DNA of 62,934 bases, the filler included, from Phoronis australis (lineage: Eukaryota; Animalia; Phoronida), in the NCBI GenBank assembly GCA_002633005.1. It is 7 parts of 7 records of this genome, joined end to end, with 100 filler letters (N's around TTAATTAATTAA, not from the genome) between each part and the next. Parts side by side here need not be neighbours in the genome. Positions count along the whole stretch, not along the records: positions 3,063 to 34,948 come from NMRA01000099.1; 6 more parts are not named here. One strand, 5' to 3'. The position numbers were made by a program, and so were the translations under genes. The notes beneath the pieces were generated by a model. That model searched no databases and was not told where the DNA came from. It saw only the letters and a list, made by a program, of their open reading frames with translations. Each line of letters begins with the position of its first letter. Positions within the stretch are counted from its first letter, which is position 1. Shown piece by piece: positions 1-62,934 of the stretch.

Positions 1-221
1 TGTCGAACAGTTATCAGTTGATTTATTGTGACATTGATATTATGCCATTACAGGTTTTCTTTGTAATGTTTCCTCGGTGTGAGCGAGCTATGATGTTTTA
101 CAGTAGATATTAAACATTTTACACCAGATGACATTTTACAGCCGGTGATGGAGTGAACTCATAGTACATGTCGTTATCATGTTCAAAGCATATTACAGTC
201 ACTCCTCTGGTAAACTTGCAG

Positions 222-2242
222 GGTTCGCGACTTCAGAAAACCAAAGACAGTAAAGATCTGACGCATCCAGATGAGTCACTGTTCCAACGACTGAGATCCT
301 GCGTCCTTCTCCAGACTCACTACCGCGAATCTGTTCGGGCACTGCGGGAAGCACTAGGGGGCAGTCATGTGCTGTCACATTTCCAATCCATCAGCACGTT
401 GGGAGGTCACGCCAACAGTGATGGGTAGGCCTCAGATTTTACAGCAATAAAAGAAACCACCAGTTTCCCACAGACTGTGCCTTCTCTCAACCATTCAGTT
501 CTGCAAAATTATTCCCAAATTTTTACCAACTTAGGTTTGGCACTTCACTGGGAAACTTCAAACAGACTTTGCTTAGGCATAACACAGTGACACCAAGGAA
601 TTTGTTTCACCAAAAGCCCACCCTTTGTCCTGGAGATTATTAATATCCAACATTTCCTGGTATATAAGTAATAATTTATGCAGTGCACAGCTACCCCTAA
701 GGTCATTAAAAATTATTTCATCAACAGATCCCATCCACCAGGAAGTGTGCACAAGGTACGGACAAGCCAGGCGTCACCATCCAAGAAACCCTCGTCCGTC
801 ATCGGTGACAATCTCGGCCATGGCGTCTCCATCGCTGATGAGGAGGCTGTGATTGGCCACCTGGACAACTTCTGTTCCCGTCTACGGCAGGTCATGGACG
901 TGATTAACACTTTGTCTCAGTACCACAAGATGGCGCTGACAACCGACGGCCTGCCACGCCCTCGCAAGGAGGACTTTATTGTGGAGGAACCGGAGGAAGA
1001 TAAAGAACACTGGAAGCAGAAGAAGAGGAAAGACTCCGATCCAGTTGAACAAAACAATAATAATAAACCAGGTGTGTATTAAGGGAAAGTATGAGTAAGG
1101 GCACTCAAATTGTGGGACAACTTGAAAGTCACTTGGAAGCAGCTGTGCCCAGTTGCATTAACCAGTCCCAAATATTGACTCAACTAAGTTTCCTTCATAT
1201 TGTTGTTCTTTGGTTTTTTGTTTTATCTTCATTTATGAGCTCCTGATTGACTAGTGACATTTCCTACCATTATAACTAAAAATGAGCCTTAAATACCATT
1301 AAAATATTAGATATTAGGTACTTGGTCCTTAAGTTAGGGTCATTTCATAAAAAGACCCCTTTATTACCAATAATATTGAGAATTTAATGTGGCAGAGATC
1401 ATTCTTGATTAAGCCAAAATCTGACTTAGTAGTAAAAACTAAAACAAGATGTAAGAAAAGAAAAACAGTGTTTTCTCAAATCCACCAACACGCAGTAGAT
1501 TCAGGGAGCTTAGCTGAGTCCCTATTTAGGCTCATTGTTTCATGCAACTGGACACTGGGGGAGAACGTAAGGATTAAAATTATGGAGAAATTACTGCAAG
1601 ATTGACTATTGTATCTGAACTGTGAGGATGTAGGTTGGAATGAAATTGCTGTCTAATCGTCCCCAGTCTCTTATTTTGGTGTGTACATTTAACACTCAGT
1701 GACAATTCAAAATTAATATGGCCTGTGCAGTACATTCTGTAAACAATGCAGGGGGTTTGTGATTATTCTTTAAATTGATGAGCAAATCTTTTCCTGTGGT
1801 CATTCATTATGATATTGCTGCATCTCGGTTCATTGATTGTCTTAACTTGATTATTGGACGTTCCTTCTAAATGCTGAATGTCTGGCAATGTTAGGAATTC
1901 AGTTGCGGTATTTTCCGTACTAGTCTCAAATGTTGAGGCTGTCAGAGGTCAGCGAGACTTGTAGTGTTGCAATCATTCTATTCCATCCGTAATGTAGAAC
2001 ATCAAGTTAAACTATTTGCGTTTCACCTATAACGTATTGTACTCCCCCAGTTTCGGATTTCGAGGCTGACATGATAGGAGCGGCCCAGGCCAATGATAGC
2101 CGTAACCTTGTCGCGATAGTTGAACATGAGGAAGGGGTAGCGGATGAAGAGGAGGCTGAGGAAACCAGCAAGGGTCACGCGGATGAGGTGCACCTTATTG
2201 CTGCCAAGACCTCCATGACTATGGAAGATATCAATGTTCTAA
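222..2242 (+). CDS. Three internal exons (222-424, 728-1071, 2051-2242) of a divergent dynein heavy chain-like gene (N-terminal tail region); gene is partial
   Basis: AG/GT sites (ttgcag|, |gtaggc; caacag|, |gtgtgt; ccccag|, |gtatgt) join in consistent phases (GG+A, G+TT) into one open frame. The segment VIGHLDNFCSRLRQVMDVINTLSQY resembles the DHC_N1 tail helix of axonemal dyneins. Confidence 0.7.
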
Positions 2243-2962
2243 GTATGTATACTATGGTGAAGGTTGTATAGAACGTTATCGGCAAGCCTGACTGTGTATT
2301 AAGCCAACATTAACTTGATATTTCTAAGAGTAGAAGATCTGACTGTTAGAATTTGATTTCTTTTTTGCTTATTACCTACTTGCTGTTAAAATGGGTCACA
2401 TGACCATAGTAAAATTTAGCAAAAGGTATCAATGTCATGACTGAACTTCATTTGATACGAATGTTGAAGATGAAATCTCAAAAATGCTGTTACAGTATTC
2501 TAAGTTATACATTCACATTTATTTAACTTTTTGTTGTTTTATTTTCACGAAAATCATAAAAGTCATACAAAAATTTAACACGATATTAGAAACAATATTC
2601 CTTATTGATAGTATTTGGAGACCAGTGCATAAAACATAGTATCTGAAGATTTCACATGAATCCAGTCTGCCATTTCTGGGATATGATTTTGCGCAGTAAG
2701 CGAAATCAATTTGGACATATTTTCTAGGCTGAAAAATAACCTACACTTTAGGACATAGCAGGGCTGCAAAGTGGGATTTTGTTTTGTCAAATTCCTCACC
2801 ACAAGTAAATACTAACTAAAGAAAATTTTGCTTATTAAATACTTTAATTTGTTATTAGCATGAGTGACAACATTTCAGTCTGTTAATTTCAGTGCATTAT
2901 TCTTAGCCATGTAGTAAGCCTTGCAATTATGTTTGTCTCAAATTGAGGATTTTTTTGCATAT

Positions 2963-3062
2963 NNNNNNNNNNNNNNNNNNNNNNNNNNNNNNNNNNNNNN
3001 NNNNNNTTAATTAATTAANNNNNNNNNNNNNNNNNNNNNNNNNNNNNNNNNNNNNNNNNNNN
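2963..3062. other. Artificial contig linker 44N-TTAATTAATTAA-44N
   Basis: Exact 100-bp structure with stops in all six frames; recurs identically six times in the window. Confidence 0.97.
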
Positions 3063-3158
3063 CATTGGAAGAAATTTAGCGGACATTTTTCGTCAAAAAG
3101 TTTACCAGATAGTTTTCATCAAAACGGAGAAAAGAAAAATGGATTTGTGAAGACAGGA

Positions 3159-3380
3159 TTAAGTAGTAGGCCTACCAGAGCCTCTTAAAAAACACCCATC
3201 TTCGAAGTGACGTGAACAAATGTACAAGTTTTTTTTGGAAGAACAACTTCCATTCACGTCGACGCGAGAACATAACTTTTTCTCCCACAGCGGATTTTGG
3301 GGTCTCCATACACTATGGAAGCTAACGCCTCTGCATTTCGCCTGCGTAGCCGAACAACCGGCCACACAGCAGCCGACCAT
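3159..3380 (-). pseudogene. THAP (C2CH) zinc-finger ORF remnant, probably the 5' end of a P-element-like transposase
   Basis: MVGCCVAGC...SFH...W...ICSRHF matches the THAP consensus and stops right after the domain. A candidate terminus CATAGACTATAGTACATGGACC starts at 3530 on the minus strand. Confidence 0.7.
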
Positions 3381-6024
3381 GATTAGCAGACGACGTACTT
3401 GCCGGAAATTACACCAGATAATTTAGCCAGGTGTCGCCAGTGAATAATGACGTAAGGGCTTGTGCGCAAGCTCACAGATTTCGTCCATTGAAAGTATACG
3501 GAGTTGGCGGTCCATGTACTATAGTCTATGATTAGATAGAGTTCTGAGTCTTCTACGGCGTCGAAAAGTATATTGTATTATTTGGCTGGGCACGGCCAAG
3601 CAGACTACAACACAGCCTAACAGGTTCGGCCTATTAACACAGTGTAAGAGTTAAGTCTAGAGTGTACTCACATAACGTCTGTACAGGAAGGCAGCAAACT
3701 CCAGAAGGCCCAACCCAATGAGTTATAATATAGAGACGACACGACCGTACTCGCAAGCCAGGCAGCGCGTGGCACGCGGTCCGCCATATTGATGATGAAC
3801 GCTGTGTAAACAAAAGCACGCTTTTCTTATGGAAGCCGGGGAATTTTTTAAGAATAAAATTTGAAATTTTATATACTAACGAGGTTCTAAAATATTGGTA
3901 ACATAAAGCAATGTAAACCTGAGACCCACGCATTGTTTAAACGGTCATATAAGCCATTGCAAAGACAAAATTCCTAATGTTTTGGCTGAAATTCTCACGG
4001 AGGGCTGCTAGGGCCTGGGAGATTTTGCCGGCTCAGTCGAAAAGACAATCACTGAAATGTATAAAATTTAGAAAATGGCATTATACAGTGATTAACCTTT
4101 TTTGTCGCTATAATTATATAGTACCTATTTTTTCAGTTCCGGTTGTTTATAAACCGACAAGAGGGTCAGTTGCCAAAGGGGCCGCTCTCCGACGAGCCAT
4201 TACAACACTGCATTCCCAAAGTTTTTAATATGGGTCTAAAAATTCCTTGACCCGACGCCACTTGATTTATTCTAACAAAAAGATTTGAGGCATGCGTTCG
4301 TGTGAAACACTTGAATACAAAGTAGAAAAAAAATTAAAGAAACCCATGGAAATCTATGAGCAATATGCGTGCATGTAAAGTCGTGTTATTGTATACAACA
4401 ATTGATCAATGGAACTGTAGTTGTTTGTTTACATGTGCGTATTCGGAATTGAAGTCAGTTTTAGTTATAATAACTGATGTGTTAACATTAAGTATTTCAA
4501 TGAAAAAAGAAGAAAGCACGACACCAAAAACACTCTGTACTGGTTGATAAGGCACACACATATATATAGTGTATACATCGGTTACCCGCGTGTGCCTGTG
4601 AACACCACTGCTTGGGCGACCGAAACCGGAGGTTGACGTATCCATTTGCACAGACCCAATTTCCCGAAAGGTGATTGGAATTGTCTACTTCACGTTATAC
4701 CAAGGAATAATAATTACATTAATATGCAGACGTTTTTCTCAAAAAATAAAACGCATGTAAGGGGTGCTGAGGTGTCTCAAGTAAAATTACTTCAGTGATA
4801 TACGCTACTTTCTTTAATTATCTACTATAACCAGGAAGAGAGAACCACTTCTTGGTATTACTTATCCTAGTACCCAATTCATCTTAGCGAAGCGAACTAG
4901 TAATTTATACAGTTTGAAACGACATGATCTCACAGTTCAAAATATCGTAAAACAACATGACACGCCGCGGAACTAGAGTTTTAAAAAGGCATTCGCATTA
5001 TTACTTTTTACCAATTACTTTTTACCATTATTACTTTTTACTTTTTATTAATTTTTACGCCACTCAATGTACCCCTTTTATGCGACCATGATGTAGGGAA
5101 TCGCCGTTTTTTCTGTCAATAACAAGCACACTTCCACATTATTGGCCATCCGGAAAGAGAAGAACAAGAAAAATTCACACAAAAACAACACATTGAGATA
5201 CTGTAACCATTTCAAACAATAAAGATTCGATTTATTTCAAAATATATTTATTTCCAAATATCACCATCACGCAGTAAAATCACACCGTAACAGTAAAAGA
5301 GAAATGTTTAGCAGGTACAAAGTTACTGTACCGTACTGGTACCATACATGCACTGCACTTCAGCAAAAGTCAGGTTTCAATCAACTCTAAGTTAATCACT
5401 CAATTCAGTTGAATGCGGCATTTACTGGCCCACAATTATGTTACTAGCACATTTATATTGACAACACCCCGCCACAAAATAAATAAAATGACAAAACTCA
5501 ATGGTCGTAAACTCTACCTGCTCTGTCCTACATATCCAGGCATTAATCAGAAGATCACAAATAGGACAGAATACAAAAATGATGATTTTCCTCGAGTAAG
5601 ACAGTTGCAGATTTTAAAAGCTCACCAGGCTACAGAACATTTGTCCCATCTCTTGAAATCTGGAGAAACAACCCATCTAACGTCTCAATATAACCTTGTT
5701 GGGTGTAGCATTCTTGGTGTATCCCTTCCTTCGATCCTGTTCTATTCTTAGTAACGTGGCTATATTAATAAATAGTCGTATTGGGGTCCACTCTGTAAAA
5801 AATGCACAACTATTAATCTTGTAGCCACTTTTTGTGTTTCTTCGTTGCTAGAAAACAACAGATATCTTTATACTAGAAATCAAACTTTATTTTTTTATTT
5901 GTTATGTTTTCCTTTAATTCTGTGCTCAAGCATGCAATGATTTTCTTAGATGATTTTCAAAAAAATCATAGTTTGCATTTGATGATACTAACATAAAAGC
6001 TATGAGTATTTACTTGAAATCTCG

Positions 6025-6332
6025 TGTTGTTACCAATATTGGTTCCTACACTATACACACGCATCTCCACTAATATGGTTCATCAGCAAGATGGCGGACC
6101 ACTCCGCTCAACGAAAACCACGTGACTTCCAACTCTAGTTATATTGATCTCATTGGCCCAGCCGATCTTGTCACGTGGTCTTGACAGGTGACGAGTCACG
6201 TGATAGCAGAGTGACCTCTGCTGGACTCTTCTGGGTGTCAGGTGTCGCACCAGGCCAAGACCAACGTTATTTAACGAAAAGGACTTCACAACATAGGCGC
6301 CACAGCCGAGACTGACGTCGACATTTACTACA
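6025..6332 (-). mobile_element. Putative 3' LTR of an LTR retrotransposon (distal boundary uncertain)
   Basis: On the minus strand TGTAGT begins directly after a polypurine tract. The region contains a CCAAT motif followed by TATAA, repeated CACGTG motifs, and a candidate ACAACA end at 6025. Confidence 0.65.
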
Positions 6333-6346
6333 TTCCTCCCCTCCCT
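6333..6346 (-). promoter_or_regulatory. Polypurine tract (plus-strand primer site)
   Basis: Minus strand reads AGGGAGGGGAGGAA, immediately followed by the TG of the LTR. Confidence 0.7.
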
Positions 6347-7243
6347 AAAGAAAAGGAGTGGAGCCCTTATAGCAAATGGCGAACGTCAATCCCAACATCT
6401 AAACATAAACCCTTGACTAAGAAATCAGTAACAAGAACTTAAACCCTATAACTAAAATGATGTGGAATGACCCTAGTAAAGTACGAATTTCTGATTATGA
6501 ATATTCTGAATAAATTTAAATATAACTATTCTCCCCCCTACCAAAAAAGACAAAAACTAAAGAGACACACAGTCATTGCATATATCCAACGGAGTAGTCG
6601 ACCGTGACTAAAAAAAGAAAAAACAAACAAAAACATGCCCCACTAGCACAAGTACCAGGGAACATGGAAATTCTGAACTATGCTATGACAACACTCTGAT
6701 TGTTTGTGATGACCTGGTGAGAATATATATACATTTAAAAAAAACTAAGAAGGAACTGAACAATGAAAAGCATACTGGCCATAAAATGAGTATTCATTAT
6801 ACTTTAGTAGTGATACACTGAGATATAAAATGACATAGTCTTACATAACATACATAGACTATATGGAAAACATAACTTGATATACAGAAATAGACTATAT
6901 GGCACCAACCAATACATAATACTATAGAAAGTATAGTCTTGGATAATATAAATAGACTATATATATAGTATGGAAACATAACTTATAACAAAAATATATT
7001 ATATAGTTTTAACGAATAAACACTACTATATAAAAATAATCGACCAGTATGTTACTTAATTACTTATAAGTACTTAGAGGACACCACAATTCTCCTAGGA
7101 CCAAGGGTAAGGCACAAACCAAGAGACCCTGATCAGCCTCAGACTTTACAATAACGGGCAATTACACAAGGGACTAGGAGAAAACCTAAGGCATAAGTTA
7201 TGACCCAGGCACACCAGGATGCTATACCACCTCTAACAATTTG

Positions 7244-8080
7244 TTAGAGTTGGTAAAGCCGCCTGGCGTTCCTGGTGGAAGCAGCCAGGATGTCACCCAG
7301 CGAACGACGAGAACGCTGCACCACCTCCATAGCCACTTCCCCCAGGTATTGGGGCTTGCCCAATGGCGAGGTGCGCTGAATCGGACTCCAGGAGGAGTCG
7401 ATTCAGCGGAACCTCTTGTAGCCCGTTATTATTTTGGAACTTTAGGAACCGCTTTACATGTCCGACAAAGCCGAAATGGCAGTTTCTAAAGTACCCCAAC
7501 CACCGGAGTACATCCTCGGGCGCACCTCCAAAACAATGGAGATACAAACCCAAGTCTGCACCACAGTGGCGCTTCAGGTCAAAGACAAAGTCCTGGCCCT
7601 CCAAGACGTGTGGGTTGTCGGGGGACCACGAAGGTGGATCACCACGACTTTATTTTTGAGGCTGGGGAGCTGGCCCGAACCTCCGCAAAGATCCGCACCA
7701 TCTCCTCCAAAGCCTCTTTTTGGATGGCCAAGTCCTCCCGGGCCTCCAGACCAACCTCACCTAAGCCAGCTACAAAAGGGCTCCTTTAGTAGCTGAGGGA
7801 GACGCTCTAGAACACCGGGATTCGTTGTTCTAACCCGTTTGGGGTGGATACCCACCACAGCCTTCCAGCCATGTGGAAAATGGGAAGCCTCGACGTACAC
7901 CCAGTTTTCCATATCGCAGAAAGCTGCAATCCCACCGACCAACCGTAAAGACTTCTGAGAAGCCCGTGGCAGCTGGGCGGTGAGCATTTGGTCGATCGTC
8001 AGCATCCTAGTCTCAGTGAGATGACACTGAGCTAAGGATGCCGACAAGTGATCTAAATGGAAGTGGATATCTATAGCCAA
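7244..8080 (-). pseudogene. TatD-family nuclease domain, about four frameshifts, inside the LTR element
   Basis: Ordered TatD motifs across frames: IDIHFHLD, VVGIHP, GLGEVGLE, VVVIHLR, LHCFGG, RLLLESDS, YLGEV...STRNARRLY, then TAA at 7244-7246. Confidence 0.9.
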
Positions 8081-9377
8081 ATCAGGGACTGGTCTTGATT
8101 TGAACGGCGATGCCCCAGATGAACGTCGACCCTTTAAGGGCCGGCCAGGTGGCTTGCGAGCCTTAGCCGCATACTTCGTCTGAGGGTACGGCGCACCAGC
8201 ATCCCTCAACTCCTGTTTTGGTAGGGTGGCCTACTGCCTCCAATAAAGCAGACGGCCAGCCTGTTGGTAGAGGTTGTTCAGCCAAACACTCCCTTGCTGC
8301 TGTCTAGCAGCAAGTAAAAGTTCAGCAGAACCAGCTCCACCAGAAGAACTTGTGCTAGAGATAGCCACCCCCGAAGATGTGGAGGCCAGTACTCCTTGTC
8401 CCATCACGCTACCCACCGAAGTAGATGGGGTCACGGAACTGGGTGGCACCTGACCCGGAAGTCCTGCGCCACCCGGCCACATGTCTCTGGGCAGCACGGG
8501 TAATACGTGCGGCCAAAGCCGTGGATCCAGGCGGATAGTACGTCAGCTGGCAACCTCGACAATAACACCAGGACAACATACCAGTGGATGCAAGCTTCGG
8601 GGCTGTTGATCCTGGGATCAATCTCAAAGAGAGCCGAGTGAGGCCATCCCATGGCACTACACATGAACCCCATAGACATTAAGTCCATGACGTGCATGCA
8701 TGGTCGCATAGAGGTTGCAGAGATCCAGAAGGTCCCTACACTCTCTTATCTCACGGTCGACCACTAACCTGTAGAGCACCGACAAGGCTTCAAACCTTAT
8801 TCGATGCAGCGCGAGGTCGGCTAAGGTAAACGCATTAGTTACCGTGAAGAGGGCCGGTAAATGATGCGCATACGCATGACGACGTAAATTCTCGTCCTCT
8901 GTGTGGTCTCCGGGAACGTGGAAACCACAAAGAGGGCAAGAAAGGACCTCGCGTTGTCGTGGAGGAGCAGAAAAATCTCCGGACCAGCCTTAGGGCGGGG
9001 TGGAAGACTTCACTGGGCCCCCTTTGAAGATTTTTTGGTTTTTGGGATGTTTCCTCATCTTCCACCTCCATGGGTACAAAGGGTTGAGACTCCGTAGCCA
9101 CAGGGGCGGATGACGGAGGATCATCCAAAATAGAATCATCCAGGTCCGCCTCTGAAGAGAAGGGCATGGAGGGTTCCTGAGGTACTGGAGCTTCTCCTTC
9201 CACAGAAGTCGATTGTCCACTACCCAAAGATGGCGTCGGCACCGGCATACCCTCGTCCTGGGGACGGGCACGACGGCGACGGTCGCTTCAACTGTTATCT
9301 GACTGGGGGCATTAGCATTGCCCCTGAAGACTGGCAGATCGGGGTTTTCCTTAAGCCGTACATCTTGACAAGAGAAC
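8081..9377 (-). pseudogene. N-terminal part of the TatD-fusion gene: acidic/Pro-Ser-rich region, C2H2 zinc finger, helical domain with INSPEACIHW, low-complexity linker
   Basis: GC-rich coding-like sequence contiguous with TatD. CPLCGFHVPGDHTEDENLRRHAYAHHLP at ~8855-8938. Several frameshifts and stops. Begins after a splice acceptor tttttatttatag| at 9378. Confidence 0.65.
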
Positions 9378-9397
9378 CTATAAATAAAAACATGTAA

Positions 9398-9502
9398 TCA
9401 TGATAAGTAAGACCGCCTAGCGGGCTTGCACAGAGGGCAATGATATTTGTCGATGGTAGCCGCTACCTCACTGTTGATTCCGACACAACTACCATGACAC
9501 CA
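9398..9502 (-). pseudogene. C-terminal half of a PHD finger, truncated by a LINE tail
   Basis: WCHGSCVGINSEVAATIDKYHCPLC matches the PHD pattern W-x-H-x2-C...Y-x-C-P-x-C. Confidence 0.8.
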
Positions 9503-10039
9503 TTTTTTCAAGTGATATATATTTATTGAAGAATACACAGAACATACAAAGAAATAATAACAAACCCAGAAACCGCTAAGCATTATATCTGGGTTGTTAA
9601 CAATTCATAAATGAAACTAATATACATAGAGGTATATACAATTAAGTAGTATCTAAAATAAGTATTCCAATACTTAGATATGCAATTACAGATATATAAA
9701 AACAAAATTATGTACAGATTCATGTAGGGAAATCAGATGCAACAATATTGATAAACTGTACATAAAAATTTACTAACATTGCGTAGGAGGAATTCGTTGA
9801 GAACGAAGTCAAGGTTAGGACTACCATTCAATAATAATGTAACTCCAGAACGGATATTATTACAAGAATTGAGAGCGTTAACAATTGATTGGTTTTCATT
9901 GAGTGCACGAAAGAGCGAGTCTCTCAGGTATTCGATGAGGGGACATTTGAAGAAAATATGAGGATAAGATTGATGGTCACCACATTTACAGTTTGGAGAG
10001 ACATTACTAAAGTTGTGCCTGAACTTGTCATAGTTGAGG
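9503..10039 (-). mobile_element. 3' end of a non-LTR retrotransposon (ORF2 C-terminal CCHC region, 3'UTR, short A tail)
   Basis: Frame LNYDKFRHNFSNVSPNCKCGDHQSYPHIFFKCP...LLNGSPNL ending in TGA at 9733-9735; AATAAA at 9522-9527; A6 at 9503-9508. Confidence 0.75.
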
Positions 10040-10040
10040 N

Positions 10041-10911
10041 AAATGTTGAATTTATTAATTAACCCCGGTAATTAAAAGTATACGGATGAAAAAAGATTTA
10101 AATGTGTGCAGTTTTAGTGTTGGGGGGGGGGGGCTCAAATTCAATTTCAAGTGTCAAATTCGGAACACGGCGCATTCGTAAGGGAACTATGGCTAAGTAT
10201 AGGCTCTCCCGTGATATCCCAGGCGACCGGCAGTAGCGCTGCACACTTCGACTCCGTTTCTGTCGTCTGCTCCACTGTGCAATGAAGAAAATTTACTTCA
10301 TTTTTTAAAGAAGATGGAACCTGAGTGACGATGAAAAAACAGAAGCTGCTGGTAAGATGTGAATTTTAATCGAAGCCTTAGTGAATCACTCAGAAACTCG
10401 CAATTTATACTCTCTTTGTCAAACCTTATCTTAAAACGATTTCCAAAACAATCCCGTCATTATTGCCAACACGAAAAACGGATTTGGTCTTTTGGGCATT
10501 TGAAGACTATTTTAAATACTACAAATTTGTTAAGAATTGATGGCACAAAATATAAAACGTGTAATAACCATTACAAAAAGAAGTAGGTTTCGCGCGCAAA
10601 CGCTGTGGACCATAAACAAGTAGGTCTCTTAGTAGGACATTAGTAGTTAAATCGCGGTGGTGTAGTGGTAACGTACGCGCGCTCTATTCTCCAGGTCGTG
10701 AGTTCGAGTCATTGATACGTGCAGTTTTTCCTGTTTGACACGTTCTCCGTTTTTTTTTGCCTTTTTTTCTTGGATATTACTTCAGGAATCAAGGAAAATG
10801 CTTGATTTTTAGAGGTAAAAACAGAAAAATTTCCTGGGCGGGAGGGGCGCAAATGCTTACAGCCGGACAAAATGTTGGGCACCCCCTTGTGATATCCTAG
10901 ATCCGCTACTG
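10041..10911 (+). mobile_element. Non-autonomous hAT-like DNA transposon, copy 1 (left end cut at the N at 10040)
   Basis: About 600 bp shared with 22335-22975. Right terminus CCTAGATCCGCTACTG is an imperfect inverse of the CATAGGCGGATTTAGG start of copy 2. Confidence 0.65.
10653..10715 (+). ncRNA. tRNA-derived pol III promoter remnant (A and B boxes) inside the DNA transposon
   Basis: TGGTGTAGTGG (A box) and GTTCGAGTC (B box) at tRNA-like spacing; cloverleaf stems do not pair. Confidence 0.55.
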
Positions 10912-11021
10912 CATGGATACTACGTCTGGTTTTTCGTCGACAAGATACTCTATTAGAGTTTGCCGTTTACCTCTCGCCCCATTGAGGTTAGTAGTAGTAG
11001 TAGTAGTATCATTCACGTTAA

Positions 11022-12596
11022 AGGAGAATGCCACCCAAAAACAACCTATTTTGTATCAATTTAGATCGAGTAGTTCTACTCGATAACGGCAGATTCGGTT
11101 GCGTTACCTGACACCTGACGGCAGACGGAGGTGTTGAAATTATCCAATGACGTAATTGGTTTCACACGCAATCTGTTCAGCAGTTCACACTGGGTTAGTG
11201 GTGTTAGCTTATCGCTTGAATTCATCGTTTAACACCAATAAATGATCAAACTTCGATGTGAAACCCTTAAAAATACACCGAGTTCTTATTAAAACGTGTT
11301 GTTTTATTTCGCTGCCGGATTTACTGGTATTTGGACATGACAATTGTTCGGCTGGAGTTTGGGGTCTGTTCGGAGATAAATTCGAAGTATTCTTCCGTGA
11401 AATACAGACAGGAGAACGTAGATCTGTGTTGTTTATACTTGTGATTTTTGAGTTCTAAATACACAAAACGCTTGTTATCCCGGCCAGTGGCTCGGAACCC
11501 GATCAGGCCCGTCACGGCCGCCGGGACTGGCCGGGGCACGAACATAAACCAGCTTGAGTTGGAAACTACTGAAAATCCAGTCACGAAGAGACTATATAAT
11601 AGTGAGTCAAAGAAATAATGTGCACGTAATTATTTATATGAATTAGCCACGGAACTGAAAATCTACTTACTTGTCGGGGGCCGCCAAAGTCGGGTTCCCC
11701 TTCCATAGACCGTCAGGGCAAAGGTTGTGCAGTAACAATGGTTTGAATAATGTATTTTTATTTCTAAATAAAGATTCCCCTAACATGTGACAATAGCATA
11801 TAAAATCGAGTAATTGTTTCACAACAGCAAACACTGAATTAGCATGCGCTCAATTACCTTTGTTGCCGGCATCAAAAGCCGGTAACGCAGTGCCGGGTTT
11901 ATTCATTGCTGGCTTCTCACTGAAAACATTTGCACTGACGAACACTCCAAGGCATTACAAAATGTATCTAATTAGACAGGCTTTGTGTCAGTTTCATATA
12001 AGCATTGGTTAGGATCATTTTAGGATGAGAATAATTCATTTTGAAACAGAACGCACAATAATAAACGTCTACATGGCAACTCGCCCGGCACCAATCCCGA
12101 CTGGTCAAGAGCTCATCTGAAGAAGACTTCACGGGTCGGATCGTTAGGTTTCACAGCCTATCAGTTCGAACCAGAATACACTGATCAAGAAATACTAGAG
12201 AGTCGCCGTGAACATGCCTAGGCAACGGAACGTATGAATAGTTCTTTGGTAAGCCGTAATTCGTCAGAGAAATCACTCAATGCCGGCCACAGACACGGAG
12301 TTGTTTCACGGCCTCATGACTTGCATTAACAGCATACCTTTCATTCTTCACTACCGCGAGCCACTTCCTAAGCACTTCGGGCTCTGGAGGAAGTCGAAAA
12401 ACGATATAACCGCTTTCTTCGCAGCTTCATAGTTCGGACAAGCGGGAAACGACTGCACCGCAATATAGCGGCATTCACTCAGTAGACGAACCACTGATCT
12501 CGCTGCGTCGCATCTCACCTTCCTCACAGGTTAACGCGACATCTCTCGGCAAGGTGAGGTCGACCGTATAAGAGGCAATGTGGATATAGACCAATT
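11022..12596. mobile_element. Kolobok-like non-autonomous DNA transposon, copy 1 (one end missing)
   Basis: TTAA|AGGAGAATGCCACCC terminus; reverse-complement homologue of 51548-53090; AYQFEPEYTDQEI remnant at ~12156-12195. Confidence 0.75.
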
Positions 12597-13033
12597 CAAC
12601 CTGGTTCCCGGGCCTCACAAGCTGACGTCACGGATTGCTTGTGAAGGCCCAGGTACAGGGCACTAGAACGATGGTTTTCATTGGCTGTCAGCTGGCAATT
12701 TTTTACCAGGAAGTTTGCTCTGCGCATGCTGACATCCGGTATTACGTTATCAGGTCGCTAGGTGTTGCGAGAGTAAAAGTTATTTTGCGACTGGATCGCG
12801 TTTGCGGTCGGGGGGAACTCTCTGGTGAGATAGCTGTTTATATTATTGTGATATTACCTATAAACTGTAGTAAAATCATGTAATTATCGATTCCTTACTA
12901 GGGAAATAAACCTGAATTAAAAATGGCTTCACTCTTTTCACTTGGAATTTTTTCAGTTTCACTGTTTGAACGCTTTTTATGAATTGAACACGTCCCGGAA
13001 TCCTGTATCCTCCCCTGCTGTAAGATTTTATAG

Positions 13034-13165
13034 CAGGGGATGATCCAGGATTTTGAGTTAGGGGGTAGGGGCAAGGGCCGTCAAACAGTTGCACCCCCAA
13101 GCTGCCAAATGGAATCTGGGATAATTTTAGGCAGGGCCATGGCCCCCTTGCGCCCCCCCTCCCCC
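13034..13165. mobile_element. Short hAT-type MITE remnant (related to 38625-38788 and the start at 58268)
   Basis: Shared CAGGGG..GATCCAGGATTTT start, G-run and GGGCCATGG...CCCCC motif. Confidence 0.5.
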
Positions 13166-14819
13166 TGTCTGTCTCTGTACAGTCTTACAGTAGGTACTGC
13201 TGGCACCCAATTTCCACCACTTCGCAGCCTACACAGTATTCATCCCCTAGAATGCCACAGTTTTCGACCCTCCATGTATAGCCACAATTCTCAAGCTAAA
13301 CCCCTCATCTTGTTGACATACTAATTCTTTCTTCCCCATTTCCCTTTTTGAGGTGGGACTCCACACAACTTGAGGGTCCTAAGCCATTCAGATCACCTTG
13401 GGTATATTCGGGGCCTCAAATTTCTCACTGGAGGTGAATTTAACCTGCGTGATTATCAAACTTAGTGGAGAATGATTGGCCATTAAGTTCGAGTATGCAC
13501 TGAAAACATTAACTTTCAAGGACATCCAGAACACCTCGGGTGTTTTTGTAACCTCAAATTTCACCTAATAGGTGAATGCTCTCTGCATGTGTGCGGACTT
13601 CAATTTGCCTATTATTGTCAAGATTGAAAATCACGTGACTTGCCATATTTTGGATAATGTTCATCTATGAGAGGAGATTTGAGGCTACGAAAATACCTGA
13701 ATTGTTTCTAAGAAAAATTTGTAAATGTAAATAGGAAAATAGCCGAGGTGCTCCAGATGTTCCGAGGGTGAATTTTTAACTACGAAAATACCCGAGAGGT
13801 GTTCCAAATGGACCCTAACCTTTAGTTTTGTACATAATCGAGTACTAGAAGAATCTCCACCCATTTAAACAGTGGCTAAAAAACATTATGTTTGTGGTCC
13901 GAGGTTTAGACTTCAATAAAATTGTAGCCTAATGTTTCAAATTCACAATTTTTTTTTGTAAGAGCTAATGCTAACAAATGAATCCTTTCGTAGTAATTCA
14001 TGGACAGTTGTCTTTTTCACCCATTAAGTTTGAAGAAGTAGGCTCAGAGATTCCTGTTGTCAAAAATGAGTCTGGTGTCCAAGGTTTTAAAAATACGGGT
14101 ATCGTATTAAAACCCCTTTTGCAGTAGGAAAAATGTACCATTTGCAGTGTTTTTAACTTCCAGAGTGAAACCCGTTGAATTCATGGGAAAAAAGTTTTGC
14201 ACCATTTTGAAGAGAAATTGTTTGAGAAAAATCACCCAGTTGAGTGTTGTGACTTGTATAAACCTGTGGGAGTACCCCCTTGGAATGGTTTTAGGAGGGT
14301 ACTCTGAAAGCCCAAGGATGGTGGAATGAACCCTATCCCTATACCTAACAATGCGTGTTGAACATCTTGGAAAGTACAAGCACAATTGTTGATTTCAGAA
14401 TGCGCTTATCAGATGGTGTCTTCTAGCTTCCAGATTTCCTTCGAATTAAATCCCTTTACGTTGATATAAATGCGTCTTATGCGAAAAAGAATAAATTTTG
14501 ATCTGAACAACTTAACACTATATACAGGAATTGAAATGACAATAGGGGAAAATTTTCCAGGTGATCTATCATTTCACAAATAGGCTTGTGTGATAAAAAT
14601 GTTTCTGTGTTGTAAAATTAAACTGAAATGTTTTTGTATGAATCAAGCCAAAAATGATGATAAAAAAGAAGCCGGAAATCAAATAAAAGGAAATAAAAAC
14701 AAACAAGGAAAATTCCAAGCCCTGTATATATATCCCTGTCCCAACTTGTTCCTTAGTGGACTTGGAAGAATTCAAACTTTGTTATTGCTCAAAGCCATGG
14801 TCATTGCACCAGGTCTTAA

Positions 14820-15790
14820 GCAATAACAAACTATCCGTTCAACCGAATTTGTGGGTCGGCCGGGCCATCAGCCGTTTGGCTGTAAAGCCGTTGCCAAGGG
14901 CTTTTTCTATTTCTGTGTCTGATGAGGTATCCGAGACATTTAGGAGGAGCTTGAGGGCACACGAGTCACTCAACAGGGTTGCTGAATGTGCAGCCCTCAA
15001 ATTGCTGGATTGTGTGACCCTTAGCCAGGAGGGACATACGGGACTTGTGGTCCTCGGTAAATACCAATAGGTGACCGCGCTTACTGAAGATCACATTCTT
15101 AACTTTGAAGCCCGCTAGCCTAGGGCTTTCTGCATGATGGCTAAGCCGTCCCCGCAGAAGGCCGCGGGTGCAGGCGTTACCACAATTGGAGTTGGAGTCG
15201 CCACCCGAGTGGCTGTTCTCCGTTTTGAGTTTCTTAGGAGTGAATAATGTCCACTCCGATGACATTTCCCGGTCTTGGTCGGGATTTTTATTTGGCTCCT
15301 CACTCAGTGCTTTTGATGGTGGCTGCGAGGCAGTCATCCATCGCCCTGTTCGAATGGGCTAGTCCCTCAGCCTGGGGACTGGGTTTCCTCTTTTTGGAGG
15401 CTGGCTGCAGGTACGCAGCCAGGGTTTTCATGCCCACCTGCGAGGGCACAGGGGGCTTATATGTATATTGTCTTTATTCTGGCCCGTCGGAACAGAGGGT
15501 TTCTGCGGGGCCGCAGCGACCTTGTTGGTTGTCACGACTTGCTTCATGGCCGAAGCGGGGGGTTTCTGCGGGGTCGCAGAAACCTTGGTGTTTTTCACGA
15601 TCTGCTTCGTGGCCGAAGCAGAGGTTCCTTGAGAAGGTTACGTTCCTTGAGGCCAGAGGTCCAGGCGGACTTGGCCTCCGCAGCTCTGACAAGAGCTATA
15701 ACCTCCTCTGCATTGAGGATGTCTTTGTTCAGATCCTGCTATAGAGTTAGCAGTTGGTGCACAAAGCTGTTTATCTGGATAGATGTCATG
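14820..15790 (-). pseudogene. Decayed GC-rich ORF, possibly LINE ORF1, with an internal ~63-bp tandem duplication (15497-15625)
   Basis: Coding-like composition with stops and frameshifts; segments SEWTLFTPKK and SDTEIEKAL...KRL recall ORF1 proteins; two copies of GGGTTTCTGCGGGG...GGCCGAAGC. Confidence 0.35.
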
Positions 15791-15868
15791 ATCTCACGAA
15801 GGTTTCTGGAATGCGTGTGTAGCTGACGAATACTCGACTCGACTGCACTATACGAATCCAAAGATGAG

Positions 15869-16252
15869 CGACCCATATCGTTATTAAACGTTGACTACAA
15901 ATTGTTTACGAAGGTCTTACACTTTGATTAAATAGTGTTATTGCATTATACAAGACATAATTTCCTATACCAATAGTCAAAAATGTCAATGCAGTATCAT
16001 TTTCTTAGATTTTTGTAAAGCTTTCGATGCACTTTCATGGGACTTTCTTTCAAAAATTTGTACGCTTTTAAATTTGGCTCTGTTTTCAGAAAATTGACTC
16101 AAATAATTTATAAGAGCCTGATGGCTTGCGTAATCAGCAACGGCTTTACTACCAGATATTTTCCACTCCAACGCGGAGTGCGACAGGGAGACTCACTCTC
16201 TGGCCCCTTGTTTTGCTTAGCAGTTAAGGTTATGGCAAATTATATCAGATGA
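15869..16252 (+). pseudogene. L1/Tx1-type reverse transcriptase fragment
   Basis: RPISLLNVDYKLFTKVL, FLDFCKAFD and RGVRQGDSLSGPLF motifs with internal deletion and frameshifts. Confidence 0.9.
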
Positions 16253-18775
16253 ATGTTTTAAATGACATGACAGAGAACAATATTTACGCATTTTATTTTT
16301 ACAAGTCTTATAAACTTCAAAAAATCAAGCAATTCGACTCATTACTTAACCAAATCTTGAAACGAGGGAACGGCCGCTCCGTAAAACCGGAAGTTTTCTA
16401 TCCTGCGTGTCCGCTAGATCTCTAGCTACAGCAGTACAGCTCTTGGACTGCCTAGTATTCTGTACACGTACACGCTATAAATGAATTTTTATAAAATACT
16501 TTTTAGTATTTTATAAAAAGACTGTTCGTTAAAATATACAAAAACAACACAAACACAGTGTATGAGATGACATCGATTTTTTTCTACATTCAATATTTAT
16601 GATTTTATAAAATAATAAGTTGATGTGAAGGTGGTGTATGGATACAAAAGTTGTCGTAATTTTCATTACAAACTTTGGTGTTTTATTACAAGCTTTTCAG
16701 TTTCATTCATGCACTTTCGAGATACGTCATGATATTTTCGTAATAGTGGATATAATAGTTTTACAGCTAAATCATATATTGAGAACTGTTTCAGTTGCGC
16801 AATTATATGTCCCAGTGTAAGTTGGTTAAGCAGACGTCACTGGTGTCATCCATTTAAATGAACACCTGTGAGTAGAACAAGACACAAAATAATGTCAGTC
16901 TTTAGTAAAGTTGGCAACTGTTGCCAAGATAATCTTAGACATTACTAACCTAAATAAGCAATCGTGTTTATTCATTATTTATAGTTTTTCCTTTGAATGT
17001 GTAAGCTAAAAGTGGTCACTACAATGAATTTAACCAAAGTAAACTAATTCTCCATTTCCGTATATAAGTATTAAAAGAAACACTCTGAACAAGCTTACTG
17101 TACACTTTATATGCATCCCAAAATGAGACTGAAGCTAACCAAGGTGACCTTACAGGGTAGAAATACGCTGATGTCACAATTTTATAAACTATTCTTTTGT
17201 CATGGTAGAGTGCAACCTCTACATCCATCTGACAATTCAGGACGTTTCATTGCAACCATCATCATTGTGTTAGATCCCAGACTATGTTTTGGCTATACAT
17301 GTTCAGTCAAACGTTCCACATATGCATTGAATTGAACAGGTCAAATACACAGCAGAGTCACATGGCCGTAATTGTGTATTGCTTCAGTTCCTAGTATCCC
17401 ATGTACAGTAGTCTGTATCCTGCATGTCTCTTTTTATTCTATTTATTGTGATAGTGTGGGTTGTGACCCACAACCACTTTAGATAGGAACTGAGACTGGT
17501 TCATATGTGACAGTGAAGATAAAACCAGGAAAAATAGATAGGGAACTTCAGTCCCAAGACAGCACCAAAATACCCCTCCAACACATTAAAGCTCCGTCAT
17601 TAAGAGAAGAGAAAATAGCTATGCATGTACTCAGGGTACCTATAAATAAATTATACTCTTCAATTAAGTTTACTTAACATTAACTGAGTGTGCAATCACT
17701 AATTGGTAATTTATTTATGTTTCGTTAGTGCCTGTTCTAAATCATCCAGGGTATTTGTTTTATTTTCTGTAGTTAATGGATTGAAGACAACGAAAAGTGA
17801 ATATACCTGTCAACAACAGTTTGCCTACCGGTACGTGAAACTAATTCTTTCTCAAGATGATCTTATCAAACACAGAGAAGAGGATCAGATGATGACGAAA
17901 AAAGTAACGCAAAATGAGGTCCATGCTATGATGACAGGAAATGGTGGCAAACTCCCAAAGAATTATATCCTCTCTCACTAAGTCTTGATCAGCTAGAAAA
18001 TCGCACTTTTGTTTGATTCTTATAACAACAAATCAAAGTATCCCCAGGCCTTATAAGTGACAGTCCCAGGTGGTCATCTGGTTGTTTCCTACTCTTTTAT
18101 TTTAGGTTCTGTTGCAGGGAACACGCCTAAAATCTGGAAAGCTACATTTCTCTGAAAAAGGCTGAACTCTGAAGTTTCTGAATAGCTTTCTATAAATGAA
18201 AACAATTTGGCTATGGGAAAGAGTTCATTTTACTAATAAAATTCACTGTATGGACTAAGCAGAAAGGAAAGGTCAAAATTCGGACTGCTAAACACTTTAT
18301 CATCTTATGAATAATGAGAACAAAAAAACTAATAATTTACAGGCGACATTTAAAAATTTTGTTGTTGAAGAAAAAGAATTCTCCACTCTATATGAAACGT
18401 GAACAACTCAGATTATTCAAGTAAATCGTTTGACTTATAATAAACAAAAGCAAACGAAGATCGAACTTATCACATCCGAGGTAGAACAATGACTGACTTG
18501 ACAGCTCTCCCAGTCTGACTGTATGAAAAGAAATTGACGCGAAATTGTTGCCTCCCAAAACGTCACTTCCGGAGTAGAGGACGAGAAATTAATTAAATTA
18601 CGAAAAGCTGTAATTAAGTGAAAAATATGTCTGGGATAAACAACAGACCTTATTTTTGCTAAATGTGACATGAAAAAAGGTTGCCTTCGCCTTTAAATTT
18701 AGAACACGGCGACGATATTTAAGTTCTCTATTGGCAGTCCTTCGTCGTTGCTAAAAAAATCAGACATTTAACTAC

Positions 18776-18904
18776 ATGGACGGCGCACCATAGGGGGTTG
18801 GGGGCTATAGTCCCTACTTTTTTAGGGCTGCGCCCCCATGGTCTATGGGCGGTGCACCACAGGTAGGCTATAACCACTCATTTTTAAGTACTACATCGCC
18901 CATG
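18776..18904. mobile_element. Small MITE, related to 37584-37650
   Basis: CATGGACGGCG...CATCGCCCATG imperfect termini; shared CACCATAGGGGG...CTACTTTTTT core. Confidence 0.45.
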
Positions 18905-19069
18905 AACTACCGTATTTTCTTGCACTAAGAAAACCCCGACGAGCATGTTCATATTATTAGGAAAAGTAGGTCTAGACCTAACAAAAACTTTGGTCAAGGA
19001 AGAAAGTCTTCTTTTGTCAATCAGTGCCACTGGTGCAAAGCCTCTCAGGCGTCATACGAGCAACAAACT

Positions 19070-21930
19070 TGATTGAAAAGATTTCCAAGGTTACATGTTA
19101 TTATTCCGAAGGTTCACTACTCCGATAGTCCACTACTTCGAATGCCCACAATTCCGAAACCAGAACTCCGGCAGTTCATTACTCTGATTGTCTGCTAACA
19201 AGTCAGAACTGACGTGAGAAAAGTGTTGTATTTGTGCCCATTTAGTAACCATTTAAAGGGTGTACAAAACTTGAATAGTTCTTAAAACATTGATTACAGT
19301 GTCAATCGTGAATCTCCAATCTAACTAACGACTCATTGAGTCTCAAGCAGGGACAACATCGGGTAAGGAATTCAGCTACCTATAGCGGCGGTTTTAAATT
19401 TAAGAAGACTGAATGGGACTCTCCGACTTCGTGAAGACTGTCAGGGACAGGGTAGCCTACTAACTACATTTAATTTCGACCCGACCATGCGCGTGGTTCC
19501 GATGGGTGAGTTTGAAGGGCAGCGGCCCTAAACTAGCTCAGTCACGCTGTGAAAGATGCGACATTGACATGGATTTGATGAATGTATCGTGGTTGATAAT
19601 TCATCAATATTCCTACTTCATAATGTTTTTAAAAATTCAAGTACGTACTCATTTTCCGTATTCGAAAGACATGCGGGCAATTTCGCATGCGTATGAAATC
19701 CGGGCGTTTTTTGAGCATAGGTACACCACTTAGTGCATCTAATAACCGAAGTGTCGTTTATTTTTGCAGGTAAAAAGGTACACCCAAGTCCGAATTTTCA
19801 GATCTTTTCGGACTGTAGCGGCTTCGGAGTAGTGACCCTTCAGAGCAGTGAACCTTTGGAATACTGGGCTGTTCCCATTTCCAGCGATGTAAGCAAGTTA
19901 CGTATCACGCAAAATACAACCAAATTAAAACATTCAAGTCGATAACGCTCCGATTAAATATTTCCTTTCGAGTATGTAATGAGGTGTAATCACTCATTTA
20001 AGCACACCCGCTTTGAAAGTTTGGCGGGGGTAACGCGGGAACATTCTCTTTCTGGACTACATTACATCCGAACTTTAAGTTGGGTCCCGTTCTTTGTGAG
20101 CAACCGTCAGGAAATCCTCATTTCTGGTATTACAAATTCCGTCTGACTGATCTTGGGAACTTTAGAGCTGAGAGTCGTCGTTGTGTATATAGATTTCCCT
20201 CACCCCTAGTTAAGCTGCGTCAAGGGCCTTACCAAAAACTCTACAGCGTCGACGTTTGCAAAATATCAAGGGTCCACCGTACTAGAAATTCGCCGAACCA
20301 CACCCCGCGCAATGCTGGCTACGGGCCCGTCAATGAGAAAGTATTACTAAATTCTCTGTGTCAGTGTCAATTGTACGCAGCCTCGCAGACTTCACACGAG
20401 TAACGAATTTGATGGGAAAGATTTCCAAAGTTACATGTCACTATTCCGTAGGTAATCGCTAAAGATTTTGGGATCGCGATTGAACAGTCACGACAAAACC
20501 TGTGTTGAATGAGCAGCTCACAGGTGTGTACCGCACGTTAGCTCCGTTTCGATAGGCTTGTGGCTTCTTACCGTGTGATACATTTACACTCTTTACCCCT
20601 CCTGTATGCTCCTCTACCTGCTGTCACGTGTATTTCACTGTTTATTTAGGTTCGTATAATTATGTTCATTCCACTTATTGCCTGGTGATGAGACATGCAG
20701 TTTCGAAACATAGTCAGTGCTTTAATTTGTTTGTTTGTTACGTCGCTCAGTGTTTTGCTACATAGCTGCACACCTGAAGAAAGGAGACCGTTTCGACGTT
20801 ACATGTACTAGCGACTCTGTATCAAGCTTTCCAACAAAAAGTTTAGTCATGTTTTCAACGAAGTTTGTTTTAACAAAGGGCTGCTACAGAACTACGCCGA
20901 TTTTAAAAATGCAAGAACGTACTCATTTTTCCGTATTTGTAAGACATGCGAGCAATTTCGTATGTGCATGAAATCAGAAGTACCCAGACGTTGTTTTCGG
21001 TACATGTACACCACTCAGCACACCTAATTACCAAAGTATAGTTTATTTTTGCATGCAAAAGCATAAAAATTATACCCGAGTTCGAAATTTTAGATATTTT
21101 CGGAGGAGTGAACCTTTGGAGTAATGAACCTCCAGCGATTAACTCGCAAAAACACAACCAGGTAAAGTGGCCTACTAATCACTTTTAGTTTCTACCCGGC
21201 CGAGCACGAGGTTCCTTGGGTGAGGTTGTGGCTCAGCTGCCCTAAACTCTTCAGTCGCGTTGCGTTGCTATCTTGGCATGGATTTAATGAATGCGTCGTG
21301 GTTGATAATTTTTCACTATTCCGACTTCATATCGTTCTAAAAATGCAAGTGTGTACTCATTTTAAGACATGCGGGCAATTTCGCATGCATACGCATGCAC
21401 ACGAAATCTGACCACCGTTTCTAGTGAGCAGTGAGCCTCCGGAGTAACCTCCGGAGTAGTGAACCTTCGAAATAGTGGGCTGTTTCCATTTACAGCGATG
21501 TAACCAACTTAAATAACACGCAAAATACAACCGGATAAACAATTTCGTCAAGTCATTCGCCGTTTAAACTTTATATTTCCGTCCGAGTATGTAATAAGGT
21601 GTATCACTCCGCATGTAAGCATGGCTGATTTGAAATTTTGGCTGGAGGTAATGCGAGAACGTTCTTTTTCTGGACCGCAATACATCCGAATTTGTGTACC
21701 GTTCTTTGCTACTAGTAACCGTCACAGCATACTCATTTCTGGTATTACAAAATCTGTCTCATCTCATGAACATAGAGCTGAGTGTCATGGTTATGTATAC
21801 AGATCCTCACGCATAATTAAGCTGCGACAAAGACCTTACCGAAAACTCTACAGTGTCGACGTTTGTAAAATATAAAAGGTCCACCGTTTTAGAAATTCGA
21901 ACCACCCCCGCTCAGTGCTGGCTACGGGAT
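19070..21930. repeat. Cluster of diverged tandem copies of a composite non-autonomous element
   Basis: 19470-20330 aligns with 21185-21930, with a partial third copy at 20900-21165; 19075-19112 matches 20417-20452; both long copies end GCTGGCTACGGG. Confidence 0.8.
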
Positions 21931-22259
21931 CGTGCTGTGCGGTGGGATGTACCGTATCACATGCCTTACGAAAAAAAAAATAAACCTTCAATTGATGAGC
22001 AAGGAAGTCCTGTTCCATATATTTCCTACTGCGATGATGTAGCCGTGAAAATGCAGTGGTAAAGGTAGCACTGTCAAATGTTGCTTAACTTGGCTTCTCA
22101 TTGGTTAAAGATTACAGTTACTGAGTATGGCGACCCCCTTTGACTTGATTAGTTACTATATTTTATTAAAACAAGTAAACAAAATCAAGAGAACCCCGAT
22201 GCAGTGGCTTAAGCCCAAACAAGTACAACGCATAAAGGTGTGTGCAAGTGGTGGCGATG

Positions 22260-22975
22260 CATAGGCGGATTTAGGGGGGGGGGCTCGTCCCCCCTTGCCT
22301 GCCGCAAAAAAGTAAAACAGCATGAGCGTAGGGAAATGTTGAGTTTATTAATTTACTCCGGTAATTAAAATTATACGGATGAAACAAGATTTAAATTGTG
22401 CAGTTTGTGTTGGGGGGCTCAGATCCAATTTCTAATGTCAAATTTGGAACACGGCGCAATCGTAACGGAACTATGGCGAAGTATAGGCTCTCTCGCGATA
22501 TCCCAGGCGACCGGCAGTGGCGCTGCAGACTACGACTCCGTTTCCGTCGTCTGCTCCACTGTGGAATGAAGAACTGAAATTGCTTCAATTTTTAAAGAAA
22601 ATGGAACCTGAGTAACGAAAAAACAGAAGCTGCTAGTAAGATGCAAATTTTAATCGAAGCCTTAGTGAATCACTCAGAAACTCATAATTCTCTCTTTGTC
22701 AAACCTTAACTTAAGACGATTTCCAAAGCAATCCCGTCATGATTATTGCCAACACGTAAAACGGATTTGGTCTTTTGGGAAATTGAAGACTATTTTAAAT
22801 ACAGCAAAATTTGTTACGAACCGATTGCACAAAATATAAAACGTGTAATAAGCATTACAAAAAGAAGTAGGTTTAGCGCGCAAACGCTGTGGACCATAAA
22901 CAAGTAGGTCTCTTACTATAGGAGTTAAATCTTGATGGTGTAGTGGTAAAGCACGAGCGCTCTATCCGCCAGGTA
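22260..22975 (+). mobile_element. Non-autonomous hAT-like DNA transposon, copy 2 (3'-truncated)
   Basis: Starts CATAGGCGGATTTAGGGGGG; colinear with 10041-10695. Confidence 0.65.
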
Positions 22976-23670
22976 AAATATAGTAGTTTGAAAGTAGTGA
23001 AATATATGTTTGCAGCTCCGTGGTGGATGTAGGTACGTATTTATTGTATTGTGCACGAATCCTTTTGTACAACAATGAAATCAGGTGGCGTACAGACCAG
23101 ACTTAATTTTCGCCAACTATTGAGCTATTACACAAAAACGTTATCGTCTTCTGTTTGATCGTGATCCGAAAATTATACCTGTTATGAGCACCTTGGAGCC
23201 TGTTTCGCTCAAACGTCGTAACTTCTGCACGTTTTTCGCAAAATCTAAGCAGAGACTTGCGCGAAAACGTATGACCGGTCCTCCGACTGGTCGTAAGACT
23301 ATTTAGACTTGCGCCAAAAACGTACGTCTGGTTGTAAGACCCTATTTAGACTCTGTGCTAAAAGACGTCGAAAATTTACGACATCTCAGTCTAACAGATT
23401 CATGAGACACAAGCTCAAAGTTGTATAGCTTTGATTAAAACTCAAAATCGAACATTTTTAGCACCATGTATAAGCGTACTAGTAAGAAAAATACTATAAA
23501 AGTTTTTGTAACATCACTTTTACGTGTCCACGGAATTACAGTCATTTAATAAGCAATGTAATAATCATATTCAATGTAACATGATCATGAAAATAATTTA
23601 ATTAATCGATCAAATTATCTATGTACACAGTGCACACCAATTCACAAATACCAGTAGTATTAATATTACA

Positions 23671-24816
23671 TTACACGTGGTAGTCGTTGATACGTGCGTG
23701 ATTGAGGCGCTCTTCAGAGGATGAGGCCAAAGTCGTTCCGTTTTCTGCGTGTATCGATTTTGTCAACAAAATGCTTTGTTTTGCAGCGTCCGAACTTTGA
23801 ATAGGAGGGCTGGCCTTTTGACTGATGATATGGAGACGTGCCAAATAAGACAGTAGTATTGCTCTGAATTTTCTGTTAAAGATGCAGTAAACGACGAAAT
23901 TCAACGAGTGCTCGAGAACGACAATGAGTGTCGCCACTAGTTTTGAGATGTAGTAGGACGTTGTCTCGGTGGCTTCCTTGCCGAAGATTTCGCTAAAAAT
24001 GGCGCGGCTAATGAACGTGGCCGGAATATTGCCGATTATATAGAGGCAGATGATGGCGATGAGCATTTTCGTGAGGCGGTTGTTGTCGCGGATTCTGTAG
24101 AAGTTGGAAATGTTCTGAGCCGCCCCTCGCCGTTGTCGGTTGGATGACATAACGTAACGAATGAGCAGGATGTTTAGAATAGTCAACACAAGGCACATTC
24201 CTATGGAGAGGACAATGAGCTGTATCCAAACGAACGTTTTGAAGAACTGACTGGCTCCAAACTCCGTGAATCCAAGACTCAAATCGTCATTGGTTTTGAA
24301 AGCAAAAAATCTCGGCGTGTTGTAAATTATTGAGAAGAGGTAGACGCCAAGGGTCACCTTGCGTGCGTTCGAAGGAGTGCAAATGGTGCTTGCACGTACC
24401 GGAAATGTCACAAATATATACCGTTCTATCGTCAGAGCAACAGTTAAGAGTCCGCTCACTTTGGTCGCCATGGAACCTACTGTGAAATATACTTGATACT
24501 CGTAGACTTTCCAGTCTCGATTGTGCTGATAATGACCTCGCGAGAAACCACTTAAGAAGAATAAAATCAAAGTTAACATATCCGATATGGCGAGTCCCGT
24601 GAGATAGACAAATGGGGACTGGCTGAGGTTTTTGTTGGTTAGAACGACAAGATTGACAATATTGCACAAAACTCCAATCATGCATATAGGTGGAACAATG
24701 TAGCCGTAGACGACTTGGTCGATGATTTCATGATCGCCAGATGGCAGTAGAGACGAGTTCACCAATGAACAAGTTTGATTGGAACCGGTGACGTCACAAT
24801 CGTAGATTGATTCCAT
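23671..24816 (-). CDS. Rhodopsin-class GPCR, FMRFamide/sex-peptide-receptor-like, single coding exon, 381 aa
   Basis: Seven hydrophobic segments; YLTGLAISD (TM2), TIERY (TM3), NFVVYCIFNRKFR (TM7/H8); N-glycosylation sequons NQT and NSS; Kozak atcATGG; splice acceptor tatttacag| 11 nt upstream. Confidence 0.93.
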   Translation of the reverse strand: MESIYDCDVTGSNQTCSLVNSSLLPSGDHEIIDQVVYGYIVPPICMIGVLCNIVNLVVLTNKNLSQSPFVYLTGLAISDMLTLILFFLSGFSRGHYQHNRDWKVYEYQVYFTVGSMATKVSGLLTVALTIERYIFVTFPVRASTICTPSNARKVTLGVYLFSIIYNTPRFFAFKTNDDLSLGFTEFGASQFFKTFVWIQLIVLSIGMCLVLTILNILLIRYVMSSNRQRRGAAQNISNFYRIRDNNRLTKMLIAIICLYIIGNIPATFISRAIFSEIFGKEATETTSYYISKLVATLIVVLEHSLNFVVYCIFNRKFRAILLSYLARLHIISQKASPPIQSSDAAKQSILLTKSIHAENGTTLASSSEERLNHARINDYHV

Positions 24817-27800
24817 GATGTATGCACCTGTAAATAGAAGTGAATTTTTGGATCGAATTTCATTTTTACGAACGTTCTAATTTACAGTATCAAACGTCAC
24901 AAACAGCTGGTCATAGAATAAAGATTTTTGAAACATTTATTCAGTGACGGCTGAATAGTCACAGACAATATAAACAGACAGTAAAACTTAGCTGGGATAA
25001 TTACGAACAATTAATTGATATTATCTCTTTTCCAGTCACTCGCATTCACCATAATAGTTCCAGCCTTCTGCAAACTGAAGAACCATAGGGGTCCATCGAC
25101 TATTGAAAACTTGCAATTGGCATATTTTGGAAAATAAATTTACTACAAAGAATTTATAAGACAGCAATCAAACTCCAGTTTAACTAACTGAAGAATTTCG
25201 CATGCCTATGGACCAGAACAGCAAGAGAAGGGCAAAAACCATAGGGTTGCACGGACGTATTTAGCTTCTTCAAAGTTTGTAGACGATTGGGGTAAAATGT
25301 CCATTCGCTGTCATCATGGTTTTCGTTCAATTTACCTACGCCTGCAAGTGATTGCCCTCTCCCTAATCTCTCTCCTGCATATACACAACGAGCACTTTTT
25401 AGATTTCAGAGCGGATTCAATCCATGCAAGTTAGATGTGAGCACTGTTACAGTTCTCAAACACAGAAGTCACGTCTACTCTCAGTAAGGAACAGGTTGAG
25501 ATCGATTACATTAGGGCATATAATCTAAATTAAAAGTTATTTTTACAGAATACGGGTTCCTAGCATATCAACTTTAATACAAACATGTTTTGATAGAACC
25601 TGTTATGCAACACTCAAAGCAAATGTTAGAAAGTGTACAGGAAATTTCGAAGGAAAACTATCCCGGCGGATATAAGTTAAATTTTAATCTACTAGTGGAG
25701 TATCGATTGTAACAAAAGTAAATTTATTTTTCTCCACATAAACACGTGTCATTACTAAATAGGCGTTTAGTGCAAGCCTGTGACGGAGACCGCTATTCTC
25801 TTATTTGCATGGTTACTCTTATCATTTATTCCTTGAAATACGCCAGAGACTTCTTGGTTTCTCATTAGCGAATTAAAACAAGGCCTGTCAATGAACGAAA
25901 ATGAATTTTTCTGAACGTCCAGGGTCACTGAGCTCGCGGATTTATGCGAAAACAAAAGCAAAACAAAAACACGCTCACGTCAGAAAATCGAAGTGTATTC
26001 TTAGCTCCGAAGAACTTTTGAATTGTTGTTTGAAAAACATTCATGTAATTCTGTTGACACTGATGAGCATTTTAATCATGCTTCATTGTCGTCAAATATC
26101 TCACCGTAAGGGGGCGTTCCGCCGCTGTTTAGCAGCCAGTGTTGCACTCATAACCGAAACGGTTTCGGGTTTAGAAACATTGCAAGGCTAATTCATTCTT
26201 CAACGTTTGCCCAATGAACCCCCCGGCAACTCAACTAGCCACAGACAATGCGTACACGCACCATTTTCGAATTTGACATTTTAGGGTCGGCTAACCCTAA
26301 TGAACTCTGAAGCGTTTTCTCGAGTCGCTGATGGTTTCCAGGGTGTTATTGTTGGTAACGGAAATAGAACCTTATCGCGGTGAGGCATATTATGAGACCG
26401 ACGAGTAAAAGGCCTAATTCGATTTTCGTTTTTAGTTAGATTACCAGAATGAAATGCAGTTTTAACATCTAAAGAGAGTACTTGGATGTTGGCATTGATT
26501 TCTCCGTTATGCGACTCATTTTGCGCGAAATGACTCCCACCTTCAAGGTTAAAATGAACGATTTTATTTTGTAAATGAATCTTCGTTGTTAATAGCAAGA
26601 ATAGAAAATATCTGATAGTATCAGATTTACAGTGTAAAATGTCCTTGGTTTCATGACGTCGAAAAACAGGTAAAATTGACTGCATGCATGAATGCTGTTG
26701 TTGAGGTACGTGAGAAAGGAATCCTGTTAATGGATAAGGAATCGCTATTAATATATGTGAAAAAGAAGTGCGTTAGTATGAACTAAACTGCTGCTGATTA
26801 GAAAACAACTTCAGCTCTCAAGAAAAAGTGCCTAAATGAAAAAAGGGCGCAGTTCATGAGAACGCCCGTGCGGATCGCGAATGATTTAATAGTAGTATTA
26901 ATGGTTTATTGCATCTAACTATTTTACTCAACATTTTTACTTAATTGCTCATCTATAACCTCCTTCTCCAGGCTTCAGCGTACGCTGCTTCGATTTCTCA
27001 GAGATTTTTACGACCGCTTCGATGATGCATGGCGTGCAAGATATTCCAATCAGAGAAACAAATGTTTCTTATAAAAAGCGATCTGAATTATTATAACGAA
27101 GTCTTGAAGGACACAAGTATTGTTATTAAGGAAAGCAAGGTAGAGTGGGAGACTTCAAGAAACAAGGGCTCCGTCTTTCAGTCTCATCACACAGCAACTA
27201 TTTTGTTTTGCTTGAAGGTAAGATCGATAAGTATTTCGAGAGCACAATTCTCCATGTACGAAATTAACTAATGCTTACGTTAGTAGTTTTGTGTGACCGA
27301 AGGTGAACACGTGGTGCGGATGAAAATATTTTTGAGAGAGACGTTTCGAGACTTGGTGCAATATCATACGTTTTTTGATATTAGTATAAGTAGGCGAGCA
27401 TCCGTTTACAGTGAGACTTCCAAAAATCTTTTTTCCTCGTTTGATTTGGACGTACACCAAAAATACAGCTACGCTGACTAGAAGTCTGTAGGATAAGATT
27501 ATGCTGTACATTTTCTGAGAACGATGCACATGGAAAGTGATTCATAAGGGTGCTGCTTACTTAATATCAAAAGTTAGAGGCAGTTCTATGGAGGTAAACA
27601 ATGTGTAGCTTCGTTAGGAAAGCCAGCCTTTGTTGGTAAGTTACTCGACTTCATCTAAGACGAATCACGAGTTAAAAAGAGATTGAAATCGGATAGTCCC
27701 TACAAGGAATTAGTCGCATGACAATGTCGTTGCATGAGTCTGGTTGCTGGGACATGCGCCAACAGCCTTTCGCATTTAAAAATGTCTGCGCACGTTTCCG

Positions 27801-29689
27801 TAATTAACATTCGGGGAGCAATTAACAATTCGATGAACTGAGGGGAAACATGATGAAAAATTCGATTTTAGTAAATAATGAGCAGTTGAGAGAAAATGGT
27901 TGTCGGATTCTGATCGGCAAATCAATTATGTAGATCAGGTGAAACAGAGTCCTTATGTGATTTTAATTGACACGGTTTCAGAAATAATTGCTGACCATGC
28001 CAATTGGAAGTCATTTTGCTGTAACAGACGTGAACAACTTCGTTCAGGGTGATAGTTTCACAGCACGACATTTTGTAAAATTCATTATAATGTTGCGAGC
28101 AGTGTTGCAATTTAGACAATCTGTGAACGACTTTAAAATGATAATACATCGAGCCGTGTCAGTATTCGGCAACTTCAGTGGATATTTTTCTAAATCTGAT
28201 AGTTGACATACTACTTAAAGTCATCGCTTTTTCACTGCCATCCATAACATATCCACATCCATAACATATCCACTTTAGCCATGCCACGTGTGCGAGATAT
28301 CGGCCGCCTCCGTAGTTTGAGGGTAAATCAAAAATCTGAGACACGGTTCGTTGCATGGCACACAGTTGTCCAAAATGAAGTAGCCTGCTGTTTAAAATAG
28401 GTAATTTAGAAATACAAACTCAGAGTAAAAATGGTATTTTTAACAAGTGTCTGTCACATGATTGTTCATAAGTGTGCGACGTTCCAAGCCACGAATTAAG
28501 CAATAATCGAGCATTCAGAAAACATCCACTTTTATGGGTATTTTGATCAAACGTGGAATGCCTTCACGAATGTAGATGATTTCCTTTAACGGCCATTTGG
28601 GGTCGACGGTTACCCCAATGACGATACAATATAAATAATAGTAAAGACATGTACGTTTCAACATTGAGTTCTGACCGCGCATAAATATACGAATTAATGT
28701 GCAGCCACACAACCACTAGTAGCTTTGACAGTCGAGTAGCGAGGGCTACGTTCCATCAAACATTAGTTATGCACTGGCGACGAAAAATCTTCGCATACGG
28801 TACGGAAACAGCGAATTCTATCCCATAATTCAACATTCCAACCTCACCTACCAATCACTTCAGTGGCCGTCATCTCGCAAAACACTCGCCTTTCACTCGC
28901 GTCATTTCGAGTGTACTTGCGTAATCTCGCTTTTTGTCGCAAGAAACTTGATCTACAGAACAGTGTCCCGCACTGCTGTTTGACAATGAGTATTATGCGG
29001 ATAATTTGGTGAGATGAAAGTGGATAAAGGGGGCACAGTGGAAAATATGGATATTGATACACTTGGAGAATGAACTTTAAAAAGGACCCATTTGTAGGGA
29101 GTTTCTGTTATCGGAAAAGGAATTTGTAGAGTTCTGTAAGGATTTGAATCGGAAAGGCTCTTGTGGTTGTGAAAAGGTCCTCTTTACCCCTCCCATGGGA
29201 GNTCCCCCCCCCCCCCCCGAGAAGAAAGGAACAAGGATGAGAAGCCTAGTAGACTTTGACTGCGTACTAATTTAAATTACAGGAGATACAGTTCACTAAA
29301 CGTCTGTCCATCGGAAAATCGTGTTTTTCTATTTGGGTGAATTACAGTTCCCATGTCCACATTAAGTCTCGTGATAGGTGACCGCTCCTGTTCCATTTGA
29401 TCTTGATACCCTAGACGAGGTTTCTACTGGGAAGGCCATCGACTGCGGCTGCAGGCGGTAGTTCAGACCAAACAACGTGAAGTCGTTATGACTTTGATTG
29501 ACTTAATTTCTAGAGTTCACTCAATAAATAAAATGTTATACAACTTCTAATGTCAGTGAATTAGTTTCAGTAATTCCTAGACGCGAAGAACATAAATCCA
29601 GACAGCAACAGTGTATTCCATTTCAATCTACCAGCGTAACACTTCGTTCCTAACTGATCTGGTTTCTGCTTCACAAATTATCAGCAATT

Positions 29690-30230
29690 ACTGGAAAAAC
29701 GATAAGGATGTAACCTCAGAATCTTTGAGAATAATGAAACGGCGGAAGCGTTCACTTGATGCCTTGAATGGGTCCGACGGAGATCTGTACGGCTACCTTC
29801 GTCATTTTCCGCGTTCTCATGAGCAGTTTTATTCTGTGACCCTAATGTTATTCTGCTCTGTCATATAGATTACCTTCGTGGAGTTAACACGTATTTGTCA
29901 CTGCTTATTCTCAAGAAACTCGTGACAGAAAACCCTCAAGCGTAAATTGGCTTGATTAACATTGCGTACTCAATTGCTTCTCACCGGTAATTCCTGGAAA
30001 CGCCTTTTACGCAAAAATATGTGTTTTTAGAATGTGGCTATATCCTCGCATACCACGGGATAAACAACGCTGCCGGTAGTTTTCTGTAAACAGGCCCATC
30101 TTTAAGTGTGCCCAATGGACGTGCAAAAGAAAAATTTTCTGCAGATTAGTACACCCAGGGCGTGCGTTTGGAAAAAATGTGTATGGTTGAATCCTAAAAC
30201 TTTCTTCAATTTCGTAAGAAATGGTATCCA
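29690..30230. pseudogene. Possible highly decayed PIF/Harbinger remnants (transposase N-terminus on +, MADF-like trace on -)
   Basis: Weak traces only: LYGYLRHFP..EQF and KLA..TLR..LLTGNSW resemble Harbinger transposase RLA.TLR.LATG. Confidence 0.3.
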
Positions 30231-31415
30231 AACCGTACGTGCAAGAACAGTCATGCATTGACAACGATTGCGAAGTGATTGTTACATGTACATATTGTTT
30301 CAATTTGCGCGCCGGCGAAAATATTGACACATTCATTCGTGACTTCCAAATCGCTCAGGCGTATGTTAGGACTTGACTTTTGGTCTCTAAATCGTTATTT
30401 CCGAACATACACCCAGAGCGTGTCTGCAGAAAATTCCGGTAATTATCGCAGCCAAGACCCCCAAAGACAAGGGAGCCATGCCAAACAGCCGCCCACCCGG
30501 CCCTTCAAAGTCTCTACCAGTTGACACTCATTTCAATTTTACGTTTGGCTACCCTCATTTCCATTGAAAAGTGTCTCCACGTTGCTACTCATTTCAACCG
30601 TTACTCCCTTGTCGCCAACAATTTCGCGTTTGGCACTCTTGTGGAATTCTTTTTGGCTACCGACGCCAATGGCTCAGACAATCACACTATGATAAGCAGC
30701 CACTGAGCATCTTGTCACATCGTGCTGAGTAAACAAACAGAAAAACGGTGTCGAATAATGGTTTTGAATAAGAAAAACACCAAGACGAGTTCTGATGACA
30801 AGCACGCAACACGAAACTCGTTCAATCTATTTTACACGTTTCACTGCTGTGCGTGAACTTTGGAAATCTTGCTTATTCTCAATATCGCGAATGCGTGAAC
30901 TTAGAATACACGAGGAAACTTGGCAAGGTCACTCAAATAATCACGTTCACGTTGATAAAAATTTGCAGTGCACTAAGTCAAATTACATGTTAATAAAATA
31001 GCATTAATTTTAATCAAACTTTTTTCAACTATTGGCTGGCTATCTCATTCACCAAACAACAATTGATTTAACCATTCTCATATTCCTCTGATTCTTTGAC
31101 ACAAGTTATGGTAAAGGAGATAATAGGCGATTATGAGACCAATAACTACCAACTTCTTTACACTGAACAAAGACGTTCACCTGATTGCCAAAATGAATAT
31201 TCAATTCCAAGTTAACGCATACGCAATCTTGAGATTAAGCAGGATTCCACGTTCACGCACAAGATCACGATTTTTAGTGTAAAGGCTATCATTTTTCACC
31301 GTAGTCGGACCGAAGTAAAAGGCACACATACAGGTAATTGTTGCCAAGAGACATACATTCACGAGCTGAAAAGGCGAAAATGCGTGTTATGTACGTTACT
31401 CAAAGTATAATAAAT

Positions 31416-32286
31416 ATAGATTATTACATGGCGAAGTCGTTATCCCCCGTTATCTAGAGCCCGAGTGGATTTTGGAGAATTATCGCCCGAGGGGCGTTAG
31501 CCCCGAGGGTGATAATTCTCCAAAATCGACGAGGGCTCTAGATAAGGGGGATAACGGCTGAGAACATGTAATAATCTATTTATACCACATACTAAACGAG
31601 AAACATTGCAATGAATCGATTTACCTTTTCTGACTCTCCACGGCTTTGTAACTACTTTCTATGTCAGAGGCCCGGGGTCGGAGGTCGTGACCTTTTAAGA
31701 AAAGCCGGGCTATTTTTGTCAAATAATGCTTTTACTCAAAACCAATTGAAAACTTAAATATAATAGAAATAAACTGAATTTATAAATTAACGTTTACCAA
31801 CTATTATAGCTTAAAACACGATTTTTTCACGCTAAGCTTCGACCGGGAAATTATCGTCTGCTAAAGTAGGTTACCACTGGTAACTGAATATAATTTTCAA
31901 GCCAAAGATCCTGACGACACGATACCCGCATTCAAACTGGAGATCGGTGATTTACAAGTAAGAGGACATGAGAGAAATATTTCATTGAATTAAGATATCA
32001 TTTTTATGGAAATTATGTGTCTTATTTTCCGTAGCGTATACGTACAGTACAATGCGGTTTGTTGAACGTGCGATTATTGCGCGTGCTCATTTAAGTATTC
32101 TATTTTACATTCGATGACGTCAGCTGCTGCGTGGTGTAGTGGTTAAGGTCGGCGACTAGCAAACTCAAGGTCCCGTGTTCGACTCCGTCCTCGGTTTCCC
32201 GCCAAATCATTATCTCACTAGTGAGATAACTATATGGGTTATTACACGGTTGTATCTGCCATTTGACGCCAATATTGTGGTATAAT
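31416..32286. mobile_element. Crypton-like non-autonomous element with a long terminal hairpin
   Basis: Near-perfect inverted repeat 31416-31579 centred on GGGGC-GTTA-GCCCC. TTATACCACA (31580) is inverted as TGTGGTATAA (~32276-32285). Confidence 0.6.
32126..32195 (+). ncRNA. tRNA-derived pseudogene / pol III promoter remnant
   Basis: GTGGTGTAGTGGTTAA A box and GTTCGACTCC B box; acceptor and anticodon stems do not pair. Confidence 0.55.
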
Positions 32287-34948
32287 TATTTATACTTATT
32301 TTTACTTGACGAAATGATATGTGTCCAAGTATGCTGCTTTGTCGTGAAGTTTGTTCTTTCTTATTGTTGGTAAGTATTGTCGGTTTTCGTGGTGGTTTTG
32401 TGTCAGCGACGTGGTCAATATTTTCAGCTTTGCAGTTGTCAGTGCGTCAGTGTTGCGTCAGTGTTGAGGGCGGCGTCGTGTTCGTCATTTTGTTGTCGGT
32501 GTTTTTGACAGCATAGACGGTGTTATCGTTGACAGTGTTGGCAACGATGTCGTGGTTTTTTTTTTGGGGACGTCCTCTGCATGGTCATCGGTGTCATCGG
32601 CATTGTCATCTAAGGTGTCGCTATCTTCGTCTTCGTACTCCATGTTTCAGTCGATTTCGCCAAGTTCCGCTCTGTCAGGGCGCTTAGATTTGCTTTTTCT
32701 CGTCAACCACTTAGTAGTGACATCGGCAAAGATAGGTTTTACCAGCTGACACCGGAAGTCGGTCAACTGTCAACGTTTTATAATTAAAATGAACTATTTA
32801 TAGAACCAAGGAGATAATTGCACGTGTAGTTTGAGCAATCACAAAAGTAAATTGTTTTCCAGTTTTGTATTCTCAACTATAGCTTACGCAAAATGCTCAT
32901 CTTCGCTGTTTTTGAAGACCTAAAACCCTAGTTAACGGTTGCATGAATGGGTCCCAGACAGGGACTCCTTCATAATTTTACTCACCATGGTGAATGTTTC
33001 TATCCCTCCATCATTGTTGTAAGCTCCTTCTTTGGCTGTGGCATTTTCTTAAAACTGGACCCTTATTTCAATGACATGAAAATAAATAGGGACTTAGTCC
33101 TTAAATTAGGAAGCGTTGCATGAAAAGGTCCCTATTTGTTCTATTGAGAATTCAATGACGTAGTGTTTAGTCTCGGTAAGTACCAAAACTAATAATCGAT
33201 TTAGTAATAAAGATAAAATAGCAGAATCACGGACAATCAGTGTTTGCACAAATTCACAAATGCGCTGTAAATTTATGAAAAACATGTTGCGGTCGAGTCC
33301 CACTCTGGGACTTTCCATGCACGTGTCCATAGGCTTCCCGGATACGCTTACATTTGAAATCGGGAAAGGAGTAATTATTTGTGTTCGGCAAGAACGAATC
33401 TGCCAGAATGGCATAATGCAGGTGCTAAAGGCACATTTATTTGTGCACGTTAGTTACTGCGCTTTCTTTCAACTGTTGTTTTGATTCACATTTTGGGTTG
33501 GAATCCTGTGCCATTTTTTGTTTGGGTTTTTAATACTGTTGGTTAACTTACCTAATTGCACATAATGAAACCATAGACCGAATGAACTTCAATGTTTGCT
33601 TTATCGGGAGGATTAACGGCGGAAACGCGAGATTTCGTCTTGACCTAATTAGTGCCGTGTGCGAGTCTTCAAAACTAATTAACCTAATGGAAATTAGTGA
33701 AAATTCCACTTCACTTGTTAAATTACATGCAAGTGCATTGTTGTTGCATTTTTAATTGACAGGCACATGTAGTTACACACCTGTATATGCGGTGAAATTT
33801 CGTGTTCAATGATTGACATCCTTTTAATTGGCCTTTGGACTCAAGGTTGCCGTGAATTATTAAATAAGTAAGATAAAAACATGACTTTCCAATTACGAGA
33901 ATTTTAACTTTTGATCGCATTTTGCGACTGCACTACATTATGAAAACGGTAAGATGAAGACATAACTAATGACTTCTTTATTAAACGACCTGTAGTATTT
34001 TGTTCATTGTTTCTGTTAGTGTAATGCATTATCAAATGAGCTCAAAAACCTAACTGAAGACTTGTTATAGGCTTACGAATTTCCAATCAAAGTTGCGACG
34101 TAGTACATTATCAAATAGGTAAAACAAAAAACTGTTCTCGTGATTTTCCTACTACATTTGATACAATTATACGACGCGCAAGTTTTTTAACCAATACAGT
34201 AGGAAAGTTAACACAACATTAGCTAGGCTAGGGTTCAATCGAACTTTCCTGTTGCGCGGATGTAGAAAATACATTGCACATCTGACCTGCTTTATGAAAT
34301 GTCAGGCACTCCCGAGTTGGTAAAGGAAACACGTCCAGCATTTTGCCCTTATTTTTGTCAGCTGCTTGGCGTTTGCTTTGCAACTCGAAACGCAATACTG
34401 CAGTTTCGTCCGAATTACCACGATGAATTACGTAATCATTCGCTTCTTGGACGGAAAGCGGATTACAGCCGCTTTAACTGTTCATTTTTCCTGTTATGTA
34501 ACGTTTATCTTTTGACCCAATGATCCAATTGTAGGCCATGACCACGATTGTTAATTCAGATGGACTGCGTTGTAAATTGATATGGAATTAGCGAAAATTG
34601 TCTTTCAGATCACACCGATGTGTAATTGATAAATTATTTCTGTGCAACTGTTGGCGTCAGCGATCAGCTTTGAGGGTTGCGCTTCAAAGCTGATGAAACT
34701 GTACTACAAATGGCAGACAATGAGTACGTTGTTTATTGCGCCTTCTTATAGCATACGTTTCTAAACTGTCTTGGTCGACATAAAGATACTACACAGAGAC
34801 TAATTAGACATATTATCAAGAACGATTTGTAAAACATTAGCAGAAGCACTCTGTTCTCGTGTAATATATCATTTGATCGTTTGAATGAGGATATACTGAT
34901 TATTTGTGAAACAGTTAGCAACTAAACGCATGTATGTGGTATTTATTT

Positions 34949-35048
34949 NNNNNNNNNNNNNNNNNNNNNNNNNNNNNNNNNNNNNNNNNNNNTTAATTAA
35001 TTAANNNNNNNNNNNNNNNNNNNNNNNNNNNNNNNNNNNNNNNNNNNN
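34949..35048. other. Artificial contig linker
   Basis: 44N-TTAATTAATTAA-44N. Confidence 0.97.
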
Positions 35049-35245
35049 TGACAGAGCAACATACTTGGCAAAATATAAATATAAATATATAAATATATGG
35101 GTGCATAACAATGTTTAAACGGAAGTCTAATTTATACTTGTGCACATGTGATCTAAACGCAGTAATCAGTGATAAAAGTAAACACCAAAAGACTTTGCAA
35201 TAAATCAAATAATCCACCAAATGACTCATGATTTACACCACCTAT

Positions 35246-35383
35246 TGACCTATATCTCAATATGACCTATATCTCGATATGACCTATATCTCGATATGAC
35301 CTATATCTCAATATGACCTATATCTCGATATGACCTATATCTCACTATAACCTATATCTCAATATGACCTATATCTCAATATG
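35246..35383. repeat. 17-bp minisatellite (TGACCTATATCTCRATA), about 8 copies
   Basis: Direct tandem repeats. Confidence 0.95.
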
Positions 35384-35886
35384 TTTAATCAACTCAAATG
35401 AAAAGAACATATTCTATGATTGCAATGAACAGTGTGTTACTTGATCATCTTCAGTAGTCTCATCCAACAGTCACTGTCTGATGTTTCCAAGAAACTCTTA
35501 TTTGAGCTTACGATTAAAAGGTTGAAATCAATATCATAACATTGGTAAGTGGTATAAATCAAAAGTTAGGTTTTTGGTGCAAGATGGGTTAAAAGCAAGC
35601 AAGTGCAATACACATCTACAGTATTTAAACAAAATGTCTCTGAATTCTCCATTATAACCACTGAGTGGAAGCAGAATTCACTGTCAGTGTTGTCTCCCTT
35701 GATGACCGACAATTAAAAGAATACAAGTACGTAAAGTGGCCAAGCCATTGGGAAATGAGAAGTTAGCCGCCACAATAATCACTATTGCCGTTCATACAAT
35801 TAGACTTCATGATAGAGAACAAATACTTTGTACAATTATGCTCGTCACAAATTGTAGCAATAAAAACAATAAGAAAACAAGGTGAT

Positions 35887-35966
35887 TTGTATGAACATTG
35901 TATGAACATTGTATGGACATTGTATGAACATTGTATGGACATTGTATGAACATTGTATGGACATTG
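35887..35966. repeat. 11-bp minisatellite (TTGTATGRACA), about 7 copies
   Basis: Direct tandem repeats. Confidence 0.95.
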
Positions 35967-38900
35967 CATTCCAGGATTCAAAACAATGGCATTATAATAA
36001 ATCTTCTGTGTGCACCATATTGAGTGCACTAGGTGTGCTGGAGGTGATGTGCTAATCTGGAGCTGTGCTGTCAGTGCCAACACTCTACCTTTACTTGTGA
36101 ATGGTTGTTGGCACTACTATAATCAGCTGCTATTGGTAGGAATGTCTTCTGGATCTTAAGCACATACAGTAAATGACATATAACAGCAGATGACACATTC
36201 TCCAAATGTAATGATTCACACTGAAGTGGGCAACAACTATATCTAACAAGCTAAAGCATTCAGGTGAAAGTAGTCAGATTCAAAGTTTAAACATTTAAAT
36301 GACCTTATAATGTTAGCTAGAAATCAACAAGCCTACCAAGACGCTCTTCTTAATTTAGAAGTTTATACTCAAGTTAAAGAATTTTTAACAACTTCATTAA
36401 AAATGTGTTGGCAGTAAATTTTACAAAACTACATTCAAGAGCTGCAAAACGGACTGTCTTGCATTTCATATCTACTGTAGTTTCTACAAGCTCCGGCATT
36501 AAAGCCTTCTCCCGTTGAAAAGAACTCGTTCAATTGGATGGCAAATGAAGCAGTTGGCTGGTTGACCCACATAGCCAATATATTACACAGCTCATTAACT
36601 CCATTCTGGTACCATACTTATGGTTGGAGGGCCAGCTCTCTTTTGTTCAATAATTGCTCTAATCTCCAATAAGATCTTATCTAGCCTGACTGGGCTGTGC
36701 TGTTAAAATTAAATATAAAAAACTGGTTGAACATAAACCAATAACAATACTGAATTTCTCCTCAAATGTTGATCGCGTTTACTTTTTGAATCAACTAAAT
36801 TCACCCAACTACAACCGAAGTTAAGTTGATCTATTCTGTCCGAACGCATTACCAATGCACTGGGTTTGACTGTGTTTATATGCAGTTGGTAATAGGCTGC
36901 AACTACTATATACTTTTCATAACGTTTTCATCCAGGATACAGATACAATCTTATCGTTTGATCCAATACATTGTTTCCATCAGCTACATATGACTTTAAT
37001 AAATACATTATGCCTCATGTGTAGATTTGATTTACCCGTAGTTACACTCATTACTATCATGGTCAAATTGACTACAAAGCTAAAGTCATGTGGTTCCTAT
37101 ATGATACAATTTTCGAGTGAGTGCAGTTAGCATGATTGCTCCAAAACTGGAAGATGAGTTCGGTTGTGAATACCCAGATATTCACGCTCTTTGGGTCAGC
37201 TACGACCGAGCGCGAGCCTCTTGATGAAACGGCCCGCTGGAATCCGTTCCTCAGTAATGCGTACGTTTTTGAGTAAATCCATAACCAGTGATCCCCTAAA
37301 ATCACACGGCGAAACTTCTTTCAAACCAAGCGGATGGAGCAACTTTTCTTTACAGAATAAACCAACTTAAGAGCATCTTGGCTTCACGGTGATAATAATG
37401 TTTGTTGTGATCCACTCCCAACTGAACTTAAATCTTTCACGGAACAAGTCCAAATGCTGATAAAATGCTTGTTGACAAACCAAGAAAACATGACCTCATC
37501 TACTATTCATTGCTGTTGTTGAAAACCTCTGTTACCCGATGTCAAAAGTAGTTCTGCTTGAATTCAGTACCCCCTTGAAGCCTTATGGACAGCACACCAT
37601 AGGGGGCTGGGAGGGTTATAGATCCCCACTTTTTTCTGTGCTGTGCTGTCCAAGAGGCTGGCAGGTAACTGGCCTATAAGTTGACAAACCAAACAAGACA
37701 GTGCTTAGCAATCAACAAAGGAGCCAAATGTTATCACACATTCGTAACCAGCTTAAGTCTGGTAAAGTCCTTGAACAGGAAAACGCCTTAATGGACAAAC
37801 ACGGATGCATCAGTAGACATTTGATGAGTTTTCCGGTTCTTCAATTTAGGTAATATGTAATTTATTTAATCTACGGCTGTTGACAACCATGGTATGCGTC
37901 ATCCAAACCAAAGGCTGGTTATAAGTAGGGAGGACAATCAAAAAGTAGGTCACGGTGCTCCATAACTGTAAAACCCACGTTGGTAAATTACCCGATTTCA
38001 GACTTCAAAGTTAACTACAAGACAATTTTGTGTTATAAATCGTTACCTTGGTCTTTATTTGTATGTTTGTAATCTTTTTGTCATGAATTATCGCTGATGA
38101 ATCATTTTTTGTAAGCTTTTGTTAGGGCACAACTTTCCGCCATGCGATCAACTTTCGAAAAAGAGTCTCTTGTTCCTCCAATCCAAAAGAGCACTATACT
38201 CTCGATTACAAACATGAAATTTGGACAGGATGTAGTTTAGGTGCGTGTGCACCTCCTCAAGTTCTTTTCTCAAAGTCAGGGCCAAGTTTTCATGGCGAGT
38301 TTTCGATCGTACAGAAGGCCCAATTTTGATCGGTTGGGAGATCAATGTTTTTGCAGTTGCGCAACATGCCCCCCTCCCCGATTTTTAGATGAAGAATTTA
38401 TCACTCTTTTAATTGATTATCATTTCATTTACAGCGCCACGAGCGGCTATGTTGAAGTTCAATGGCATCGCAACTTCGCCGTTCAAAATAAAGTTGTTGC
38501 AAAGAGTTTTTGTTGTGTAAATGATGAAATCCTTCGTGTTAAGAGTGACTTACTTTCTCAAATGGTCTTTTGCCAACTTCCAGCCCCCAATCAGGCTATG
38601 ATGTGCTTCCCATGTAGTAGCACTCAGGGGCTGATCCAGGATTTTTAGTCAGGAGGGGGGGGGCAGGGCAGAGTATTAGGCAAGATTTTACCAGTAAGAT
38701 ATTTACACCCTGGAACTACCAAATGAAATCTCGGAGTTTTAGGGGGCCATGGGCTGGCCCCATTGCCCCCCTTCCCAAATCCACCAATGTTATCTTGTGG
38801 TATGATGTGAAATTTCCTCCTAGCTCAAGTGTATTTATTTCTAAGCTGATGTGCAGTCTTTGCTCTATTCCTTTTAAGCTGTGTAATCCATTGTTTTCAT

Positions 38901-39480
38901 GAAACATGCCATGGGGTTGATGCTCATGTTCCGTTTGCTAACAACACACTTAAACAGCAATATCTCTGTAGAAATCAATCCAAACTGTACATAATACACG
39001 TCACCATGTCCGTCTCAATGAGAATCTTTTGATATGTAGCACATGCATATTCTTTTACTTTTTACAAAATTATGTAAAAATGCAGGTATTTCACAAATAA
39101 TTGTCACGTTTCAACAGCCATTTTCTCAGTAATCACTCACCCAATTTCTATGATTTTTGCACCCTTTCATTTCTCACACCAGGGGCTTTTCAAAAATGTA
39201 TGACACATGGACATTGTAAAAACATAAAAAACGTCCTCCCTATTATAAGTAATGAAAGGTGGATTTTGGCTGCTTTAAATTCAAACTAAACCAATGTGTC
39301 ATATGGCATATGAAAGCCACTTTTGCGATGAGCAGAGTAAATACTGGCAATTAAGGCTTAGGGTGAGGTCACTACCTGCAATATGAGGCCCCATTGCATG
39401 AGCTGGTATTTGCCAAACACATCTGTTCTCAAGCTACATTGTTTTTTTAAAGATCCATACCAACTTCCACTCACTTCACC

Positions 39481-40176
39481 CACAGGCGTCCTCAGCTTCT
39501 GGTCGTCCCAAAAGTCAATACACTATATATACTACAAGGTATCACACTCCGGACTAGAAATCCCACGGGTGCTTCACTTCAGCTGTCCATAACAAACATA
39601 AAACTCAATAAATTTACACAAACAGAGGTTCAACAAATCATGAGGAATTGTTCTTTCTCTCAATGCCATTTAGGGTGTCCTGCTCCACCGAGTTCGCAAG
39701 AAATTCGCGGTCAAAGCACAAAAATCTTCCCAAATAGCTTATTCGGAGCAATTCCTTGGTCCCACGTGCAGCGTACAGAATTATCTGATGAGTTACGGAT
39801 GAACGGCAATTGCTGAGTTATCGATGCTTTGACTTTCCAAGAAGAATCGGCAATTGCCATACATCCGTAACTCATCGGATAATTACGTACCCTGTGCGTG
39901 GGACCAAGGAGTTGCTCCGGACGGGCTTTTTAGGGAGATTTTTTGCTTCGACCGTGAATTTCTTGCAAACTTGGTGGATCAGGACATCGTACATGGTATT
40001 GCCATTGGGTGAAAGAACAATTCTTCATGGTTTGTTGAACCTGTTTTTTCGTAAATTTATTGAGTTTATGTTTGGTATGGACAGCTGAAGTGAAGCACCA
40101 GAGGAATTTCTAGTCCGGAGTGTCATACCTTGTAGTATAGTGTATTGGGGACGATCAGAAGCTGAGGACGCCCATG
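39481..40176. mobile_element. Palindromic MITE (hAT-like) with exact 8-bp TSD ACTTCACC
   Basis: About 330-bp inverted arms, CACAGGCGTCCTCAGCTTCTG...CAGAAGCTGAGGACGCCCATG; TSD at 39473-39480 and 40177-40184. Confidence 0.92.
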
Positions 40177-41273
40177 ACTTCACCCAGGCTAGGGCTGAAA
40201 GGGTAGGTTATTTTTTAAAACAAAAACACAAATATGGCTTTGTATCTGTTTTTCTACAAAACACAGTTCATTGGACACTGTTAGAGTTAGGCTAAGCACA
40301 TAAAACAAATTCTTAAGCAGCTAAAACCAGTAAAAGATAATGGAAGATAGTGAATAACAGGAAGTAATAGTGGGTTGGGCACTAGCCGACGGCGTCTGAA
40401 CTCATCCTGTAATGGTTGATGCGGAAGTAATAGTGATTAACTTTACCTTTTTAATGTTGTATATGCGAGTAAGCATGCCATTACCGCGGTCGCACAGAAT
40501 CGTAAGCTTTTCAGCGAGCTTCTGGTGGCTCGGTATCTGCATAGACCGCGACATTATCAACCAAAACAATCAGTTACTTCACTAAACTATGATGAAGTGA
40601 ACATCCTCTTCTCCATTTTTCAAATCTCGATGAAATCTCGAGCACTGACGAGAATGAGCTACGAAATAATGTTTTCAAAAAGAAAGTGATAACACAACTT
40701 CAAANNNNNNNNNNNNNNNNNNNNNNNNNNNNNNNNNNNNNNNNNNNNNNNNNNNNNNNNNNNNNNNNNNNNNNNNNNNNNNNNNNNNNNNNNNNNNNNN
40801 NNNNNNNNNNNNNNNNNNNNNNNNNNNNNNNNNNNNNNNNNNNNNNNNNNNNNNNNNNNNNNNNNNNNNNNNNNNNNNNNNNNNNNNNNNNNNNNNNNNC
40901 GTTTCAACAGCCATTTTCTCAGTAATCACTCACCCAATTTCTATGATTTTTGCACCCTTTCATTTCTCACACCAGGGGCTTTTCAAAAATGTATGACACA
41001 TGGACATTGTAAAAAAATAAAAAACGTCCTCCCTATTATAAGTAATGAAAGGTGGATTTTGGCTGTTTTAAATTCAAACTAAACCAATATGTCATATGGC
41101 ATATGAAAGCCACTTTTGCGATCAGCAGAGTAAATACTGGCAATTAAGGCTTAGGGTGAGGTCACTACCTGCAATATGAGGTCCCATTGCATGAGCTGGT
41201 ATTTGCTTAACACATCTGTTCTCAAGCTACATTGTTTTTTTAAAGATCCATACCAACTTCCACTCACTTCACC

Positions 41274-41964
41274 CACAGGCATCCTCAGCTTCTGGTCATC
41301 CCAAAAGTCAATACACTATATATACCACAAGGTATCACACTCCGGACTAGAAATCCCACGGGTGCTTCACTTCAGCTGTCCATAACAAACATAAAACTCA
41401 ATAAATTTACACAAACAGAGGTTCAACAAATCATGAGGAATTGTTCTTTTTCTCAATGCCATTTAGGGTGTCCTGCTCCACCGAGTTCGCAAGAAATTCG
41501 CGGTCAAAGCACAAAAATCTTCCCAAATAGCTCATTCGGAGCAAATCCTTGGTCCCACGTGCAGCGTACAGAATTATCTGATGAGTTACGGATGAACGGC
41601 AATTGCTGAGTTATCGATGCTTTGACTTTCCAAGAAGAATCGGCAATTGCCATACATCCGTAACTCATTGGATAATTTCGTACCCAGTGCGTGGGACCAA
41701 GGAGTTGCTCCAGACGGGCTTTTTAGGGAGATTTTTTGCTTCGACCGTGAATTTCTTGCAAACTTGGTGGATCAGGACATCGTACGTGGTATTGGGAGAA
41801 AGAACAATTCTTCATGGTTTGTTGAACCTGTTTTTTTTGAAAATTTATTGAGTTTATGTTTGGTATGGACAGCTGAAGTGAATCATCAGAGGAATTTCTA
41901 GTCCGGAGTGTCATACCTTGTAGTATAGTGTATTGGGGACGATCAGAAGCTGAGGACGCCCGTG
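41274..41964. mobile_element. Second copy of the same palindromic MITE within the duplicated block
   Basis: Same arms and same TSD (41266-41273, 41965-41972). Confidence 0.92.
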
Positions 41965-43315
41965 ACTTCACCCAGGCTAGGGCTGAAAGGGTAGGTTAAT
42001 TTTTAAAACAAAAACACAAATATGGCTTTGTATCTGTTTTCCTACAAAACACAGTTCATTAGACACTGTTAGAGTTAGGCTAAGCACATAAAACAAACTC
42101 TTAAACAGCTAAAACCAGTAAAAGATAATGGAAGATAGTGAATAACAGGAAGTAATAGTGGGTTGGGCACTAGCCGACGGCGTCTGAACTCATCCTGTAA
42201 GGGTTGATGCGGAAGTAATAGTGATTAACTTTACCTTTTTAATGTTGTATATGCGAGTAAGCATGCCATTACCGCGGTCGCACAGAATCGTAAGCTTTTC
42301 AGCGAGCTTCTGGTGGCTCGGTATCTGCATAGACCGCGACATTATCAACCAAAACAATCAGTTACTTCACTAAACTATGATGAAGTGAACATCCTCTTCT
42401 CCATTTTTCAAATCTCGATGAAATCTCGAGCACTGACGAGAATGAGCTACGAAATAATGTTTTCAAAAAGAAAGTGATAACACAACTTCAAACATTTGAA
42501 ATTTATGGAAAGTTTGAAGAAATTACAGAACATTAAAATGTTTTTTCCTGATTTTACGTCCTGTTTGTTAGAAACATAGTTGATTTCCGGATGAAACTTT
42601 GGTCCCTCAGATTATTTCCACATATGGGTCACAGTGGGTGACATAAAAACCGAAGCAACATGTAGAGAGAGTAAGTTTGCAGTGTTTTACAAGTTCTTGG
42701 AGTTCTCGTGCTGTGTTTTACAATGTTTATGAACTGCTATTTTACTTTAAAACTACCACAAATGCTTTGAGAACCATTCAAGCACACGGTTTCGTTGGTA
42801 AGTACTACAGATTGCAACAGGATTCGATGGAGTGTAGGCGGTTAATTTTATTTGAGTATATTTGCGTTTAATGACGACGGCAGTGATTCATAAAACTGCG
42901 ATAACCTGTGACCCTATCGTACAATTACCTGGCTTTGAATGACCTGGGGTTTTGAGATACTCGACACTCGTGTGACTCAAGAAGTAAGTTGTCTACTGGG
43001 CCTGCTAATGTATTTTGTGTTAAACTGTGTTTATCTCACTCTTGGGAAACTTCTGAACTCTTTCAGCCACAAACAGGACTCGGGTATGACGTAGGTTGTA
43101 CTTGTTTGGAACAGGTGTGTTCATGTTTATGTAACACCAGATAGCCAGGTAATAGTGGTATTTTGAAGATGAGTATTCAGTCAGTTTTAAACTTAAGCTG
43201 CATTTTTAAAATAAAAATATTTTTTCAAAAATTTACAATGTTTTTTAATTTTCTTGAAAAGCTTTATTTGTGCTGTTTGATTTAATTTTTGTTATTTCTT
43301 TTCAGAAAATCGAAC

Positions 43316-46200
43316 ATGGATAAAGTCAGGATTACCGTATATAATATATTTTTAATAATCTTCTTTTGCGAGATTGGATCAACAGTGTTACTGGATGATC
43401 TGTTTACATGGTCATCGACACCATTTTCCAAGTGTCGGAAACTCAACAAAAGTTGTTGTCCAAACTATGGTCAAGTGAGGAGAGTGACCTGTGTGTTGAA
43501 AAAGAATAATATCCCTGTACCTTCATCATTTTGTAGACAGTTATTGACCAGTAGGCCAGAGACCACTGTCCAGTGTCTGTCACTGTATCAAGACTGTGTA
43601 ATGACTCTCTGGTCATCGTGGTCAACTTGCAGTTCAACGTGTTCACAGGGAACCAGATATCGGTCACGTCAGATTTTGTTGAAAAACTCGCCTTTGGGCA
43701 CTCCATGTGGAAAGTTATCAGAAATTCAGGAGTGCCATAATAAAACTGCCAAGCTATGCAAAAGTGACACAGTGCCATTTTATAACTGGAATTCTGAGTC
43801 ATGGACGAGCTGTTTACCTACGGTGAGCTATGGTGTTTGTTAGCTATGTAGACCTCTGAGGATTTGAGGAATGTCCTGGTTGATAATATTGTAAACATAA
43901 ACATGTTTGGACATATGAAATGACCGGACATGGTTTGGACATGGTCATTAAGTACAGAATATGTTGTGGTCAGAAAGTTTTATGTTCCAGTTTCTATCCT
44001 TAGTTTTTAGTTCTTACAGTTTGAGTTACAAGAAGGGCACATACATAGTTTGGGTAACAAGTAGTGCACATACAACAAGTAGTGCACATACAACAGATAG
44101 TGCACATACTACTAGTAGTGCACATACAACAAGAAATGTTTTCTAACCAATGTGAAAATGTTTGAGAAGTTGATCTTGAAAATTTTATAAAAAGTCTTGG
44201 CATGCACTTTTGTTTTTGAAAATGAAGATGCAATTCTTATATAATGCAAACTACTGTGTGTTATTCAGTGACATTCACTCAAGGAAAATAATACCAATAA
44301 CAAAAAACAAAAGATTATCTCGAAATCTTCTACATTTAGTTGTACTGTCTAAAACTCAAAACGTAATCAATCAAAATTAATCATCGACCTGGAACTATCA
44401 GTTGTACAGCTGAAGCAGGGTTCTAGGTAATTTTGGGTTTCTATTGGAGTCCTGGTGACAGTGGATGGACAGTCATGTTGCTTCCGGGCTCTGTACTAAA
44501 TTACATAATTATCTGAACTATGGCCAGAATAGAAGACCACGTCGTGGTTTCTCCAGAAAAGCATGGTTTCAAAAATATTGTGTTCCTGTTTACACATTAA
44601 TTCATCGACTAATTAGGTCAAAATAATTGGGTCAAATTTAGAACAAATCTTACTATGAAGTGAATGTTGTTTTAATAATTTTCTTTCGTACATAAATGTG
44701 ACTATCTTGCTTTATCATGCGATCATGGAGATAACATGATAAACATGCAAGTATTAGTTGTAAGGTATTAACGTGTAGTTCTCAAAAATTTTATTTTTAT
44801 ATTCAACTTAGTTTATGTTCTTAGTCTAATTTCAATGGTAAGACTCTCAAACTGAGATTTGAATTGTGGCACCTTTTTGCATACAATTTATCATAAAGAT
44901 AATATATAAATATGTGTGGTCAGACTGGAAATAATCCTTGCTTTCTCCATGTTGTCCAATCACCATTGCCATACAGTGAGATGTTTAAATGATTTGTGTA
45001 AAACATCCCAACATTGTTAAATGTCTAACTAAAAGAAATTACGTGTTGTCTTCAATAAGCTATGTCTATGTACTAAGGGGAAGTGCTATGGGAATTTCTG
45101 GGAAACACAAAATTGTGGAAAATTGTGTAAAATCTATGAGTCATTAGTAATAAGATTTTACTTACAAACATTTTCTTTTTATTCCTTCTGATGTTTTGTT
45201 AGTTTTTTAATATTCAATGATTTGGAATAATCACAAACAACTAATTTGACAAAAAAGACATGATAGGTAGTCTCCAAAGGCTTTACTACATTGCTGCTAA
45301 AGGTTAATATTTTAGCTTTGTGCTTTTTGATTATATCACAAATCAAGTCGTATGAAGTATCGGCACATTTATTTGTCAAAGGAAATTGGCACTTTTCTGC
45401 CATAGTCTAGTGAATCAAGAAAGTAACTACAGTAGTCGGTTTATTTTGTGTGGCCTCAGGCCAAGTACTTCACCCACCTGTTGATGACAGCCAAGGTCAA
45501 CTGGAGGTTTTAGCTTTTGTCAATAGATCACCTGATAAATTTGGCCAGTGAAAAGATGGCAAATTGCCAAAAAAATATCTATTGATAATAATGAAGATAC
45601 ACTCCTACTACGTTGCACTACTCTCTGTTCATTCATGTTGACTTATTTTATATTCATAATGATAAACTCATGTGGTCTGTTTTGAGTGTGTGCTCTATCA
45701 AGAGATGGATGGTGACAAGAGAGTACATGTGACTGTTATGTTGCAGACATCTGGTAATGTCCTTTGGAAAATGATATATCAACATGGCTTATACTTTAAG
45801 TTTGACCTGCCAGTATTTCTCAGGTTGAAATTCTATTTCTTAATTCAATAAATTAGAATGTCATGATCAATTTTCACATTTTATGCTAAAATTGAAGGGA
45901 ACCACATGAAGGTATACTGGCGTTTAGGGAATTCTGCTCAAGTGGTAAAATCTAATTTAGGTCTGCTCTTTGGTGTCCATCATTCCTAAACAAGGGAAAT
46001 CTATGTAAATCTGAAAGTAGTTTGCACTGGTTTTAAACTGAATTGAATTCTTGTTTCATTATCACTTTTGTCTCTCACTTAGGGTCAAGATCAACAGTCT
46101 AACAGTGGAGCGTGTCCCCGTGGTCAGCGAACCCGAAAAGTCACATGTTTTAGTAACCATGGTTATAATGTATCCGATGAGTTCTGTGAACAAGAAACAG
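43316..46200 (+). CDS. THSD7A/B-like thrombospondin type-1 repeat protein, coding exons 43316-43822 and 46083-46200 (partial gene)
   Basis: Signal peptide; TSP1 motifs QVRRVTC, DCVMTLWSSWSTCSSTC..G.RYRSR, YNWNSESWTSC, GQRTRKVTC; acceptor ttcag|, donors |gtgagc and |gtaagt; phase-0 join. Confidence 0.88.
44058..44133. repeat. 18-bp intronic minisatellite (CAAGTAGTGCACATACAA), 4 copies
   Basis: Direct tandem repeats. Confidence 0.9.
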
Positions 46201-46781
46201 GTAAGTCCTCTTTCTACTGCAGTTTGTTATTGAATACTGGTCTGTGATTGGTTGCATGAGGTCCTTGTGCCTGGTGTGCGTCCAGTAATGCTAGGACCTA
46301 GCTAAAATCTACCCAAAGTCACGTGTTCCCTTTTAATATATACGGTAATATTTCGCATAATCTTGCAAAGTCTTAGCGTTACCTAATGAGAGCCTGATCA
46401 CCATTGATTGGATTTGTAAAGGTGTAATACTTGGTCACCAGTTGTACCTCCCATTAGTAATGAGGGCTACTCCAGTATTGTGATAGTATGGTGTATCAGA
46501 GATTTCTGAAAGATACCTACAAGGAAAAACCCAAGGAGGTTCTATTTGAAACATTTGGTTTGAAAAGACTCCAATGGTGATACGGAATAGTGCTGCATAT
46601 CAGATCTACAAGTGTAATATGTGTTCAAAACTAGTCAACATAATCATCATCAAACTTCTCTTACCCCGGTATAAAGTAATGCTGGTGATAACATAAAACA
46701 ATATTCTCCCTCGTCCATGGTGAAATGAGGCTGCTGAAAGAACTCACCACTTTTTTCAAGAAGACCTGCGTTATTATATAG

Positions 46782-47072
46782 CTCCATAGGGTCTCTTCAG
46801 ACATCCCTGTATGACTCCATAGTGTCTCTTCAGACATCCCTGTATGACTCCACAGTGTCTCTTCAGACATCCCTATATGACTCCATAGTGTCCCTTCAGA
46901 CGTCCCTGTATGACTCCATAGTGTCCCTTCAGACATCCCTGTATAACTCCACAGTGTCCCTTCAGACATCCCTGTATGACTCCATAGTGTCCCTTCAGAC
47001 ATCCCTGTATGACTCCATAGTGTCCCTTCAGACATCCCTATATGACTCCATAGTGTCCCTTCAGACATCCCT
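46782..47072. repeat. 33-bp minisatellite (CTCCATAGTGTCCCTTCAGACATCCCTGTATGA), about 9 copies, runs into the contig end
   Basis: Head-to-tail repeats without spacers. Confidence 0.95.
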
Positions 47073-47172
47073 NNNNNNNNNNNNNNNNNNNNNNNNNNNN
47101 NNNNNNNNNNNNNNNNTTAATTAATTAANNNNNNNNNNNNNNNNNNNNNNNNNNNNNNNNNNNNNNNNNNNN
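47073..47172. other. Artificial contig linker
   Basis: 44N-TTAATTAATTAA-44N. Confidence 0.97.
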
Positions 47173-48132
47173 AAAAAAAAACAAAAGCGTCTCAAGCAAA
47201 ACAAAAACGGTACCGCCAGCGTGTGTAAACCCCAACTTGGAAAAAATGAGGGGGGTTCACTCTGAAAATATAGTTTTTTGCATTGCGAATTGCTGAGTCT
47301 TTGTGGCTCATCGGCAAAACGCGCGGGGATTTATTGTGCGCGCGCTTCCGTCGACACTTCTGAAGTAGCCAAGAATTTTAGATGGATTCACCGCTGAAAG
47401 AGCAGTTCTATAGCTGATTTCTTTAGGTAACTAGCTTCTTTACTCTAAGATATGTTTTGATTTGATTAGGGGAAATACTACAGTGCCGCAACCCTGATAT
47501 TCAGGCGAATTGACGTGCAACGTTTTTACCTCATCTGTCATGCCGTGTCCTATTACACTCCACACGTTTGTAACTGATGTATAGTAAAGTTGTCTTGCGC
47601 AATACCATACAGTGTACATGTACATGTAATAATGTGTACACGTACATGTAATATTTTTGAAAAAAATTCTTTTTCCGAAGAATTGCTATAGTGGCAGGCG
47701 CCGTGGTCTGGTCGCGAGTCCGTTTGAAGACACTCTCTATAACAAGTTATGTCTATACAAGGAATGACCAAGGGGGCACTCACATTGAGAAAGTGACCGC
47801 ATTCGCGAAAAGTGTACAGTACTAGAAATTGCGGGGAGGCTGTTCTTTCACAACAAAGTCTTGCGGGACTCGTGCGATGTTCAATAGGCCTCCTAAAAAG
47901 CCCTAGTGCCGACCTCAACACCTACCGTCTGTCTACCTGCAATAAGCACACTGCCGTCTTCTATACTGGGAATTTCCGCAGAAAGGCTCACCCGATGAAA
48001 CGCTCATGCCCATGGGCATTTATTTGATATTAGTACTTCGGGTTTCAAGCGTTCAGACATTGGGACGTTTATTTCGAAAATTGCAAGAGATGCAAATAGG
48101 TCCTGGGATGCTTCGTCAAGGTTTGAAGTAGT

Positions 48133-49121
48133 NNNNNNNNNNNNNNNNNNNNNNNNNNNNNNNNNNNNNNNNNNNNNNNNNNNNNNNNNNNNNNNNNNNN
48201 NNNNNNNNNNNNNNNNNNNNNNNNNNNNNNNNNNNNNNNNNNNNNNNNNNNNNNNNNNNNNNNNNNNNNNNNNNNNNNNNNNNNNNNNNNNNNNNNNNNN
48301 NNNNNNNNNNNNNNNNNNNNNNNNNNNNNNNNNNNNNNNNNNNNNNNNNNNNNNNNNNNNNNNNNNNNNNNNNNNNNNNNNNNNNNNNNNNNNNNNNNNN
48401 NNNNNNNNNNNNNNNNNNNNNNNNNNNNNNNNNNNNNNNNNNNNNNNNNNNNNNNNNNNNNNNNNNNNNNNNNNNNNNNNNNNNNNNNNNNNNNNNNNNN
48501 NNNNNNNNNNNNNNNNNNNNNNNNNNNNNNNNNNNNNNNNNNNNNNNNNNNNNNNNNNNNNNNNNNNNNNNNNNNNNNNNNNNNNNNNNNNNNNNNNNNN
48601 NNNNNNNNNNNNNNNNNNNNNNNNNNNNNNNNNNNNNNNNNNNNNNNNNNNNNNNNNNNNNNNNNNNNNNNNNNNNNNNNNNNNNNNNNNNNNNNNNNNN
48701 NNNNNNNNNNNNNNNNNNNNNNNNNNNNNNNNNNNNNNNNNNNNNNNNNNNNNNNNNNNNNNNNNNNNNNNNNNNNNNNNNNNNNNNNNNNNNNNNNNNN
48801 NNNNNNNNNNNNNNNNNNNNNNNNNNNNNNNNNNNNNNNNNNNNNNNNNNNNNNNNNNNNNNNNNNNNNNNNNNNNNNNNNNNNNNNNNNNNNNNNNNNN
48901 NNNNNNNNNNNNNNNNNNNNNNNNNNNNNNNNNNNNNNNNNNNNNNNNNNNNNNNNNNNNNNNNNNNNNNNNNNNNNNNNNNNNNNNNNNNNNNNNNNNN
49001 NNNNNNNNNNNNNNNNNNNNNNNNNNNNNNNNNNNNNNNNNNNNNNNNNNNNNNNNNNNNNNNNNNNNNNNNNNNNNNNNNNNNNNNNNNNNNNNNNNNN
49101 NNNNNNNNNNNNNNNNNNNNN
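48133..49121. other. Scaffold gap (N run)
   Basis: Uninterrupted Ns adjoining a CA microsatellite. Confidence 0.99.
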
Positions 49122-49166
49122 ACACACACACACACACACACACACGCATGCACGCACACACACACA
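49122..49166. repeat. (CA)n microsatellite
   Basis: Dinucleotide run. Confidence 0.95.
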
Positions 49167-51055
49167 GGACAGGTTGCCTTCGATGCAGGAGCAGATCCGC
49201 TCCACGAATGTTTCACTCTCAGACCCACACATTACTGGAGAGTACGTACATGTACCTTCTTGCCCGCCGCCTCATCTTCCTACGCATATAGACTTGCTAT
49301 GTCTGGATTGGTAGGCACGCACTAGTCCAACGCGCTTGCACCGGCTTTCCATCTACCTCCCTTTCTTTCTCAAAAACAGAACCGAGAAAAATTGCATTAA
49401 ACCTCTGTTATGTCACCCACGTCACGACGAGTGCGGAGTTACAACTCTGTTGCCCAAGACCTATGGTTCATCAAAGCAGTCGTGTAAACAGTAGCAGTCT
49501 ACCCAGACCGTTTTACTTTTTGTCAATTGATACTTTTCATGTCTGACAGGTCTTAGCATTTCTGGAGGTAGTGTTGTTATAAAATGCGACTTGGCAATGC
49601 GTAAGGTTGTTATGCAAGTACTATTCTACTTGAACCTGCTTTATCTGTAATTATAAGAAACCCCGATACTCGGAGGCGTTTCGTCTCCTTCGATAGGATG
49701 ATGTTGACGACTACAATTTTTTTTAATATAATGTTTATTACGACTACAAGTGGCAGGAACTCCGCCCACATGGGATCTCGCCTGTCTAGTGACATTGTCA
49801 ACACTCATTCCATGGGGATGACATTAATATGCATTCCCTGTACGGCTCATGATGTACACTTTATTATTGTTGATATGTGAGGTTGCACTGTTCGTGTATG
49901 ACAAGACATAGCATTGTGCTGATAAATAAAAGTGTATTCGAAGAACCAAAAAACAAGACACATACATGTACGGGTTCACCCAAAGTGACGCAATATACAC
50001 ATAACCTATGTCCAAGAATAACGTTAGGCATAGAAAACACAGTTGAAAGTACACATCTACAGAATTTAACACAAGGTAAAACTTCTTTATTTCAGTGTTA
50101 TAATAGTCATACACAGGGTAGATCGCTGACGTAGAATGTAAAACGATTGTCGATAACATTTACCGCTAGCTGGCTCCCTAACAAAACACTAGATGGCGTG
50201 GTAGAAACAAGTCGCATTTTATGAAACAGTTCCCTGGTCAGTGTTGCATACAAGAAATAGCCTGTAGATAATGCTAGCCTTCTCTGTATTTGTGCGTTAT
50301 TTAGTGCAACCCCTGTGCACAACATATCCAAAGCAACACAAGCTTTCATTCCCGTTCACAAAATAGTAAGGTGCTAATTGAATTCGATATTTTATATAGT
50401 GCTGAAAAAATTATTGGAACGTCTGGCGATGCAGAGTAAGTGGCTCAATTTTTTGTCGTCACTTAATCCTTTTTACCATTTCTTAACTGTTTAGAATTGA
50501 AACTGGACAAGACTTCACGAGTTTTCGCGCAGTTTATTTTTCCACAAACACGTTGAAGTCATTGGCATTTGATTAATGTTTCAGACCTTTGTTATTGCAT
50601 CGATCAGATTCTTCGCGATTATTGTTAGAGAATGTAAGGATACATGGTTTGGGTTTTTTGTAGCCGGATCAATTATCATGATTGATTAGTTTCAATCTAT
50701 AAAATGCAAAAATCGATATCATTTTAATTTTAACCGCTTTATTCGTGAAACTTGGGTCGAGCAACTTAAAATAAATCTCAAAACTTCAATACGACGTAAA
50801 AAATATATGTGTGAGTACATATCACAATTTAACATCGTTGTTTCGGTTTAACAACTTTGGTGTATACGCTCAAGGGCAACAGACTCGCCACCCAATATAA
50901 AAACAGTCAATGCTTTGAAACTTGACTATTTCAGGTTTAGTTTCTATAATTAAAACGGATTAATAATGTTCGCTGTATATGTAGTGTAGGTTCCAAAGGG
51001 TGAAGCAGCACTTATAGATGCGGTGTAATTCATGCGGTGACGGTAGGTCCACGAG

Positions 51056-51155
51056 NNNNNNNNNNNNNNNNNNNNNNNNNNNNNNNNNNNNNNNNNNNNT
51101 TAATTAATTAANNNNNNNNNNNNNNNNNNNNNNNNNNNNNNNNNNNNNNNNNNNN
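51056..51155. other. Artificial contig linker
   Basis: 44N-TTAATTAATTAA-44N. Confidence 0.97.
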
Positions 51156-51547
51156 TCAGTTAAACGCAAATTAATATCGTCCTGAGCGCCACCGGATCCC
51201 AAAAACAACACAACCATTACTAGAATCGTTATCAAGGCCATGTTTGAACTTGAAAAATCTACTCTCAGCGCCCCCTACTGAACTTCACTCTATTGGCCCA
51301 GGCCAAGACAGCACATATTTAGGGGCTCCCTGTTTTGAAGTATCATTCGGGTACGCTCATTTAAATCCAAGCTCAAGTTTTCTGGAGTAAATTGATTCAG
51401 ACGACAATTTTTAAGGAGTGCAAAACTGTATCATTTCTCCAAAGACCCCTCTCTAGCAAGGGATAATTGAGTTATCTGTCTCTATGTCGATAACATCGTC
51501 AGGCCGGGAGTACGTTTTTGTTGACCGTGTGCAGCTGTACGTGTTAA

Positions 51548-53090
51548 AGGAGCCGAATCCCACCCGATCTAATTAGTCTTTTTTACCGTCTTAATCGGTC
51601 TATATCCACATCGCCTCTTATACGGTCGACCTCACCTTGCCGAGAGGTGCCGCGTTAACCCGTGAGGAAGGTGAGAAACGACCCAGCTAGTGAAGATGCG
51701 AAGAAAGCGGGTATATCGTTTTTTCGACTTCTTCGAGAGCCCGAAATACTTAGGAAGTGACTCGCGATAGTGAAGAATGAAAGGTACGCTGTTAATAGCA
51801 AGTATGAGGCCGTGAAACATCTCCGTGTCAGTGGCCGGCATTTCGTCGACAGATTGATTTCTCTGACGAATTCCGGCTTACCAAAGAACTATCCATACGT
51901 TTCGTTGCGTGTGCATGTTCACGGCGCCTCTCTAGTACTTCTTGATCAGTGTAAGCGGGTTCGAACTGATAGCTTGTGAAACCTAACATCCCACCCGTGA
52001 AGTCTTCGTCGCATGAGCTCTTGACTAAGTCGATCGGGATTGGCGCCGGGCGAGTTGCCATGTAGACGTTTATTATTCGGCGTTCTGTTTCAAAAAGAAT
52101 TATTCTCAACCGAACCAATGCTTATATAAAACTGAAACAAAGTCTGTCTCATTAGATACAATTTGTAATGCCTTTTCAGTATTCGTGAGTGCAAATGTTG
52201 AGAAGCCAGCAATGAATAAACCACTGCGTTACCGGCTTTCGATGCCGGCAATAATTGACCGGGGACCGAGGCCGTGTTAGCCCATGCTAATTCAGTGTTT
52301 GCTGACAAAAAGCTGTTGTGAAACAATTACTCGATTTTATATCCTATGGTCAGATGTTAGGGGAATCTTACAAATGCATTATTCAAATCATTGTTACTGT
52401 ACAACCTTTGCCCTGACGGTCTGTGGAAGGTGAACCCGACTTCGCGTCCCCCGACAAGTGAGTAGATTTTCAGTTTCGTGGCTAATTCACATTTATAATT
52501 ACGTGTTCATTATTTCTTTCAAATTGGCTTACTATTATAGTGATAACGGGAAAACGAGTCAGTCCGGCCGCGACGGGCCTGATCGGGTTCCGAGCCCACT
52601 GGCCGGGATAACAAGCGTTTTGTGTGTTTAAAACTAAAAAAATCATACGTCTAAAGAACACAGATCTAGGTTCTCCTGTCTGTACTTCACGGAAGAATAC
52701 TTCGAATTTGTCTCCGAACAGACCCCAAACTCCTGCTACGGACCTTGGTAAATTGGCTGCCGAACTTTGTAGGCTACGGTGTGTCTAAATGCCAATAAAT
52801 CCGTAACAGCAAAATAAAACAACACGTTTGTATGAGAACTCGGTGTATCTTTAAGGGTTTCACATCGAAGTTTGATGATTTATTGGTGCTAAACGTGAAT
52901 TCAAGCGATAAACTGACACCAGTAACCCCTGTTGTGAACTACTGAACAGACTGCGTGTGAAACCAATGACGTCACTTGATAATTTCAACACCTCCGTCTG
53001 CAGGTAACGCAACCGAACGTGCCGTTATCGAGTAGAACTACTCGATCTAAATTGATACAAAATAGGTTGTTTTTTGGGTGGCATTCTCCT
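51548..53090. mobile_element. Kolobok-like non-autonomous DNA transposon, copy 2 (both ends present)
   Basis: TTAA|AGGAGCCGAATCCCACCC ... GGGTGGCATTCTCCT|TCAA: imperfect TIRs with a TTAA-type target site; inverted homologue of 11022-12596; YQFEP remnant. Confidence 0.8.
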
Positions 53091-54891
53091 TCAAACGGAT
53101 TAAAAGGGCTCAAGGTGCACGTACTAGCAATCGTAAATAAACATTTCGTGGATTTCTGGAACGCAAATTTAATCCATGATCTGTGACAGGCTACACCTGG
53201 AATGAACCAGTCACGTTAACACGAATAAATCATGAAAAGTTCTTAGGACAGGTTCCCCAATACCCGCGTGGTACATCCGAATCACTCGTTCTCCCCCGGT
53301 TGTACGTGAGGTACATGTAAAAGGGGTACCTCTTCGGGATTTACATAAAATTCCATACCGTTAATCACAGATTTGAAAAAAAATCTAGGAGCAACTTAAC
53401 AACTGGCAGCCAATCCAGAGTTCGTGTGCCTCTGGTTTTCATGTGTTGCCATGTGATGACCCAACACATCAAGGTTATTTTAAACAACGGTCTGTTTACA
53501 TGTTTATGTATCAACGAAAATCGTCTTGTTCATAAATGATTTTTACTATTGCAAGCTAATCTGGTAAGAAATTGACAGTGATCCAGTGCAGACTAAAATT
53601 CAGCAAAATCTTTCCCGAGCTCCTACCCAAACAGTAAAACGCACTACTGTAGTTTTTGCCAATTCCAAAATAACCCTCAAAGAAATTGGTGTTTAGATGA
53701 ATTTTGATACTTTGGCTTAGAGCGATGGTATTCAGGCAGCCCAGTATCCTTTGCCCGCCTCCGGGAGACATACACCTGAAACTCGGGTACCCATTTTCAA
53801 TAAGCGATTTCGAAGCAACTCCTTTGGTAATGTACCTTGGACCTCGTAGCCGCACCCTTTCAAAGTCAACCCTTCAATCCATGCCGTGAAAAAGTGACTT
53901 TTTTTAAGCCGGAGCCAAACCCTAATGGAAGAAATCTTGAGGACCTGAAGGGTTCGCTGACCATGGAGCCACCAGAGAAAAAAAAAATGATGTTACATAT
54001 AACCAGAATTACGGAATTAAGCCATCAATTTAAAACTACATGTAAAAGGACTAGTACAACTTATGGGAAGTAGGTACGCACAAATCATTTGGGAATAGTG
54101 CACTCATGCAGATTCATGACCTTCAAAATATTTATTTTTAAAATAACTTATAACAGAAGATAATGGATGGGTATTTTTGAGAAACACTTACTGGAAGGTT
54201 GTTAATGATATTAAGTAAAGCATTAAGAACTGAATCTTTTGCAAATTATATCCGAACCCAAAGATAACTTCTAAACCGATTAAGGAACAAAATATAACCA
54301 ATTTTACGGTATGTGGTCTGGATCAAAACCATCTTCTTAGAGAAATCACGGATCTAATGCCTCTTTAAAAGGCAAAACAACGTGCTCCAACCAGTCAAAA
54401 CGCAAACTAAATCTGTGGTTTTCAAGTATAGCGCTGGATGTACGGAACTTTTTTTACAGGTGATGACGTGCGTGACTCCAACTTAATGTCGACAGAGACT
54501 GGTGAAAAGAGGCTGAATCGAAGACGTAATGGAAATTCAACAAGTGTCATTTTTGCATCCGATGCATCGCCAGAAAGTAGCAACAATAGGCCTGAGAAAA
54601 TCCCAATGCTTGATGAAAACAGTTATGACACTAGCGTGTAGAAACATATCTAATCAATTTGAAGAAAGGTGAATGTTGCACAACTCGGTTTGCACCGTCC
54701 GAGTGCATACAGGCAAATCACAATCAAGGTCCATATTCGGTGGCCACTTTTGGTGAAAAATGAATGTTGTCATATAACTTTAAAGCTGGGTTATTTTAAA
54801 GTACCATCATTCCAGGTTTGTAATCTAAAATATTTTTGCACAAGAACCACCGAATAAAATTTTATGGCCTAATGCATCACAGTACACAAAA

Positions 54892-56426
54892 GGGTACGTA
54901 CACTACAACTTGTGGTCACAGCCAACTTCTACCATGCAAAAATTCATAAGGTGGCTGTTAATTTAACAAGTTCTTGATCAAATTGAAGAAGTATCACATA
55001 CTAAAGTAAGAAAGGTAATTACCGTGCTGATCAAGTTGTTCTAGATGATGATACATTGCACATCTTAACACAGTATAATGAGAACTTCCTCTCTTGCAAT
55101 ATGATTCTCATAAAAAGAAAATGACAAGTAACTACTTTTTTCAAAACCTTTATTGGTACTATTTGCTTAGTTTTCTGAATCTGTCAATACATTCACCAGT
55201 TGGTTAAAATAGTTAAAGCAATGCTAGGCCCAGTGTTCCACTTGTAAACAGTAAAAATGGTACTGGTTGGGGAGTACGTACACTACGCGCAGTCAATCAA
55301 CTTCAAATTTTGACTAAGTTACAAATGTATGGGATGGTCTCGAGCTTTGTGCTGCTTCTACTTGTTGGTTTGTTGCAAGTTGTCTTGAGAGACAGAAAAC
55401 CTGCCTCCGCAACATCAGTTGTCACATGACGTGTCTTCTAGGATGTTAAGTACTAGCCAAGTCCTATCTGGCATTTTATTGTCCAAAAATTTGATAATGC
55501 CCATTGTTTTTTGTCAGACTGGATTCATTTTGGAAATATCAGTATTGTTCATAAGAACAGCAGTATGTAAACATACTTATGAGCAATACTTTATAGCATA
55601 GAGATTGAAGGTATGTACACTACATAGGGGTACGTACACTACATTTCAATGATTTGTCAGGTTTATAAATAACACTTAGAATCTAATGAGAGTTAGTTCA
55701 TTTACCAAATCTATTTAAAGAGAACAAATAAAAAGTACAGCATACATGTGCATATCTGTCTGTCATTTTTTGAAAACAGGAACATGTTAAAATATAGGGG
55801 TACGTACACTACACAAATGCTAATATTTCACTCAAAACAAATGTATTTGAATTAACACCCTTTTAACCTAGCATTTTAATGAAGGAGACTGTCTGTGACA
55901 AATGTTGTTTACTTACCGTGTAATATTTTTGTTTCATGGTATTTGTTCACATGGGGGTACGTACACTACACAGGGGGTACGTACACTACATTTCAATGAC
56001 ATGTCAGGTTTGTAACTAAATACTAAGAATCTACTGAGAGTTAGTTGATTTACTAAATCAATTCAAAGAGAAAAAATACAAAGCCAAGCATTCATGTGCA
56101 TATCTGCCGTACTTTGAAGATAGGCACAAATTAAAATATAGGGGTAAACCTAACATTTTTGAGGAAGGAAACTGTCTACGATCAGTGTTGCTCACTTACC
56201 AAGTGATATTTTAATTTCATGGCATTTGTAAACATGGGGGTACCTAAACTACAAGGGGGGTACATACACTACATCACTGTTTCTGCATCACATGGTAACA
56301 TAATGTTGTATGGCCATTTATTTTTCTTTGATTATAATAAGCACCATGTTGTTATTTAAAAGGCAATAATTTCATTTGCAGTGATCATTTGTGTTACTGA
56401 ATTTCACATGGGGGTACGAACACTAT
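54892..56426 (+). repeat. Array of about 10 same-orientation GGGGTACGTACACTACA motifs, including a diverged ~347-bp tandem duplication (55627-55972 / 55974-56272)
   Basis: Motif at ~54892, 55270, 55610, 55627, 55797, 55953, 55973, 56236, 56255, 56410. Confidence 0.85.
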
Positions 56427-58355
56427 ATTTTGTTAGCCTTTTTGGCCCATTTTCAACATAGCAGAACCCAGTCAATATCCAAACTTTTGGTTTATTTAGT
56501 AGATATTGAATAATTTGCTGCGTTGCCTAGGCTAACATATTCTGCAGTTCTTTTTGTGACAGAGTTTGAACTTTAGTTTTTAACCTTCATTACAGTAGGT
56601 GAGGGTTAGAAACACAGAATTTACAAATTTCGTAACGAGTGCCTGTTTTATGATGAACCCTACCATTTCTCAATGATTAAGCACAACTTTATCTAAGTGA
56701 TTCTAAAAGTGACTCAAGTTATTTCCAGTCATATCTAAGCAATTGCTTACTTGATAAAATAAATTTCTTTTCTACTGTTGACAATTGAAAATTGTATTTT
56801 TTAAATTGGCTAAAAATGCATGAAATTCATAGAAAAAAAAACATGCATAAATTTCTCAAACATTGTCCGATTTTGACAATTCTTTTTCTTAATTTGCACA
56901 GCTAAATAACTCTTTGCATATGAGATTCAGTTGGCATTTGGTAAGTGACCAAAAAGTTAATTTTAGACAGTAACACAGTCAACTCTCGAATATGGACCTT
57001 GATTGTGAGCTAGCCGATATCTTTCGTTTTCCAGCAACAATAAGGTCAAGTTCAATTCCAAAGCTTTTTGCCGTCACGTATATAGAGAATCCTACACTCG
57101 TCTCAGGTTTGTGACGAGGCCTAAACGTCTTGGAAATTTCTTCAAAATCTCGAGGCTTTAGGGTCTGTTTTATCACATGATCCGTAAAAACGATCTTTTT
57201 CCGAAAAACTCGACGTGTATAAAACTTTCACCACATGACGCAATTTTTGTAAAAACACGCTTGCGCAAAGTAAATCAGTTACTTTTTTGTTAATAGTTTT
57301 ATATTGAACTTAGCAATTGTAAATTACATTCAGCTTTCGTACCAAATATTCAAGTTAGAATCTAATAAATAGTCTTTGAAGTTCTAATATTAAAGCTTTA
57401 AAATCGTTTGTAAATAACAGTCAGCAAGGCTTCCCAGCGCGTGAGCACTGAATTGACCTTGAGACAGCACAGCTAAACAGTCTCACCGCATTTCTTGAGT
57501 TCGGGTCGTGGATCATATGGAATTCGCCGCCGAAGATGGGTCCGTTTAAGAAGTTGTTTGCATGTCTTTCCGATCGACTGGGAATACGTTCAGTTGCGAC
57601 ACTTTATTTGTCGATCATAATGTTGTCAACTTCTTGGAATTCCGGCATTGTTTGGTTGGCGCGCGTTTGGTTGTTTTAGTGTATTGCAGACGATAAAATG
57701 TAAGACGTATCAGGAAGAGATCTCTTCCTGGACGTATGGATTTCTACTTAGCACTACTTTGTGATTCGCCTATGTAAAAATCAAAAAACTTACGTACTCG
57801 ATGTTATTAAGCAGTCGTGTCGTAACACATTCTAGATCGTTTGAGAAATCCATTTTCAGTACGACGTGAAATTGTCACTTTCACAGTAAAGACATGTTAT
57901 GAAAAAGTCTTATAAAACACAATTCTGAAGTCCAGGTAATCGAGCCAATAACAAAAACGTGAATTGAAAATTCACCCTGTGTGTAGCTTGGGGATTGGGT
58001 CCCCATGGTGATGTCCTGTGGATCTTTAGCTCGTAGTTTTTTACAAACTTAACGATAGAGTACAGAGGCATGTGGCTCATTTTAGAGCCGTTGCTTCGCA
58101 GTCCTTATGTAGCATCTTTCTGAATTGGTCTGTGCCTGATAGATCTCATCAATTGGTTCAACAAACGGCTCACTCGTTTGTTGCTAGGACATGCCGTACT
58201 CATGTAAATCGCGATTTCCCGACTCAGCTTTTGTTTTTTATTAACTGATCAATCCACGCTTTAATCCCAGGGGCGGATCTACGTTTTCAGTAAGGGGGGG
58301 TTTAGGATTCCCGCAAAGGTCGAATCCTAGGCGCGTGGCGCCGAGAGGGGGGGGG

Positions 58356-58455
58356 NNNNNNNNNNNNNNNNNNNNNNNNNNNNNNNNNNNNNNNNNNNNT
58401 TAATTAATTAANNNNNNNNNNNNNNNNNNNNNNNNNNNNNNNNNNNNNNNNNNNN
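58356..58455. other. Artificial contig linker
   Basis: 44N-TTAATTAATTAA-44N. Confidence 0.97.
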
Positions 58456-58719
58456 TATAGTGGAATTATTGGCTTATTCATTACACCAACCCTGAATCAT
58501 ATTGGGCTGGAAGTGGCTTTGCTCTCTGCTATTGGAGATATTATTAGTTGTTCCCATACACAGGTTTTGTCTGCAACTGATATGAGGGGAGAATTTAGCA
58601 GCTGATTTCACCTGAATTTGATGAAACGTAAATAAATTTGTGCAACAAAAAGTTCATAATTAAATGTTTAACATTTAGTGCTCAAAATTGGTTTAATATG
58701 TATGTTTTTCATGAACATA

Positions 58720-60436
58720 GGTTACTGATTTTAGAGGAAATTTGTGCCAGCAAACCAAACGGCAGTGATCTGCAGTCACTTTCTGGGATGTATTGGATAT
58801 GTAATGTCATGCACTAGGCTTCAAGTTCTTGAGACCGTGTAGGTACCAAACAGTGTGATCCGTTATGTTAAATGGAAAAATGTGTGGATAAAGCAGTAAG
58901 GAGGTATATGTTGATAGACTCAGTACTGAATGCTATCGTAACAGCCAGAGCATTCAACATCCCACTTCCAAATATTGACAGATCAAGTAACGCCAATCCA
59001 GAACCAATGACTTCATGATTTGAAGAAAGGAATACCGGTTCTTCAGAAATTCCAGGAGTCCCTAATGTCACCAACACACAACACACAGATACCGTGCCAA
59101 AACGTGGAGCAATTCAATGCTTGTACACAAACGGTGGCTTGTCAAAGATCCCAACTGGTCACATAATTAGAGATGTATACACTGGGAAATGTAATGCGCA
59201 GGCAGTGCATTTCGATTCTGAACCTTGGATTACAGTGGAATACTCTCACGAGAGTTCACTTCTGGCTTCCGACATGCTGCCACTGATATATTCACACAGG
59301 ACTGAATCAGATTATAAGTCTTCAGAATTCGCAGTGACAGAATGGTTTGTCAGAAGAATCAATGGCCATGCACTGATATAATTGATGATAACTTGAAAGC
59401 TGGTCTGAAGCTGTATAATGATCTTATTATTGGCATGACGTCTATGCTGCGATGTATGCTCGTCGGAGTGTCTTGTAGGAATCCATAAAAACGAAGCACA
59501 CAAATATGACTTGACTTTGCAAAGTCGAACAAGCAGTCTCTGGCTACAGTATATGAAGATGATTGACATCCTTTAACGTTTTCTAAAAGCAGAAATAACG
59601 TCATATTGGGAACTTCATCTAAAAGCAGTTTCTGAAATGCTGCCTTACTTTGCAGCTGCTGGTCACGTCTCATACGCAAAATTTGCATACATACAATTGC
59701 AGCAGATGCGCCAACTCAAAGGCATCACCCATCCAGACGTCTACAGCACCTTTATTAACGGCCACCATGCCATAAGACGAAGTGACAGACTCGGAAGAGG
59801 CTAATCATCTGACCTTGTAATTGAACAAACGCTCACGAAAACCATTAAATCAACAGGAGGTTTAACTAGAGGTTGCGGAATGGGAGATACGTAGCGTGCA
59901 CAGTGGTTTCTTTCCTTGCCAGCATGCTCAAATATAAATGGTGGCATGGAGAGTATGACAAACTTGAGTTGTGAAACACGTGAGCAGCCTAAAGGATGTA
60001 CCCTGGCAAGAGAGTCGCGGGACGACATAGACTTCCTCAGTCTTGCTGATTTTCTCCACAAGAGAAACCCATTTGAAAGGGAAACATTACAGAGTGTCGC
60101 CATTGATGTGACTGCAGGTCCAGGAGTCAATGTCGAAGATACCAGAGAAGCGGGGAAGGCAATTCTCTTGTCTATAGAGGGGTCGAGTGTGAAAGACTTC
60201 ACATTCAGAAAGAAAGACAAGGTTATGACAATGAAAAGTCCACTAGTTCATGTTACCAATAGTGATTTTACACAAGTGGGTCCATGGCTGCTATTTCAGC
60301 GATTACTGACACCTGCAAAAGACAACAGTGAATGTTTATCAAGCCTTTTGAAGTTTGAGCTGTGTGTTGGTCCCCCCGCTCTTTTTTGATACATCTGGTC
60401 TTCCCAGGAGTCGCTAATAAATCAATATTAGCAGAT
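58720..60436 (+). pseudogene. Academ-type DNA transposase pseudogene
   Basis: FLGCIGYVM, SRTSSLWLQYMKMIDIL, WELHLKAVSEMLPYFAAAGH..YAK, HPDVY..F.NGHHAIRRSDR, DLVIEQTL...KSTGGLTRG, LLFQRL...FELC..PPALF; several stops. Confidence 0.8.
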
Positions 60437-61246
60437 ACATGTATACTCTGGTTCAGTGAATTACAGCCTACCTACTACTTGGTGACCATGTTAGAAAATG
60501 GCAGAAGTAATCATTAGAACCAAACCTAATGAGTCTCAATGGATTAGTCGGCACAGAAAACCTATGGTGCGATGTTTGAAGTAAGACGACACACTAACCT
60601 GTTCATGCGAACTTGTGCGACTTGAAGTAGTTTTGGGGGCCATCTTTGAAAATGGTGGACGGTGTCACCTCAGCCATGCAAAACTATTTCCAATGGATTT
60701 GTTGACCCACAAAAGACACGTAAACCTTTTTAAATTTTTACTGTATCACATTCCACTCTCGAGTTATAATGGTCAATGCAAATCTGCCGGCCATTTTGTC
60801 CTTCATCTTGAAAAACCAACTTTCGCCACTTCGATTCCGGTAGACTTTTTGCTCACACTAAGGGGCGTGAGAGGATACGATTTATGCAATAAAACCTTCT
60901 GTTTCAATTATTTCCGGGTCATCCGTAGAATGACTGGACTCATGCATGACAAAATTTATGAAAACTGCAGCCACGCAACCCGTTAGGTGCGGATTTATCC
61001 ACCGAGGATCATTTTCGGGGGGATTGGATTTCGTCGCACCGAAACATCTGACCCGAGGCATTCTGCATTATTCTCTTTTCACCATGTTTGCTATGAAAGT
61101 ACGCCAATCGTTTGGAATAAGCAAATTACATAACCACTTCACTCCCCACCGTTGCGTTATTGCCGCTTTGGAACGCGTGGGGAATCTCAAATTTGGTTTC
61201 ACTTGAAGTAGACAAAAACCATTTAAACGGAAACGAAAGTAAAATT

Positions 61247-61346
61247 NNNNNNNNNNNNNNNNNNNNNNNNNNNNNNNNNNNNNNNNNNNNTTAATTAATT
61301 AANNNNNNNNNNNNNNNNNNNNNNNNNNNNNNNNNNNNNNNNNNNN
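61247..61346. other. Artificial contig linker
   Basis: 44N-TTAATTAATTAA-44N. Confidence 0.97.
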
Positions 61347-62934
61347 CTGCCTCCGCTGGCCTCTGCTGGCTTTCACTTGTCTCCACTGGCCTCCACTGGC
61401 CTGCACTGGCCTCGACTGGCCTCCATTGGCCTCGACTGACCTCCACTGGCCTCCACTGTCCTCCATTGGCCTCCACTAACTTCCACTGTCCTTCACTGGC
61501 CTCTACTGACCTCCACTGTCCTCCACTGTCCTCCACTGGCCTCCACTGGCCTTCACGGGCCTCCACTGTCCTCCAATGGCCTCTACAGGCCTCCACTGTC
61601 CTAGGCTGGCATCCGCTGGCCTCCGCTGGGCTCCACTGGCCTCTGCTGGCCTCCACTGGCCTCCTCTGGCCTCCATTGTCCTCAGCTGGCTTCAGCTGGC
61701 CACCGCTGGCGTCCAATGACTTCCACTGCCCTCCGCTGGCCTCTTCTGGCAACCGTTGGCTTCTGCTGGCCTCCCCTGGCCTCCGCTGGCCTCAGCCGGC
61801 CTCCGCCGGCCTCCGCCAGCCACCGCTAGCCTCCGCCGGCCTCCGCCGCTATCCGCCGGCCTCCACTGTCCTTTATTTTCTTACCGGGGCCTCTATTGGC
61901 CTTTAATGGCCTCCACTGACCTGTATTGGCCTCCACTGGCCTCTGTTAGCCTCCACTAGCCGCCACTGGTCTCCACTATTCTCCACTAGCCTCCACTGGC
62001 CTCCACTGTCCCAGGGTGGCCTCCGCTGTCCTCCGCTGGCCTCCGCTGGCCCCCCGCTCGCCCCTGCTGGCCCCCGCTGGCCCCCACTGGCCCCCACTGG
62101 CCCCCGGTGGCCCGCGCTGGCCGCCTCTGGCCCCCCCGGCCTCCGCTAGCCTCGGCTGACTTCTGCTGGCCACCGCTGGCCTCATGGGCCTGCATTATTC
62201 TCAACTGGTCTCCACGGATCTTCACAGGCCTCCGCTGTCCTCTGCTGGCCTCCTGTGGCCACCGCTGGCCTCCGCTGGACTCCGCTGTCCTCCGCTGGCC
62301 TCCCCTGGCCTCCACTGGCCTCCTCTGGCCTCCATTATCCTCAGCTGGCTTCAGCTGGCCTCCGCTGGCCTCCGATGCCTTCCGCTGCCCTCCGCTGGCC
62401 TCTTTTGGCAACTGTTGGCTTCTGCTGGCCTCTGCTTGACTCCTCTGTCATCCGCTGGCCTCCCCTGGCCTCCGCTGGCCTCCGCCGGCCTCTGCCGGCC
62501 TCCGCCAGCCTCCGCTAGCCTCCGCCGGCCTCCGCCGTCCTCCGCCGGCCTCCGCTGGTCTCCGCTGGCCTCTGCTGGCCTCCGCAGTCCTCCACTGGCC
62601 TAAACTGGCTTTCACTAGCCTCGACTGGTCTCCATTGATATCGACTGGCTTCCACTGGCCTCCACTGGCTTCCACTGTCCTCCGCTGGCCTCCACTGGCC
62701 TCCACGGGCTTTCACTTGCCTTCGCTGGCCTCTGCTGGCTTTCACTGGCCTCAACCGGCCTCCACTGTCTTTCAATGGCCTCGACTGGCCTACATTGGCC
62801 TCGACTGGCCTTGACTGGCATCCGCTGGCCTCCTCTGGGCACCGCTGGCCTCCGCTGGCCTCCGCTGGCCTCCACTGGCCACCACTGTCCTCCACTGGCC
62901 TCTACAAGCCTCCACTGTCCTTCACTGGCCTCTA
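61347..62934. repeat. GC-rich 10-bp satellite (CTGGCCTCCR)n
   Basis: About 150 diverged decamers filling the whole segment. Confidence 0.97.

Follow-up and report, generated by a model that had tools for sequence, protein, structure and literature searches.

A TatD nuclease in the env position of a dead Ty3/Gypsy retrotransposon of Phoronis australis

Introduction

Why does a gene for a TatD nuclease lie between a piece of a PHD finger and an LTR-like sequence in the genome of Phoronis australis? The window, that is, the whole stretch of DNA that was analysed (62,934 nucleotides), was described in an earlier note as holding at 6025-9502 an LTR retroelement with a TatD nuclease gene in the env position, and this description is borne out, with the corrections given below: intact relatives show the order gag-pol-TatD. 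We put the probability at about 95% that what remains here is the 3' half, now dead, of a Ty3/Gypsy retrotransposon that belongs to a clade in which pol ends in a PHD finger and TatD occupies the place of env, and that its layout is the one described below. The Ty3/Gypsy features are found in two relatives (L002 and L006), whose pol has the order protease-RT-RNase H-integrase and to which the window is tied by homology of the pol C-terminus.

Layout of the element

Read on the minus strand, the region runs from a LINE-like 3' end through the end of pol, an acceptor-like AG, a GC-rich broken gene, AT-rich DNA and a polypurine tract (PPT) to an LTR, and all the parts that had been claimed for this strand are present in the claimed order. 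The segment at 9503-10039 lies outside the LTR element; it consists of an ORF and an A-rich tail with very high read depth, and we take it, by its motif, to be a LINE-type 3' end with the C-terminus of the RT, Pfam having given no match there. The LINE tail cuts pol within its PHD finger. At 9504, seventeen RNA reads pass out of the window to a single other sequence that they share (agreement 0.97), indicating that there are other copies without the LINE tail at this place.

The last 34 codons of pol and its stop (9400-9398) occupy 9398-9502 and encode the C-terminal half of an integrase-linked PHD finger. Among 2000 ORF pieces of the window, this half (9502-9401) matched a profile of pol C-terminal PHDs at E 7.6e-9, the next match having E 0.043; Pfam alone gave a weak PHD in the 34 codons, and tblastn with five pol C-termini matched the pol end of the window at 38-50% over 26 amino acids. 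The PHD finger noticed earlier is thus real, though it is the end of pol and not a separate fragment. About 20 nt past the pol stop lies a putative, pyrimidine-rich splice acceptor (9378-9390, AG at 9379-9378). A pyrimidine-rich YAG site after the pol stop was also seen in 9 of 13 PHD-bearing relatives, as judged by eye with no chance control, and no splice joint at the acceptor was found among the reads listed.

ORF3, in the env position, extends over 7244-9377 and was delimited by ORFs, tblastn and the profiles of relatives; it is GC-rich and interrupted by stops and frameshifts. Within it are a C2H2-like zinc site together with a helical domain that fits no known family (8542-8938, matched by a profile of the relatives' middle domain, A3, at E 6e-8 and 4e-7) and, at 7244-8077, a TatD domain of the Group II (HxH) type. 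An AT-rich 3' non-coding region of 897 bp (6347-7243) follows, then a PPT of 14 purines (6333-6346), comparable with the GGGG(A)GAG-type tracts before TGT in relatives, and the 3' LTR. The stops and frameshifts of ORF3 and four frame breaks in TatD confirm that this copy is dead. Gag, RT, the integrase core and the 5' LTR were all absent from the window, and the statement that gag and pol lie outside it therefore holds for gag, RT and the integrase core but not for the last 34 codons of pol.

ORF3 and its TatD domain

Pfam PF01026 matched three consecutive pieces that lie in different frames (E 0.006, 5e-5 and 0.27). A TatD profile built from relatives matched five (E 4e-24, 3e-19, 1e-7, 0.005 and 0.25, among the 2000 ORF pieces of the window), so that the TatD domain spans 8077-7244 with four frame breaks. 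A frameshifted gene of about 2.1 kb ending in a complete TatD domain had been proposed, and this is what 7244-9377 contains, with the correction that its ORF3 is devoid of the N-terminal helical domain of about 100 residues common to 13 aligned relatives. The homologous ORF3 frame in the window copy has no start codon of its own.

The HxH, GE and two further His positions of TatD are invariant in all 44 aligned rows, and ExD in 43 of them, one being truncated. The window copy keeps the metal-ligand positions and shows a Glu at the non-ligand GLD position. The HxH motif marks Group II TatDs, according to the accessible part of PMC10085689, and by this motif the domain belongs to Group II. Among PDB sequences, YcfH gave the best score (118 bits, E 6e-33), followed by TatD (101), TATDN1 (50) and TATDN3 (47), and TATDN2 was absent from the list. 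The Atlas model of one relative (P0013) matches TatD clusters at TM 0.78-0.83, in agreement with a TatD fold.

In the ORF3s of relatives, TatD (PF01026) was the sole domain recovered by a Pfam scan. In the long ones, a helical N-terminus and a stretch of low complexity come before a zinc-like site (CP-x-C...H-x-H-P) accompanied by a helical domain, with TatD last, and outside these domains ORF3 is long, low-complexity and basic. The highest 19-residue hydropathy was 0.95-1.51 in the ORF3s of six intact relatives, and these have no hydrophobic or membrane segment, indicating that ORF3 is not an envelope protein. The middle domain of one relative was modelled at pLDDT 87.9. Sequence searches with this domain gave no named match (best E 0.04 in Pfam and 0.36 among PDB sequences); on the side of structure, Foldseek found none in PDB and viral models at E<=0.001, the best Z of a VIA-wide search was 3.1 among 48,161 chains, and Atlas values stayed under 0.9. 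The modelled fold is therefore without known match among the structures searched, which does not amount to proof of a new fold.

Relatives and linkage of TatD to pol

A phmmer search with the TatD piece of the window over 1.84 billion representative proteins returned 32 matches, of which 31 are TatD-type proteins or fragments and the remaining one is an unrelated giant protein. Pfam TatD was found in 28 of them at E<=0.01, and all 11 long matches examined have the middle domain. Mya arenaria has 13 annotated copies in one cluster at at least 90% identity, Ostrea edulis is also named, and molluscs make up most of the nearest structure cluster in the Atlas. The N-terminal TatD piece had no match in a word-index search; a metagenome scan gave a single bacterial TatD, and a viral-contig scan none among its 29 candidates. 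A scan of genome contigs yielded eight loci, all of them in symbiont assemblies, which we infer to be contamination of these assemblies by the animal host.

L002 and L006 both carry gag (CCHC), pol (protease, RT, RNase H, integrase, PHD) and, directly behind it, the TatD ORF. At its 5' end L002 has an LTR with host flank, followed by a TGGCG site resembling a primer-binding site (PBS), and at its 3' end a PPT and the start of a second LTR; the two LTRs are 99% identical over 94 nt and have different flanks. The linkage of TatD to pol, PPT, LTR and PBS is thus seen directly in contigs of relatives. The five pol ends scanned all finish in a PHD finger (PF00628, E 1.5e-9 to 3e-7), with no chromodomain. 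L048 was dropped as a further case of paired LTRs, its two identical 340-bp LTRs both following a PPT as in a collapsed or circular assembly. The Gag of L006 starts with a helix-hairpin-helix (HhH) domain (PF12836, E 2e-11; L006:3-150), and L002:1650-1900 is similar by eye, with no Pfam match.

Nearly all genomic context comes from one bacterial genome representative heavily contaminated with animal repeats (G001), in which 21 contigs have a non-bacterial TatD. A pol C-terminus is found upstream on the same strand in 15 of the 21, and seven contigs show gag, RT-RNase H, integrase and TatD. As for the other six, the sequence upstream is below 1.6 kb in four and 2.5 kb in one, less than in its close relative; the sixth shows gag only. 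With 150 of 176 candidates scored, G001 gave 121 Gypsy-type integrase matches. Fourteen of these, on 13 contigs, run through a PHD finger, and TatD is present on all 13 contigs; it is present on one (L040) of the 99 other integrase contigs, some of which are truncated. The TatD genes of G001 are labelled bacterial hydrolases in NCBI. On another contig (L052, G001:C1280), a broken TatD is preceded at 1.5 kb by a gag match and pol is missing from the space between them; this may be a non-autonomous form left by a deletion.

L040 (L040:1638-9032) represents a second lineage. Its pol has no PHD finger, its integrase is 45-49% identical to the rest, and its distant ORF3 has a similar middle domain and TatD. 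L018, L024 and L041 belong with it, on a separate TatD branch (support 100), and the lineage reflects either an old split or a transfer of ORF3.

Evolution of the TatD gene

A quick tree was made from 55 rows, namely 21 contig ORFs, 24 proteins selected out of 60 because their domain was complete, nine bacterial TatDs, and the window copy, in which X stood for each break; the rows known only as proteins are without genomic context. The bacterial TatDs form one side of this tree (SH-aLRT 98). The window TatD falls on a long branch (1.48) inside a group of 41 rows (support 95), which is apart from the L040 group (100) and from the single TATDN2-like row (P0060), itself on a long branch outside the element groups. 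The label of this last row is our assumption from its motifs.

As the earlier note had suggested, dN/dS was computed among copies, here the relatives, and was 0.13-0.15 in the five measurable of 12 pairs, three of the five coming from one lineage and hence not independent; the other seven were saturated at synonymous sites. As judged from sequence comparison, the TatD gene is old and under purifying selection, with its ligands kept. Trees of integrase and TatD from ten elements both give L002+L042 and L049+(L047+L048) and place L040 apart, while L004+L044 and L006+L045 are each paired in one tree and adjacent in the other; a Mantel comparison of the two proteins over these elements gave 13 of 5000. 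This large agreement of the two trees fits long vertical inheritance. TatD identity among elements is 31-60% versus 45-83% for integrase, showing that TatD diverges faster.

Copies in Phoronis australis and extent of the LTR

Public sequencing runs (X1 and X2), including RNA, were chosen by species label and mapped to the region. In X2, contigs with 0-1 differences from the window had a depth of 28-45, against 797 for a sister TatD contig (30 differences in 427 letters); in X1 the window-like contigs had 4-7 and the sister TatD contig 224. Although read depth is not copy number, an excess of 20-50-fold reveals a subfamily that is both younger and larger and lies about 7% away from the window copy. 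Indels set the deep sister contigs apart from the window at roughly the positions of its frame breaks, which suggests that these breaks belong to the window copy. By read depth the element is multicopy over its whole length, 3' non-coding region included, and so is TatD in this species. None of the three outcomes named in the earlier note as refuting its reading occurred: TatD has many copies, relatives link it to pol and to PPT and LTR, and one relative (L002) has paired LTRs. RNA reads over TatD are few, and most have the opposite mate direction to the LTR reads: most mates point one way at 5322-5925 (LTR) and the other way at 6379-8190 (3' region and TatD). If the RNA library was stranded, a property not on record, the internal region would be mostly transcribed in antisense.

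The LTR had been placed at 6025-6332. Its start is as claimed, with TGTAGT at 6332 directly after the PPT, but the proposed end at 6025 is not upheld. Summed read depth is 2,095-5,463 over 5171-6227, as compared with about 650 just inside the PPT and 916-1,217 over TatD, so that LTR depth is about 2-6 times that of TatD, an indirect sign of paired LTRs in this family; this high depth runs across 6025, and other copies are joined on both sides of it (joints 5339-6054 and 5963-6055). No PBS was found after 6025, where there is no TGG. Further on, the sequence ends in ...GGGGTACA at 5068, which provides a TG...CA end with TGTA/TACA symmetry, and a pair of AATAAA signals is found at 5252 and 5236, near which RNA coverage drops. 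The end at 5068 rests on the sequence, no read junction at this position being among the rows listed. Taken together, depth and joints across 6025, the TG...CA end and the lack of a TGG argue that the LTR probably covers 5068-6332 (1,265 bp, about 1.27 kb, minus strand) rather than 308 bp. The LTRs of relatives, which measure 221-340 bp, and the LTR of L002, which likewise ends in ACAACA, speak for the short form, but given the depth, the joints and the missing PBS we regard it as rather unlikely.

Possible function of ORF3

We give even odds to the reading, based on analogy, that the TatD of ORF3 acts intracellularly on nucleic-acid intermediates of the element itself. Like the env of errantiviruses, ORF3 would be translated from a subgenomic mRNA that arises by splicing; the absence of a start codon and of the N-terminal domain from the ORF3 frame of the window, together with the acceptor-like site after the pol stop, fits expression by splicing. 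The basic, zinc-binding and helical domains would then bring ORF3 to nucleic acid or to the integration complex, where TatD could remove RNA from RNA:DNA hybrids, or else process the cDNA or the integration gap by trimming 3' ends and abasic sites. This role on hybrids, cDNA ends or gaps is favoured by what Group II relatives do on other substrates: in the accessible text of the respective articles, Group II TatDs are 3'-exonucleases on single-stranded DNA and AP-endonucleases at abasic sites (PMC10085689), and TATDN2 degrades the RNA of R-loops and is an RNA 3' exo- and endonuclease (PMC10711561). The TatD step is not essential to retrotransposition, since 98 of the 99 non-PHD Gypsy contigs in G001, some of them truncated, are without TatD.

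Alternatively, the enzyme could serve counter-defence by degrading host small-RNA guides, or the nascent RNA and hybrids used by piRNA silencing at element loci. Such a role would suit the RNA 3' exo- and endonuclease activity of TATDN2 (PMC10711561), which acts in and protects germ cells as far as the available part of PMC12709183 goes, and would also suit a gene that is dispensable for most Gypsy lineages and diverges faster than integrase (31-60% versus 45-83% identity). However, no sign of an arms race is seen in the dN/dS of 0.13-0.15, a whole-gene measure, and no host target is known; we hold counter-defence to be unlikely. Still less probable is that TatD has been kept mainly as a scaffold or chaperone that binds nucleic acid, with catalysis secondary: the long, low-complexity, basic remainder of ORF3 would be in keeping with this, but ligand positions invariant in 43-44 of 44 rows would be needless for a scaffold. 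Finally, a chance assembly, with a host TatD retrocopy or pseudogene caught between a solo LTR and a PHD fragment of other origin, might be argued from the lack of gag, RT and integrase core in the window but is extremely improbable: intact elements have counterparts of the PHD half, middle domain, TatD, PPT and LTR start in the same order, the region is multicopy over its whole length, and its TatD groups with element TatDs, apart from bacterial and TATDN2-like ones.

Comparison with known systems

Chromoviruses have a domain of the chromatin-reader type, the chromodomain, at the C-terminus of integrase. The present elements resemble them in ending integrase with such a domain and differ in that it is a PHD finger.

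Juno and Vesta, LTR retrotransposons of bdelloid rotifers, have an ORF3 that is a DEDDy 3'-5' exonuclease of unproven role, according to the accessible part of PMC5408684. Like these, the present elements have in the env slot an enzymatic ORF3 from a family of 3'-5' exonucleases, with no membrane segment and intact catalytic residues (PMC5408684); unlike them, they carry TatD instead of DEDDy, joined to a zinc-binding, helical domain whose fold has no known match, and have a PHD finger at the end of pol. In the present elements purifying selection can be measured, whereas for Juno and Vesta the same portion of PMC5408684 gives no significant departure from neutrality within the genome. The third ORF between pol and the 3' LTR and the acceptor-like site after the pol stop recall errantiviruses, as presented in the available text of PMC13524379, but there is no signal or transmembrane segment, and the product has a soluble nuclease domain instead of being a fusogen (PMC13524379). 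With Group II TatDs (YcfH, YjjV, TATDN2 and TATDN3) the domain shares HxH and the other ligand positions (PMC10085689, in its accessible part), and with TATDN2 a long N-terminal extension; it differs from them in being multicopy, borne by an element and on a separate branch of the tree.

No previous description had been known to the earlier note, and an LTR element with TatD likewise did not turn up in our literature searches; their scope did not extend to Repbase or to most subscription journals, so that an annotation in a database may exist. In the accessible main text of LTR surveys of molluscs and annelids, neither 'TatD' nor 'PHD' occurs. The kind of element is therefore already known, from the enzymatic ORF3 of the rotifer elements, and the TatD-bearing Gypsy variant is undescribed in the literature searched. 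With it, the few enzymes that LTR retrotransposons carry in place of env include a second 3'-5' nuclease family, unrelated to the first. Being clade-wide, old and under purifying selection as judged above, this TatD appears to be no passenger, and intact natural genes make the role of an enzymatic ORF3 directly testable by a standard TatD assay. The element also yields a confidently modelled domain without structural match, and the expanded bivalve 'TatD' annotations, such as the 13 in one Mya arenaria cluster, are likely transposon genes.

More tentatively, and with the odds somewhat against it, one may propose that in marine invertebrates a Gypsy clade, old and so far undescribed, exchanged env for TatD joined to a zinc-binding domain of new fold, in combination with a PHD-tipped integrase and an HhH-tipped, DNA-binding Gag, which together would let the element choose its chromatin targets and clear RNA:DNA hybrids or silencing RNAs. 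Under this proposal the same ORF3 would sit on a second, PHD-less pol lineage, and many mollusc genes annotated as 'TatD' or 'uncharacterized hydrolase' would be transposon genes.

Other features of the window

An exon-like piece of a dynein heavy chain was found at 675-1079 on the plus strand (PF08385, E 0.0015); one of the introns of this gene may harbour the element, in opposite orientation. High-copy repeats are located upstream of the LINE tail (10037-10696 and 11018-12429), with second copies at 22330-22974 and 53094-51691. The window also contains an intronless rhodopsin-family GPCR (23674-24876, minus strand) and a thrombospondin-repeat exon (43286-43840, plus strand). A 1.6-kb duplication (39107-40704 and 40900-42492, 97.7% identical) flanks an N gap and is likely an assembly artefact, and the end of the window (61350-62934) is a GC-rich tandem array.
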